This document shows, in pieces, positions 1 through 64,000 of a DNA stretch of 64,000 nt; position 1 is the first letter of the stretch; each line of letters opens with the position of its first letter. A program made the translations under genes and the position numbers. The notes beneath the pieces are model-generated. The model saw nothing but the letters and a program-made list of their open reading frames with translations. It was not told the origin of the DNA and did no database searches. The DNA comes from Mytilus trossulus (lineage: Eukaryota): the NCBI RefSeq assembly GCF_036588685.1, contig NC_086374.1:4092001-4156000 (forward strand). Direction: 5' to 3'.

Positions 1-725
1 AATAAAGTTGACTTATTACTTAGAAAAACAGACCATAACACAAAAACGTAACACTGAGCAATCAACCATGAAAAATGAGGTCAAGGTCAAATAGAACATG
101 CATGACTGACATATAGATTATAAAATATTTCCATCCACCAAATATAGTTAGCCAACCCGCAAAATGGAAAGGGATTAACATAAGTTGCAAAACTTGTTTC
201 CCAATCCACTATAAATAAATATGTTTAAACTAAACCAAATGTAGTTGACCAATTGCATATGGTATTAATAAAAAAAAGACCAAAACTAAAAAACTTAACT
301 GTGACCACTGAACTATAAAAATGAGGCCAAGGTCAAATAAAACCTGTGTGACTGACAAATAGATATTTAAATATTTCCATACAGCAAATATAGTTGACCA
401 ATTGCATATTGAATTAGAAAAAATAGACCAAAACTCAAAAACTTAAGTAACTTTGACCACTGATGTTACCATAAAAATGAGGTCAAGGTCAGATGACACC
501 TGTCAGTTGAACACGTACACCTTACAGTCCTTCCATACACCGAATATACTAGACCTAATGCCTATAGTATCTGAGATATGAACTTGACCACCAAAACTTT
601 ACCTCGTTCACTGATCCATGAAATGAGGTTGAGGTCATGTGAAAACTGTCTGACAGGCATGCCATGATGACCTTGCAAGGTACGCATATACCAAATATAG
701 TTATCCTATTACTTATAATAAGAGA
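1..725. repeat. Interspersed repeat with internal tandem subunits (tgaggtcaaggtca motif), probable non-autonomous element
   Basis: Motif aaaatgaggtcaaggtca...tgac...atatttccat...aaatatagttgacc recurs at ~75, ~320, ~476, ~620. Confidence 0.6.
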
Positions 726-734
726 GAAAGATTG

Positions 735-805
735 AAAATGCTACACAAAGGAAACAAGTGATCAGTATGCTTGAGTTTCTTATTGACAACATATTTGTTG
801 AATTT
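735..805 (+). mobile_element. Fragment of Penelope-like retroelement reverse transcriptase
   Basis: Reads roughly KCYT..EQVISMLEFLIDNIFVEF (one frameshift), resembling the LEFLIDNIFV segment of Penelope-like RTs. Confidence 0.5.
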
Positions 806-807
806 GT

Positions 808-1135
808 GATACTGTGATATCGTGACACCAAATCGCCGGCACTGCAGCCGTCCCGCTAGACCACACGACCACCTTGGCTCTCAAAAAAGAGCTCTCGGTG
901 GGCATGTGTTACCTTTCCACGTTATATATAAAGTGCCTAGAAAATAAACCTAACGATATTAGAGTAGATTTAATTCGTAACTTCCTCCCCGGCGCCGGGC
1001 TGGAACCTGTACTTTTTATTTCTAACTTCTACGACAACACCGCCTAGCATTGCGCAGAGACCTTATCCTCTCCTCTAACTCTAGCTTATAAAAATAAGCT
1101 TTCGTTTCGGGAGGTGATACCTTGTCGTAGGAATT
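808..1135 (-). pseudogene. Two diverged tRNA-derived (SINE-head-like) units in tandem
   Basis: Minus strand: A-box-like GTGGTCTAGCGG in unit 1 (~856-867) and B-box-like GGTTCCAGCCC in unit 2 (~997-1007); each is preceded by a similar ~40-bp leader; no clean cloverleaf. Confidence 0.4.
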
Positions 1136-1384
1136 AAACAAGGATCTCTAACACAATACACGAAGTATTCTTTTTAGAGTACAGAAATGATCATCTACAT
1201 ATAGATTGCCCCTTCTTGGATTACGTCCGGTAGATTCTTAAGAAAAACAAATGATATATTTTGCCGTTTGATTGAATATGTTTCTTATCAAATCTGGGTG
1301 TTATCATAAAGTACGTTTAAGCCTCCTCTACTTTTGTAGACTTTCCCGTTATTCTTTTGAACTTATTGGAGAAAAAACGCATTA

Positions 1385-2010
1385 AAGATACCAGGCTTTT
1401 AGATTTGTAAGTAAGACACGTGTTTCGTCTCCACAAAAAACATATCATCGACGATCGAATGGGAAAATAGTTCAAATAAACTCATCATATATACCAGGAT
1501 TAAAATTTTACATTAACACCAGACGCGCGTTTCGTTTACAAAAGACTCGTCAGTGACGCTCGAATAAAAAAGGGTTTAAAAGGCCAAAAATAGAGTATGA
1601 AGTTGAAGAGCATTGAGGACCAAAATTCCTAAAAGTTTTGCCACATACAGCTAAGGTAATCTATTCCTGAGGTAAAAAAAGCCTTAGTTTTATTAACAGT
1701 TAACTGCTAATTATGAACATATCAATGAAAACTCAAGTCAACACAGAAGTGCTGAATACTGGACTGGTGATACCCTCGGGTTAATAAATCTCCACCAGCG
1801 GTGACATCGACCCAGTGGTTGCAAATAAACTCATCATAGATACCAGGATTAAAATTTTATATTAACGCTAGAGGCGCGTTTCGTCTACAAAAAGACTCGT
1901 CAGTGACGCTCGAATAAAAAAAAAGGCCAATTAGAAATTGAATAGCAAAGATGACTAAAATTCCTAAAAGTTTTGTCAAATACAGCTAAGGTAATCTATT
2001 CCTGAGGTGG
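1385..2010 (-). ncRNA. Tandem ~350-bp retrozyme-like repeat with type I hammerhead ribozymes
   Basis: Minus strand gcgtca-CTGACGA-gtcttttgtaaac-GAAA-cgcgcGTC-tggtgt at ~1516-1559, a second copy at ~1865-1909, and a degenerate third at ~1410-1455. Confidence 0.8.
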
Positions 2011-2629
2011 TGTATTGAAACATCCAAGAAATACCATAGATAAAGTAAAACCTTTTCTAGTGAGCTATAAATATATGATGATGCATAGATCAAAATATTT
2101 CAAAATAATATCGTGCTTATGAATATTAGATGGCTTGCGAAATAATCATTCATGTTTCTGCTTGCAAGAACTTTTCAGATTGAAAAAATCCTTATATATA
2201 TATATATAGGTGTCATTTATAACAATAACAATGAATACATTATATTCAAACTTTTCCTTGAAAATTCCAATTTTGAATTCAGATTTAATATTGTTTTGTA
2301 TTGTTTTTTGATCACACCATCATGTGTATATAGAAGTCTAAAGTATTGTTAAGCTTGTGCTAATGTTCTCGATGCTCGGCTGTAATAATCTTCATGATAT
2401 GAGCCTGCTTTAGCTGAACCGCACTTATTAACTGTACATCCTGTATCTTGCCACAACGTTCTTTGAATGACCTATGATAATGAAAGAGATGCTATATTAG
2501 CATGTACGTATAGAAAGAAATACAATAATTTGTCATTTATTCTGGGTATTTTATCACTTAAGATAAATTGTTTTTAGATTTTTAGATTAAAAGTCCCTGA
2601 TAGTTACTTAATAATCATTCAAACTGTTT

Positions 2630-5242
2630 TTAGATAGAACCGTATGTCATTGAATTCGTTATCCTTGCATGTGGTATCGTATTATTATTATCGCCTGTAT
2701 TTTGAATGAAATATCCAAGAAAATCCGTAGATAGACATATTTTCATCCTTTGCCATATGATATCTAGTTTTTCCGAATTTTCCGTCCATTGTACTAGTGA
2801 AACATTGTTCCAAATGTATGAAAGTTCTATAGGAATGTCAGATATTGATATATCTTTCACTATTACTAGGATATTTGCCATATTTTTCATCATTTTCTCG
2901 TATTTGACTCTTTCAATTTCGAATAAATAGTCCTTTGAATTTTTAAAAGACGGTGTGATTATAAACATAACATGTCTGCTTTGTTGTATACTTTCAGCCT
3001 CTATGTCAAAACGCGAAACACCAACCAGAAAGTCTCTATCTTTCAGGCAAACTTTAAGTCCCCATTCATCTTCTACTTTAGGAAGTAAGACTGTTTTTAT
3101 CCAATACATAGAATCAGTCTCGTACGAAACATAAAGATCGTAAGTATATTGTTTTTTATATTTTGTTTCAATAAGGTAACGAAATTTTTGGTAAAGAAAA
3201 ACACATATTTCCCAACGTTTGCTATAAATAATCAGAAAAAAGGTACTCGTGATGCATGTTGCCATCACTAATGAGGATATAGTAAGCCAAAGCTTACTGC
3301 TACAACTAAAAAACAAATCATCCATTTTATGATAAGCTTCCAACGTACTGATAATTGTACCATTGTTTATAATACAGTTGTACGAGTCCCTTCCGAATTT
3401 AACTTTTGTCTGTTTCAACCATTTAATAAATTCTAAAGTATTGCAATTACATTCAAATGGATTGTTTCCAAGTAAAAGCGTCAGGCCATGTTTTTTATTC
3501 ATTCTATCGGCCCAATCACGTGTATTACTATCAATGGTTGCCAGGAGATTGTTTGAAAAATCGAGTACTTTAATACTATTGAGTTTCAAAATTGCCATTG
3601 GGATAGACTCAAACAAATTGTTTGATAGGTGAAGTTCGGTAAGGATTTTCATATTTACTAACAGATCTTCGAACAAGCCAAACAGTTCATTTTTTGCCAA
3701 ATCAAGATATTCTAAGGATGTAAACTTGCTGAATATCTTTTTAATGGATGGAGCGTATTTGTTTTTTTCATTAGTTACCACATTATGTAATTTTGCGTCT
3801 CTCCAGATAAGAGTTTTTAGAGAAAAATTTTGAAATTGCTCCATTTCTAATGAAGTTAAAACATATATTACACCGTCAAGAGTAAGAGATTCCAGTTTGC
3901 TTATATTGCATTTTTGAAACACTAAACCTGTTGATGACAACGAATAAGATAGATCCAGTACTCTCAAATTGTTTTCTTTCTGGATGATAAACACTTTTGC
4001 GAAGTCTGTACTTATGACATTGTTTACCAATAACGTTTCTAAAGACTTCGGCAAAAAAATAAAATTATCGGCATAACCAATTTGTAAATCTTTGTCCTGA
4101 TTTCTATCTGGTAACTTACACCGTACCGCAATGTATGAATAAACAAGCGTTTTAAGAGATACTGCATTTCGAAAAAATGAATTCAATTCGTTCATCTGAA
4201 TACCAAAATTAAGGCTAAATCTATTACCCATAAAATTCAAAGTTGTGATGCATTCCGGTCGATAAAACGAAAATAATGAATTTGGCTCGTAATCAACAAT
4301 GCCGTTGTCAGACAGATCCAGATTTTCTACACAGATGGTTTTAAGATATTTCATCATTTCAACCGAAATAGTCATGACATACGGATACTGTTTAGTACTA
4401 AACCTCACACAGTTTAAACTGCTTAGAATTAAACTTTCCATTGTTTTGTTTTCGTAAACATACAACAGCTTCAAAACCTGTATTAAATGTACACATGATT
4501 CAGCAAAATTTAGTTTTATAAGATTTTCAAATTTAGAGAGAACTCCATGTTCAGTCTGAATAAAGTTCCGTCTACATCCTGACAAAACAAGTTCCTCCAA
4601 AAAAGAAGAAAAATTTTCAAATGTATTATTACGCAATAATTTAAGATAACAGTTTTCAAATTTCAAAGTTTTAAGACTTTGTAATTTTTTAAATCCGGGT
4701 CCGAAGTATGGATGCGGAATAACATCTACAGCAAGGAACGAAATCTTTGTCAAAACAGCAAAAGCTTTATCTGGATAATGCTGCGGTGCTGTATTTGTTG
4801 CAATGGTTGGTTTATTTCGACGAATGTCTAAATGGGTCACATTGGCTAAATTTATAAATAACTCAGGTGTATACACATTGAATACATCTAAAGAGTTATC
4901 AGACATATCTATCGATTGTATCTTATATAAACCAGCAAATGCGTCAATATCAATGGTTTTCAAATTATTAAAACTTAAAATGATCTCTTTAAGTATGCTG
5001 TATCTCGAAAACGAGTTGTTCCTTAAAACTGTTATATTATTGTGTGTAAGATCTATGACATCAATATCTGAAGTCAGATTTGTTGGCACATTTCTATAGT
5101 CATTTCCTTTACAGTCAGCAACTTTCATTAAACCCTGAGAGTTGTTTTCCATTCTGATTACACACGGCATCGAGTACTGAAATGAAAGCCACACACATAC
5201 TACTGTAAGTAAGGTCCAATAGTTCCTATCAATCTTCTTCAT
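2630..5242 (-). CDS. Toll-like receptor (single-exon; signal peptide, LRRs, LRRCT, TM, TIR), 870 aa
   Basis: Repeated LxxLxLxxN LRRs, NPFECNC LRR C-cap, TM LWLTISSLVMATCITSTFFLIIY, TIR box1 YDLYVSY and box2 LKVCLKDRDFLVG. Confidence 0.96.
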   Translation of the reverse strand: MKKIDRNYWTLLTVVCVWLSFQYSMPCVIRMENNSQGLMKVADCKGNDYRNVPTNLTSDIDVIDLTHNNITVLRNNSFSRYSILKEIILSFNNLKTIDIDAFAGLYKIQSIDMSDNSLDVFNVYTPELFINLANVTHLDIRRNKPTIATNTAPQHYPDKAFAVLTKISFLAVDVIPHPYFGPGFKKLQSLKTLKFENCYLKLLRNNTFENFSSFLEELVLSGCRRNFIQTEHGVLSKFENLIKLNFAESCVHLIQVLKLLYVYENKTMESLILSSLNCVRFSTKQYPYVMTISVEMMKYLKTICVENLDLSDNGIVDYEPNSLFSFYRPECITTLNFMGNRFSLNFGIQMNELNSFFRNAVSLKTLVYSYIAVRCKLPDRNQDKDLQIGYADNFIFLPKSLETLLVNNVISTDFAKVFIIQKENNLRVLDLSYSLSSTGLVFQKCNISKLESLTLDGVIYVLTSLEMEQFQNFSLKTLIWRDAKLHNVVTNEKNKYAPSIKKIFSKFTSLEYLDLAKNELFGLFEDLLVNMKILTELHLSNNLFESIPMAILKLNSIKVLDFSNNLLATIDSNTRDWADRMNKKHGLTLLLGNNPFECNCNTLEFIKWLKQTKVKFGRDSYNCIINNGTIISTLEAYHKMDDLFFSCSSKLWLTISSLVMATCITSTFFLIIYSKRWEICVFLYQKFRYLIETKYKKQYTYDLYVSYETDSMYWIKTVLLPKVEDEWGLKVCLKDRDFLVGVSRFDIEAESIQQSRHVMFIITPSFKNSKDYLFEIERVKYEKMMKNMANILVIVKDISISDIPIELSYIWNNVSLVQWTENSEKLDIIWQRMKICLSTDFLGYFIQNTGDNNNTIPHARITNSMTYGSI

Positions 5243-5857
5243 ATTGAAACTAGTGATTCTGTATCATATAACAGATAACATATACTATGATTTAAATGCC
5301 TTATTTTCATTATGAAAGTTCACACAGATGTAGAACAACCCATTTGTACTTTAAATGAGCGGAAAGACGCATCATCAAAAACCGCCTCCATTGTTTGTAA
5401 CATGTGTAAGTGGTACTCAAAGACTCACTTTCAGGTGCTATTGTGTTGGAATACACGAGACGGAAATGATCATTTAATATAAGTGGTATACTACAATTTT
5501 TTGAAGAAAAAAGTGAAATATAAGTATTGATGATTATTAATTATCAATTCAACAATACCATTTAGCGATCACGTACGCGTTTTTTAATTGAAAAGAGGTG
5601 CGATATAGAAATGATGACTGTTTAAATGCGTACATAAGTACTCCGTTTGAGAGCAACTATAGCAAGAGGATCTGCAAGTTATAGTAAAATAACCTCTGAT
5701 CTGCTTTGAGATAACGACCATAACCATGATCATGATTAACGTCAATGCATAACCAAGGCAATGGCTTGTTAAATTATTACGAATATGATCACATAATGTA
5801 CAAGACTAACGCGTTGAACCTGATGTTTTATTTGCTAGCCAACAGGAAGACATGTAA

Positions 5858-6095
5858 TTATAGTTATCAAAGGTACCAGGATTAAAATTTAGGACGCCAG
5901 ATGCGCGCTTCGTCTTCATAAGAGCTAATGCGGCGTAAAGCAACCAACAATCAATCAATCAATCAATCAATCTACATAAGAGTCATCAGTACCGCTCATA
6001 TCAAAATATTTATAAAGCCAAACAAGTAAAACGTTGAAGAGCATTCAGGATACAAAATTCCAAAAATTGTGCCGAATACGGCTAAGGTAATCTAT
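5858..6095 (-). mobile_element. Degenerate retrozyme copy interrupted by a short (CAAT)n-tailed retroposon 3' end
   Basis: Hammerhead repeat split at ~5924-5971 by gctaatgcggcgtaaagcaaccaa(caat)n, flanked by the duplication cttcataaga/ctacataaga. Confidence 0.65.
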
Positions 6096-6625
6096 GAATA
6101 TATGGCAACATATTACAATCTCCTACTGTCCGTATTAAATTAGGAGAAAATATATGATTTACAATGGTACAACCATCAATCAGATTATCAGAGTGAAAGT
6201 TATATTTATTGATGCAACTGCAGTCAATTTCATAAGACCATTGTCCACAATATTCAAGTACGCTGCTTTACCAAAATTACTTACTGAACTGAACAATATC
6301 CGATTAAAACAAGTCTAAAAAGTAAAATCATAAAACTACCGAACTTAGGGGAAAATTCAGAACGAAAGTCCCTATTCAAATGCCTGAATGAAATGTCCCA
6401 AAAAAGTCAAATAAATGAATAACAACTGTCATAATTTTGAATTGGAACAGGCATTTTCTTATGTATATTCGTTAACAAAAATCCTATGAGCTCATCTCGA
6501 AGTTCATCAGTATGAACTACAATCACTGATCTTTTTTTCAATTGTTGTTCACTTATCTGCAAAATATACTATAGGCACTGCAGGAAATGTGATCTTCATC
6601 ATGAGATCAATTGAAAAACTTTCAA

Positions 6626-7204
6626 AGGAGTAGGGGCATTAAGGGCTAGTTTTGGCCCAAGAAAATAAAATGTTTGATAACCATTTCAAATTGACACATA
6701 ATGTTTAGAAATGCATTGGGTCAAGAAATATAAATTAAAAACAGAAAGATTTTTATCTGAAGACGTCAGAATTACGTCATAATGTGTACTGTTTTCACAA
6801 AAACGATGAAAAATACAGAATTTATGCAGTTTTCTATCAATATTTCCATTGAGGAAACATCCTGCGCAGCCGAGAAACAACAAAATAATTTAACAGAAGC
6901 ATTATTATAACTATTGGCATAATCTCACCAAAAATAAAGTTGTTTCTTGGGTGCGCACATACTTTTTCAATCTAAAATATACTTAAAATATGATGTAAAA
7001 ACAAAGAAAATCACGAAATTTTACAAAATATGCAAATTAGGTCATGATTTGTTGCCATGGTAACTTGTTTGATGTCAAATTTGTTTTGATTTTCTTAGTA
7101 CCTTATACCTTAGTTAAGTTTTCATTTATTTAAAAATATGTATGATAACTTTTAAATTTGCAGTTATTTTTGGGCCAAATAAGGGCCTTATTGCCCCTAC
7201 TCCT
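6626..7204. mobile_element. Non-autonomous TIR DNA transposon (Kolobok-like)
   Basis: Terminal inverted repeats aggagtaggggcattaagggc / ggccttattgcccctactcct; flanks tcaa and ttga resemble a decayed TTAA target duplication. Confidence 0.7.
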
Positions 7205-7229
7205 TTGATGAGAAAAAATAGATACCAGC

Positions 7230-8580
7230 AAAATACTTGAAACCTTTAAGGACATATAACCCACTAGGAAATCCAATTACATGAAAACCATATGTATGAG
7301 AACTCAGAAAAAACAATAGTTTTGGAGCATAGAAACAACAGCCTAACGCAGCCGAAGGTTGAAACGTATGGAGGATTACAACCAAAAGATAGGGAGACCA
7401 AATTAGTGAAAAGTTTAGGGACATGAACACCGATTGTTTAGGAAGCCGAATGCATGAAATGTTCTTGAGCATCAAAATACAAGTATTGAAACCCAATTAC
7501 TTTAAACGATTTGGAGCAAAAAAATAAAGTTTCGGAAACCAAATACATGAAACGTTTTGGGGCATAGAATTGACAAGTAATGGAACCCGAATACATGAAT
7601 AGTTTTGGTGTATTATACAAAAGATTGGGAAGCAGAATATATGAAACATATTTTAGCAAAACAAATACATTAAACGGTTAGGGTATAAAAACAAATGTTT
7701 TGGAAGCCAAATACATGAATTGTTTTGGAGCATATCAAAACAGTTCAGGGAGCAGAATACATAGAACATATCGGGGTATAAAACTAAAACTTTGAGAATA
7801 CAAAAAATTAAAAGTTTCGTTAAAAGAAATGAAAAGTAAGGGAATCCGTATACGTGAATAGTTTTGGATCATTAAACAACTGTTTAGGTAGCAGAATACA
7901 TAAAACATATTGAAGCATTAAACTTTGAGAAGTAAAATAAAACCAGCATTTTGGAGCATACGAATGGCAAGTATGGAAACCTGAATACATGAAACGTTTT
8001 GGGGCATAGAATTGACAAGTAATGGAACCCGAATACATGAATAGTTTTGGTGTATTATACAAAAGATTGGGAAGCAGAATATATGAAACATATTTTAGCA
8101 AAACAAATACATTAAACGGTTAGGGTATAAAAACAAATGTTTTGGAAGCCAAATACATGAATTGTTTTGGAGCATATCAAAACAGTTCAGGGAGCAGAAT
8201 ACATAGAACATATCGGGGTATAAAACTAAAACTTTGAGAATACAAAAAATTAAAAGTTTCGTTAAAAGAAATGAAAAGTAAGGGAATCCGTATACGTGAA
8301 TAGTTTTGGATCATTAAACAACTGTTTAGGTAGCAGAATACATAAAACATATTGAAGCATTAAACTTTGAGAAGTAAAATAAAACCAGCATTTTGGAGCA
8401 TACGAATGGCAAGTATGGAAACCTGAATACATGAAACGTTTTGAAGCACAAACAACAGGTTGTTAAGCACATCGGAGCACAAAAATAAAAGGTTGAGAGC
8501 CAAATACATGAAACATTTAGGGGCATAAAACCAGACTGAGAACCCAAAGACATGAAACGTTTCACGGAAAGCAACATACA
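7230..8580. repeat. Complex minisatellite (~43-bp degenerate subunit) containing a near-exact 442-bp tandem duplication
   Basis: Subunit aatacatgaaacgttttggagcat; 7542-7983 is repeated at 7984-8440 (identical ORF starts 442 bp apart). Confidence 0.85.
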
Positions 8581-10782
8581 GAACAAATAGAAATCCCTTC
8601 CTACGATATCAAAGGGCATCACGATCGTGTAATCCGGAAACCATGGTGGACCATCAGTCCCTAATGAAAATTCTTATTTACAAGTGCTTCTGTAGTGGCT
8701 TCAAATAAAAAGTCAGAATGTAAACTTTTACGTTATAAATCATGTAACTAGACAAAACACAGTATTATGGGCAATGAAATCGGTTTCTTGTGTCACAAAC
8801 GAAAAAGGTGAAAAAGTTACGAATTTTGTCAGAACTCCGTCAAAGCATATCTAATTTTACAGAAATGCAAAAAAGCAATGAAAGACGGAGATGCAGTTAG
8901 TTGTTGATATATATATGATACTGGTCGTATGTGCACAGATTAACCATCCGTCTCGATTCATCGTTTAATTTTCTCACTTTATCAACTGGCGATTCGATTG
9001 TAATTGTTCTTGTCTTCTATTAGAGTTGAAATATTGTTTTGGACATTCAAACTTTTTTTTCATTTGTCCTTAATTGTTAAAGACAAAATCTGATAAAATA
9101 ACACGAATATAATCCCTTTTTTGTTTGTAAACCAGCAAACGACTGGTTATGTGATTTTTTCAGAGGGAGGAGGTTTAAACGGCCAGCATGAACGGTTGTC
9201 GTATCTAGGTCAAATATGTCAATTTTCAAATGCAGCACATTACAGTCATATCAAATGAATAAGTAACAACATGTGCATCATTTAAGAGTTTGGAAGTGTT
9301 TTAAATTAAGGAAATATATTAAATGCATGACAATTTGATAAAATTCATTATTCTGCAGTAGTCAATATAAGAATGTGCAAACAAATTTTATTAGATTTAG
9401 AGAATGGGTTTATTCACAAAGCGAAAGAAGCACGTCATATTAAAATTACAGGTCGAAATAACTTAAGACTTTAACACATAATACATTCAAAGGTCAAGAA
9501 ACGAGATAGTTATTACTGCTATACGTAAACAAATCGAAAAGTAAATCATGACAGACAGCAACAAATGACAACAACTAGTTTCTGTCTCCTGACAGAATAT
9601 GACTGGATTAACACGTTTATTAGTATTCAATTGCTACGTGCTATTATACCGTGTGACTACCGAGTGTATTTAGTTTTTAACGCGGACATTAAACCGATTC
9701 CTTTACCGAATCATATATTTCATTGCCTAAATTAAATCATTCCAGCCACACGTCTTTATATATTTAATTAGTTATCAAAAGAACCAGGATTATAATAAAT
9801 ACACGTAGTTACTAGACTCTATTTTTAAAATTTTATTTGAAGATGTGGCATATGTATTTCCTACTGGTAGTTAATCTTTGAAACACGGTAATTTTAGACT
9901 TAAGACCCAATAGTGGTCCTCGGCTGTGTTCTGCTATTTGGGCGGACTGTTGTCTCTTTGACACATTCCTCATTTTCGTTCTCATTTCTATCAAGTTATT
10001 GTATTTTTGGTTTTAAATATTTCATCATCCATTAGATTAATCATTACAACTGAGAAATTTGTGAATAATTCATATTAATAGTACGTGTCACTTATTGTTT
10101 CTCATCCGGAAATTAGCTTCAATTTGCACTGACATGAACCCTCTTATAAGTTTTATTTTCTGAAAATTTTAGGATCAACTTTCCGACTGTTGAAAATCGG
10201 TTACAAAAAATGAGGCGTGATGTGAAATCAAGATTCAAATACTAGAAACAATGTTATTTGAAACAGTGCAAGTATTGGGAAAACATTAAAAACTGAAACT
10301 CACTCACTTAGAGTTCCCTGTCATTAGAGTATCTATAATTGTTTTTCATGGAGAACCCTAGTTTATTCATTTTTTATTTCTGAAGGGCTAAGAATATGTT
10401 TTGCGTTTTTCCGTCAAAAGAAAGCAACTGGTGACTCATTACCTTCAAGACTGGTGCAGGAAGGTTAGATAATCTCAAATCTTTTTTGTCAAACATGTCT
10501 GAGTTGTAAAATATTGATATTAATAAGAAAAACGGAAAACCATCTCTTAAGCTTACCTCGTGATAGATGTTGGGAATTTCTCCGTTTTTTGAAAAAGGAA
10601 GTATTTAGATTTCCAATATCATATAAGTTCAAAAGATTACCAGTATTGTAAACTGTAATACAGGAACACAAACGTGGTAAGTTGTATGTCTAAAGAATAA
10701 TTACAATAAGTCGGAGAAGTAAACAAATTATTTTTCAAAGTCATGGTATTAAACTTTTTTTTTCAAAACTTATTCGTACCAA

Positions 10783-10975
10783 TAAAGGTAATAGTAGTAT
10801 ACCGCTGTTCAAAACTCATAAATCCATGGACAAAATCAAAATCGAGGCAACAAACCAAAACTGAGGGAAACGCATTAAATATAAGAGGAGAACAACGACA
10901 CAACATTAAAATGTAACACACACAGAAACGGACTAAGCATTAGACAAAATCTTATGAGAATAACAAATATAACAG
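10783..10975 (+). repeat. Interspersed repeat family (aaaggcaacagtagtataccgctgttcaaaactcataaatccatggac)
   Basis: Copies at ~57075, ~62902 and, inverted, at 17061-17172. Confidence 0.8.
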
Positions 10976-12604
10976 TTTTCTTGCTAGATCTTATGGGGAG
11001 ACAGGGTATAGTCAAATGTTTCATACATGGTATTTGTATTGTATGTTGCCCTTTAATATATTTTTTGGTACAAAAATGTTGGGTTGTGTATTTTTACTTT
11101 CAGTCCACCCCTTCCAAAAATGTAGCATGGCATTTCTAATTGTTGTTGTTACTTTTTAAACCAATGGGATGATAAAAAATGCGTCACACTAAGAGCTTTG
11201 CAATTAACTAAGGTATATGAACTTCATATAAAATGTCATCGTATATTGTTATATAAGAGGACATATTCTGTAATATATTTCACCCGACCGTGCAAGGGCT
11301 GTATAGCCAGTCAAGGTCGTTAAAAACTTCCATTTGTGATACATTACACTTTATTATCGGGAATATTTATATGGCTTTTTTCAAACCGCATACTTAAATA
11401 GAAATTGCTATCTTATTTATAAAAACTTTAGTCCGTGTTCTCCTCAAAAGATGTTGATTGCTTTTTACGTTTCGTGAATGTAAACCACAAACATTTATGA
11501 AAGTTAACCTTTATTTCGAATGATAGCATACTATGTTCATTCAAAATAATAATAATGGAGTCTGGGCTGTTCTATTATGAATAATGTATTGCACAGAACA
11601 ATTATAAAAGGGATTTTTATTTATTTAAAATTCTCCAAACGACAGTTAAGTAGTGGACACAGTAATACTGATAATGAAATCTCATTAATCAAGTAGGAAG
11701 ACAAAAACTGAGAGATGAGTTGAAGTGGCTTATATATATATTATTGTACACTTACACCTCGTATAAGGGAAGGTCATCTGAAAACAGATTTTCTATCTTT
11801 TATTTCCATTTTTTTGTTCGTGTTACATGAATTTTGTAGATTATATTAAGATCATATATTTATTTGATTATTGCTGAATGCCTTTTTCCTGACAATAGAT
11901 CTAGGAAGATGTGGTGTGAGCGCCAATGAGACAATGCTCCATCCAAATAACAATTTGAAAAAAGTAAACTATTAAAGGTCAATGTACGGCCTTCGACACG
12001 GATCCAACAACAATGTCCATCACTTGTATGGCAGATGATTATCATCTGATGAATATTCTCGCAACAGTGTGTTTATTCGAAGAAAAATGGTAAAGTAATA
12101 GTAATCCAAGCTATGGGGATCTCGAAGAGGCGATCCGGCTCAGATCACCCTAGTAGAACAAATAACTGAGCTGGGATGAATATAAATAGAATGTAGACAT
12201 GATTTGTCGAAAAAATCGAAACTGTAAGTGAACTGGTAAGATATGGCGTTAGCCATACGGTGTATGCGATCATATACAGCCGGAACATTACATGATTTTC
12301 AGAAAAAAGTTAGTACTTGGTATCATTACAAACTATTGTGCTGAGAGGATATAAATATCCGGTAAATGATCAAGTATCTTAAGCAATTAGTTGGAATATA
12401 ACTATTGTTATAAATCACTTCCTTTGTCGATCTTTGTCATTTCCAAAATCTTCAGATTAGAAGTGGAGTTATGGTCGGGGGCCAATAAAAAGGAACACAA
12501 AACAAAAAATAGATGTAAGTCGCTATCTATGGGGTTATAATGATTAAAAGTACGCATATATATTTCGGTTTATATAAATGAAATCTCAGTCAGGTTTCAT
12601 CAAT

Positions 12605-13262
12605 AGGATACAGTTAAGTCGTCCTTATATCTTGACTTACATCTACAAATTGATACTGAGGGTCGGTTGAAAACACAACTTTACGACAAAAGAGATGATT
12701 TCAGCTTTCCAATTGTGAGTTGTGTAGCAACATTCCAGCAGCACCCGATACGGCGTATCTATCTCCCATTTGATACGATATTCCTAGGCTTGTTTTTCCT
12801 GATTTTCTTGATAGAGGGTAACTGCTCACAAGGAAGCTATTTCATCAAGAGTACCAAATGGTGAATTGAAATCATCCCTTCGTAAATTTTACGGACGCCA
12901 TCACGAGTGGGTTGACCGTTATGGAATAATCGGTTCACAAATGATATCGGATATGTTCCTTACGTCGTAACTACAATCCCCTCCCCGTCATGAATGTGAC
13001 CTACCGAATTAGACTATTTACCAGATTTTGTTATCACATAAGCAACACGACGGTTGTCAAATGTGGAGCAGGATCTGCTTACCCTTCCGGAGAACCTGAG
13101 ATCATCCCTAGTGTTTGGTGGGGTTCGTGTTGCTTATTCTTTAGATTTCCATGTTATGTCATGTGTACTGTTGTTTGTCTTTTTCATTTGTACCCATGGC
13201 GTTGTCAGTTTATTTTCGATTTATGAGTTTGACTGTCCCTCTGGTATCTTTCGTCCCTCTTT
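12605..13262 (+). mobile_element. Decayed Penelope-like RT C-terminal region plus an abundant 3' repeat
   Basis: YLDLHLQIDTEGRLKTQLYDKRDDFSFPIV and, after frameshifts, LKSSLRKFYGRHHEWVDRYG; the downstream tgtggagcaggatctgcttacccttccgg repeat also occurs inverted at ~46155-46365 and partly at ~61615-61753. Confidence 0.7.
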
Positions 13263-13564
13263 CATCAATCTGTGTTTCCACATGATTGTCTAACTCTTTC
13301 GCCACACAATTTTATAAATTATGTAATTTGTGCATGAGGGATGTTTATGACGGAAGATATTTGATAATAATTAATAACACTGTAAAATAAAGTCGTGTCT
13401 TCTGATTTCCTATATGTCAAATGTGCATGTACTCAAAACGAAGTACATCTTCATTTTAAAATTTCCGTATGATATTTTTCCAAGAACATATTTTTCTTAT
13501 GTAAGATATTACCATATAAGGATGCATAAAATAACACTTCAGAAAATAAACTCAATAGACAGAC

Positions 13565-13635
13565 ATGATGAGTCTTATGTAGACGAAACGCGCGTCTGGC
13601 GTATAACATTATAATCCTGGTACATTTGATAACTA
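13565..13635 (+). ncRNA. Truncated hammerhead/retrozyme copy (core starts ATGATGA, 5' stem I lost)
   Basis: atgatgagtcttatgtagacgaaacgcgcgtctggcgt. Confidence 0.65.
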
Positions 13636-13822
13636 TGCACAGAGATATATTCTATAATTCAGTTGAAGTTGAAAAAGAAACAACGTAAAAAAGTACATTC
13701 GACAATTATAGACCATTTGACAATTTTTACAAAAGTTACAATAATATTTTTTAGAAAATATTTGATTGCAACTGCGTTTTTATTCAATTTCAAGAGCACA
13801 GATCTTTCAGCACAGCTACAAA

Positions 13823-16800
13823 ATGATTTCACGACAGAAAGTTATAATTGGAGGTTTGAAACAGTTTCAATTTTTCCGTCAAATACAGCGTCATTCAAGT
13901 CATACAACATCCCCTGTTAAGAGGTAAGTAATGAATTCGGTAATTTTTAATTTAATTTTTAAGTTTAATTCTAGTTTAATTTGAATAATAATAAAATGGA
14001 TTATAGCTCCAATTAAAGTAAAAAACGCTCTTTTTTTAAGAACTGTTTCATTTATGGACATTTCTAATTGCAACCCACCTGGAATACAGTACTGTGGTGT
14101 TGTAACTTACCTCACACAATGTAAACAGTTTCTATCTGAATTCTTTTATTGTGATAAATACAAGTTTGAAAGTATAAAAAAAGGACAATAACAAACAAAT
14201 AACCTGGAATCAGCAGACAAGACTGAAGAAAAATAGACGGAGAATGATGAGCACAAAAAAACCCAGTCCTATTTGCTATTATCAGTTAAGGAGCGAAATT
14301 TGAAAAACAATTTTCCACTATTAATTTGTATGATTTATTTTTTTCCTTATTGAGGTATAATATATTTTGCAGAATTGCTGCACATCCAACATTTAGTTGT
14401 CCATATTTGGGATCACTTCCGGTTCAACAAGATGACTACTGCAAAGATTTTTATATGGAGATAGTAAATGGCAGTTTAGAATCTGCCTACAAGAAATATG
14501 GCCCTAGTACATGTTTGGAAGGAAATCAAGTTAAACAAGGATTATCAGGAAAATCTGTTCTGATTATTGGAGCTGGTGTGTCTGGACTTTCAGCAGCTTT
14601 TGAATTGGAAAAAGTTGGACACAGTGTAAGATTTGATATCATTAGTTAGGTTGTCATTATGTCTTTTATAATTCAATTCAATTCAATATTTTATTGCCAT
14701 GTAAAGTTTACAGTTTGTGACATACTTAGTATAACAAAACAAACGAAGACAATAACTTAGTAACTCAATATATATATATAGGTTCAAGTAAATATTAAAG
14801 GGTCCCCTGTCCTCAGTTCTATTGACTTTTTGATAAAGGATCTTAGTTTATTCACTTGTTTTGGTGTTGATGGGTTAAGTATATATATAACTTTGTCATT
14901 GTCAGTGAGCTTACATTTTTCAGACACAAATACTTGAGTTGCAACACAGAGTAGGCGGAAGAACAAAGACTCTTCGTGGTGGATTCTCAGATGGCCTGCA
15001 TGCTGAAGGTAAATTTATGCCCAATATTTTTACATCGGATTATATGCAATACATATGTGTCCCCTACATGTTTTGTCGTATTTATGGTTGCATGAATGCA
15101 TTGACAAACAGAGTCGAATGAAGTACATTGGTTTATCAGGTCAAAATTTTATCTTCATTTGTTTATATATTCTTTTGATGTAAACAACTATGATTCATTA
15201 CCAATGTTCGTGTTACATTTGTCACCTGTCTACATGCCAATTTAATCACATATTTAAAGTCTTCTCAAACAGAATTGTCTTTCAGAAGACAAATATTACT
15301 AAAAATAATTCCTGTTTTCTGGAAAGCTTAAATTAGTATGCTATGGAATTCGTAGATCATCAATTGTAAATGCAAACTCACAGATACTAGTTAATTTAGA
15401 CCATTTGAAGCCAAAAGTTTACCTACTTAGTAGGTAAACTTTTGGCTTCAAATGGTCTAAATATATTTGTCTTTCACAAAAAGTTTAAATATCTTCAAAT
15501 TTGTTAGTTATTTCAAGGAGGTTATATGATGATCTCATATAACCTCCTTGGTAATTTTAAGTAAACAATGACACCAAAAGCATAATTTTGTATCAGAGTG
15601 GGGCTACTTAAGTATAGTTCTAAATTCGAGGGAGTGAATTGGTTGTCTCGCGCTTGTTTCGGTTATTGTTAGTTAAGGGCGCATGGCAAAACTATTTAGA
15701 TTGACTCGTGGAAGGTATCAGGGAATATATAATTTCATATTCAGGTGGAGCAATGAGAATTCCACCAAATCACTACCTGACGAATGGGTACATACAGAAA
15801 TTCGGCATCCCTGTCCGCCCCTTCATCAACTCAAACGATAATACCTGGCTTTACCTCGATGGAGAAGGTAAAATCCGAACAAAAGGTAATAGTATCTACT
15901 TATTATTAATCACAATGTTTGTTCAATCAGTTATTACGACGAGCATGTCAGCGAAAACAAATTTAACCAACAGGTGATGCAGTTGACAGTCATTTGTGGA
16001 ATAAAATAATCTCGTCTCTCATTTAGATATTTCACTGATGTTCAAGCAAGTCATATCTTCAGATGATCTATAATGACTACAATTGTTTCCGTGAAAAATA
16101 ATTGTTATGTATATTTTTAATATAGATTTATAGTCGACGTTTCAGTGTTTATTTTTATTCTGTCTTTCTACTAGACATAAAGACGTTATCTGTTCTTTTT
16201 CGCGAAGGTGAATTATTTTCCCCTGCATTGCGTTCCTTAAACTGAAAAAAAACATTATCAAAAGATCACATACACGAAACTGTGCATACAATTAAAAATC
16301 TTGAAAATACTGAACTCCGAGGAAAATTCACAACGGAAAGTCCAAAATCAAAGGAAAATCAAAAGCTCAAACGAATGAAAAACAACTGTCAAATTCATGC
16401 CTTGGTACAGGCATTTTCTTTTGTAGAAAAAAGTAGATTAAACCTTGCTTTATAGCCAACAAAACCTCTCACTTGCATGACAGTCGCATTAAATTCATGA
16501 TATATATCATCCCTAAAAAAACCCACCTAATTACATACTTAATGTGGATTTTTTTTTCAGAATGGAATAAAAACAATCAATTTTACTCAACGAAGTTTTT
16601 TCCTGGATGGGACTCTCACCTGCAATCTGATATACGTCCAAATGTAGACGGCATAAGTAAGATTGTATGTCCAAATGTAGACGGCATAAGTAAGGTTTTA
16701 TGTCCAAATGTAGACAGCATAAGTAAGGTTTTATATCCAAATGTAGACGGCATAAGTAATGTTTTATGTCCAAATGTAGACGGCATAAGTAAGGTTTCAT

Positions 16801-19162
16801 GTCAAAATGTAGACGGCATAAGTAAGGTTTCATGTCAAAATGTAGACGGCATAAGTAAGATTTCATGTCCAAATGTAGATGGCATAAGTAAGATTTTATG
16901 TCCAAATGTAGACGGCATAAGTAAGATTTTATGTCCAAATGTAGACGGCATAAGTAAGGTTTTATGTCCAAATGTAGACGGCATAAGTAAGGTTTTATGT
17001 CCAAATGTAGATGGCATAAGTAAGATTTTATGTCCAAATGTAGATGGCATAAGTAAGGTTTGTTCTCCTCTTATATTAAATGTGTTTCCCTCAGTTTTAG
17101 TTTGTTACACCGATTTTTTTTGTCCATAGATTTACGAGTTTTTAACAACGGTATACTACTGTTGCCTTTATTTATCTCCAAATGTAGACGGCATAAGTAA
17201 GATTTTATGTTCAAATGTAGACGGCATAAGTAAGGTTTTTATGTCCAAATGAAGACGGCATAAGTAACGTTTTATATTAGTATGTCTTCAATTAAATATG
17301 ATGTACAGTTTTAAATCTAGTTTCAATTTAATCTTGTAATAAATCCAATTTTATCAGTGAATAGATTCATGACTTTGCATTTAACATGTATTTATTATTT
17401 CTTTGATTCCATGCAACATATTTTCCTTTTCCCTTTTGTACCTCCAACATATGTCAGTAGTTGTTGTATGACCATTCTACATTGTAGTGGATTTATATAA
17501 GCGTACAATTGAACCCGTAAAAGAGGATTTGTTTTCCCTGATCAAAGAAAAGGGGCCACAGGAAGGTTGGAAATGTTGGGTAGAAAAGTGGAGCAAGTTA
17601 TCTGTAGATGATTTTCTCAGAACAAATATAAACTCTGACTTATGCTCTGCTTATCGACCATGGCCAGAAGCAGCTATAAGAGGATTGCAGGTGATTAGAA
17701 AATCTCATTAAAACTATATGAAACAATACCAAATGTTATTTGGCCTTTTTAATTTTTTTGGATTCGAGCGTCTGGCGTATATACTAAATTCTGATATCTA
17801 TGATTAGTTTATTTACAATTCATCAGTTTTCTTGGTTTTATTTATAAACCACGAATATCCTGTTGTTCATTTCAAATGAACGAGAAAAGATAAGACGGTG
17901 GATGAAAAACACTTTTCACAACAGAAATGCCAGTAATCGTTTAACTCTTTAAATAGATAAGAAAAAATCAATCTGAAGAAAAAGCAGACGTGTGTCTGTG
18001 TGCAAAACTTGTTTCATATAATTATTCTGTGAAAAACATGAAAAGTTGCAATGCCAAATAAGTTCGTCTGTCTCTAAAATGAACCCGAACTTTTTTTATC
18101 ATATAGTTGCTATACAATAAACAAAAGTCATAATATCAATCATCTTAATAGGAAAGAATATCTGATTGGATAATTTGATAATATTAAAAAGAAGATGTGG
18201 TATGATTGTCAATCAGACAACTCTTTACATGAGACCAAATGACACAGAAAGCTTACTTGTATTGATGACTAGGGTATATATTTTAGATTTCAACATACAG
18301 CCCTGCCTTTGGAACAAGTTTAGTTGAATACCTAAGAGATGATTTAGGTGAATGGTGGACAGATCGTCTTCATACCCCAGTCGATGGTATGGATACCATA
18401 GCCAAGAATTTTATTAAACCTCAACACACAAGTATAGAAAACACCACTGATTTAGCAAAACGAATAAAATTTGGTGCTAATGTACGAAGCGTCAAAAGAA
18501 ACCTGGAAAATAAAGTTGAAGTAACTGCACGTAATGTCGTGACAGGGACAGATCATATTTACACAGCCGATGCCGTTATTATTACAGTTCCATTGACAAT
18601 ACTCCGACAGATGGACATAGACCTTGCAGAGGATTGTCGTAAAGCTATAGGTAACATCCATTATCAACCATCAACCAAAGTGGTTCTTCAGTGCAAGAGC
18701 AGATTCTGGGAGAAAGAAGTTGGTCAAGGAGGATTCTCCAAAACTGATTTACCAATTGGACAGTTACACTACCCCAGTCCTAATGATCCACGTATACCAA
18801 ACGGGAGAGGTCTTTTGGTTTGCTATACATGGGAGCAAGATGCCTTGATCTTTGGGTCACAATCAGAAACTGAAGCAGTTGAAAGTGCAGTTCGAGAAAT
18901 CACTAAAATACATCCTGAAATGAAGAATGAATTTGAGGTTGGAATGGTTCAAGCGTGGTTCAATGATAATTCAGCACAAGGAGCGTACGCCAGTCTCCTA
19001 CCAAACCAATATAACAGTGGAATGAAAACTCTGATGACACCAGATCATCCTATCTATCTCGCTGGTGAAGCTATATCATACACCAACGGGTGGATACAAG
19101 GGGCCATAGAATCTGGCCTTAATGCTGCTTATCATCTGTACTGCAATGGTCAAAAATCATAA
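13823..19162 (+). CDS. Flavin monoamine oxidase family / L-amino-acid oxidase-like protein, 7 exons, ~584 aa
   Basis: Exons 13823-13923, 14373-14625, 14924-15008, 15745-15885, 16561-16656, 17488-17690, 18287-19162 with GT-AG and consistent phases (1755 nt); FAD motif IIGAGVSGLSAA, RVGGR, EGGAMRIP, C-terminal LAGE..GWIQGAIESG. Exon 1 is the least certain. Confidence 0.9.
15394..15462. repeat. Perfect palindrome, 34-bp arms with 1-nt spacer
   Basis: atttagaccatttgaagccaaaagtttacctact-t-agtaggtaaacttttggcttcaaatggtctaaat. Confidence 0.9.
16636..17275 (+). repeat. 33-bp minisatellite derived from the exon 5/intron 5 junction (13 copies, an inserted repeat, then 3 copies)
   Basis: Unit gtccaaatgtagacggcataa|gtaaggttttat, reading PNVDGISKVLC. 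Confidence 0.95.
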
Positions 19163-20624
19163 ATGCATAACTTTCTATGCTTCATGTATATTTATAACTA
19201 AATTTAAAATGTTATGAGAACACTATCAGATGTCAGTGTACTTATTATTGTCATATAATATAAATGTTGTTAATCAATCATTCATACTTTTACATTTAGT
19301 TGGAATAAAAATGTGCTAGTTTACCACAACACTTAAGTGTGGAATAACTCATACGTTAAAATCCAGTATGCGATATGAGCACTGCATTTACATAATTCTC
19401 AGCAGGGCCCCAAACCAGAACAGTTATAAAATCGAACAGCATTGAAAGCGATAAATTCCAAAACAAGTAAGCCAATTCTAGTTGAGACTATATATGCCTG
19501 AGAGTAGATAAACCAGCGTGTTTCGAATACTTGTGACATTTCATTAACAATAAAACAGAAAATGATTTATCATTCGTTTTTCATATTAGCACAGAGCGCT
19601 TATATAGAGACCAATGTCATAAAGCTTATTGAACAGACAAATGCACTCCACAAAAAACCTATATACCAAATAATGTTGACCTGTTCCGAGGAACAGACAA
19701 TTTGAGCATTTGAAGTCGAAGCCACCTAACATATCACAGAAGGCATAAACTTGATAGGGCAATAGTCACAAGAAAAGAAAAAGAATTGAAGGCTTCTTTT
19801 TGTAATTTAATTTCGGTGTAAAATTGTTGACAGCACTAAAGTGTGCACACGATGAGGGAGGGCTTTTTGAAGGTTAATTTTATTAGACAATTTCCAAACG
19901 ATGTGAAGTTCAATCTATTTATATTTCTTATTATGCTTATCAAAATTTACTATACCTGTAGGGTATCTTTAAAGGGATCATTTGTAACTCGCTTTTTTTT
20001 TCGCACACCCAGATTTGTACTTTTTCAAAAAAAAAAATTATAACAACTCTGCATTTTATGGGTCACCCTTGGTCGACAAATATTTCAAAATCTGAATGCT
20101 CAATAAAAAGAAGTCCAAATTCATCACCAGACCTTATATTAAATTTCTTCCACAAGCCAACCAACACATATTAAGAAAATAAATTTAATAAAAATAATTG
20201 TCCAACTTATCACTAGAGCTGGTACATGTCATCTTCCCAATGATGATCAAGTTGTATTTCAAAGTCATCAACGATCTTTTTAGACAGAATTATTTCAGGA
20301 AAACTGTTCCACTCGTTTATATTTTATAATTGGGGAAAATGTCTTAAACGAAATAAGGAATTACATAGAGGCTTTATAAGTTGGCAGCCTTATAAATTTA
20401 AAGCTTTGACTACGTGAATTGGAAGTAAAAACAGTCAAAACAATCTTTCATGTGATATATCTTATAATGAGTCTTTTGACTACAAAACACCACAGATCAC
20501 CCAAAATATACCACAGAACTTCGAAATAATAATATTTGTGACTTAATAATTGTTGTAATTGCTAAAAAGTTCTTTCTATCATTTGACTTTCCAAAAGTTC
20601 CACAGGCACTTGTCTCAGAATATT

Positions 20625-21028
20625 TGAGTGCCCCACCTACGATAGTAGAGGGCATAATGTTTCCTGGTCTGTGCGTCCGTTCGTTTGTCTGTCAAGTTTT
20701 TGGTCTAGGTAGTTTTTGATGAAGTTGACGTCCAATCAACTTGAAATTTGTATACATCTTGGTATACACGCTCCCTATACTATGATTTTCTAATTGTCAT
20801 GCAAAATTAGTTTTTTGACACCAATTTCATGGTTCACTGGACATAGAAAACGAAAGTGCAAGTTTCAAGATAAAGTTTTTGGTCAAATCAACTTGAAACT
20901 TACTATACATGTTCCCTATGCTATGAGCTTTCTTATTTTAATGCCAAACCCCAATTTCACGGTCCACCCAACACAGAAAATTATAGTGTGAGTGGGGCAT
21001 CCATGTACTATGTACACATTCTTGTTTT
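20625..21028. mobile_element. Helentron/DINE-like non-autonomous element
   Basis: gtccgttcgt-type microsatellite near one end and a short terminal hairpin before ttcttgttt; related inverted copies at ~22540-22722 and ~22920-23175. Confidence 0.55.
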
Positions 21029-22169
21029 CTATATAACTTAATATAACTACCTTAATACAACAATGATTGGATTGTAAGAATGTTATGTGGATAAATTAAT
21101 CAGGTTTCAAGAGCTAAATTGATAGGGTATTATCCAAACTATCTTCTTTACAGCTTCCATTTTCATGTTTGAATAAAATTGGTGGCGTAATGGGGAGATA
21201 AATTCTAAATTTGAGAAAAACTTTAATGGTCGTACCTTGACCTATAATGGTTTACTTTTATAAAATTCCAGGTGAAAACTGGTCATTTTCGCAATTTCAG
21301 TGGTTTTCAATGACATGTGATCCCTCAGAATTGTAAAAAATGTCAGGTCACATCCGCAGAATAAGGATCAGTTGATAGGCAAGACAAAGCAAAAGAAAGT
21401 CCATGTACGGTATTATCTTAGCCATTCAAGTATATAAACATATTCAGGGGAAAAAAACATGATGAATTAACAAATCAATTTATTTAGGTAAGTTAGAGTC
21501 ATAACTCTTGAACAGTAAATGTCAAAACCATCAAATCTGAATAAAATCTGTATCTCTGATATCATGCTCAATTTGATAAAATTGGCATAGTGTTATTTTA
21601 ATCATTGAACAGACAGGAAACAGACAGTCAACGTCTAACAGATAGACATGTGCTCTTCTTTGATGTAGTAGTTTCGAAATATATGTGTATTTACTCATTG
21701 TCAACAATTCTATGTTCTGTGTTTTTTTCCAAAAGCTTTCCATGTGGCTAGTAGGAGTACTTTTTACCTTTATTGTCTTATATAAAAAATAGAAAACTAC
21801 ATGTTTAATAACAGTCTACATAATTTTATTTAGAAAAATGACTAAATTTAGCTACAACTTAGCTGAACATGCTTGAAACCTAATTCACCATATAATAGAA
21901 TGAAGACATTGTAATAACTTGGATGAAAACAAGACAAATGTGACATTTGAGAGTGGAGCCACACTTTCGTTTCTAATTCCTGCAAAGCTAAATCAATTAG
22001 CTCCTTCTTCAGTCTTGTATTCCATAAGATATTTCCAACACAAAAATTCTTCTTAGTCATGTATTCCATGATATTTCCAACATAACAATTCTTCTTTATA
22101 ATTGTTTTCTACACAAGTGCCGCTTCATAAAAAGTCTTAATGATAAACATGTTTTAAACATGGTGATTA

Positions 22170-25100
22170 TCATCTTTCACTGGCAGTTAATTTGTCTTTT
22201 ATAGAAGTGTGTAAAGTCTGCTGCATTGCTGGATAAATCTTCTGACAAGCTTCAACACAACTTGACATTGCCTGAAATAGTTAAACAATAACATGAATTT
22301 GGCATTAAACATACCTGCCAACTGTCACTATTTGCGGGGGATTTCCCCCATGGAGGCTCCCAAATTGAAATTTTAAATATTACAATTAATTCTATAATGA
22401 CATTAGGCTTGTAAAAGTATAAAGAAGCCAAAAAACAAATTAAAATTGTATTTGAAGGCCCCCTTGAAGGTTTTTTAGGACTATGACAGCCATCTTGCAC
22501 GCAAAACCCCCATGGGCATTTTGAAATGTTGGCAGGTATGATGAAATTGGAAAGATCATATCATGGTTACTAAGTTTCAAGTTGATTGGATTTCAACTAC
22601 CTTGTCAGACCAAAAACTTTAACCTGAACCTTGACTAAAAACTTTAAAACTGAAGCTGAACAGACGGAAGGGCGGATGCACTGACCGCTAAAAACATTAT
22701 GCCCCTTGTTGGGGCATAAAAAATGTTTACATGTATATGTCTTTAAGGCAGAACAGTACTGTGACTAATAGACAAAACATTTCCAGCAAACAATAAAAAC
22801 ATATTTATGAGCAATATAAATAAGTTTGAATTGCTCAAAATGATAATTTGGTATTAAAATTAATTAATTGGTTAATTTTTGGTTGCTTTATGTCCAGTGG
22901 CAATGGTATTTTATATAAAAACAAGAATGTGTCCCTAGTATACTGATGCCCCATCTGCATTATCATTTTTTCATGTTCAGTGGACCCTGAAAATTGGGGA
23001 AAATCTCTAATTTGGCAAGTTTCAAGTTGATTGGATTTCAACTTCATCAAAATCTACCTGAACCAACCAAAAACTTTAACCTGAAGCAGAAGGAAAGGAC
23101 AGATGAATGGACAAACGAACGCACAGACGGATGCCGCACAAGAAAACATAATGGCCATACATAGGGCATAAAAAATGGGCCATTAAAGGGATTCATATCA
23201 TAATAAATATGTGTACCACGACTTCATGAAAAACTACCTTAACAAAAACTTAAACCTGATATGGGATTAATTTAAAGCTGACTCATAAAATGTTCATTCA
23301 AGTGCAAGGGCTGTGTTTCCATGAAAAGTTGAACATATTAAACCAAAGGTAAACTTACTAGATCTATAACTTACCATTAATTATTAAATTCATAATGAGT
23401 AATGATAGGATTATGTTTGATATCAACTAAAGTTTTCAATTTCAATGTAATAATAACAAATGAACCTTTGTTATTCTTGTTTTGACTCTACACAGTTTGA
23501 TGTTATATGTCTACTTCCTATGTCAATCGTTCCCATCAAAAGATTTTAGGCGTTTTGTATGCTTCATAATGAAATCAAGTTTGACAAAAAGAAGATAATG
23601 TATTTTAATCAGATTTCTAAGGTCACAATAATAAAATACAGCCAATTTTGTAACTCATAATTACCCACTTAGGACCAAAATTCAACTAATATAAGTAAAA
23701 TCGAGAAAGGAAATGGTGAATATGTCAAAGCGACAACCACCCGACCATAGAGCAAACAACAGCCGAAGGCAACCAATGGGTCTTCAATGTAGCGAGAATT
23801 CCCGCGAGAAGTACTTTATTGAGTACGAAAGTCTTGACTACTGCTGAATTTCAAATAGACAGAATAATGGATGATGATAACAATATGTCTAAGTAACTGA
23901 GTGAGGGGGACATACAAATGTTTCAAACTCCTTAATTCACAACAGATACTTACTCTTTTAAGAAAGTCAATCTGAATTTCTCCTTTAGATGTTATAGCAG
24001 ATATCTGATTTAATGAAGGCATAAATCCTATTGTTATACTACCATGATTTAGTTCTTTACTATTCTACAAATATAATAACAAAGTTAAATATTACGTAGA
24101 TTGAATTCTAATGCTCAACTTTAATAATTTACACAGAAGACTGGACATTGTTCTACCTAGTTTATTCATATCACCCAACTAGAGATAATAACTACCTTTT
24201 CCAATCAAAGAGATAATTACTACTTTTGGCAATCAAATGTACATAGAATGGTACTGCAAATATTTTAAATACCTATTTGTTCCATATATATAACAACATG
24301 CCAAACAGCCTTTGAATGCAACACTATGTCTCATAATATAAATATGAAAAGTTCAAAAAGGGTAGTTAGAACCCTGTGTCTTGCCAGTGAATGGTTCTGT
24401 CAGTGAAAAATTGTAATGTTGACATCCAAAAATGTCCAATTATAGGTTAAATAGGGAAACGCCTTTAAATTTTCTATTTCTTTATTTTGAAGAAATTCTG
24501 TCAAACTATTGTAACAGCTCATGAAGATTTCACAAAGTTATTGAAAAAAATTAATCACAGACTGTATGTAAAAGTTTATTGCAAAATAATTTGTCCAATC
24601 TGTAAAATAAAGGAAAATAATTCCTATGTTTTCCATACCTGTGAAGTCATGGGGCAAAAAATTGCCAGTAACTACCAAATATAACAAAAAGACAACAATC
24701 CTTTGCAGCTTACCTGACTGTCATATTCTTCATTGACTGTAGGATCTGTTAGAACTTTGTCTTCATGAATTTTCTGCAATAAAGATGACAATAAAAATCT
24801 ATCATATAATATCATTAGGGAGCCAATGTTTCAGTAGACAATTCAAATATCACATTTAAGGCAATGTTTTCACAGCTCTTTCTCTGTGTCTTGCTGTAAC
24901 CATGACTATAAGACAGGTGCCAGATTATTCTTACAAAAACATACTCTTGACCTGGTATGACAGAAATATCAATTCATTGTGTTCATCAAGTATATCAGAC
25001 TGGAAAAAATGTCAAACATTACAACCTCTCTCAGTCAAGCTGCTGATCAAATATGAAGTTTTGTTTTTCACTTTTATAGATTTTTGGTAGAAAACTGCAA

Positions 25101-28100
25101 ATCTATAGATGGAGTAACTGCCTTTGGAAATAAGTCAGTGATGTCAAGCAAATGCAAGTAATTTTAAAAGTATGCCAATCCTTTGGATGGCAAATTCGAT
25201 ATGGATAACTCTGCCTCTCAAACAGGAGAATAATTCATTTGATTAAAAAATGTATTTGCTAAACAATTTAGACAGGAGCCAGACAAAAGCACCCTGGTAT
25301 AACCTAACTTATATTGTCAAAAGATGGAAACACAAATTGCAACCAATTGATCTTCTAAGTGTAATGACTTCAACTTTCTATTACTTCACCTGTTTATATC
25401 AATACCCCTTATCTAAATCCACTAAATTTCTTTTGAACAAAATATAACTTTTGTTTTAGGGATATTAAAAAAATCTATCTTTTTTGGTGTAACCATGGAC
25501 TGACCTCAAACTTAACAAGTAAGCATAATTATGATTACACCAAAGATCCAGTATATATCATTAAAGCACAACTCACCATGGAACAACCTATTACCAAATC
25601 ATAAACCTCTATTCCAGCATCTGCTAAGGCCATTGATGCACAAGTTATAGAAGCTGCTAATGCTGAAAGATATTAAAACATTTATTACATGATGCATGAA
25701 ATCTAAAATATTCAAATATGTCAATATATCAAATTCAAAGCAATTAAAGTATGTAAAATAAACAAATTACTGTGGATTCATTAATATTCGTTGGATACCA
25801 ATTTTCGTGGATTTCGTGGGTACAGGAGAACCACGAATTCAAATGTACAACGAAATACAAATTTTGTAAAGGAATGAGTGTAGACTTTGCGAAAACCACG
25901 AAATTAAATATCCACGAATATGGAAGTTTTCCTCAATCCACGAAAATTGGTACCCACGAAAATAAATGAATCCACAGTAATCTTTCATCACTCAGTCAAG
26001 CAGCAAAAATTTGTTTTCTTTCCTTACCGTAACTTATCATTTATTCATAGTTTTAATCAGAATAGCCACTGTAACTTGTATTGTATTCATTTTTGCCAAT
26101 ACTTTTAACAACTGGACTTTCTCCCCTCTTTGTTTAGAACCTCAAACTTCATCTCACTTTAAAGTTTTTTAAGACTTTGGCTCTAAAATTTGAACACTGA
26201 AGAATCAACTAAACACTTGTGAGTGTTTTTGTAATTTATTTAATTTTGCACACTCTCTTTTTCTTTTTACTTTTTTTTAAATAAGGTAATAATGAGGTCT
26301 GTTTATCAAAAACTATTGTAGGTTAACAAAATTTGAAATAGGGGTTGGTTGCAATAATTATGTATCCATCTGACCACCTTATGCATCGTCTGATAGTAAT
26401 AGAAAGGTATACTAGTTAATATAACCTTTGGCATGACTATGTCATAGAGCCATTGTATGATAGTAATAGAAAGGTATACTAGTTAATATAACCTTTGGCA
26501 TGACTATGTCATAGAGCCATTGTATGATAGTAATAGAAAGGTATACTAGTTAATATAACCTTTGGCATGAATATGTCATAGAGCCATTGTATGATAGTAA
26601 TAGAAAGGTATACTAGTTAATATAACCTTTGGCATGACTATGTCATAGAGCCATTGTATGATAGTAATAGAAAGGTATACTAGTTAATATAACCTTTGGC
26701 ATGACTATGTCATAGAGCCATTGTATGATAGTAATAGAAAGGTATACTAGTTAATATAACCTTTGGCATGACTATGTCATAGAGCCATTGTATGATAGTA
26801 ATAGAAAGGTATACTAGTTAATATAACCTTTGGCATGACTATGTCATAGAGCCATTGTATGATAGTAATAGAAAGGTATACTAGTTAATATAACCTTTGG
26901 CATGACTATGTCATAGAGCCATTGTATGATAGTAATAGAAAGGTATACTAGTTAATATAACCTTTGGCATGACTATGTCATAGAGCCATTGTATGATAGT
27001 AATAGAAAGGTATACTAGTTAATATAACCTTTGGCATGAATATGTCATAGAGCCATTGTATGATAGTAATAGAAAGGTATACTAGTTATGGCATGACTAT
27101 GTCATAGAGCCATTGTCTGATAGTAATAGAAAGGTATACTAGTTAATATAACCTTTGGCATGACTATGTCATAGAGCCATTGTCTGATAGTAATAGAAAG
27201 GTATACTAGTTAATATAACCTTTGGCATGACTATGTCATAGAGCCATTGTATGATAGTAATAGAAAGGTATACTAGTTAATATAACCTTTGGCATGACTA
27301 TGTCATAGAGCCATTGTATGATAGTAATAGAAAGGTATACTAGTTAATATAACCTTTAGCATGACTATGTCATAGAGCCATTGTATGATAGTAATAGAAA
27401 GGTATACTAGTTAATATAACCTTTGGCATGACTATGTCATAGAGCCATTGTATGATAGTAATAGAAAGGTATACTAGTTATGGCATGACTATGTCATAGA
27501 GCCATTGTCTGATAGTAATAGAAAGGTATACTAGTTAATATAACCTTTGGCATGACTATGTCATAGAGCCATTGTATGATAGTAATAGAAAGGTATACTA
27601 GTTAATATAACCTTTAGCATGACTATGTCATAGAGCCATTGTATGATAGTAATAGAAAGGTATACTAGTTAATATAACCTTTGGTATGACTATGTCATAG
27701 AGCCATTGTATGATAGTAATAGAAAGGTATACTAGTTAATATAACCTTTGGCATGACTATGTCATAGAGCCATTGTATGATAGTAATAGAAAGGTATACT
27801 AGTTAATATAACCTTTGGCATGACTATGTCATAGAGCCATTGTATGATAGTAATAGAAAGGTATACTAGTTAATATAACCTTTGGCATGAATATGTCATA
27901 GAGCCATTGTATGATAGTAATAGAAAGGTATACTAGTTAATATAACCTTTGGCATGACTATGTCATAGAGCCATTGTATGATAGTAATAGAAAGGTATAC
28001 TAGTTAATATAACCTTTGGCATGACTATGTCATAGAGCCATTGTATGATAGTAATAGAAAGGTATACTAGTTAATATAACCTTTGGCATGACCATGTCAT

Positions 28101-31100
28101 AGAGCCATTGTATGATAGTAATAGAAAGGTATACTAGTTAATATAACCTTTGGCATGACTATGTCATAGAGCCATTGTATGATAGTAATAGAAAGGTATA
28201 CTAGTTAATATAACCTTTGGCATGACTATGTCATAGAGCCATTGTATGATAGTAATAGAAAGGTATACTAGTTAATATAACCTTTGGCATGACTATGTCA
28301 TAGAGCCATTGTATGATAGTAATAGAAAGGTATACTAGTTAATATAACCTTTGGCATGACTATGTCATAGAGCCATTGTATGATAGTAATAGAAAGGTAT
28401 ACTAGTTAATATAACCTTTGGCATGACTATGTCATAGAGCCATTGTATGATAGTAATAGAAAGGTATACTAGTTAATATAACCTTTGGCATGACTATGTC
28501 ATAGAGCCATTGTATGATAGTAATAGAAAGGTATACTAGTTAATATAACCTTTGGCATGACTATGTCATAGAGCCATTGTATGATAATAATAGAAAGGTA
28601 TACTAGTTAATATAACCTTTGGCATGACTATGTCATAGAGCCATTGTATGATAGTAATAGAAAGGTATACTAGTTAATATAACCTTTGGCATGACTATGT
28701 CATAGAGCCATTGTATGATAGTAATAGAAAGGTATACTAGTTAATATAACCTTTGGCATGACTATGTCATAGAGCCATTGTATGATAGTAATAGAAAGGT
28801 ATACTAGTTAATATAACCTTTGGCATGACTATGTCATAGAGCCATTGTATGATAGTAATAGAAAGGTATACTAGTTAATATAACCTTTGGCATGACTATG
28901 TCATAGAGCCATTGTCTGATAGTAATAGAAAGGTATACTAGTTAATATAACCTTTGGCATGACTATGTCATAGAGCCATTGTATGATAGTAATAGAAAGG
29001 TATACTAGTTAATATAACCTTTGGCATGACTATGTCATAGAGCCATCGTCTGATAGTAATAGAAAGGTATACTAGTTAATATAACCTTTGGCATGACTAT
29101 GTCATAGAGCCATTGTATGATAGTAATAGAAAGGTATACTAGTTAATATAACCTTTGGCATGACTATGTCATAGAGCCATTGTATGATAGTAATAGAAAG
29201 GTATACTAGTTAATATAACCTTTGGCATGACTATGTCATAGAGCCATTGTATGATAGTAATAGAAAGGTATACTAGTTAATATAACCTTTGGCATGACTA
29301 TGTCATAGAGCCATTGTATGATAGTAATAGAAAGGTATACTAGTTAATATAACCTTTGGCATGACTATGTCATAGAGCCATTGTATGATAGTAATAGAAA
29401 GGTATACTAGTTAATATAACCTTTGGCATGACTATGTCATAGAGCCATTGTATGATAGTAATAGAAAGGTATACTAGTTAATATAACCTTTGGCATGACT
29501 ATGTCATAGAGCCATTGTATGATAGTAATAGAAAGGTATACTAGTTAATATAACCTTTGGCATGACTATGTCATAGAGCCATTGTATGATAGTAATAGAA
29601 AGGTATACTAGTTAATATAACCTTTGGCATGAATATGTCATAGAGCCATTGTATGATAGTAATAGAAAGGTATACTAGTTAATATAACCTGTAGCATGAC
29701 TATGTCATAGAGCCATTGTATGATAGTAATAGAAAGGTATACTAGTTAATATAACCTTTGGCATGACTATGTCATAGAGCCATTGTATGATAGTAATAGA
29801 AAGGTATACTAGTTAATATAACCTTTAGCATGAATATGTCATAGAGCCATTGTATGATAGTAATAGAAAGGTATACTAGTTAATATAACCTTTGGCATGA
29901 CTATGTCATAGAGCCATTGTATGATAGTAATAGAAAGGTATACTAGTTAATATAACCTTTGGTATGACTATGTCATAGAGCCATTGTATGATAGTAATAG
30001 AAAGGTATACTAGTTAATATAACCTTTAGCATGAATATGTCATAGAGCCATTGTATGATAGTAATAGAAAGGTATACTAGTTAATATAACCTTTGGCATG
30101 ACTATGTCATAGAGCCATTGTATGATAGTAATAGAAAGGTATACTAGTTAATATAACCTTTGGCATGACTATGTCATAGAGCCATTGTATGATAGTAATA
30201 GAAAGGTATACTAGTTAATATAACCTTTGGCATGACTATGTCATAGAGCCATTGTATGATAGTAATAGAAAGGTATACTAGTTAATATAACCTTTAGCAT
30301 GACTATGTCATAGAGCCATTGTATGATAGTAATAGAAAGGTATACTAGTTAATATAACCTTTGGCATGACTATGTCATAGAGCCATTGTATGATAGTAAT
30401 AGAAAGGTATACTAGTTAATATAACCTTTAGCATGAATATGTCATAGAGCCATTGTATGATAGTAATAGAAAGGTATACTAGTTAATATAACCTTTGGCA
30501 TGACTATGTCATAGAGCCATCGTCTGATAGTAATAGAAAGGTATACTAGTTAATATAACCTTTAGCATGACTATGTCATAGAGCCATTGTATGATAGTAA
30601 TAGAAAGGTATACTAGTTAATATAACCTTTAGCATGACTATGTCATAGAGCCATTGTATGATAGTAATAGAAAGGTATACTAGTTAATATAACCTTTAGC
30701 ATGACTATGTCATAGAGCCATTGTATGATAGTAATAGAAAGGTATACTAGTTAATATAACCTTTGGCATGACTATGTCATAGAGCCATTGTCTGATAGTA
30801 ATAGAAAGGTATACTAGTTAATATAACCTTTGGTATGACTATGTCATAGAGCCATTGTATGATAGTAATAGAAAGGTATACTAGTTAATATAACCTTTGG
30901 CATGACTATGTCATAGAGCCATCGTCTGATAGTAATAGAAAGGTATACTAGTTAATATAACCTTTAGCATGACTATGTCATAGAGCCATTGTATGATAGT
31001 AATAGAAAGGTATACTAGTTAATATAACCTTTGGCATGACTATGTCATAGAGCCATCGTCTGATAGTAATAGAAAGGTATACTAGTTAATATAACCTTTA

Positions 31101-34100
31101 GCATGACTATGTCATAGAGCCATTGTATGATAGTAATAGAAAGGTATACTAGTTAATATAACCTTTGGCATGACTATGTCATAGAGCCATCGTCTGATAG
31201 TAATAGAAAGGTATACTAGTTAATATAACCTTTAGCATGACTATGTCATAGAGCCATTGTATGATAGTAATAGAAAGGTATACTAGTTAATATAACCTTT
31301 AGCATGACTATGTCATAGAGCCATTGTATGATAGTAATAGAAAGGTATACTAGTTAATATAACCTTTAGCATGACTATGTCATAGAGCCATTGTATGATA
31401 GTAATAGAAAGGTATACTAGTTAATATAACCTTTGGCATGACTATGTCATAGAGCCATTGTATGATAGTAATAGAAAGGTATACTAGTTAATATAACCTT
31501 TAGCATGAATATGTCATAGAGCCATTGTATGATAGTAATAGAAAGGTATACTAGTTAATATAACCTTTAGCATGAATATGTCATAGAGCCATTGTATGAT
31601 AGTAATAGAAAGGTATACTAGTTAATATAACCTTTGGCATGACTATGTCATAGAGCCATTGTATGATAGTAATAGAAAGGTATACTAGTTAATATAACCT
31701 TTAGCATGACTATGTCATAGAGCCATTGTATGATAGTAATAGAAAGGTATACTAGTTAATATAACCTTTGGCATGACTATGTCATAGAGCCATTGTATGA
31801 TAGTAATAGAAAGGTATACTAGTTAATATAACCTTTGGTATGACTATGTCATAGAGCCATTGTATGATAGTAATAGAAAGGTATACTAGTTAATATAACC
31901 TTTAGCATGACTATGTCATAGAGCCATTGTATGATAGTAATAGAAAGGTATACTAGTTAATATAACCTTTGGCATGACTATGTCATAGAGCCATTGTATG
32001 ATAGTAATAGAAAGGTATACTAGTTAATATAACCTTTGGTATGACTATGTCATAGAGCCATTGTATGATAGTAATAGAAAGGTATACTAGTAACCTTTGG
32101 CATGACTATGTCATAGAGCCATTGTATGATAGTAATAGAAAGGTATACTAGTTAATATAACCTTTAGCATGACTATGTCATAGAGCCATTGTATGATAGT
32201 AATAGAAAGGTATACTAGTTAATATAACCTTTAGCATGAATATGTCATAGAGCCATTGTATGATAGTAATAGAAAGGTATACTAGTTAATATAACCTTTG
32301 GCATGACTATGTCATAGAGCCATTGTATGATAGTAATAGAAAGGTATACTAGTTAATATAACCTTTAGCATGACTATGTCATAGAGCCATTGTATGATAG
32401 TAATAGAAAGGTATACTAGTTAATATAACCTTTGGCATGACTATGTCATAGAGCCATTGTATGATAGTAATAGAAAGGTATACTAGTTAATATAACCTTT
32501 GGTATGACTATGTCATAGAGCCATTGTATGATAGTAATAGAAAGGTATACTAGTTAATATAACCTTTGGCATGACTATGTCATAGAGCCATTGTATGATA
32601 GTAATAGAAAGGTATACTAGTTAATATAACCTTTGGCATGACTATGTCATAGAGCCATTGTATGATAGTAATAGAAAGGTATACTAGTTAATATAACCTT
32701 TGGTATGACTATGTCATAGAGCCATTGTATGATAGTAATAGAAAGGTATACTAGTTAATATAACCTTTGGCATGACTATGTCATAGAGCCATTGTATGAT
32801 AGTAATAGAAAGGTATACTAGTTAATATAACCTTTGGCATGACTATGTCATAGAGCCATTGTATGATAGTAATAGAAAGGTATACTAGTTAATATAACCT
32901 TTGGCATGACTATGTCATAGAGCCATTGTATGATAGTAATAGAAAGGTATACTAGTTAATATAACCTTTGGCATGACTATGTCATAGAGCCATTGTATGA
33001 TAGTAATAGAAAGGTATACTAGTTAATATAACCTTTGGCATGACTATGTCATAGAGCCATTGTATGATAGTAATAGAAAGGTATACTAGTTAATATAACC
33101 TTTAGCATGACTATGTCATAGAGCCATTGTATGATAGTAATAGAAAGGTATACTAGTTAATATAACCTTTGGCATGACTATGTCATAGAGCCATTGTATG
33201 ATAGTAATAGAAAGGTATACTAGTTAATATAACCTTTGGCATGACTATGTCATAGAGCCATTGTATGATAGTAATAGAAAGGTATACTAGTTAATATAAC
33301 CTTTAGCATGACTATGTCATAGAGCCATTGTATGATAGTAATAGAAAGGTATACTAGTTAATATAACCTTTGGCATGACTATGTCATAGAGCCATTGTAT
33401 GATAGTAATAGAAAGGTATACTAGTTAATATAACCTTTGGCATGACTATGTCATAGAGCCATTGTATGATAGTAATAGAAAGGTATACTAGTTAATATAA
33501 CCTTTGGTATGACTATGTCATAGAGCCATTGTATGATAGTAATAGAAAGGTATACTAGTTAATATAACCTTTGGCATGACCATGTCATAGAGCCATTGTA
33601 TGATAGTAATAGAAAGGTATACTAGTTAATATAACCTTTGGCATGAATATGTCATAGAGCATGTGTCTGATGTATATCGTCACTGTTATGCAAAAATCTT
33701 GTATCTCAATTTTTACGCGGAAATCTTTATAAGAATTATTTAGGATTAAATATGTATGTTCAACTGTATGCGAAAATATCTGATCTTCTAATCAATCATT
33801 TAATCCGAATTCTGATATGTGACGAAAAAGTGTAAACGGATTGGTGAGACATTTCGTTGTGCGAAAATATCATATCTCAAAAGAAAAACATTTTGCACAG
33901 CAGCTGACATTATAGCAGGTACAGTTTTATCAATTTTGGGTTCTCAAAGCTAATATATTAGCTTTAAAATAATGAAAAGCTTTGAAAAAAACAAAGACTC
34001 TTATAAATGTCATAAGTCTTAACCCTATTTCAAGTGCTTATTAACATGTCCGGAACAAGTATGAAGCATATAAATTATAAATCATTTTTTTTTATGAGTT

Positions 34101-37100
34101 GGTTTCTTGTTCATTAACATGGTTTCTTTTTGTATCCTTTTTTATAAGTTCTAAAATTTTAACTTTTATTTTGTGGGTTGTGTTGGTATTAAAATAGTTT
34201 GAATGGAACAATTGAGTTTTTCGAGAAAAAATTAATACATTTTGATTCACCGTTTACGTGACAGGAAACCAAACAGGAAACCAATCTTTATTTTCTATAT
34301 TTTGCACAATATAATTCAAAAGGCATAAATAAACACCATTACTAGTGTTACTTGCTTCATGTTAATATTTAAAATCTATTTTCAATGTTATATTAAAGTT
34401 TTTTTTAAACGTGACAGGAAACCATAAGAAACCGAAAGCATTTTTTTAGTTTTATTTTATTGCAAAATCTGCTTAAAATAATCTGAACAGTATACTTTTT
34501 CTTAAAATCCATCTTAAATGTAACAGTATTATAAAACTCCTAAATATGAGCTTGTTTTGAAAACAATTAGTAAAATTTATTCAGAATTTTCCATATTTTC
34601 TTCATTGATACAGGATACCATAATCGTTGTATCTTGATGTTTTGGCCGAAAAAATATATTTATATTTGGTTTTGAAATTCCAGTTATATAAAATTTATTC
34701 CAAATCATTGGCAATGTAAAATTCTTTAAATCCAGTAAAGAAAAAAACTTTTAACTTGGAATTAAAATCTTTAAAATAGGCACCATGTGATATTTGTGAC
34801 CTGTACACCATCTACATGGTTTCCACATTTTAACCTACTTTAGTGGGCTAAAATCAATAAAGTACTTCCTTTCAAGTCATGCCTGGTAAAAGTTTACTTT
34901 TCCTTTGACAAGTTTATTGCGCTTCTGAAAAGTGTTTGCAGAACATGAATAAAAAAATTTAATTAAAAATTGTGACAAAGTTACTAACTTTGTACATTCC
35001 AAGTGTAACGGTATATTATCATGCATTTTTCATTTAATTATCTTTATTCACCTAAAATATCTAGTAATATTTACTGCTGAAGCAAAATCAATCCAACGAA
35101 CATCGGCACCATGATAAGAGACGTAATTTCGATTGAATTTTCCAAGGACCCTTTACATCGTTATTGGGAAACGTAGTGTGTTTAAACGTCGGTCAAATCT
35201 GAAATCGATTTTGTCAAGTCATTGGGCATTTAATTTCACACAAGATCGTATGTAACATTATGCACATAGGAAAAATAATAGACCCCCGGCGCAATCTCTT
35301 TGAAAACTGTATTTTCCTTTTTTAAACAAGTCGAAACAAGTCTACAGATTATGTTTGCTAACATCCCGTTGGAAACAAAAACAATGTTTAGAACTAGTAT
35401 ATCATATGTCCGGCTGTAAGGGCGTGAACACATGTTAGTCACATGTTTCACGTATGACCGGAAATGATTAGAACTTAAGGACAAAAACAATTTTAATAAA
35501 TAACTGGACTTCTGTTTCGTGTGAAATGTAACGCATAACGATAACGTCATTTTCTTACTTAATTATTACGAAGATCAAAACAAGAATGTAAATTATCTCT
35601 GATTTACCTGTTTGAACATCTCGCGAGAGTTCATATTTGCATATTGTTTTTAAGAATTCTATTACAACAAAGCAGATTACATCATCTAAAATTTACGTTA
35701 CGAAATCGGACACAAAAGTCACGCCACTGTTCTTACATCTGCTACATAAATACTTATAGTTCTCGGCATTTTCTTCTGACTATTCTTATTGGTCAATGTT
35801 CTTTGTTATTTGTAAGCAAAAGTTACGAATCTGCCAGTGACGATTATCTATAAATCAGTCAGCGTTATGCTCTTCGGAAGCAAAAAGTAACGCGAGAAAC
35901 GACACAAAAATACGGTTGTAGAATCTTTGAAATTGTATATTTCAATTTTTTTTCTAGGGAAGAGTAGCATACACTTGTATGTTGATAAAAATAATGGCAT
36001 CTTTAGATGTAGTTACAACTTTTCTTACAGTAATTCACAATTTTATCACTTTTCTATAGTTATAGGAAACGAGCCCAATAGCAAATTATGGTCCATATAC
36101 ATCCGACAGATTTTATTTGACCAGTGAATTTCAGAGAGTACAGCCTTTTATAGAAAATTTCAATATTCCAGTCCAAGAAATGTCCCTCATTGTGTCATAC
36201 CAAATGCAATAGTGGCAATATTTTTATATTATAGGGTATATTAAATTCAAGTGTAAATAATATTATAGAAAAGTAATGCGTTGAACTGTATATCAATCTG
36301 TCATGATTACATTATCACTCACCACAGCCATCATTCTGTAACACTTCTACAAAGATGTTAACCTGAGCTTTGGGAAACTTGTGCTGAAACAAAACTCACA
36401 ACATTAAACATTTGTCATAGACATTTTATAGATTGCTGTCAAATGGATGATAACCACAGTTACTACACATCTATTTGTTTAAAAACAAAAGTTCTGAATT
36501 AATCACATTTAAAAGAGTACTAACCTTTTAATATTTTATAAACTAGAGGCTCTAAAGAGCCTGTGTCGCTCACCTTGGTCTATGTTAATATTAAACATTG
36601 TACACAAATGAATTCATGACAAAATTGTGTTTTGGTGATGGTGATGTGTTTGAAGATCTTACTTTACTAAACATTTTTGCTGCTTACAATTATCTCTATC
36701 TATAACAGTAGTTTCTGTGGAAAATGTTAGTGAAAATCTACAAATTTTGTGAAAATTGTTAAAAAATGACTATGAAGGGCAATAACTCCTCAGGGGGTCA
36801 ATTGACTATTTTGGCCATGTTGACTCATTTTTAGTTCTTACTTTACTGTACATTATTGCTGTTTACAGTTTATCTCTATCTATAATAATATTCAAGATAA
36901 TAACAAAAAAACAGCAAAATTTCCTCAAAATTACCAATTTAGGGGCAGCAACCTAACAACCTATGATCCGATTCATCTGAAAATTCCTGGGCAGATAGAT
37001 CTTGACCTGATCAACAATTTCAACTCTGTCAGATTTGCTCTTAATGCTTTGTTTTTTGGGTTATAAGCCAAAAACTGCATTTTACTCCCATGTTCTATTT

Positions 37101-40100
37101 TTAGCCATGGCCGCCATCTTGGTTGGTTGGCCAAGTTACCGGACACAATTTTTATACTAGACACCCCAAAGATGATTGTGGCCAAGTTTCAATTAATTTG
37201 GCCCAGTAGTTTCAGAGGAGAAGATTTTTCTAAAAGATAACTAAGATTTACGTAAAATGGTTAAAAATTGACTATAAAGGGCAATAACTCCTACAGTGGT
37301 CAACTGACCATTTTGGTCATGTTGACTTATTTGTAGATCTTACTTTGATGAACATTATTGCTGTTTACAGTTTTTCTCTATCTATAATAATATTCAAGAT
37401 AATAACCAAAAACAGCAAAATTTCCTTAAAATTACTGATTCAGGGGCAGCAACCTAACAAAGGAATGTCAGATTCATCTGAAAATTTCAAGGCAGATAGA
37501 TCTTAACCTGATAATCAATTTTACCCCATGTCAGATTTGCTCTAAATGCTTTGGTTTTTGAGTTATAAGCCAAAAACTGCATTTTACCCCTATGTTCTAT
37601 TTTTAGCCATGGCGGCCATCTTGGTTGGTTGGCAAGGTCACCGGACACAATTTTCAAACTAGATACCTCAATGATGATTGTGGCCAAGTTTGGTTAAATT
37701 TGGCCCAGTAGTTTCAGAGGAGAAGATTTTTGTAAAAGTTAACGCCGGACGACGACGGACGACGACAGACGACGGACGCCAAGTGATGAGAAAAGCTCAC
37801 TTGGCCCTTCGGGCCAGGTGAGCTAATAATTAGGACAGCAGTTCAATCCAGTAATGATCCATGAATTACAGAGAAAAGCCAATATTTATTAATCATCTGT
37901 AATGGTATTCTTATTACCTAACAATTACAAATAATTATTTTGAACAAAAGTCTTATTTCTTCAGGACAATTATCCTTCCCCATTCTTTAAACTAATTTTA
38001 TATTACGAGTCAGTCTACAATTTCATCAAATAGGTTCAGACTTCCCAGTGTTCAATTGCTTATATATCTGATATCTAATTTATTAACTGTGTTGAGTGGG
38101 ATAGGAGGGGTGCTGATCCTGAAATCCCGAGCTTAAAAACATGAAACCCTGAGCTTAAAAACACCTGATCCCTGAGTCCTGATAAAGGTCCTATCCTCCC
38201 TCTGTGTTGAATTACCAGACAGACTTCAGGTTCTAAAGCCTCTAGTAACTGGACAGAATAATCTTTCTCTTCACTGTCTTGTTGATGTTGTCTTCTGAAC
38301 CCCCCAATGAGACCCCCTGTTGAATTACCAGACAGACAGCAGGTTTTAATGCCTCTAGTAACTGGACAGAGAAATCTTTCTCTTCACTGTCTTGAACCCC
38401 CCAATGAGACCCCCTGTTGTATTACCAGACAGACAGCAGGTTCTAAAGCCTCTAGTAACTGGACAGAGAAATCTTTCTCTTCACTGTCTTGTTGATGTTG
38501 TCTTCTGTAGCTACACGAAAAAGTGGCATATTTAAATTCACAAGTAAGTTGTCCCTTCATACTGAATTCTTCTTTCCTGACAACTTCTCTAGGACCATAT
38601 CTAGAAGAAAAATGTTTTAACATGATTGAATAAAATCATCAAGAAATAGCAAAGATGTGTATCACAAGGTAAATACATAAAATGTATAATTTCTTTGACC
38701 ATTATGGCCCAAAACAGACTATATGAGCTTTAATGAATAACATATATATGGGTTTTCCTTTGCAACTGCTTTTTTATTTTTACTACAGACCTGATAAAGC
38801 CAAGAGCATTGTCAGTGAATCTGTCATGCCAATTAAAACTTTATATGTAATTATCTGTCATAACATTTTATATTATGACCTTGATAAGATCATGTGCTAT
38901 TAACATACCATATATCCTACTTACACATTGGCTTTCTTTAGCAATTTGAAAACCAAATAAATATAAATGTTAAACTTATTTTGTATTTTATTTCCATTGA
39001 TATGGAAAAGACATGTGAAATAATTACGGTATGAAAGATGTAAACAACTAAAAACTTCATTGATTGAAAGAGAATCTGTAACAAACTGAGATACACATAA
39101 CTCAGATAACATTCAAGGAAAGTTTATTCTATACATTGCAGCTGAAAAGTTGAAGTTATTTTATAAAGATAAATGTATACATGTATAAGTAAGCATTATT
39201 AAACCCATGAAAATGTGAGATTTAATTTACAATTTGCTGAATATTTAAGTTTTGACAACAATCTTTAATTTACAGTTATGTTCATGTGACTGATTGACAT
39301 GTACAATGATGTATGTCAGATTATGATTATTATGGAAACGGGATTTTTATCAAATATGCACATTTTCCTTCTATGTTGATCAATACAAATGTATGATGAT
39401 ATTTCAAATTTTGATTAATAAGAGTTTACATATCGATTCCCTGTATACTCAATAATTAACACTATATAACGTTTGAATCAATTAAAAAGCAAAAAATATC
39501 TTAGAAATATGCAAGGAAATTCATGTAGCGTCAGTTCTTTTGCATTTCTTGGTTACCAGGAACAAAGCATAAGAAACACCTCAGAAATGACTCCTTAATT
39601 TGTTGACAGGCATGTCTCTATTACCATACTACCACTTTCACTATAATATGTTTCCTGTTTAATACTTACACAGAACAAATTATTTTTGTCTCCCCTTGTT
39701 CAATGTAAGCTGAGCCTCTGGCTTGGCTTACTACTCCTGTTTTGATAACTGAAAAAGAAAAGTCTCAATAATGAAGATACATGTACACGAAACTTCTGTA
39801 TATGAAAAGCTTATTAAATGAGTTACCGGTTAAATACAAATTTTATTTTCTTACTTTCACAGAAATAACTAGACAATATATATTGGTAAATCAACAGTTA
39901 TCACAAGCAGAGAAAAAAAATTGTATTTTATGAGTACATCATATGAGTTTTTATTTATGAGTCTTATGTTGTAATCTTTTTTGACTGAGCTGTATTCTGT
40001 GGACTTTTTTTGTCAGTTTTGGCAAAGAAATTGTTACATATAAAAACAAAGATGTGGTATGATTGCCAATGAGACAACTATCCACAAAAGACCAAAATGA

Positions 40101-41414
40101 CACAGACTTTAACAACTATAGATCACCATTTGGCCTTCAACAATAAGCAAAGCCCATACTACATAGTCAGCTATAAAAGGCCCCAATACTTACACATTTT
40201 TCTGAGATCCTCACATTTTCTTCCATCACTACGAATTCCATTTGAAGACACCTACAAAAAGATATGTTCAGGTACATAAGTAACAGAAATTTTATAGAGA
40301 ATGTCTCATTGAGCATCCATATTCTACAAAAATAATTGGGTTTTACATTTTTTCATATCTTATTCGACATGTGTTCAACATGGTCAAGAAAATTCTGTAT
40401 AGATGGCATAGGTGGACCAGAAGAAACTAAATGATGTCCTATACTATCATTGCTATGGGGATGAAGTCCCCAATTATGGTAGAAAAAATCAATAAAAAAC
40501 AAATTATCCCCATATTTGTCCGTTTGTTATGATGAACCTAACTAACAATTTGTGATAAGAATTCTGAGTTATACACTGTATATCCTAGATCGATTTATTA
40601 CAATTAGATGAAGCTCTGACATTCAATTGCCAATTGAATTGGTCTCTTTGGGGCCAAGCGTGACATGGACTTCACTGATTATCAGTAAGTGTTACTCCAT
40701 GGCCGAGTTCACTTGAAACACTACAATCGACTTCAGAGTTAATAAATTATCACGTGAACGCACTAGTGTTGATATTCGGAACAACTCTTAGTAACTCTAG
40801 GGTAAGGCCCTGACCAAGCATAAAAAATTAAACATTCTCATTGGTTTGCATCATTCAAGAGTTTCTCGAGTTTAACCCTGGCTTTGTGAGGGTTTGAACT
40901 AGGGTATGAGGGGTTAACTCGTGTAGTTCAAGTATAATCGTATTGTTGAAACCCGAGTAAGTAACTCGTGTAGTTCAAGTAGAATCGTATTGTTGAAACC
41001 CGAGTAAGTAAAGTTAATTTGAGAGTTTCAAGTGAACTCTGCCCATGTTACTCAGGAAATTCTAATAATTACAATGTTTCATGAAAACAGAAAACCAAGT
41101 CCTGCAGGACAAGCTTTATGACCACAGGCTCTTCTTTATATCCATGGGAAGACCCACGATCATCGCATATTTACGAGCACATGCACTAGTTTATATCCAT
41201 TCCCATGGGAAGACAAAAAATTATAAGAGCCTTTCAAAGACGTCATAATTATTTGGACTAATGGGAAGACCAACCATCAACTTCAACGAATAATTTGTAC
41301 CAGTGTTTAATTTGTTACATTTACCAACAAAGTTTTGGTACTATCGGTTGGGGTATATGCCAAAGGACTGAACGATTCCTCTGGACCTCCAATCCTTCGA
41401 GTATCTGTCGGCAT
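22170..41414 (-). CDS. EXOSC6: Exosome complex component MTR3 (RNase PH family), 9 exons, ~273 aa
   Basis: Exons 41414-41325 ([14 protein letters not shown]), 40251-40194, 39748-39670 ([13 protein letters not shown]), 38600-38426 ([15 protein letters not shown]), 36383-36323 ([13 protein letters not shown]), 25662-25577 ([20 protein letters not shown]), 24773-24714 (DPTVNEE), 24064-23954 (MPSLNQIS), 22271-22170; all GT-AG, phases consistent, 822 nt. Confidence 0.92.
22310..22540. mobile_element. Small TIR element (MITE) nested in another repeat
   Basis: 13-bp perfect TIR catacctgccaac / gttggcaggtatg. Confidence 0.7.
23698..23808 (+). repeat. Interspersed repeat (gagaaaggaaatggtgaatatgtcaaagcgacaaccacccgacc)
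   Basis: Near-identical copy at ~59015-59145; inverted relatives at ~9905-9990 and ~63690-63797. Confidence 0.8.
25770..25977. mobile_element. Tc1/mariner-type MITE
   Basis: TIR ctgtggattcatt / aatgaatccacag flanked by TA on both sides. Confidence 0.8.
26385..33662. repeat. 67-bp tandem satellite array (~108 copies) inside EXOSC6 intron 5
   Basis: Unit atgatagtaatagaaaggtatactagttaatataacctttggcatgactatgtcatagagccattgt, near-identical copies. Confidence 0.98.
36541..37826 (+). mobile_element. Helentron-associated non-autonomous element with an internal ~500-bp tandem duplication
   Basis: Subterminal gctcacc/ggtgagc inverted motif, (gacgacg)n microsatellite, 3' hairpin tggccc-ttc-gggcca; ~36775-37277 repeated from ~37278; a fragment recurs at ~54495-54807. 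Confidence 0.75.
38207..38425 (-). repeat. Two extra tandem copies of the EXOSC6 exon 4 3' end plus splice donor
   Basis: gtctgtctg|gtaat recurs with donors at 38425, 38328 and 38215. Confidence 0.9.
40701..41043. mobile_element. MITE (PIF/Harbinger-like)
   Basis: TIR ggccgagttcacttgaaac / gtttcaagtgaactctgcc with 3-bp cat flanks; inverted sister copy at 44665-45175. Confidence 0.75.
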
Positions 41415-41655
41415 TTTCCTTTTGTATATCGTAATGTTCAAAAGCTCATGAGCGACGAATGGGGGCTGACATATTGAAAATTTGTAAATGTTTAACCAGT
41501 TCCGGTAGTGGTTCCGGATAATCGATTCTTATCTGTATACATTCTGCCAATGTAGGCACACCTCCAATGGAGTTGAATAAAATTGTGTCCTCCACCACGC
41601 AATTTAATAAGTTAAGATGTGTTCAATATTGAAAACAACACGTTATTAATTTCTT

Positions 41656-41697
41656 GCGTCCGAAGCGCTTTTCTGGATTTACCTTCATCAGGAACGC
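41656..41697 (-). ncRNA. Type I hammerhead ribozyme, family 2 (weak stem II)
   Basis: gcgttc-CTGATGA-aggtaaatcca-GAAA-agcgcTTC-ggacgc; stem I pairs, stem III palindrome AAGCGCTT. Confidence 0.7.
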
Positions 41698-41956
41698 TCA
41701 AAGCCAAACATTTGAAATCCGAAGATGGGTAAATTTTTAATTAATTAAAAATACTTAATTCCATCTCGGATGCTTTCGACATTACTCGTTACCTTTCGAC
41801 ATTACTCGTTACCTGTTTGTACAAAAATTTATCGTTCGTAATTTATACGCGTTTTTGATTGGTTAACAGAAATACCTGTTCACTTCAGGTAAATTTTCAT
41901 AAATATTTCCTAGTCATTTCGAAAAGTTTACTGGTCAGTTCAACACGTTAAATTTA

Positions 41957-42207
41957 TGTTATTCTTATTTTCAGAAAAGACTACGGGACATTTTAGAAAA
42001 GTGTGGTTTAAATTCTTCCAAATTTTCCTCTCATTCTTTTCGGAGAGGAGGGGCTACATGGGCTTTTCACAGTCACTGAAAGTTCCTTCCGAGTTGATAC
42101 AATTTCACGGGGATTGGCGTAGTGACGCATATAAAGTTTATTTAGAATTTGATTTACATGACAAATTGTCTATTTCACGAGCTATGGCTGATGAGATTCT
42201 GAATTAA
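41957..42207 (+). pseudogene. Tyrosine recombinase C-terminal remnant (frameshifted)
   Basis: YSYFQKRLRDILEKCGLNSSKFSSHSFRRGGATWAF, frameshift, then LKVPSELIQFHGDWRSDAYKVY (HxxR and catalytic Tyr region). Confidence 0.85.
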
Positions 42208-42209
42208 TA

Positions 42210-42776
42210 TTGTTTGTTTTTCTTATCTTATTTTATTTTTTTGTAGACATTGTGTCAAAAAATAAGGTTTTGTTGCTGTCAGATTCTACTTGTAAATATG
42301 TAAATAACATTAACTGGCTGGAATGCAATGCTATATCTGGTGCTAATATATACACTCTTCATCAATTTGTAAAAGACAACAAATCACTTTTAAGAAAATA
42401 CACACATTTGTTATTGCATGTAGGCACAAATGATGTTGGGAATGGTTTATCCAGTAAATTGATTATTCAATATTATAATAATTTAATTGATTTTATTTGC
42501 AATGTTTTTCCTTCTTTAAAGATAATAGTTTCAGCAATTTTGCCAAGACCTATAGATTTTGATGACACAAAACAAACTGTAATAGAATGTAATAAAGCTT
42601 TGGCTAAGCTTACTTTAAAGAGAAATATTTTATTTGTCAAAACTTATAAGCAATTTGTTCAGCAACCAGGATCTATTTATAAAAGTAAATGTTTTTGTAA
42701 AGATACATTACACTTAAGTTATTTTGGTGTTTCAGTTTTAAGAAACTTTTTTATAGGTGTAGTTAATCATTTGTAA
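42210..42776 (+). CDS. SGNH/GDSL hydrolase ORF of the Ngaro element
   Basis: Blocks LLSDS, SGA, HVGTND and DTLH are all present; TTG start, with a possible splice acceptor at ~42246. Confidence 0.8.
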   Translation: MFVFLILFYFFVDIVSKNKVLLLSDSTCKYVNNINWLECNAISGANIYTLHQFVKDNKSLLRKYTHLLLHVGTNDVGNGLSSKLIIQYYNNLIDFICNVFPSLKIIVSAILPRPIDFDDTKQTVIECNKALAKLTLKRNILFVKTYKQFVQQPGSIYKSKCFCKDTLHLSYFGVSVLRNFFIGVVNHL

Positions 42777-44664
42777 TTATACAATGTTGTATTTAAATGT
42801 ATTTTTTTTTCAAGATACTTTGTGGTTTTTAATTTTATTTTTCAGAAGATGATGGTCAAGAAAGCTGGGCTACACCATTACTTCTACATCTGGTTTACCT
42901 GTGAACCTATATTAGTTTGCAGGATTCCAGAAGTACCTGTTGTTGTATGTATTATCAGGTATGTTTATATTATAATCTAATTTTTTCTTTAATACTGTAC
43001 ACTTTATAGTGGCCGTTGGTTTGGTGCATTTATATATTTTGGAAATTAATATTTATCAAGAATATGGACTTTAAATGAGAAATTTATTTATGACATATGT
43101 ATGATTGTAAATTGTTATTTATGCCAAAATATGATTATCATTACTTATGTGTTGAGTTTTTGTTTTATTACATAGAAATGGGAGAGGAGGGAATTGGTAA
43201 ATTTTTAATTAATTAAAAATACTTAATTCCATCTCGGATGCTTTCGACATTACTCGTTACCTTTCGACATTACTCGTTACCTGTTTGTACAAAAAATTAT
43301 CGTTCGTAATTTATACGCATTTGATTGGTTAACAGAAATACCTGTTCACTTCAGGTAAATTTTCATAAATATTTCCTAGTCATTTCGAAAAGTTTACTGG
43401 TCAGTTCAACACGTTAAATTTACCCACCCTCCCGCCCATTTTATTTTTGTATTATTTGATATTTTTGTACATGTGTTATACCTTATTAAATAGAAGAAGT
43501 TAGTCTTTTTCAGATAATGCAGATTGATGAATTTGATGTCTGTTTGGGAAGTGACTGGTGCATTTATATATTTTGGAAATTAATATTTATCACGAATATG
43601 GACTTTAAATGAGAAATTTATTTATGACATATGTATGATTGTAAATTGTTATTTATGCCAAAATATGATTATCATTACTTATGTGTTAAGTTTTTGTTTT
43701 ATTACATAGAAATGGGAGAGGAGGGAATTTATAAGTACCGAAACCGTTGAAGAGCTGTATGTCAAAAAATACCTAAAATAAATAGCCAAATTCATCTAAA
43801 GCCAACTTTGCCTGAGGGAGTTGAAACCATAGTTTCTTAATAATTTTTAATTTCATAAACGGACAATTTTAGTAAAGTTTACACAATAATATATAATCAA
43901 TAAAAATTACCTTTTCTGTTCTGCCAGTTATTTTGTCTTTGACCCTCTTTGCAGACTAGGACTTATCACTGTCATGATAAATCATGTAAACTAGGAGTTG
44001 CCAACTTGGTAAACACATTCAAGCACAATCCAATCATACTCTTGGTTCTTTTAAACCAGAGTCTAAATATTTTATTCAAAGAAAGGTGTAAGACAGTGAG
44101 ATTCTTTATTCAAGGAGCTTCACATTATTTTATATGTTCTTTATTAAGCACTGTTGATCATTTTTGACTTAACATGCTTAAGTCAGATATTTTTCATGAT
44201 TATCAAAACTGCCGTAAAGCTACTGAATTCAGTCAGTCATAGGATGCCTCAATCTTGCAGATTATTTAATCATATTATCAGAAAGCGAAAATGGTCTGCA
44301 AAATAGCTTGAATAATCTCTCTGAATATTGTGATAAATGGCAATTAACAGAAGTAATTAATACAAACAAATATAAAACTATGATATTACAAAATAACCCA
44401 ATTAATATAAATAAACCCTTTGTGAAGTTTAAAAGAAAATACCTTAAAAATGTCTATCATGGCTATACATAACTTGGATGTTTTATAACATCTAATGGAA
44501 GTCTAACTAGTTGTAGTTCAGATCTTGCAAAAAGCCAACACATGTTTTATTTGCTATAAATTCTTACCTGAAACATATTATACTCACCAGGCTTTGGACC
44601 ACTTCCCGTGGGAGTTTCTTGCAACCTTTTGAAAAAGATCAGACATCAGCAGAAGGTCACCAAG

Positions 44665-45175
44665 GACGAGTTCACTTGAAACTCTCGAGTTAACTTTACT
44701 AACTCGGGTTTCAACAAAACGATTTTACTTGAACTGTCACGGAATAGAAGTTCCTTCATAATATAAGTTCCAAAGGGAAAAACTATACTGGAATATTATT
44801 TCCTCAGGAATAAATGTTACAGTAGATGTTCCTAACGGAATAAATAGTATAGAATATTTGTTCCATCAGGTACAGGTATTATGACATTGTTTATAATAAA
44901 GTTTCCACTGGAACTTCTGTTAGGTGGAACAAATATACGTTGACAGAACCACTCCAGTTAACCCCTCGTACCATGGTTCCAACCCTCACCGAGCCAGGAT
45001 TAACCTCGAGAAACTCTTGAATTAGGCCAAACCAATGAGAATATTTTATTTGCTATGCTTGGGCAGGGCCTTTCCCTATACTTACTTAGAGTTGTTCCGA
45101 ATATCAACTCTTGTGCGTTCACGTGAAAATCTATTAACTCTGAAGTCGATTGTAGAGTTTCAAGTGAACTCGGCC
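44665..45175. mobile_element. Second MITE copy (inverted) carrying a nested 211-bp TGTCA...TGACA element at 44735-44945
   Basis: Same TIR as the 40701 copy, flanks caa/taa; nested insert flanked by a 4-bp GAAC duplication. Confidence 0.75.
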
Positions 45176-48100
45176 TAATAGGTCTTCAATGCAGCTGGAA
45201 ACTCCCGCACACGAAGGCGTCCTTCAGCTGGCCCATAAACAAATATATATATATACTAGTTCAGTAATAATGGACATCATACTTAAATCCGAATGATACA
45301 CAGGAAACTAAAATTAATAATCCTACAAGACTAACAAAGGACAGGGGCTCCTGACTTGGGACAGGTGCATAAATGCGGCGGGGTTAAACATGTTTTTAGA
45401 TATCTCAACCCTCCCCCTATACTTCTAGCCAATGAAGAAAAGTAAAGGGTTACACATAACAATACACACAGTAAAATTCAGTTCAAGATAAATCCGAGAC
45501 CGATGTCAGAAGAGGTAACAAAAGAAAATAAACCAAATGACAATAATACACAAAAAACAACAGACTACTAACAGTTACTGACATGCTAGCTCCAGACCTC
45601 AATTAAACTAATTGAAATATAATGTCTTCATCATATGAATATCAGGCAGAATCCCTCCCATAAGGGGTTTAGTATTGTACCATCATAAAATATATGAGAA
45701 GAACATAACCCGTGTGGTTTGTTTATATGCCTTATTCCATAATTATCTGCTGCTTTATTTTTGTTGAAACCTGCAATACCCATTTCTACTTCCCCACCGG
45801 TCACTTGTTTATGAGTATATCTATTTTGACATTTACCAGAGATAACTTCTTTCTCTTCGTGTTCCAAATATTTTATAAAGTTATTTTTTCAAAATGTATA
45901 TGCCAGCCGTTCATAACTTTGGTTGTCACTGTAATATACTTGATTGTCGACATTGAGTCATTTAAAAGTTTGGATATTTTTCTCTTTGATTTCTGATCAT
46001 TCTAACACAGTTTTGGTATCTGCAATTTTGTAATTTTGGTTCAATTAGTTTTTGCTTTTATTTATTCTTCTGATGGCTATTTATAAACGACACTGTTTCC
46101 TCAATTCATATGTTGTATGTTTCTTTAGTTTCAGGTAAATGTGATCTGGATCATTAAAAGAGGGACGAAAGATACCAGAAAGGAAAGTCAAATGCCTAAA
46201 TCGAAAATAAACTGACACGCCATGGCTAAAAATGAAAAGACTGACAGACAAACAACAGTACACATGACACAACATAGAAAACTAAAGAATAAGCAACACG
46301 AACCCCACCAAAAACTAGGGATGATTTCAGGTGCTCCGGAAGGGTAAGCAGATTCTGCTCCACACCGTTATTTTTCCAGTTATAAAATGCGTTTTTCTTG
46401 TAAATATTAGCTCTACATATCTTGTAATTTTGGCTTTCTTCTTCCTTTTTAGATTTAGGATCAATATCTTAAATTAAGATGTTATTTTATATAATTATAC
46501 CCTCTCCATTTCTTCACGATTTTGTACATTAAATTTGTCAAGTTAATTCTGTCTTGCTTATTTTTCCGTTTAAATTTTGTTCCATTTTCTGCTTTATTAC
46601 AAGTTTTATCTGATGTTTGAGAGTTTTCTACAACTTTGAGTTTTTATCTGATGATGTAAAACAGAAAATCTCAGTTGATAGTGATCCGGGACATAGGCGG
46701 TTACATTAAGTTTCTGTATATCTATAATTTAGTTTCTGTATATCTATATTGATCTCAGAATATTTGTTTTGATAGATACTAGTAATAGTGTCAATGGCAG
46801 TGATATCTTTTTCATTCGAATGTATGTTTCTTTAGAGCATAACTCATAGTCTTGCATACAGTCAGGGATTAAAAAAAAATATGAGAGGAAGCCTCATTAA
46901 TTATGTCTTCATAAAAATTTTCTTCTGCAGACTACATGTATCTTATGACTATTGGAATAGGAACATATATTCTCATTTAATTGGTCTATGTGCATTGTAG
47001 TTACTCATTTTTGCTATTGGTGGGTCTCCAATCTTAATGAACTAGAACTGACAAGAGTTGTCAGTTTTCCTATCGAAGGTCGGTGTTTTCACCAAACAAT
47101 CCGACTTCTTTCACCGATAAAAACTGGCCGACACGAACTAGCCTAAATGAGGTGCTTAAAAGTGGCGTTAAAATACAAAAAATCAAATCTATTTGTGGGT
47201 CTATCGAAAGAAACAAAAATGATGTCCGGAACTTCTTCTAATTCGATGATTAAATTCTACTAGAACCGGCTTTTATAGGTGAAATTTAGGGGTCTAGTTC
47301 CTTTCTCCACAATATTGCACGCCACCATACCCTTTCGGCGTTTGTAATGAAGGCAGTGAGTCATCAGAGTCGACCGACTTTCCTAGTCTCATTTTTTTCA
47401 AGCGAATTTCATTCAACATGTTAGGCTGACAATCAGACAACCAAGGTTCTTTATAAATAAATATATACACCGTCCTTTATTTCTCGGAAGAATAGATCAC
47501 AAGTTTTTTGCAGTTAAAACTATAAATTGTCTTTTTTTTTTCTCCGCACACTCATTAAAATCTAAAATATATTTTGAGCATATCTTGGATGATCTGTATT
47601 TCTTGACTGACAATAGTATGTTTCAAAATATTGTTTTGTGTTATTTTGTACATATATGTGCTTCTGAACATTTTCATTGTTTGTCCAAGTTGGGATAACC
47701 GAATTAGATTATCCTTGCATATGTTATGAGTGTCTAGTTCTGTATGATATAAATTGACAAGATAATTCTCTTTGATCATGGTTTTGATATATTTTGGAGT
47801 TGTATCTTGAGTACTATTAGCCTGCCATTGATATAAATTTCCTTCATTTCTACAGTGTCTGATACTGTTTCATGTGTTTGTTGCAGAGTGTTGTAGTCCA
47901 AATCTCTTTTGCATGAATAGCGTTTTTTTTTGTTTCAGCATCTAAGAAATTGTTACGAAATGACATGTTACATATCAGGCATCTGTTCTCAACTCTTTGT
48001 TATACATTAATGCAGGCATTACACCGAATTTCTTTTTGTAAAATCATGTCAGTTATTGACAAGTCTTGATTATTATCACTTAAAGTATTTCCCCTCTTGT

Positions 48101-48969
48101 TCGAGTTAATGCTGCTGTTCTTACTCATTGTCTGTTTTTTTGTAAACCTTATAATTACTATTTCCATTATTTTTGCATTTCTTATCCGTTGCTTGAGTTT
48201 TAATCCGAATAAAAATCAGTTTTACGAAATAATATGGAATCTACACACGCCTAAACACATGTCTTATATATGTACATCTAAAGATTCGTATGTGTACTCC
48301 TATTGCTACGGAAATAATGTTCAGTTTGGATGAGTTTTTACGAAAACATATTCGAAAAAAAAGCATCAATGTGTATATTACCTTTATGTTAGGATGCAAC
48401 TTTTAATACGAAAAATCAAATGAAGTGTGTATTTGTTGTTTCTTCTTCACTTGACTCTTAAATTGTCTCCGTTAACAGTCTGTTTGTTGTAATACCCTTT
48501 TTATGTATTTACCGACAATAAATTCAAATGATTTGCATTTTCATACCCGGGAATTAGTTTTAAATTGATTAACAAGTGAGAGGTTTATCTAGCTTCAAAA
48601 TCAGGTTTAATCCCCTATTTTCTACATTACCTGTACCAATTTAGGAATATGTCAGTTGTTCTCCATTCGTATGATGGGTTTGAGCTTTAATTTACATTTG
48701 GTAGTTTGATTAAGGACTTTCTGGTTCAAATTTTCCTCGAACTTCGGTATTTATGTTATTTTACTTTTTGTCAGTTTGTTTCTAATTTATCACCGTCAGG
48801 TAAAAAATCAGTGAAATCGCAATATTTTTCCGTATAGAAAGAGCTTTGTAAGCTCTAGTATCTTAAGCAAATTTTACTGATCATGATTTGATATCAGCCA
48901 AAGATCTGAAAGAAAATAAGCCACTTACAAAATAAAAAGAACTATCATAAATATCTGTATCCCTCGATT

Positions 48970-51900
48970 TTATTTACAATTTCGAAGAACTACTCTCCCA
49001 TTAGAAGGCTGCTTAGGTCTACAGTTTCCTGCTTTAGATATTTGTTCGTGATTATATATTGTTTCCATCTCTCGCAACGTCTTTAGCTTGAAATAAAAGA
49101 TGGAGTGAACAATTAGTTTATTAGACTTTAGATTTTATAACAGACTCAATAGCAAAAGTAGCAAAATAGTAAATGTGTAAATGTAAATTGATGAGTCTTT
49201 TGCAGACGAAACGCGCGTCTGGCGTATATACAAAATTTAGTCCTGGTATCTATGATGAGTTTATTTACAACCACTGGGTCGATGCCACTGCTGGTGGAGA
49301 TTTATTTCCATCAGTTTATCACCATTCCAGTAGTCAGCACTTTTGTGCTGACATGAATTATCATTGTTATGGTTATATTTATAAATTAACTGTTTACAAA
49401 ATTTAGAATTTTTGAAATACTAAGGCTTTTCTACCTCAGGCATAGATTACCTAAGCTGTATATTGTAAATTTTTTAGGAAGTTTGGTTCTCAATTTATTT
49501 GGCCTTTTAAACTTTTTTGGATTCGAGCGTCACTGATGAGTCTTTTGTAGACGAAACGCACGTCTGGCGTATATACAAAATTTACTCCTGGTATCTATGA
49601 TGAGTTTATATACAACGAGTTGTATATGAACGTATAGTTCGTCTATTTAATGCTGGTGGACGTTTCGTCACCGAGGGTATCACCAGCCCAGTAGTCAGCA
49701 CTTCGGTGTTGACATGAATATCAATTATATGGTCATTTTTATAAATTTTCTGTTTACAAAACTTTTTTCGAAAAACTAAGGATTTTTTTAATCCCAGGAG
49801 TAGATTACCATAGCCGTATTTGACACAACTTTTTGGAATTTTGGATCCTCAATGCTCTTCAACTTTGTATTTATTTGGCTTTTTAAATATTTCGATCTGA
49901 GCGTCACTGATGAGTCTTATGTAGACGAAACGCGCGTCTGGCGTATAAAATTATAATCCTGGTACTTTTGATAACTATTTACACCACTGGGTCGATTCCA
50001 CTGCTGGTGGATGTTTCGTCCCCGAGGGTATCACCAACCCAGTAGTCAGCACTTCGGTGTTGACATGAATATCAGTTATATGGTCATTTTTATAAATTTT
50101 CTGTTTACAAAACTTTGAATTTTTCGAAAAACTAAGGATTTTCTTATCCCAGGAGTAGATTACCTTAGTCGTATTTGGCACAACTTTTTGGAATTTTGGA
50201 TCCTCAATGCTCTTCAACTTTGTATTTATTTGGCTTTTTAAATATTTCGATCTGAGCGTCATTGATGAGTCTTATGTAGACGAAACGCGCGTCTGGCGTA
50301 TAAAATTATAATCCTGGTACTTTTGATAACAATTAGACACTGACAAATGCAGTCTATATGATATAATAGTTTAGTATTATAATTAGTAAGCCAGACGCGT
50401 GTTTAGTCTACATAAGACTCATCAGTGACGCTCAAATCGAAATATTTATAAAGCCAAACAAGTACAAAGTTGAAGAGCATTGAGGATTCAAAATTACAAA
50501 AAGTTGTGCCAAATACGGCTAAGGTAATCTAGGCCTGGACTAAGAAATCCTTAATTTTTCGAAAAATTCAAAGTTTTGTAAGCAGGAAATTTATAAAAAT
50601 GACCAGATGATTGATATTCATGTCAACACCGAAATGTTGACAACTTGGTTGGTGATACCCTCGGGGACTTAAAAATAACTAGATTTCAATAGTTGGCTGG
50701 GTAGTTAAATATGGTTATCCCGTCCTGCAGCCCATTTAGTTGTGCAGAATGTATAAAAACGTAGCCACGTCCAGTCAAAATGAGGACTTAAAATCGGATC
50801 CTTCGCGTAGGTTGAGGTCCATGCTTTCTGCCGTATCTCAAATCAATTTGCAAGAAATCTTCGAGCGCTCTGTTGGAATTTCTATTCTATTGGACATGCC
50901 CTTTTTTTGAATCGGGAGTCCAAAACTCCGATCTTTATTTCCAAAACCTTCCTTGTATAATCTTACGTATCTATATATATTGTTAATTGTGCCTTGTCCT
51001 GAAAATGTCTAATATATTTTCCGATGGACTTAAAGGAAGCATCAATCACATCGATCAATCAATCCAAATGATTATATTAATCATTTCTTTGATTAGAAAA
51101 TGAGTAATATGTTGCAATTAATGACTTGCTCAGAGGTTCAATACTATAAAATGCCAAAGTATCGTAAACAGAAAGTGACTAAATTACTAGAAGTTTAAAA
51201 ATCGATTACAAGAACAACATTTTTTCAATGCTCCAGATGAATATAAAAAAAAGATCTCAATATTTGGTAATATGTAACGGACATTCAGCTATATAATTTA
51301 AATTTGAAGGATCGTCAAATTGAAGGAGGTGGAACATGCAAAACTATTGACGCTTTGAAAATTGTAAATTTCCTTTAAATACATTCAAGCATTACTGATA
51401 CTTGTAAAAGAAAAGAAAGTGACTGACTTGCAGATTTGAAAATCGCTTTCATAGAACAATTCAACATTGTACAGTATTAAACCAAATATTTCCTTAATAC
51501 ATAATCTGAGTAATATGTGTCATCCAATGGTCGTTACAGATATCAAATCATACCCTTCCTTGATACTGAAGCGATGATAAAGCAACGAAATTTATGAACA
51601 AAGTTTTTACGACTCTACGGAATGACTGACGGACGAAAAGAATAGTCCGTTAAGGTACCTGTAGTATACCATCCACTCATGTCATTGATAGTTTTACATC
51701 GATTCTGGGAGGAAAACTTTATGCCAAAATAGACCACTTTCGAGTTCATCCGTCACCGGAAAAAACTCGTCAATTATGCACGCCTTCATGATGTCATTTA
51801 CCAGATAGAGGGGTCGCCTGTATCCCTGTACTATTTACGTTCATCAAGCGTCTTAGTGATCGGCATTGTGCAGGATAAACTAGAAATAATGGTTGCTCTG

Positions 51901-54900
51901 TAGGGACTTACTGACAATTCCCTAATGACAGCAGTGTTGATTGTCAATTTTGAGAATTCTATTTGCCGAAAAATTCGTACAATATAGAATTATAGTTTCC
52001 AACCACTCAACATTGGAATGTAAGTGACGACCCCTCTAAACGCACAAATGACGTTCACCAAAACCAGTTTTTGACGGAAATGCACCGAACTCGAAAGTTG
52101 TTTATTGATATAATTGAAAAAAATAATAGAAAATGTACTCTATCTGTGCTAATCAGATATTTGTATACAATGACAGCCATACAACTAAGTTCTATTGAAA
52201 CATTCATTTTATGGTAACACTTGTACATATTCAACTCCAGCAAATAAACGTTATTTTTTTTTCTTTAAATGTGCAAAGCACTATGGGTTTGTCACTGAAA
52301 ACCTTTTGATAAATCTGCATTTGCTCAGCTTTTAGCTTTGAAAGGAGAGAAAATCGGTTGTAATAAGTGAATTTAAAAAATAATGAACAAATCGTTTTCA
52401 TATCACAAAAAATTAGAGTAACAGGGTATACATATTTTGTAAAATAAAACAATTAAAATGAATGGAGGTTCTTACCGTTTTATTACTGATGTGAACTGGA
52501 TGCTTGAAGACAACCCAATTCACACTCTGGAAACAGCCGGGAGTTGTAAGGGATCCTTTGTAAAAGTAAGAATCATCTTTCTTCGGTAGTAGAGTAAAAG
52601 GATTAAATTTAGTTTTCACATGCCCTAAAAAAAATGAGAAAAAATAAGTCCAGTCTTATATTTGTATTGTGTCCCGTAGAAACAAATATATGTTTTTATT
52701 TTTTTGTCAACAATATTTCATTGATTTCATTTACCAAAACATTTGTTCACATCATGTAAATATTTTCTTTCCAGAACAAAATGACATCTGTTCACGATTT
52801 TTTTCAGTTCTTTATTGCATGTCCTAATAAAGGCAACCCTTCAGCGAGCATATGGTCCTGAAAGCAGAAAATTTACTTTTTCTATATTCGGTTTAATTTA
52901 TTCACAACTTTAATTAGACTCGGCGATGATCTGTTTGTAGAATAATCGCATCAAACGCAAATGCTGTTCGTTCGATAACGAGCCGGGTAAAAAAAGCGAT
53001 CAAATAATTGTAAATTGCTGCAACGACTCGAAGGTCTCGCCTTCGGAATAATAATATAGTGCCAAGTCAGACTCGCAAGTCTTCTTGCGGATCGTTACCT
53101 TGTGAAATTGCAAGTTAGAAATTCGGCTCCACGTGTCCGCCTTGTACACAGCAGAGTATATAATCATATAACATATACATGTCCTTGGCATGATATTAAT
53201 GCAATATTTCCAACTGGATATTACTACTTGAAACATCTGTGTCTATATCCATCGTTTCATCCTCTTTTCATAAGACATCTAAAAACCTACCTTGAATGGA
53301 TTTCAGTTTGTGTCCATATTGGTTGATGAATTTGTCAAAAGCATTGAATTTTTGGTTCAAATCCTTAAAAATTAGAAATTCACACATTCAGCTTTAGATG
53401 TTGAGGTTACAAAATAAGATCTTTTACAATAATGCTAAATTTTAAAGTATGTGAATGCTCAAAAACCAAAGTAAGCGTTATCTTTTGATAGTTTTGAATT
53501 CATTGATATATTAATGAATATCTGAGCAATAATTGGAAAGAATTCAAAACAAATTTAAAACGTATCCTGCCATTTTCAGCATATCAAAATATTTTCAAAT
53601 TACATATTTAAGGTACTGTATATTCATTTATTTTCGTTGTACGACTATTTTTTTTGGATGATCACAAATGGTATTACCCCAAATGTATATGATGTATGCA
53701 TGTCAGGCTTTTCATATCCGCAAATACCAGAATACAAATTTTAAACAAAATGTACACAATTTTATTAAAATAATATTTACCTCTAAAAATATGCCAAGAA
53801 CCACGAGTCCATCATCCTTATTAACTGCCTTGCTAAATGTGTCATATTTTGTGTTATAATGTACCATATGCATCTATAGAACGAAATGTATTACATATAT
53901 AGTTATCAAAGGTACCAGTATTATAATTTAGTAGGCCAGACGCGCGTTTCGTCTACATAAGACTCATCAGTGACGCTCATATCAAAATATTTATAAAATA
54001 CCATGGGAATCAATCAATTTATATTGAATGGTCAATTATAATTGATAGCAGCCTGTCAAAATTACAGAGGTCGATAGCTTTGTTGATAAATTGAAATTAT
54101 ATCTACTTTTCTCCTGATTGATTGGTTGATTGATTGTCGTTTAACACACTTTTAACACTATTGCGGTATTTCGTGGCGGTCAGTATTTCAGTGATAAAGA
54201 AAGCCAGAGTGCCAGGAGAGAATCGAGAATCAGTAGGAAGACTGACAATCCTAGAAATTCAGATTGGAGTCGAGTTCACTTGTTCCGTGTTTCTTTAGAT
54301 AATACATGTAATTTACTTTTAACGAGAATGTATCATCCGCATTATCATTTTCTATTTTAGTGGACCGTGAAAATGGGATAAAACTCTAATTTAGCATTAA
54401 ATTAGAAAGATCCTATCATAAGGAACATGTATACTAAGTTTCATTAACTTCATTTAACTTCATTAAAAACTACCTCGACTAAAAACATTAATCTGCAGAT
54501 AGATCTTCACCCGATGAACATTTTTACTTTAATAGTTTTGCCCTAAATGCTTTGGTTTTTGAGTTATTCGCCAAAAACTGCATTTTACCCCTATATAGAT
54601 ATAGGAAGATGTGGTGTGAGTGCCAATGAGACAACTCTCCATCCAAATAACAATTTAAAAAGTAAACCATTATAGATTAAAGTACGGCCTTTAACACGGA
54701 GCCTTGGCTCATGTTCTATTTTTAGCCATGGCGGCCATCTTGGTTGGTTGACCGGGTCACCAGACACATTTTTATAACTACATACCCTAATGATGATTGT
54801 GGCCAAGTCTACATAAGACTCATCAGTGACGCCCATATCAAAATAGTTATAAAGCCAAACAAGTACAAAGTTGAAGAGCATTGAGGATTCAAAATTCCAA

Positions 54901-57851
54901 AAAGTTGTGCCAAATACGGCTAAGGTAATCTATTCCTTGGACAAAAAAATCCTTAGTTTTTCGAAAATTTCAAAGTTTTGTTAACAGGAAATTTAAAAAA
55001 ATGACCACATAATTGATATTCATTTCAACAACGAAGTGCTGACTACTGGACTGGTGATACCCTCGGGGACGAAACGTCTAACATATAGCATATAAAGTAT
55101 AGCTTAAGTTATAAAAAAAACTATATTGTACCAACAAAATTACCAAATTACCAAAAAAAAAGAAAATACAAAAATAACAGACTATTTGATATAATAGAAT
55201 CATTATATAATCTTAGGCCTAATAGTTAAAGTATGTATTGTAGTTTTACCTCTCCGGCGTACTTTTTACCATCAACAGAATGTTCGGAACCATCATTCTC
55301 GCTGTGTCCAAAGTGAAAATGGAAGTTATACAATTCAAAAATGTCAGTGGTGAATCTTGGGATCCCAGATATTTGTGTACCTTTGTCATTTAATGTGAAT
55401 GTCGGTGAATGTCCTGAAAGAATAGGAAAATGTATCTAGAATATGTACTTCCTGAACAACAAACACAATGATATTAATACCGAAATTAAACTTTAATTGA
55501 GGCCTTTGTATTGGGTTTTGATATAGAAAGGATTATGCGTTAATTGTTGTTTGCCTGTGTGTTGATAATGTTTACAAAAACATGAATGCAAATTAAACTG
55601 TAGAACAACATGTTAAAATCTAAATAATGCCTTATTAAAATCGGATTATCACTAAAAGGTTGATCAAATCACCAATAACACGTTAACATCAGGTAGAAGT
55701 AGATGTTAACTTTATATCAAGGTTAATCTCTCTCGGAATCATAAGTAACATATTGAAATACTAAATGTTTTGTTTGTCGTACTTTGTTCATATAACAAGT
55801 TCCATATGCATTTCATCAAAAGAGAGACCAAAACATATCGACTATTCAAAACATCAGTTATAAATCATAGTAACATAAGTATTCGACGCCGTATTTGTAA
55901 TAAAGGGATTATGGTCGCTCTTTCAATTGATTACCGTTATTTTTAAACATTCCTTTAAAATTACAGCCTTCTATCAGGTAATTCAGCTTGAATGGATAAT
56001 ACAGTGCATCATTGGTAACTACGTTGATAGGTGATTGTCGATCTCCTTTACAATCAGGCCAGAACAAACCCCAGTTTTGAGGACCTGTAATGTAATCATA
56101 CAAAATAGCCTTAAATAAATCCTATTCACTACAATAGTTTTATGGTGTAACCTCAAAAAAGATGTAATATTTCTTAGAATTCAGTAATATTGTTTTTCGT
56201 GAATTGGTTTGTCATATATCAGTCTTTGTTGTTTTTCGTTAATTGGTTTGTCATACATCAGTCTTTGTTGTTTTCGTTGGTTTTTTTTAGCTGACTGTGC
56301 GGTATGGGTATTATTTATTGTTGAAGACCGAAATATTACACACTCACATTGCACACTTTATCACTTTATTTCAAACGGAACTACAATAATGGTAACACTT
56401 TGTAAACGCAAACCCTATAGATCTGCGATCGTTGTACAGAAAGTTCACTCCTATAGTTGGCATGATTGTTAACCATCATGTGAAGTGTACCATATGATAC
56501 GGGACTTCCCTTTTTTTTGACACTTTGTGAATGCAGTTGAAGATTTAAAAGGTTGTTAAAGTCTCACCACATACAGTAAACATGAAAACAAGATACACAT
56601 ATATGAAATATCAAAAATGAAGTTGTGAGTCGATAATACGTTTATTCTAATTCAGAAATCATGTATAAAACAAATAAAACATATATGTGACCTATAGTTG
56701 TTACTTTCTATATAAATGCATATCTATAATAAAATGAACGGTACTAATTTTCTTGCACCAGATGCGCATTTCGACAATACATGTCTCTTCAGTGATACTC
56801 GTGGCCAAAATATTTGAAATCCAAAGTTTATAAAGAAGATGAAGAGCTATAATCCAAAAGGTCCAAAAAGTATAAGCTATACACATAAAAAAAAACATTA
56901 TAAAATGCAAATACTGGTACTCCTTGACAAAGCAGGTTTTGAAAACAATATTAGAACTAGATAAATACTTGTTTTCTTATTGTAATATTACAACTTAAAT
57001 AAATGAACAGAGCATACGCTAGATCTACGTATGATGGACATGTTAAAAGTACATGTTTTTTTATGATGATCTAAATAAAGGCAACAGTATTATACCGCTT
57101 TTCAAACTCATAAATCCATGGACAAAAAACAAAATCGGGATAACAAACTAAAACCGAGGGAAACGCATTAAATATAAGATAAATACATATTGTTACTCCT
57201 CTGAAACCATTTGACAGCAAGCTCTAGCAGTTGCTGTTCATTGGTAAGTTGGTTTGCCATCATGTGTTGTCAAAATAATTGAAACACACAATGTTATTCC
57301 TCATTTTTACAACGGCTGTGGATTTTTCGCGCTACAGCGCCGAAATGTTCATGTTCCAACTGTCAGCAATTGAGAGTATATATTTGTATAAAGTTCTCTT
57401 GGACATAAAAAACTGGTAACATTTTTTAGCAAGCGTTTCACTCTCACATTAACTTACCAATTACAACTTCCGTTCAAAAGATTAGTTAAATAAAATAGTT
57501 CAGGTAGTGGCATTTTTTTGCATGAAATCACAGTTTAGCATAACTAAATGCATATACAGGAATTGTTTTTGAAGAATGGAGATTAGCTGTTCTGCATTTA
57601 CGTCTATGAAGCTGTCTATTACAAGACTGCAGCTATATGTACCACTTGTATGCTGTTTCGATATATAAATAACAAAGTTCGTCAAAAACGATCATAAAAG
57701 AATATTTACCCATGATGCCGTTTTTAACATAGTCAAATCCAAAACCATGATGTGTCTTACGGGCCGGTAGATGTATCTTCTTCGATTGTCCCTTGTTTAA
57801 AATGATTAAAATAACACTAAAAACTAGTAAAGTTAACCTTAGTATCTCCAT
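48970..57851 (-). CDS. Secreted alpha-carbonic anhydrase, 7 exons, ~295 aa
   Basis: Exons 57851-57710, 56084-55935, 55413-55250, 53873-53781, 53363-53291, 52624-52476, 49086-48970; signal peptide, [53 protein letters not shown]; phases consistent (888 nt). Confidence 0.93.
49186..50332 (+). ncRNA. Tandem retrozyme-like array: four type I hammerhead motifs spaced 345, 374 and 355 bp
   Basis: Cores start at 49188, 49533, 49907 and 50262; best copy gcgtca-CTGATGA-gtcttatgtagac-GAAA-cgcgcGTC-tggcgt, predicted cleavage after 49938. Confidence 0.9.
50375..50670 (-). mobile_element. Inverted retrozyme copy with mutated core (GAAA to TAAA)
   Basis: Reverse complement of the array unit; gtagacTAAAcacgcgtc. 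Confidence 0.8.
51728..52106. mobile_element. MITE with imperfect terminal inverted repeats
   Basis: aatagaccactttcgagttc / gaactcgaaagttgtttatt. Confidence 0.7.
53933..53976 (-). ncRNA. Type I hammerhead ribozyme (family 1), intact core, in carbonic anhydrase intron 3
   Basis: gcgtca-CTGATGA-gtcttatgtagac-GAAA-cgcgcGTC-tggcct. Confidence 0.8.
54808..55080 (-). mobile_element. Retrozyme copy truncated within the hammerhead
   Basis: CTGATGA and stem II present; GAAA and stem III replaced by another repeat. Confidence 0.75.
56755..56798 (-). ncRNA. Type I hammerhead ribozyme, family 3, in carbonic anhydrase intron 1
   Basis: gtatca-CTGAAGA-gacatgtattgtc-GAAA-tgcgcATC-tggtgc; stems I and II pair, stem III palindrome ATGCGCAT. 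Confidence 0.8.
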
Positions 57852-60800
57852 ACTTCTGAGGTACCTGTTCCAGTCTCTAGTTCATTTATTGTGTGAGTAC
57901 AAAAACAACCACATAAAAACTCGTTGGCATTTTAATAATTGTATTACGCTTTTTTTCTTCTATATTTTGTTAAATCACCAGTAAAATGATTTTTTGTTCC
58001 ATGCAGATGATTTATTCATGCAGAATGCATAACAGAAAAATGTTAGTAATTACATTTTATCAATGGGCTTAATGCAACAGTATTTTAATACTTACAAACA
58101 ACTGAAATGACGTCACAATTAATCGGTGTCCAAAAATCTATGCCATTTACATGTTTACTCATACTAAGAGTCAATGACCGCAGACATTAACGTTTAGAAA
58201 ATATTGATGTGCACATACATAGATGTCAAAACGACAAGATAAATGCAGGACTGGTTAAGGCATATGAAACTTAGCCAGAATAAAGCGATGTGCATGAATA
58301 AACAAGAACTGGCGTTCAGACAAATCAATTAAAGTTTAACTTTGTATATTGTACATTATTAAAACAGTTATTAAAGCAAAACTTAATGGAAATATTGGTT
58401 ATACATACGTTAACGAGCTAAAATAAAAATAACATCAAACGACCAGCACTCGATATTATAGACTAATTCTCTCAACAATATATATCAAGGTTTTAGTTGC
58501 CACAAGTACACGTTTAAAATCTGCATACTGGTCAATCTTCACATTGTAATTGTTTTTCAAGTTTTTAGGGCAACTAAGATCTTGATACATGTATTTTCGT
58601 CAAAATGTCATAAATAGCCTGGTTTGGCTGTTCTGTTAATACTCTTTCTGATTTTATTATTTGCCCAGATTTTTACATCGAGCTTTACTATAGTGGATAT
58701 TGCAAACAATCGTGTTGTGCCTAATTACTCAGTATTGCCTCTACTCCATGACTAAATATAACTAAAACACAAATATAAATTTGCCGACAGCCCGTCGAAC
58801 GTGATAGACACCGTATTTAATTTGTATCTCAATTCTTCCCAGTAGTACACATTTTACAATTATTAAAACACATATATATATGTACAATATTTCAAATATT
58901 AATGTACCCACAGTGTATTCGCTTAAGATTCTGAATGTTTACCCTTCATAGATAGTCAAGGCCGTCCAGGAAAAACCAACAATCGTTCACATGATATATG
59001 AATATGAATGGAATAAAATTGAGAAAGGAAATGGTGAATATGTCAAAGCGACAACCACCCGACCATAGAGCAGACAACAGCCGAAGGCAACCAATGGATC
59101 TTCTATGTAGCGAGAATTCCCGCACCCGTAGGTGTACTTCAGCTGGAAACCTGTATCCGTGCTAATGCTCGAGCCTATCTCCGGATAAAAGTGGCGAACC
59201 ACACTTTTAATTTGCAAATACGTATACAAATACAAAAATCAGAAAACTACTTTAATTGCAATTAGCAATTAAAAATAAAGGAGCTTACTATGTTGAACGA
59301 CGGCTAGAAAGTGAAGCGCATGAAATACACCAATATATCGTAAGACAAAATTCAACTTCTGATTGGTCAATTTTATCATGCCTTATGAATATTTATGAAA
59401 AACGAAACGACAATACAATATTTTCCCGCTTTACTATACGAACCGCCGGAAAATACAAGTATTTTATGATTTTAAACAAATCTTCTTAATTTGGAGAATC
59501 TTCTTAATTTATTTTTTTCGTCTCGCACAAAGTTATAAATTTGATATGCAGTGTATTCGTCAAACAATTTTGATACTGATTATCATTATATCTAGGATTT
59601 TCATAAAAAAGTAAAATAGATATTTTTTTAAAAAGATGAAATGCATCAATGAACTATCAAATATTTAGTGTCCTAAAATTCAAGTTCTATATATATGACC
59701 TGTTTGAAGAGTGCTTAAGCATTTCACAAAATTTGAAAGAGTAAAACCACTAATGCATTTCTCCACTGCTCTCTGTTTAAAATTCTGCAATTTTAACCAT
59801 GCAGAGCTATTTGTCTTGAGTTCAAATAAAGTGACAGTCATTTCATTTTAAAAAAATACTTGAAAAAAAACAGTCTGTACTCGAAAAAAATTAGACCGAT
59901 TCACACAAAAATAACACGATCCAATAAAGACACTTTTCGAGTTCTATGAAAAATGCATGTATACTTACAAATACAAACTTTTCACCGACAGATCACCAAA
60001 AAACAATGATTTGACAATATGATAAAGTTATTCAGTAAATTGTTTGCCAAGAATATCCTTTAGATAATACCGTTACATTGGATTTAAAATGCTTCGGCAC
60101 TACAAGCTATTCATATGACATGTCTTTATATATGTTATATAAGTCTCGGTGCCTGTAAGTATTTAAACGACAATCTTAATTCTAAATTAAGATTAAAATT
60201 CCTTATATAGAAAGTTGTATTGAATTGAATTAACTACCGGATATATTATAAATAAAAGTCTGTTGATAGCCTGATATTTTATCACATGAAATGACCAATA
60301 GACTTCCCAGTCCTTAACCTTCTTTATAAACTTAAGGTGCAATTCCAAAGGTAGATCAAAAACTTTGATCATTCATACCTGACAGGTGAACGATAGCAAA
60401 ATCTAATTAAGACTCTACGTGGCGCAGCCATAAATAGCAACATTAACAAAGTTAACAAATCACTTTTGAATTGAGTTACAAAATGTTATGTATGAATACG
60501 TTGCAGATAACATTAATGAAACATACAAAAATATCTGTTATACACGGTAAGTGATTTGTTATTACGACGGAACTATTGACTTAATAATAATAATTATAAT
60601 GATAATTATCAAATGCACGAATGAATTAAATAATTATAAAAAAATATAACTCGACATCTAACTACCATAACAAAAAAAATGTACTCTTTTAAGTTCAAAG
60701 TTGTTCAACTTTATTTATTTTTTAAATTTGTCGCATTTATAAAAAAATTCTCATATGTGTTTTAAAGACGACATAAAATAGAAGAGGTCAAAATCTCTTC

Positions 60801-61079
60801 AATTTTTAGTATAGTTTCACTCTAAAATCACATCTCAATTTTCTAAAAGGAAATCCTAGGAAACATTTAAGCTTTTATCAAGCGCATATGATATTCATTC
60901 GTTTGATGTGTTTGAGATTTAGATTTTTGCCATTTGCTTATACATACTTTCCGTTTAGATTTTTCGGAGTTCGGTATTTTTGTTATTATACTCTTATATT
61001 AAGATAGTTGACGCAAAGGCGCTTTCCTTAATTATTTTAAATACAATACATTTTTTTTCAGATAGTCTTCGTAGAAAGA

Positions 61080-63235
61080 ATGATAGTGATAGTGACTTTG
61101 ATAATTATTCTGGAATACGTAGTAAGTAAGAAAACTATATTTTAAATAACATTATATGTAAGCGGTGTCAATTTCTATTGTTCATTCTTTTCGTGTGTCA
61201 TTATGTAATGATTGAAAACTAGCTAACCCAACACAAATACAGCTCCAGGTGGATTAAAGGACGTTCCTAATTCACAGATTCAAATTATCAAAAAAAAAGT
61301 TGAATTATAAGTTGAGATTTTTTGTGCCATACTGAGGATCTGATTCAACCGATGTTTCCAGCTATAGTCTAGTTGTATCAAACAAGGGCCATGATATCAA
61401 ATGAAAGTAAACGGAATTAATAAAATAAAAAAATTGGATGCCTTTTGCATATTTTTAAAAAGATTCACCGGCAACGAAAACTTCTAAAACCTTAAAAAAA
61501 TTACTTAGAGTTCCAAACTAGAATGATTATTGAAAACGTGAAACTGGTTTTGAATATTTGCAAAACATTCCAAAATAAAACAGAACAGTTCACATACTAA
61601 ATATTGAATGTAAAAGATGGGCGAAAGATAACAAAGGGACAGTATAACTAATAAATTTAAAACAAACTGACAACGTCATGGCTAAAAATAAAAAGGACAA
61701 ACACAAATAGTCGTACACATGACACAACAACCAAAAACTAGGGGTGATCTCAGCTATATTCTTTCAGTCTAATTTTATTATATTGAAAACAACTATTATG
61801 TGCTTTTGTATGTAAAGTTATGGTAAATCAAAGATATTCTTATTTCACTTTTGTCATGTTGTGTCCTTTTATAGTCGACTGGCCGGTATGAGTTTCCATA
61901 TGGTTGAAGTCCGAAAAGTGGCCTTTAGTTGCTTATATTCACTTCGTTTTGAAAAATGTGGGATAGTTGTCTCATTGGCATTTATACCACATTCCCTCAT
62001 GCGTGTATGATATAATATGATATAATTACTTTAGGGGACCAATTTGTAGGAGCTGGTCGTACATGATCCCCATTAAAAATAATCATGAAATTGAATTATC
62101 TTTTGTAGGTAATTGTCAGTCCTCTACAAGACAGACGGAGAAAACCGGGAAACTGTCGCGATAGAGATGGTATAATACTGCCAATATCAGAATTTGAGAT
62201 ATCGACGTGTGCAATGTGTTACTTCTATCTGATAAAAGAAAATCCCAAGTTGTTTCCAGTAAAGCAATGCAGCGCTTCTAATAGTAAAACGGTTTGTCTA
62301 ATGGAAAAGAATAAAAACAATAACATGAATTACTGTCATTGTCCTTCAATAAACAATGCAAGCTCTTTGATTTACATTGATAATTCTATTGGAAAAGAGA
62401 AGCTATCCAAACAATGGCATCAGTGCTGTGAAGATGCAGCAAGTTGTTGTAATGCACAAACATATAGTGATGACATTGACAAAATGCCCGAAGATAGGGA
62501 TGACGCATGTCCACACACCTGGGATGGGTGGATGTGTTGGAATAAAACTTTAAGGAAAACATCCGTGCACAACCAATGTCCGAGATTTTTGTCTTTGTCT
62601 GACTACAGAGGTACGTATCATAACCATTGAACAGAAATTGTATTTGTATTCGATGATATGTTGATACGCGTTCTTCTTTATCAAAAAAAGTAAAATTACA
62701 AAAATACTGAACTCCGAGGAAATTCAAAACGTTAAGTTCCTCATCAAATGGCAATTTTTAAATGTAGAAAATGGTAGATTGAACCTGGTTTTATAGCGCT
62801 ACACCGTTCACTTGTATGACAGTCGCGTCAAATTCCATTATATTTAAAACAATGCGTGAACAAAGCAGACATATAAGTAAAATTGTCAAAATAGGGATAC
62901 ATAAAGGCAACAGTAGTATACCGCTGTTCAAAACTCATAAATCCATGGACAAAAAACAAAATCGGGGTAACAAACTAAAACCGAGGGAAACAACATCAAT
63001 TTGTCACAATCTTTAATATAAGACCCAAGCAAGCAATATTTAACGACCACCTGAATGACAACAATAAGTCTGCCTGTTTGAAATAGAACAATAACTCTTG
63101 CAATTGAATTTTACAATAGAAAATGCAACTAAAGTTTGCACTGGGAATGGTACGTGGTGGGTTGACCCAGAGACTCTCCAAGAAAGAACAGATTATTCTA
63201 AATGCCTCTCGCAGGATGCTTTACAACGTCTGAAG
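61080..63235 (+). CDS. Class B (secretin family) GPCR, calcitonin/CGRP-receptor-like, N-terminal exons only (continues beyond window)
   Basis: Exons 61080-61121 (hydrophobic signal start), 62109-62610, 63120-63235; hormone-receptor domain CPHTWDGWMCW..CP..ATKVCTGNGTW..TDYSKC. Confidence 0.85.
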
Positions 63236-64000
63236 GTACAATTCAATATTCTTTTTAACAAACTACAAATGTGTATGCATATTCTATGTTCAATGCAAAT
63301 CTTACCGCGCGCTCAAAGAAAGGAAGATAGTTGATCTTTCAATATATAGTTAGTCACAAAAACAAATAACAATATGGCAAAAAATTAAATGACGAAAAGC
63401 CTCCAAAAAATTATACAGAAAATTATACGTTGCACATCATGAACTCCACAAAAAAAAAAGAAGAAAAAATTCATATGCTCAGTCAAGAGAAATTTACCAA
63501 TGTTCAAAATAATTAAATCCATTTGAATATTAAATTTTTTTGGACATGGTAGAGGGTTTTAAATCGTGAAGAGGCTTCCTTGGTGTTGGCTTTATCCCAG
63601 TCAAAGAGATTTGCCATGGTTTAGGAACTGAGCATGTACGTTGTTGCAAATTACCATGCATATTATTAAATAAGATATCTTTGAGGGAAATTCTCGCTAC
63701 ATTGATGACCTGTTGGTGGCCTTCTGCTGTTGTTTTGTCTATCATGGTCGGGTTGTTGTTTTTTTGACACATTCCCCATTTCCATACTCAATTTTATTAT
63801 GTATCCTAAACTTTAGTAACGTGGACATTAAATCGAAGACAGATTGATATACTTCTATAATCTGCCGAACTTTAAGATTTGCTGTAGGTTTGTGATGTCG
63901 ATTACACTGTTTTATTTGGATATATATCGCAATCTTTCCTCGAAATGAAACTTGCATTAAACATTGAGGAATAACACAATCATAAGCTGCATCTCAACAA

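Follow-up and report, generated by a model that had tools for sequence, protein, structure and literature searches.

Among described hammerhead-bearing repeats, the closest to the locus reported here is the retrozyme of the mussel Mytilus galloprovincialis, with repeats of 350–390 bp and ~5000 motifs in two ribozyme families; its hammerhead cleaves with a kobs of ~0.1/min, circRNAs have been reported, and tertiary contacts between loops 1 and 2 are mostly absent from the motifs described (PMC7229834). A second relevant group comprises the hammerheads of Penelope-like elements, which have a short palindromic helix III, cleave as dimers, and fall into many sequence families per genome that differ by compensatory changes (PMC4209133; Lunse et al. 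2017 via PMC6765202, PMC7761336). PMC7229834 leaves the mobilising enzyme open but names Penelope-like elements as candidates. Palindromic helix III with dimer cleavage and covarying hammerhead families (PMC4209133), like the mussel retrozyme itself (PMC7229834), are already described. The window analysed here (the whole 64,000-nucleotide stretch of DNA) contains hammerheads of three homologous subfamilies of a ~350-bp non-coding repeat, which is likely a mussel non-LTR retrozyme; its transcripts would self-cleave, be circularised, and be recopied by a borrowed reverse transcriptase.

Hammerhead motifs in the window

A sequence-only reading had proposed three hammerhead families with different palindromes in helix III. 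Type I hammerhead motifs with these palindromes are confirmed for all three (49901–49944, 53933–53976, 41656–41697, and 56755–56798), and further copies and fragments surround them:

1473–2008, minus strand: two tandem family 1 motifs, at 1865–1909 (broken palindrome) and 1516–1559
5853–6095, minus strand: decayed family 1 fragments (5853–5926 and 5971–6095) flanking a (CAAT)n microsatellite
13566–13636, plus strand: 3′ part of a family 1 copy without the 5′ strand of helix I; 3′ end 40 nt beyond the cut site
41625–41727, minus strand: 3′ fragment of a family 2 copy of the probable retrozyme; 100% identical over 103 nt to the related contig L003; ends 37 nt past the cleavage site
41656–41697, minus strand: family 2 motif; helix III AAGCGCUU, UUC site, predicted cut 3′ of 41662
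41728–43729, unstranded: insertion of ~2.0 kb, at most a non-autonomous Ngaro-like derivative, interrupting the family 2 copy
43730–43878, minus strand: 5′ part of the interrupted family 2 copy; 89–96% identical to L003, alignable to the repeat bodies of families 1, 3, and 4
49187–50334, plus strand: family 1 tandem array, units of ~345, 374, and 355 bp
~49187–49225, plus strand: family 1 motif of the array, 5′ part missing
49527–49570, plus strand: family 1 motif of the array, broken palindrome
49901–49944, plus strand: family 1 motif; helix III ACGCGCGU, GUC site, palindrome intact, predicted cut 3′ of 49938
50256–50299, plus strand: family 1 motif of the array, core C3 altered
50373–50668, minus strand: family 1 copy, tail-to-tail with the 49187–50334 array
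50388–50431, minus strand: family 1 motif of that copy, with a core change and broken palindrome
53897–53997, minus strand: short 5′-truncated family 1 copy containing the motif at 53933–53976; 3′ end 43 nt beyond the cut site
53933–53976, minus strand: family 1 motif; helix III ACGCGCGU, GUC site
54807–55078, minus strand: family 1 body fragment, breaking off within the hammerhead after helix II
56722–56874, minus strand: 5′-truncated family 3 copy of the probable retrozyme; 93% identical to the related contigs L025 and L019; 3′ end 34 nt beyond the cut site
56755–56798, minus strand: family 3 motif; helix III AUGCGCAU, AUC site, predicted cut 3′ of 56761

The CUGANGA … GAAA core and an NUH triplet are present in the cited motifs of all three families. 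As the reading had it, helix I pairs in each (6/6 positions in the motifs starting at 49901, 41656, and 56755; 5/6 in that at 53933), and helix II is well paired in families 1 and 3, with 4 bp each, and weak in family 2, where it consists of an A·A and two G-C pairs. Pair G10.1-C11.1 with a helix II of ~4 bp is thus present in families 1 and 3 and absent in family 2, which we therefore name a variant rather than a canonical type I hammerhead. In each family's reference copy, the 5′ and 3′ ends pair with each other as helix I, and helices II and III are hairpins; helix III of families 1–3 comprises 2 bp and a tetraloop in the monomer and 8 bp in the dimer.

A strict descriptor matched the window five times and none of 40 Markov-shuffled windows; a relaxed descriptor matched it 11 times, against a mean of 0.65 (maximum 3) in the shuffled set. 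Counts so far above the shuffled windows indicate that the motifs are not due to chance. Family members account for nine of the 11 relaxed matches, and the remaining two (2110–2156 and 37924–37970) were put down to chance. Families 2 and 3 each have a single copy in the window; the family 2 motif is identical in the related contigs L002 and L003.

The Rfam model Hammerhead_1 (RF00163), whose consensus helix III is ACGCGCGU followed by C, as in family 1, matched only that family (five matches of 27–33 bits, below the gathering score of 34) and identified no hammerhead in six loci bearing family 2, 3, or 4 motifs. A model that leaves out tertiary contacts does not predict the active fold to be favoured in isolated motifs (probability ~1e-5 to 1e-6). 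By sequence, the motifs have the type I hammerhead fold and would be expected to self-cleave.

One repeat, several subfamilies

The three versions exist, but they are not distinct families in the sense first proposed; they are homologous and lie at an equivalent point of a single ~350-bp non-coding repeat. All units align colinearly, with 70–76% identity among families 1–3 and 64–70% to a fourth family (family 4), which occurs in related contigs. Tandem spacing is 355 bp for family 1, 350 bp for family 3 (two motifs in L025), and 339 bp for family 4 (in contig L012); no tandem array of family 2 was seen, though its unit nonetheless aligns to the others. Each of the four tandem arrays consists of one family only (the window arrays at 1516/1865 and 49187–50334, L025, and L012). 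Ten family 1 copies of helix III occur within 64 kb, and summed contig depth over the three families is 1.3e5–2.6e6, against 61–122 in unique bins, a qualitative sign of repetition rather than a copy number.

No ORF of at least 120 aa lies within the repeat units, and their reading frames have no match in Pfam. Metazoan non-LTR retrozymes are non-coding tandem repeats with units of 150–450 bp, one type I hammerhead per unit, and G+C under 50%; they lack LTRs, PBS, and PPT and may be bordered by target-site duplications. Local G+C of the repeat is 0.32–0.36. The family 1 unit folds no better than shuffled sequences (z −0.68), and the family 3 unit folds better (z −2.1). Viral contigs scanned for the repeat returned no matches; prokaryote genomes returned three loci in one scan and none in another, and the three are apparently host DNA in symbiont assemblies.

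Palindromic helix III hammerheads in many sequence families are known from Penelope-like elements (PMC4209133), and the family 2 and 3 motifs in the window are single, 5′-truncated, and share a clustered 3′ end, as do Penelope copies. They might accordingly be taken to derive from the pseudo-LTRs of autonomous Penelope-like elements, surviving as isolated 3′ fragments with no relation to the family 1 repeat. However, in L003 and L025 these motifs continue into the family 1 repeat body at 70–76% identity, with the L025 motifs in tandem at 350 bp, and the 90 reading frames scanned (4 plus 86 of 164 listed) contained no reverse transcriptase or GIY-YIG domain. For these copies the pseudo-LTR reading is largely refuted, and we consider it highly improbable.

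Ngaro-like tyrosine-recombinase retrotransposons carry split direct repeats of the form A1…B1 A2 B2 and an SGNH hydrolase ORF (bioRxiv 10.1101/2021.08.05.455354). The insertion that interrupts the family 2 copy matches both features: self-BLAST recovers split direct repeats (A…B-A-B, with 133 nt between A2 and B2), and its only ORF reaching 120 aa is an SGNH/GDSL ORF at 42195–42776 (Pfam PF13472, E 5.7e-9). Reverse transcriptase/RNase H and tyrosine recombinase ORFs, by contrast, are missing among its ORFs of at least 120 aa. The insertion site is empty in L003. A transporter ORF adjoins the repeat in L003, and this contig may be chimeric; however, 25 contigs of run X1 contain the joint 41727>43730, skipping 2002 nt, and separately confirm the empty site.

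Covariation, palindromes, and dimeric cleavage

Covariation among the families had been taken as evidence of selection on ribozyme structure. Given homology, this is supported: all 10 of the helix I pairs that changed between subfamilies still pair, four of them through changes on both sides, and the retention of pairing through these changes argues for selection on the fold. Changes on both sides between subfamilies also occur at two helix II pairs and at pair 15.2:16.2. In a neutral simulation, core, helix I, and palindrome were retained together in 0.06–0.2% of lineages, a figure to be read with the motifs having been partly chosen as hammerhead-like.

The claim does not extend to the genomic copies, which decay. 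The palindrome is intact in 6/10 and broken in 4/10 family 1 copies of helix III, and intact in two and broken in two of the four family 3 copies. Among aligned family 4 copies it is broken in 26 of 32; this count leaves out 10 of 42 matches that align poorly, all of them more decayed, so that their inclusion would reduce the intact share. None of the 40 variants listed, beyond which there are 777 further rows, falls in any helix III, which is no test of palindrome conservation. The selection supported here acts on master elements; genomic copies are not under it, and their decay proceeds at the CpG rate.

The sequence-only reading further suggested that the palindromes could confine cleavage in dimers to partners of one family. 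In its strong form, this would mean that cleavage occurs mainly as dimers, and that distinct palindromes were selected so that each subfamily cuts only its own kind. Predicted energies agree in direction: double hammerheads reach −29.5, −23.5, and −23.3 kcal/mol as homodimers and −13.1, −8.2, and −3.0 kcal/mol as heterodimers, and cross-family helix III cores have a mismatch at 15.2:16.2 in five of six combinations and a U·G wobble in the sixth. The GCGC of the palindromes is unchanged across three lineages (neutral chance ~0.08), and family 4 has the palindrome even with a monomer helix III of just 1 bp, suggesting that dimers matter in the clade. As a function, however, the proposal is weak. 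GCGC is invariant and shared, helix III differs between families 1–3 solely at pair 15.2:16.2, and this pair is required by the monomer too; a difference of one base pair makes a selected same-family-only rule unlikely. Differences in helix I enlarge the predicted heterodimer penalty, which means that discrimination does not depend on the palindrome alone, and with 4/4 arrays single-family, partners in cis are already alike. Invertebrate retrozyme hammerheads are also reported as monomer cleavers (PMC7761336), the palindrome is broken in the many copies counted above, and compensatory divergence of any kind would bring about such incompatibility even if nothing selected for it. Selection for family-specific cutting is therefore quite unlikely in our view. 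Heterodimers are predicted to be disfavoured as a by-product of divergence, and the bench prediction that homodimers cleave better than heterodimers may still hold despite the weakness of the functional claim.

The motifs of families 2 and 4 have a helix II of 2 bp with A·A in place of G10.1-C11.1, and family 2 may for this reason cleave poorly. One possible reading is that family 2 (and 4) represents a retrozyme lineage with a mostly inactive hammerhead, spreading from uncleaved transcripts. Besides the reduced helix II, the failure of Rfam to find a hammerhead in either family is consistent with this, as is the report that insertion by a Penelope element in vitro did not require cleavage (PMC11167929). 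However, both families retain the core and the NUH site, helix I pairs at 6/6 positions, and the palindrome persists, with pair changes on both sides; cleavage is also reported for an axolotl retrozyme whose helix II has a basal U·U mismatch (PMC7229834). A lineage of this kind seems unlikely. The escape of this motif from Rfam implies that hammerhead counts in such genomes may be too low, a point of modest value.

The 3′ ends, proposed cycle, and known systems

The 3′ ends of terminal copies lie 40, 41, 43, 21, 40, and 38 nt past the cut site in six family 1 copies, 37 and 40 nt in family 2, and 34, 33, and 34 nt in family 3. Across families 1–3, 10/11 terminal copies thus end 33–43 nt past the cut, while 5′ ends are variable. 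Among family 4 matches, 41/42 fail to continue into the repeat body, and their end points are lower bounds, the 3′ reference being just 33 nt long. The clustering resembles the 30–40-bp "tail" of Penelope, which comes from internal reverse transcription starts (PMC11167929), though a true tail has two distinct end points. Because copies extend 33–43 nt beyond the cut, the template, whether a circle or an uncut multimer, would span the cut site.

By analogy with published work on the mussel retrozyme, tandem units would be transcribed by read-through, cleaved after the NUH triplet once per unit, and ligated into a circle by a host ligase. Cleavage could occur as a monomer, with 2 bp and a GCGC loop in helix III, or as a cis double hammerhead of neighbouring units with an 8-bp palindromic helix III. 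A borrowed reverse transcriptase would write the circular RNA back into the genome, starting, as we infer here, at a fixed internal point, as in Penelope-like elements; against this, no Penelope-like partner element was found. Differences in helix III would reflect one compensatory pair fixed per master lineage. Contigs from RNA runs cover the families at a depth, relative to DNA, not above that of neighbouring repeats without a hammerhead: in run X19 the bins of families 1, 2, and 3 have RNA-to-DNA ratios of ~1.5e-3, ~4e-4, and ~7e-4, respectively, versus 3–5e-3 in two such repeat bins. Contig depth, a poor measure, gives no sign of specific expression; contigs show neither circles nor strand, and the three RNA runs contained just 5–6% of sampled words.

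A broader reading would combine orthogonal double-hammerhead pairs (a self-recognition code in helix I and 15.2:16.2), families 2/4 as an undescribed, dimer-dependent variant with a vestigial helix II that escapes Rfam, and mobilisation of all families by a Penelope-like reverse transcriptase starting 33–43 nt past the cut on the RNA circle; as a whole we find this unlikely. The Penelope-like start alone is close to an even proposition, and likelier than a selected self-recognition code. The clustered 3′ end is of modest value as a testable footprint of the mobilising enzyme. Neither this clustering nor a 2-bp helix II with A·A was found in earlier reports within the literature searched, a set without Lunse et al. 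2017 or the supplement of PMC7229834, either of which may describe them, and the available part of PMC7229834 mentions neither.

Among known systems, the minimal hammerheads of Penelope-like elements share with the repeat described here a palindromic helix III, several covarying sequence families, and, for the present repeat as a possibility, dimer cleavage. However, as described they lie within pseudo-LTRs that flank an RT/GIY-YIG ORF, and their helix III is all but absent, whereas the present unit is non-coding and its helix III has 2 bp and a tetraloop. Axolotl HHR_Amex1 and HHR_Amex2 offer a parallel as two subfamilies that share a genome but have separate units; one motif has a 1-bp helix III and a palindromic tetraloop, like family 4, and one resembles families 2 and 4 in a basal mismatch of helix II, there U·U rather than A·A (PMC7229834). 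Amphibian motifs, as reported there, require dimers for efficient cleavage and retain contacts between loops 1 and 2. Likeness to the mussel retrozyme of PMC7229834 is one of described features, and that description counts two families, whereas three occur in the window and a fourth in related contigs. Both are nonetheless multicopy, non-coding tandem repeats of low G+C with a unit of 350–390 bp, each unit bearing a single type I hammerhead, and both comprise more than one ribozyme family; the construct name Mg353 may be set beside the units of 355 and 350 bp found here.

Motifs and gene context

The hammerhead motifs picked out by the sequence-only reading are all present on inspection of the window, and structural alignment returned the same stem pairing that had been claimed for the three families (type I motifs with GUC, UUC, and AUC cleavage sites in families 1, 2, and 3, respectively). 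A strict descriptor gave five matches in the window versus none in each of 40 Markov-shuffled windows; a relaxed descriptor gave 11, nine of which are family members (seven of family 1 and one each of families 2 and 3). Among the family-1 copies, the one at 49901–49944 is alone in being free of core or helix defects. The family-1 palindrome is also the consensus sequence for helix III in Rfam Hammerhead_1; searching the window with this model yielded five family-1 matches of 27–33 bits, below the gathering score of 34, and did not detect families 2 and 3. Position labels used here (10.1, 11.1, 15.2, and 16.2) follow the usual hammerhead numbering convention.

With a G+C of 0.29–0.36, the window is A+T-rich and of animal type, and it includes coding segments for a Toll-like receptor, an amine oxidase, and a carbonic anhydrase. 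Other features include:

2630–5263, minus strand, Toll-like receptor ORF, single exon, 877 aa, LRR and TIR domains
26384–33660, satellite, 67-bp unit, 109 copies, 97% match
45632–45696, minus strand, SECIS_1-like Rfam match, E 0.058, 30.4 bits (gathering score 35), within highly repeated DNA
55250–56082, minus strand, carbonic anhydrase, two exons (Pfam PF00194)

Selenoproteins are encoded by some bivalve Naiad elements (PMC8557442), a possible connection for the SECIS_1-like match. The family-3 motif at 56755 and family-1 copies at 54807 and 53933 lie within 3 kb of the carbonic anhydrase exons, on the same strand; if retrozyme copies are in the introns of this gene, active ones could cut its pre-mRNA.

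Repeat units and the fourth subfamily

Family 1 sits in a 355-bp tandem repeat (49651–50334), with more copies elsewhere in the window; at 50018–50668 the array is followed by an inverted family-1 copy, tail-to-tail, forming a long inverted repeat. The pattern used to scan metagenome contigs was limited to the first half of the core and its upstream flank, with no constraint on helix II or III. It matched 47 times at 45 loci (L001–L045): two matches are of family 2 (L002, L003), three are of family 3 (one in L019, two in L025), and the other 42 belong to a fourth family. A second pattern, restricted to the repeat body, added three loci, two of them from a deep-sea mussel symbiont assembly; the family-4 motif was found in two of the three (L046, L048). 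This fourth subfamily, absent from the window, has a 6-nt helix III palindrome, and its helix II consists of A·A plus 2 bp, as in family 2. Several local tandem duplications of the first half of the core occur in three family-4 loci (L009, L018, L007). Directly after the family-4 motif, in L046 (1001–2107) and L047, a retrozyme body piece of ~74 bp is amplified into a long tandem array; both contigs derive from a bacterial symbiont assembly, and the sequence looks like host DNA.

The family-1 repeat body continues from the motif in L003 (family 2) and L025 (family 3), and motif pairs are spaced 350 bp apart in L025 (family 3) and 339 bp apart in L012 (family 4). The units are colinear on alignment, with identities of 75% (families 1/3), 70% (1/2), and 76% (3/2), and of 64–70% between family 4 and the others. 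They are homologous, non-coding, and carry one motif each, with structure preserved across lineages. No RT or GIY-YIG domain appeared among 90 reading frames scanned (four, plus 86 of 164 listed). In DNA run X1, the contig depth added up to 1.3e5–2.6e6 over all three families, very high next to the 61–122 of unique bins; coverage of the families in RNA-run contigs was not above that of other repeats.

The family-2 copy in the window is in two pieces (43730–43878 and 41625–41727) flanking a 2.0-kb Ngaro-like insertion, and the empty site is present in L003 and 25 contigs of X1. The inserted element (41728–43729) is non-autonomous, with split direct repeats (~230 and ~174 bp) and an SGNH ORF, and is without RT or recombinase; it entered the retrozyme 30 nt upstream of the hammerhead. 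X1 depth suggests that it is itself moderately repeated. By eye, a stretch of the family-2 upstream flank (41700–41725, minus strand) is complementary to the loop and 3′ arm of helix II (41665–41680, minus strand), which could provide an alternative fold that blocks the ribozyme.

Copy ends and decay

Beyond the cut site, the six terminal family-1 copies run on for 40, 41, 43, 21, 40, and 38 nt; a further four copies are array-internal. The corresponding values are 37 and 40 nt in family 2 and 34, 33, and 34 nt in family 3, and 41 of 42 family-4 matches show no run-on into the body; on the 5′ side, copies reach anywhere between 3 and 330 nt. We infer that the template included the cut site and so would have been a circle or uncut multimer spanning it, with reverse transcription beginning at a fixed internal point. 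Units would be transcribed, self-cleave, and circularize, as described in PMC7229834, where Penelope-like elements are put forward as strong candidates to mobilize retrozymes. Internal starts tied to a 30–40-bp tail have been shown for a Penelope-like enzyme (PMC11167929).

Within families, genomic copies have decayed, with a perfect palindrome in 6/10 copies of family 1, 3/3 of family 2, 2/4 of family 3, and 6/32 aligned matches of family 4 (10 of 42, poorly aligned, were left out). Family-4 mismatches per site in helix III (0.28) approximate those at flanking CpG sites (0.25), against 0.12 in the non-CpG flank.

Covariation, dimers, and known retrozymes

The proposed selection on ribozyme structure is supported between subfamilies, at the level of master elements. 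Relative to family 1, ten helix I pairs are changed in families 2, 3, and 4, four of them on both sides, and all ten still pair; some changes are common to several lineages, leaving ~8 distinct events. Families 1 and 3 also differ at two helix II pairs, each altered on both sides. In neutral simulations, an altered helix I pair remained paired 39% of the time, and at 25–30% divergence the core, helix I, and palindrome were all retained in 0.06–0.2% of lineages, a contrast inflated by the partial choice of motifs for hammerhead likeness, except for the family-4 copy in L048, recovered via its body.

It had also been proposed that family-specific palindromes could restrict dimer cleavage to same-family partners. 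In the double hammerhead, helix I and helix III are each built from both partners. The homodimers have predicted energies of −29.5, −23.5, and −23.3 kcal/mol, compared with −13.1 (1/2), −8.2 (1/3), and −3.0 (2/3) kcal/mol for the heterodimers. Pair 15.2:16.2, the sole helix III pair changed among families 1–3 (C-G, A-U, U-A), is mismatched in five of six cross-family cores and a U·G wobble in the sixth (family-3 enzyme strand, family-1 substrate). Weak energies and mismatches together predict poor cleavage between families. That dimers matter is favored by the central GCGC, identical in families 1–3 (chance ~0.08 by simulation), and by family 4, which as a monomer can form just 1 bp of helix III, although a CG run that loses one dinucleotide stays palindromic automatically. 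The heterodimer prediction may still hold, but same-family cleavage as a selected rule seems unlikely: the monomer also requires 15.2:16.2, helix I differences contribute to the heterodimer penalty, all four tandem arrays observed are single-family, and efficient self-cleavage in monomer form is reported for most type I motifs of invertebrates (review PMC7761336).

The motifs are real and were rightly seen, yet the element is of a kind already known, and structural selection between subfamilies is already published in general form. Penelope-like elements are known to carry hammerheads with a short palindromic helix III, cleavage as dimers, and many families per genome that differ by compensatory changes (PMC4209133; also PMC6765202). 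The mussel retrozyme of PMC7229834, probably the element at hand, has ~5000 motifs in two families, in 350–390-bp repeats, with a cloned repeat cleaving at ~0.1/min; families 1–3 may correspond to the published ones. In the axolotl, the same paper describes a subfamily whose helix II is mismatched at its base. Against this background, two modest, testable points are added: the shortened helix II shared by families 2 and 4, and the clustering of 3′ ends.
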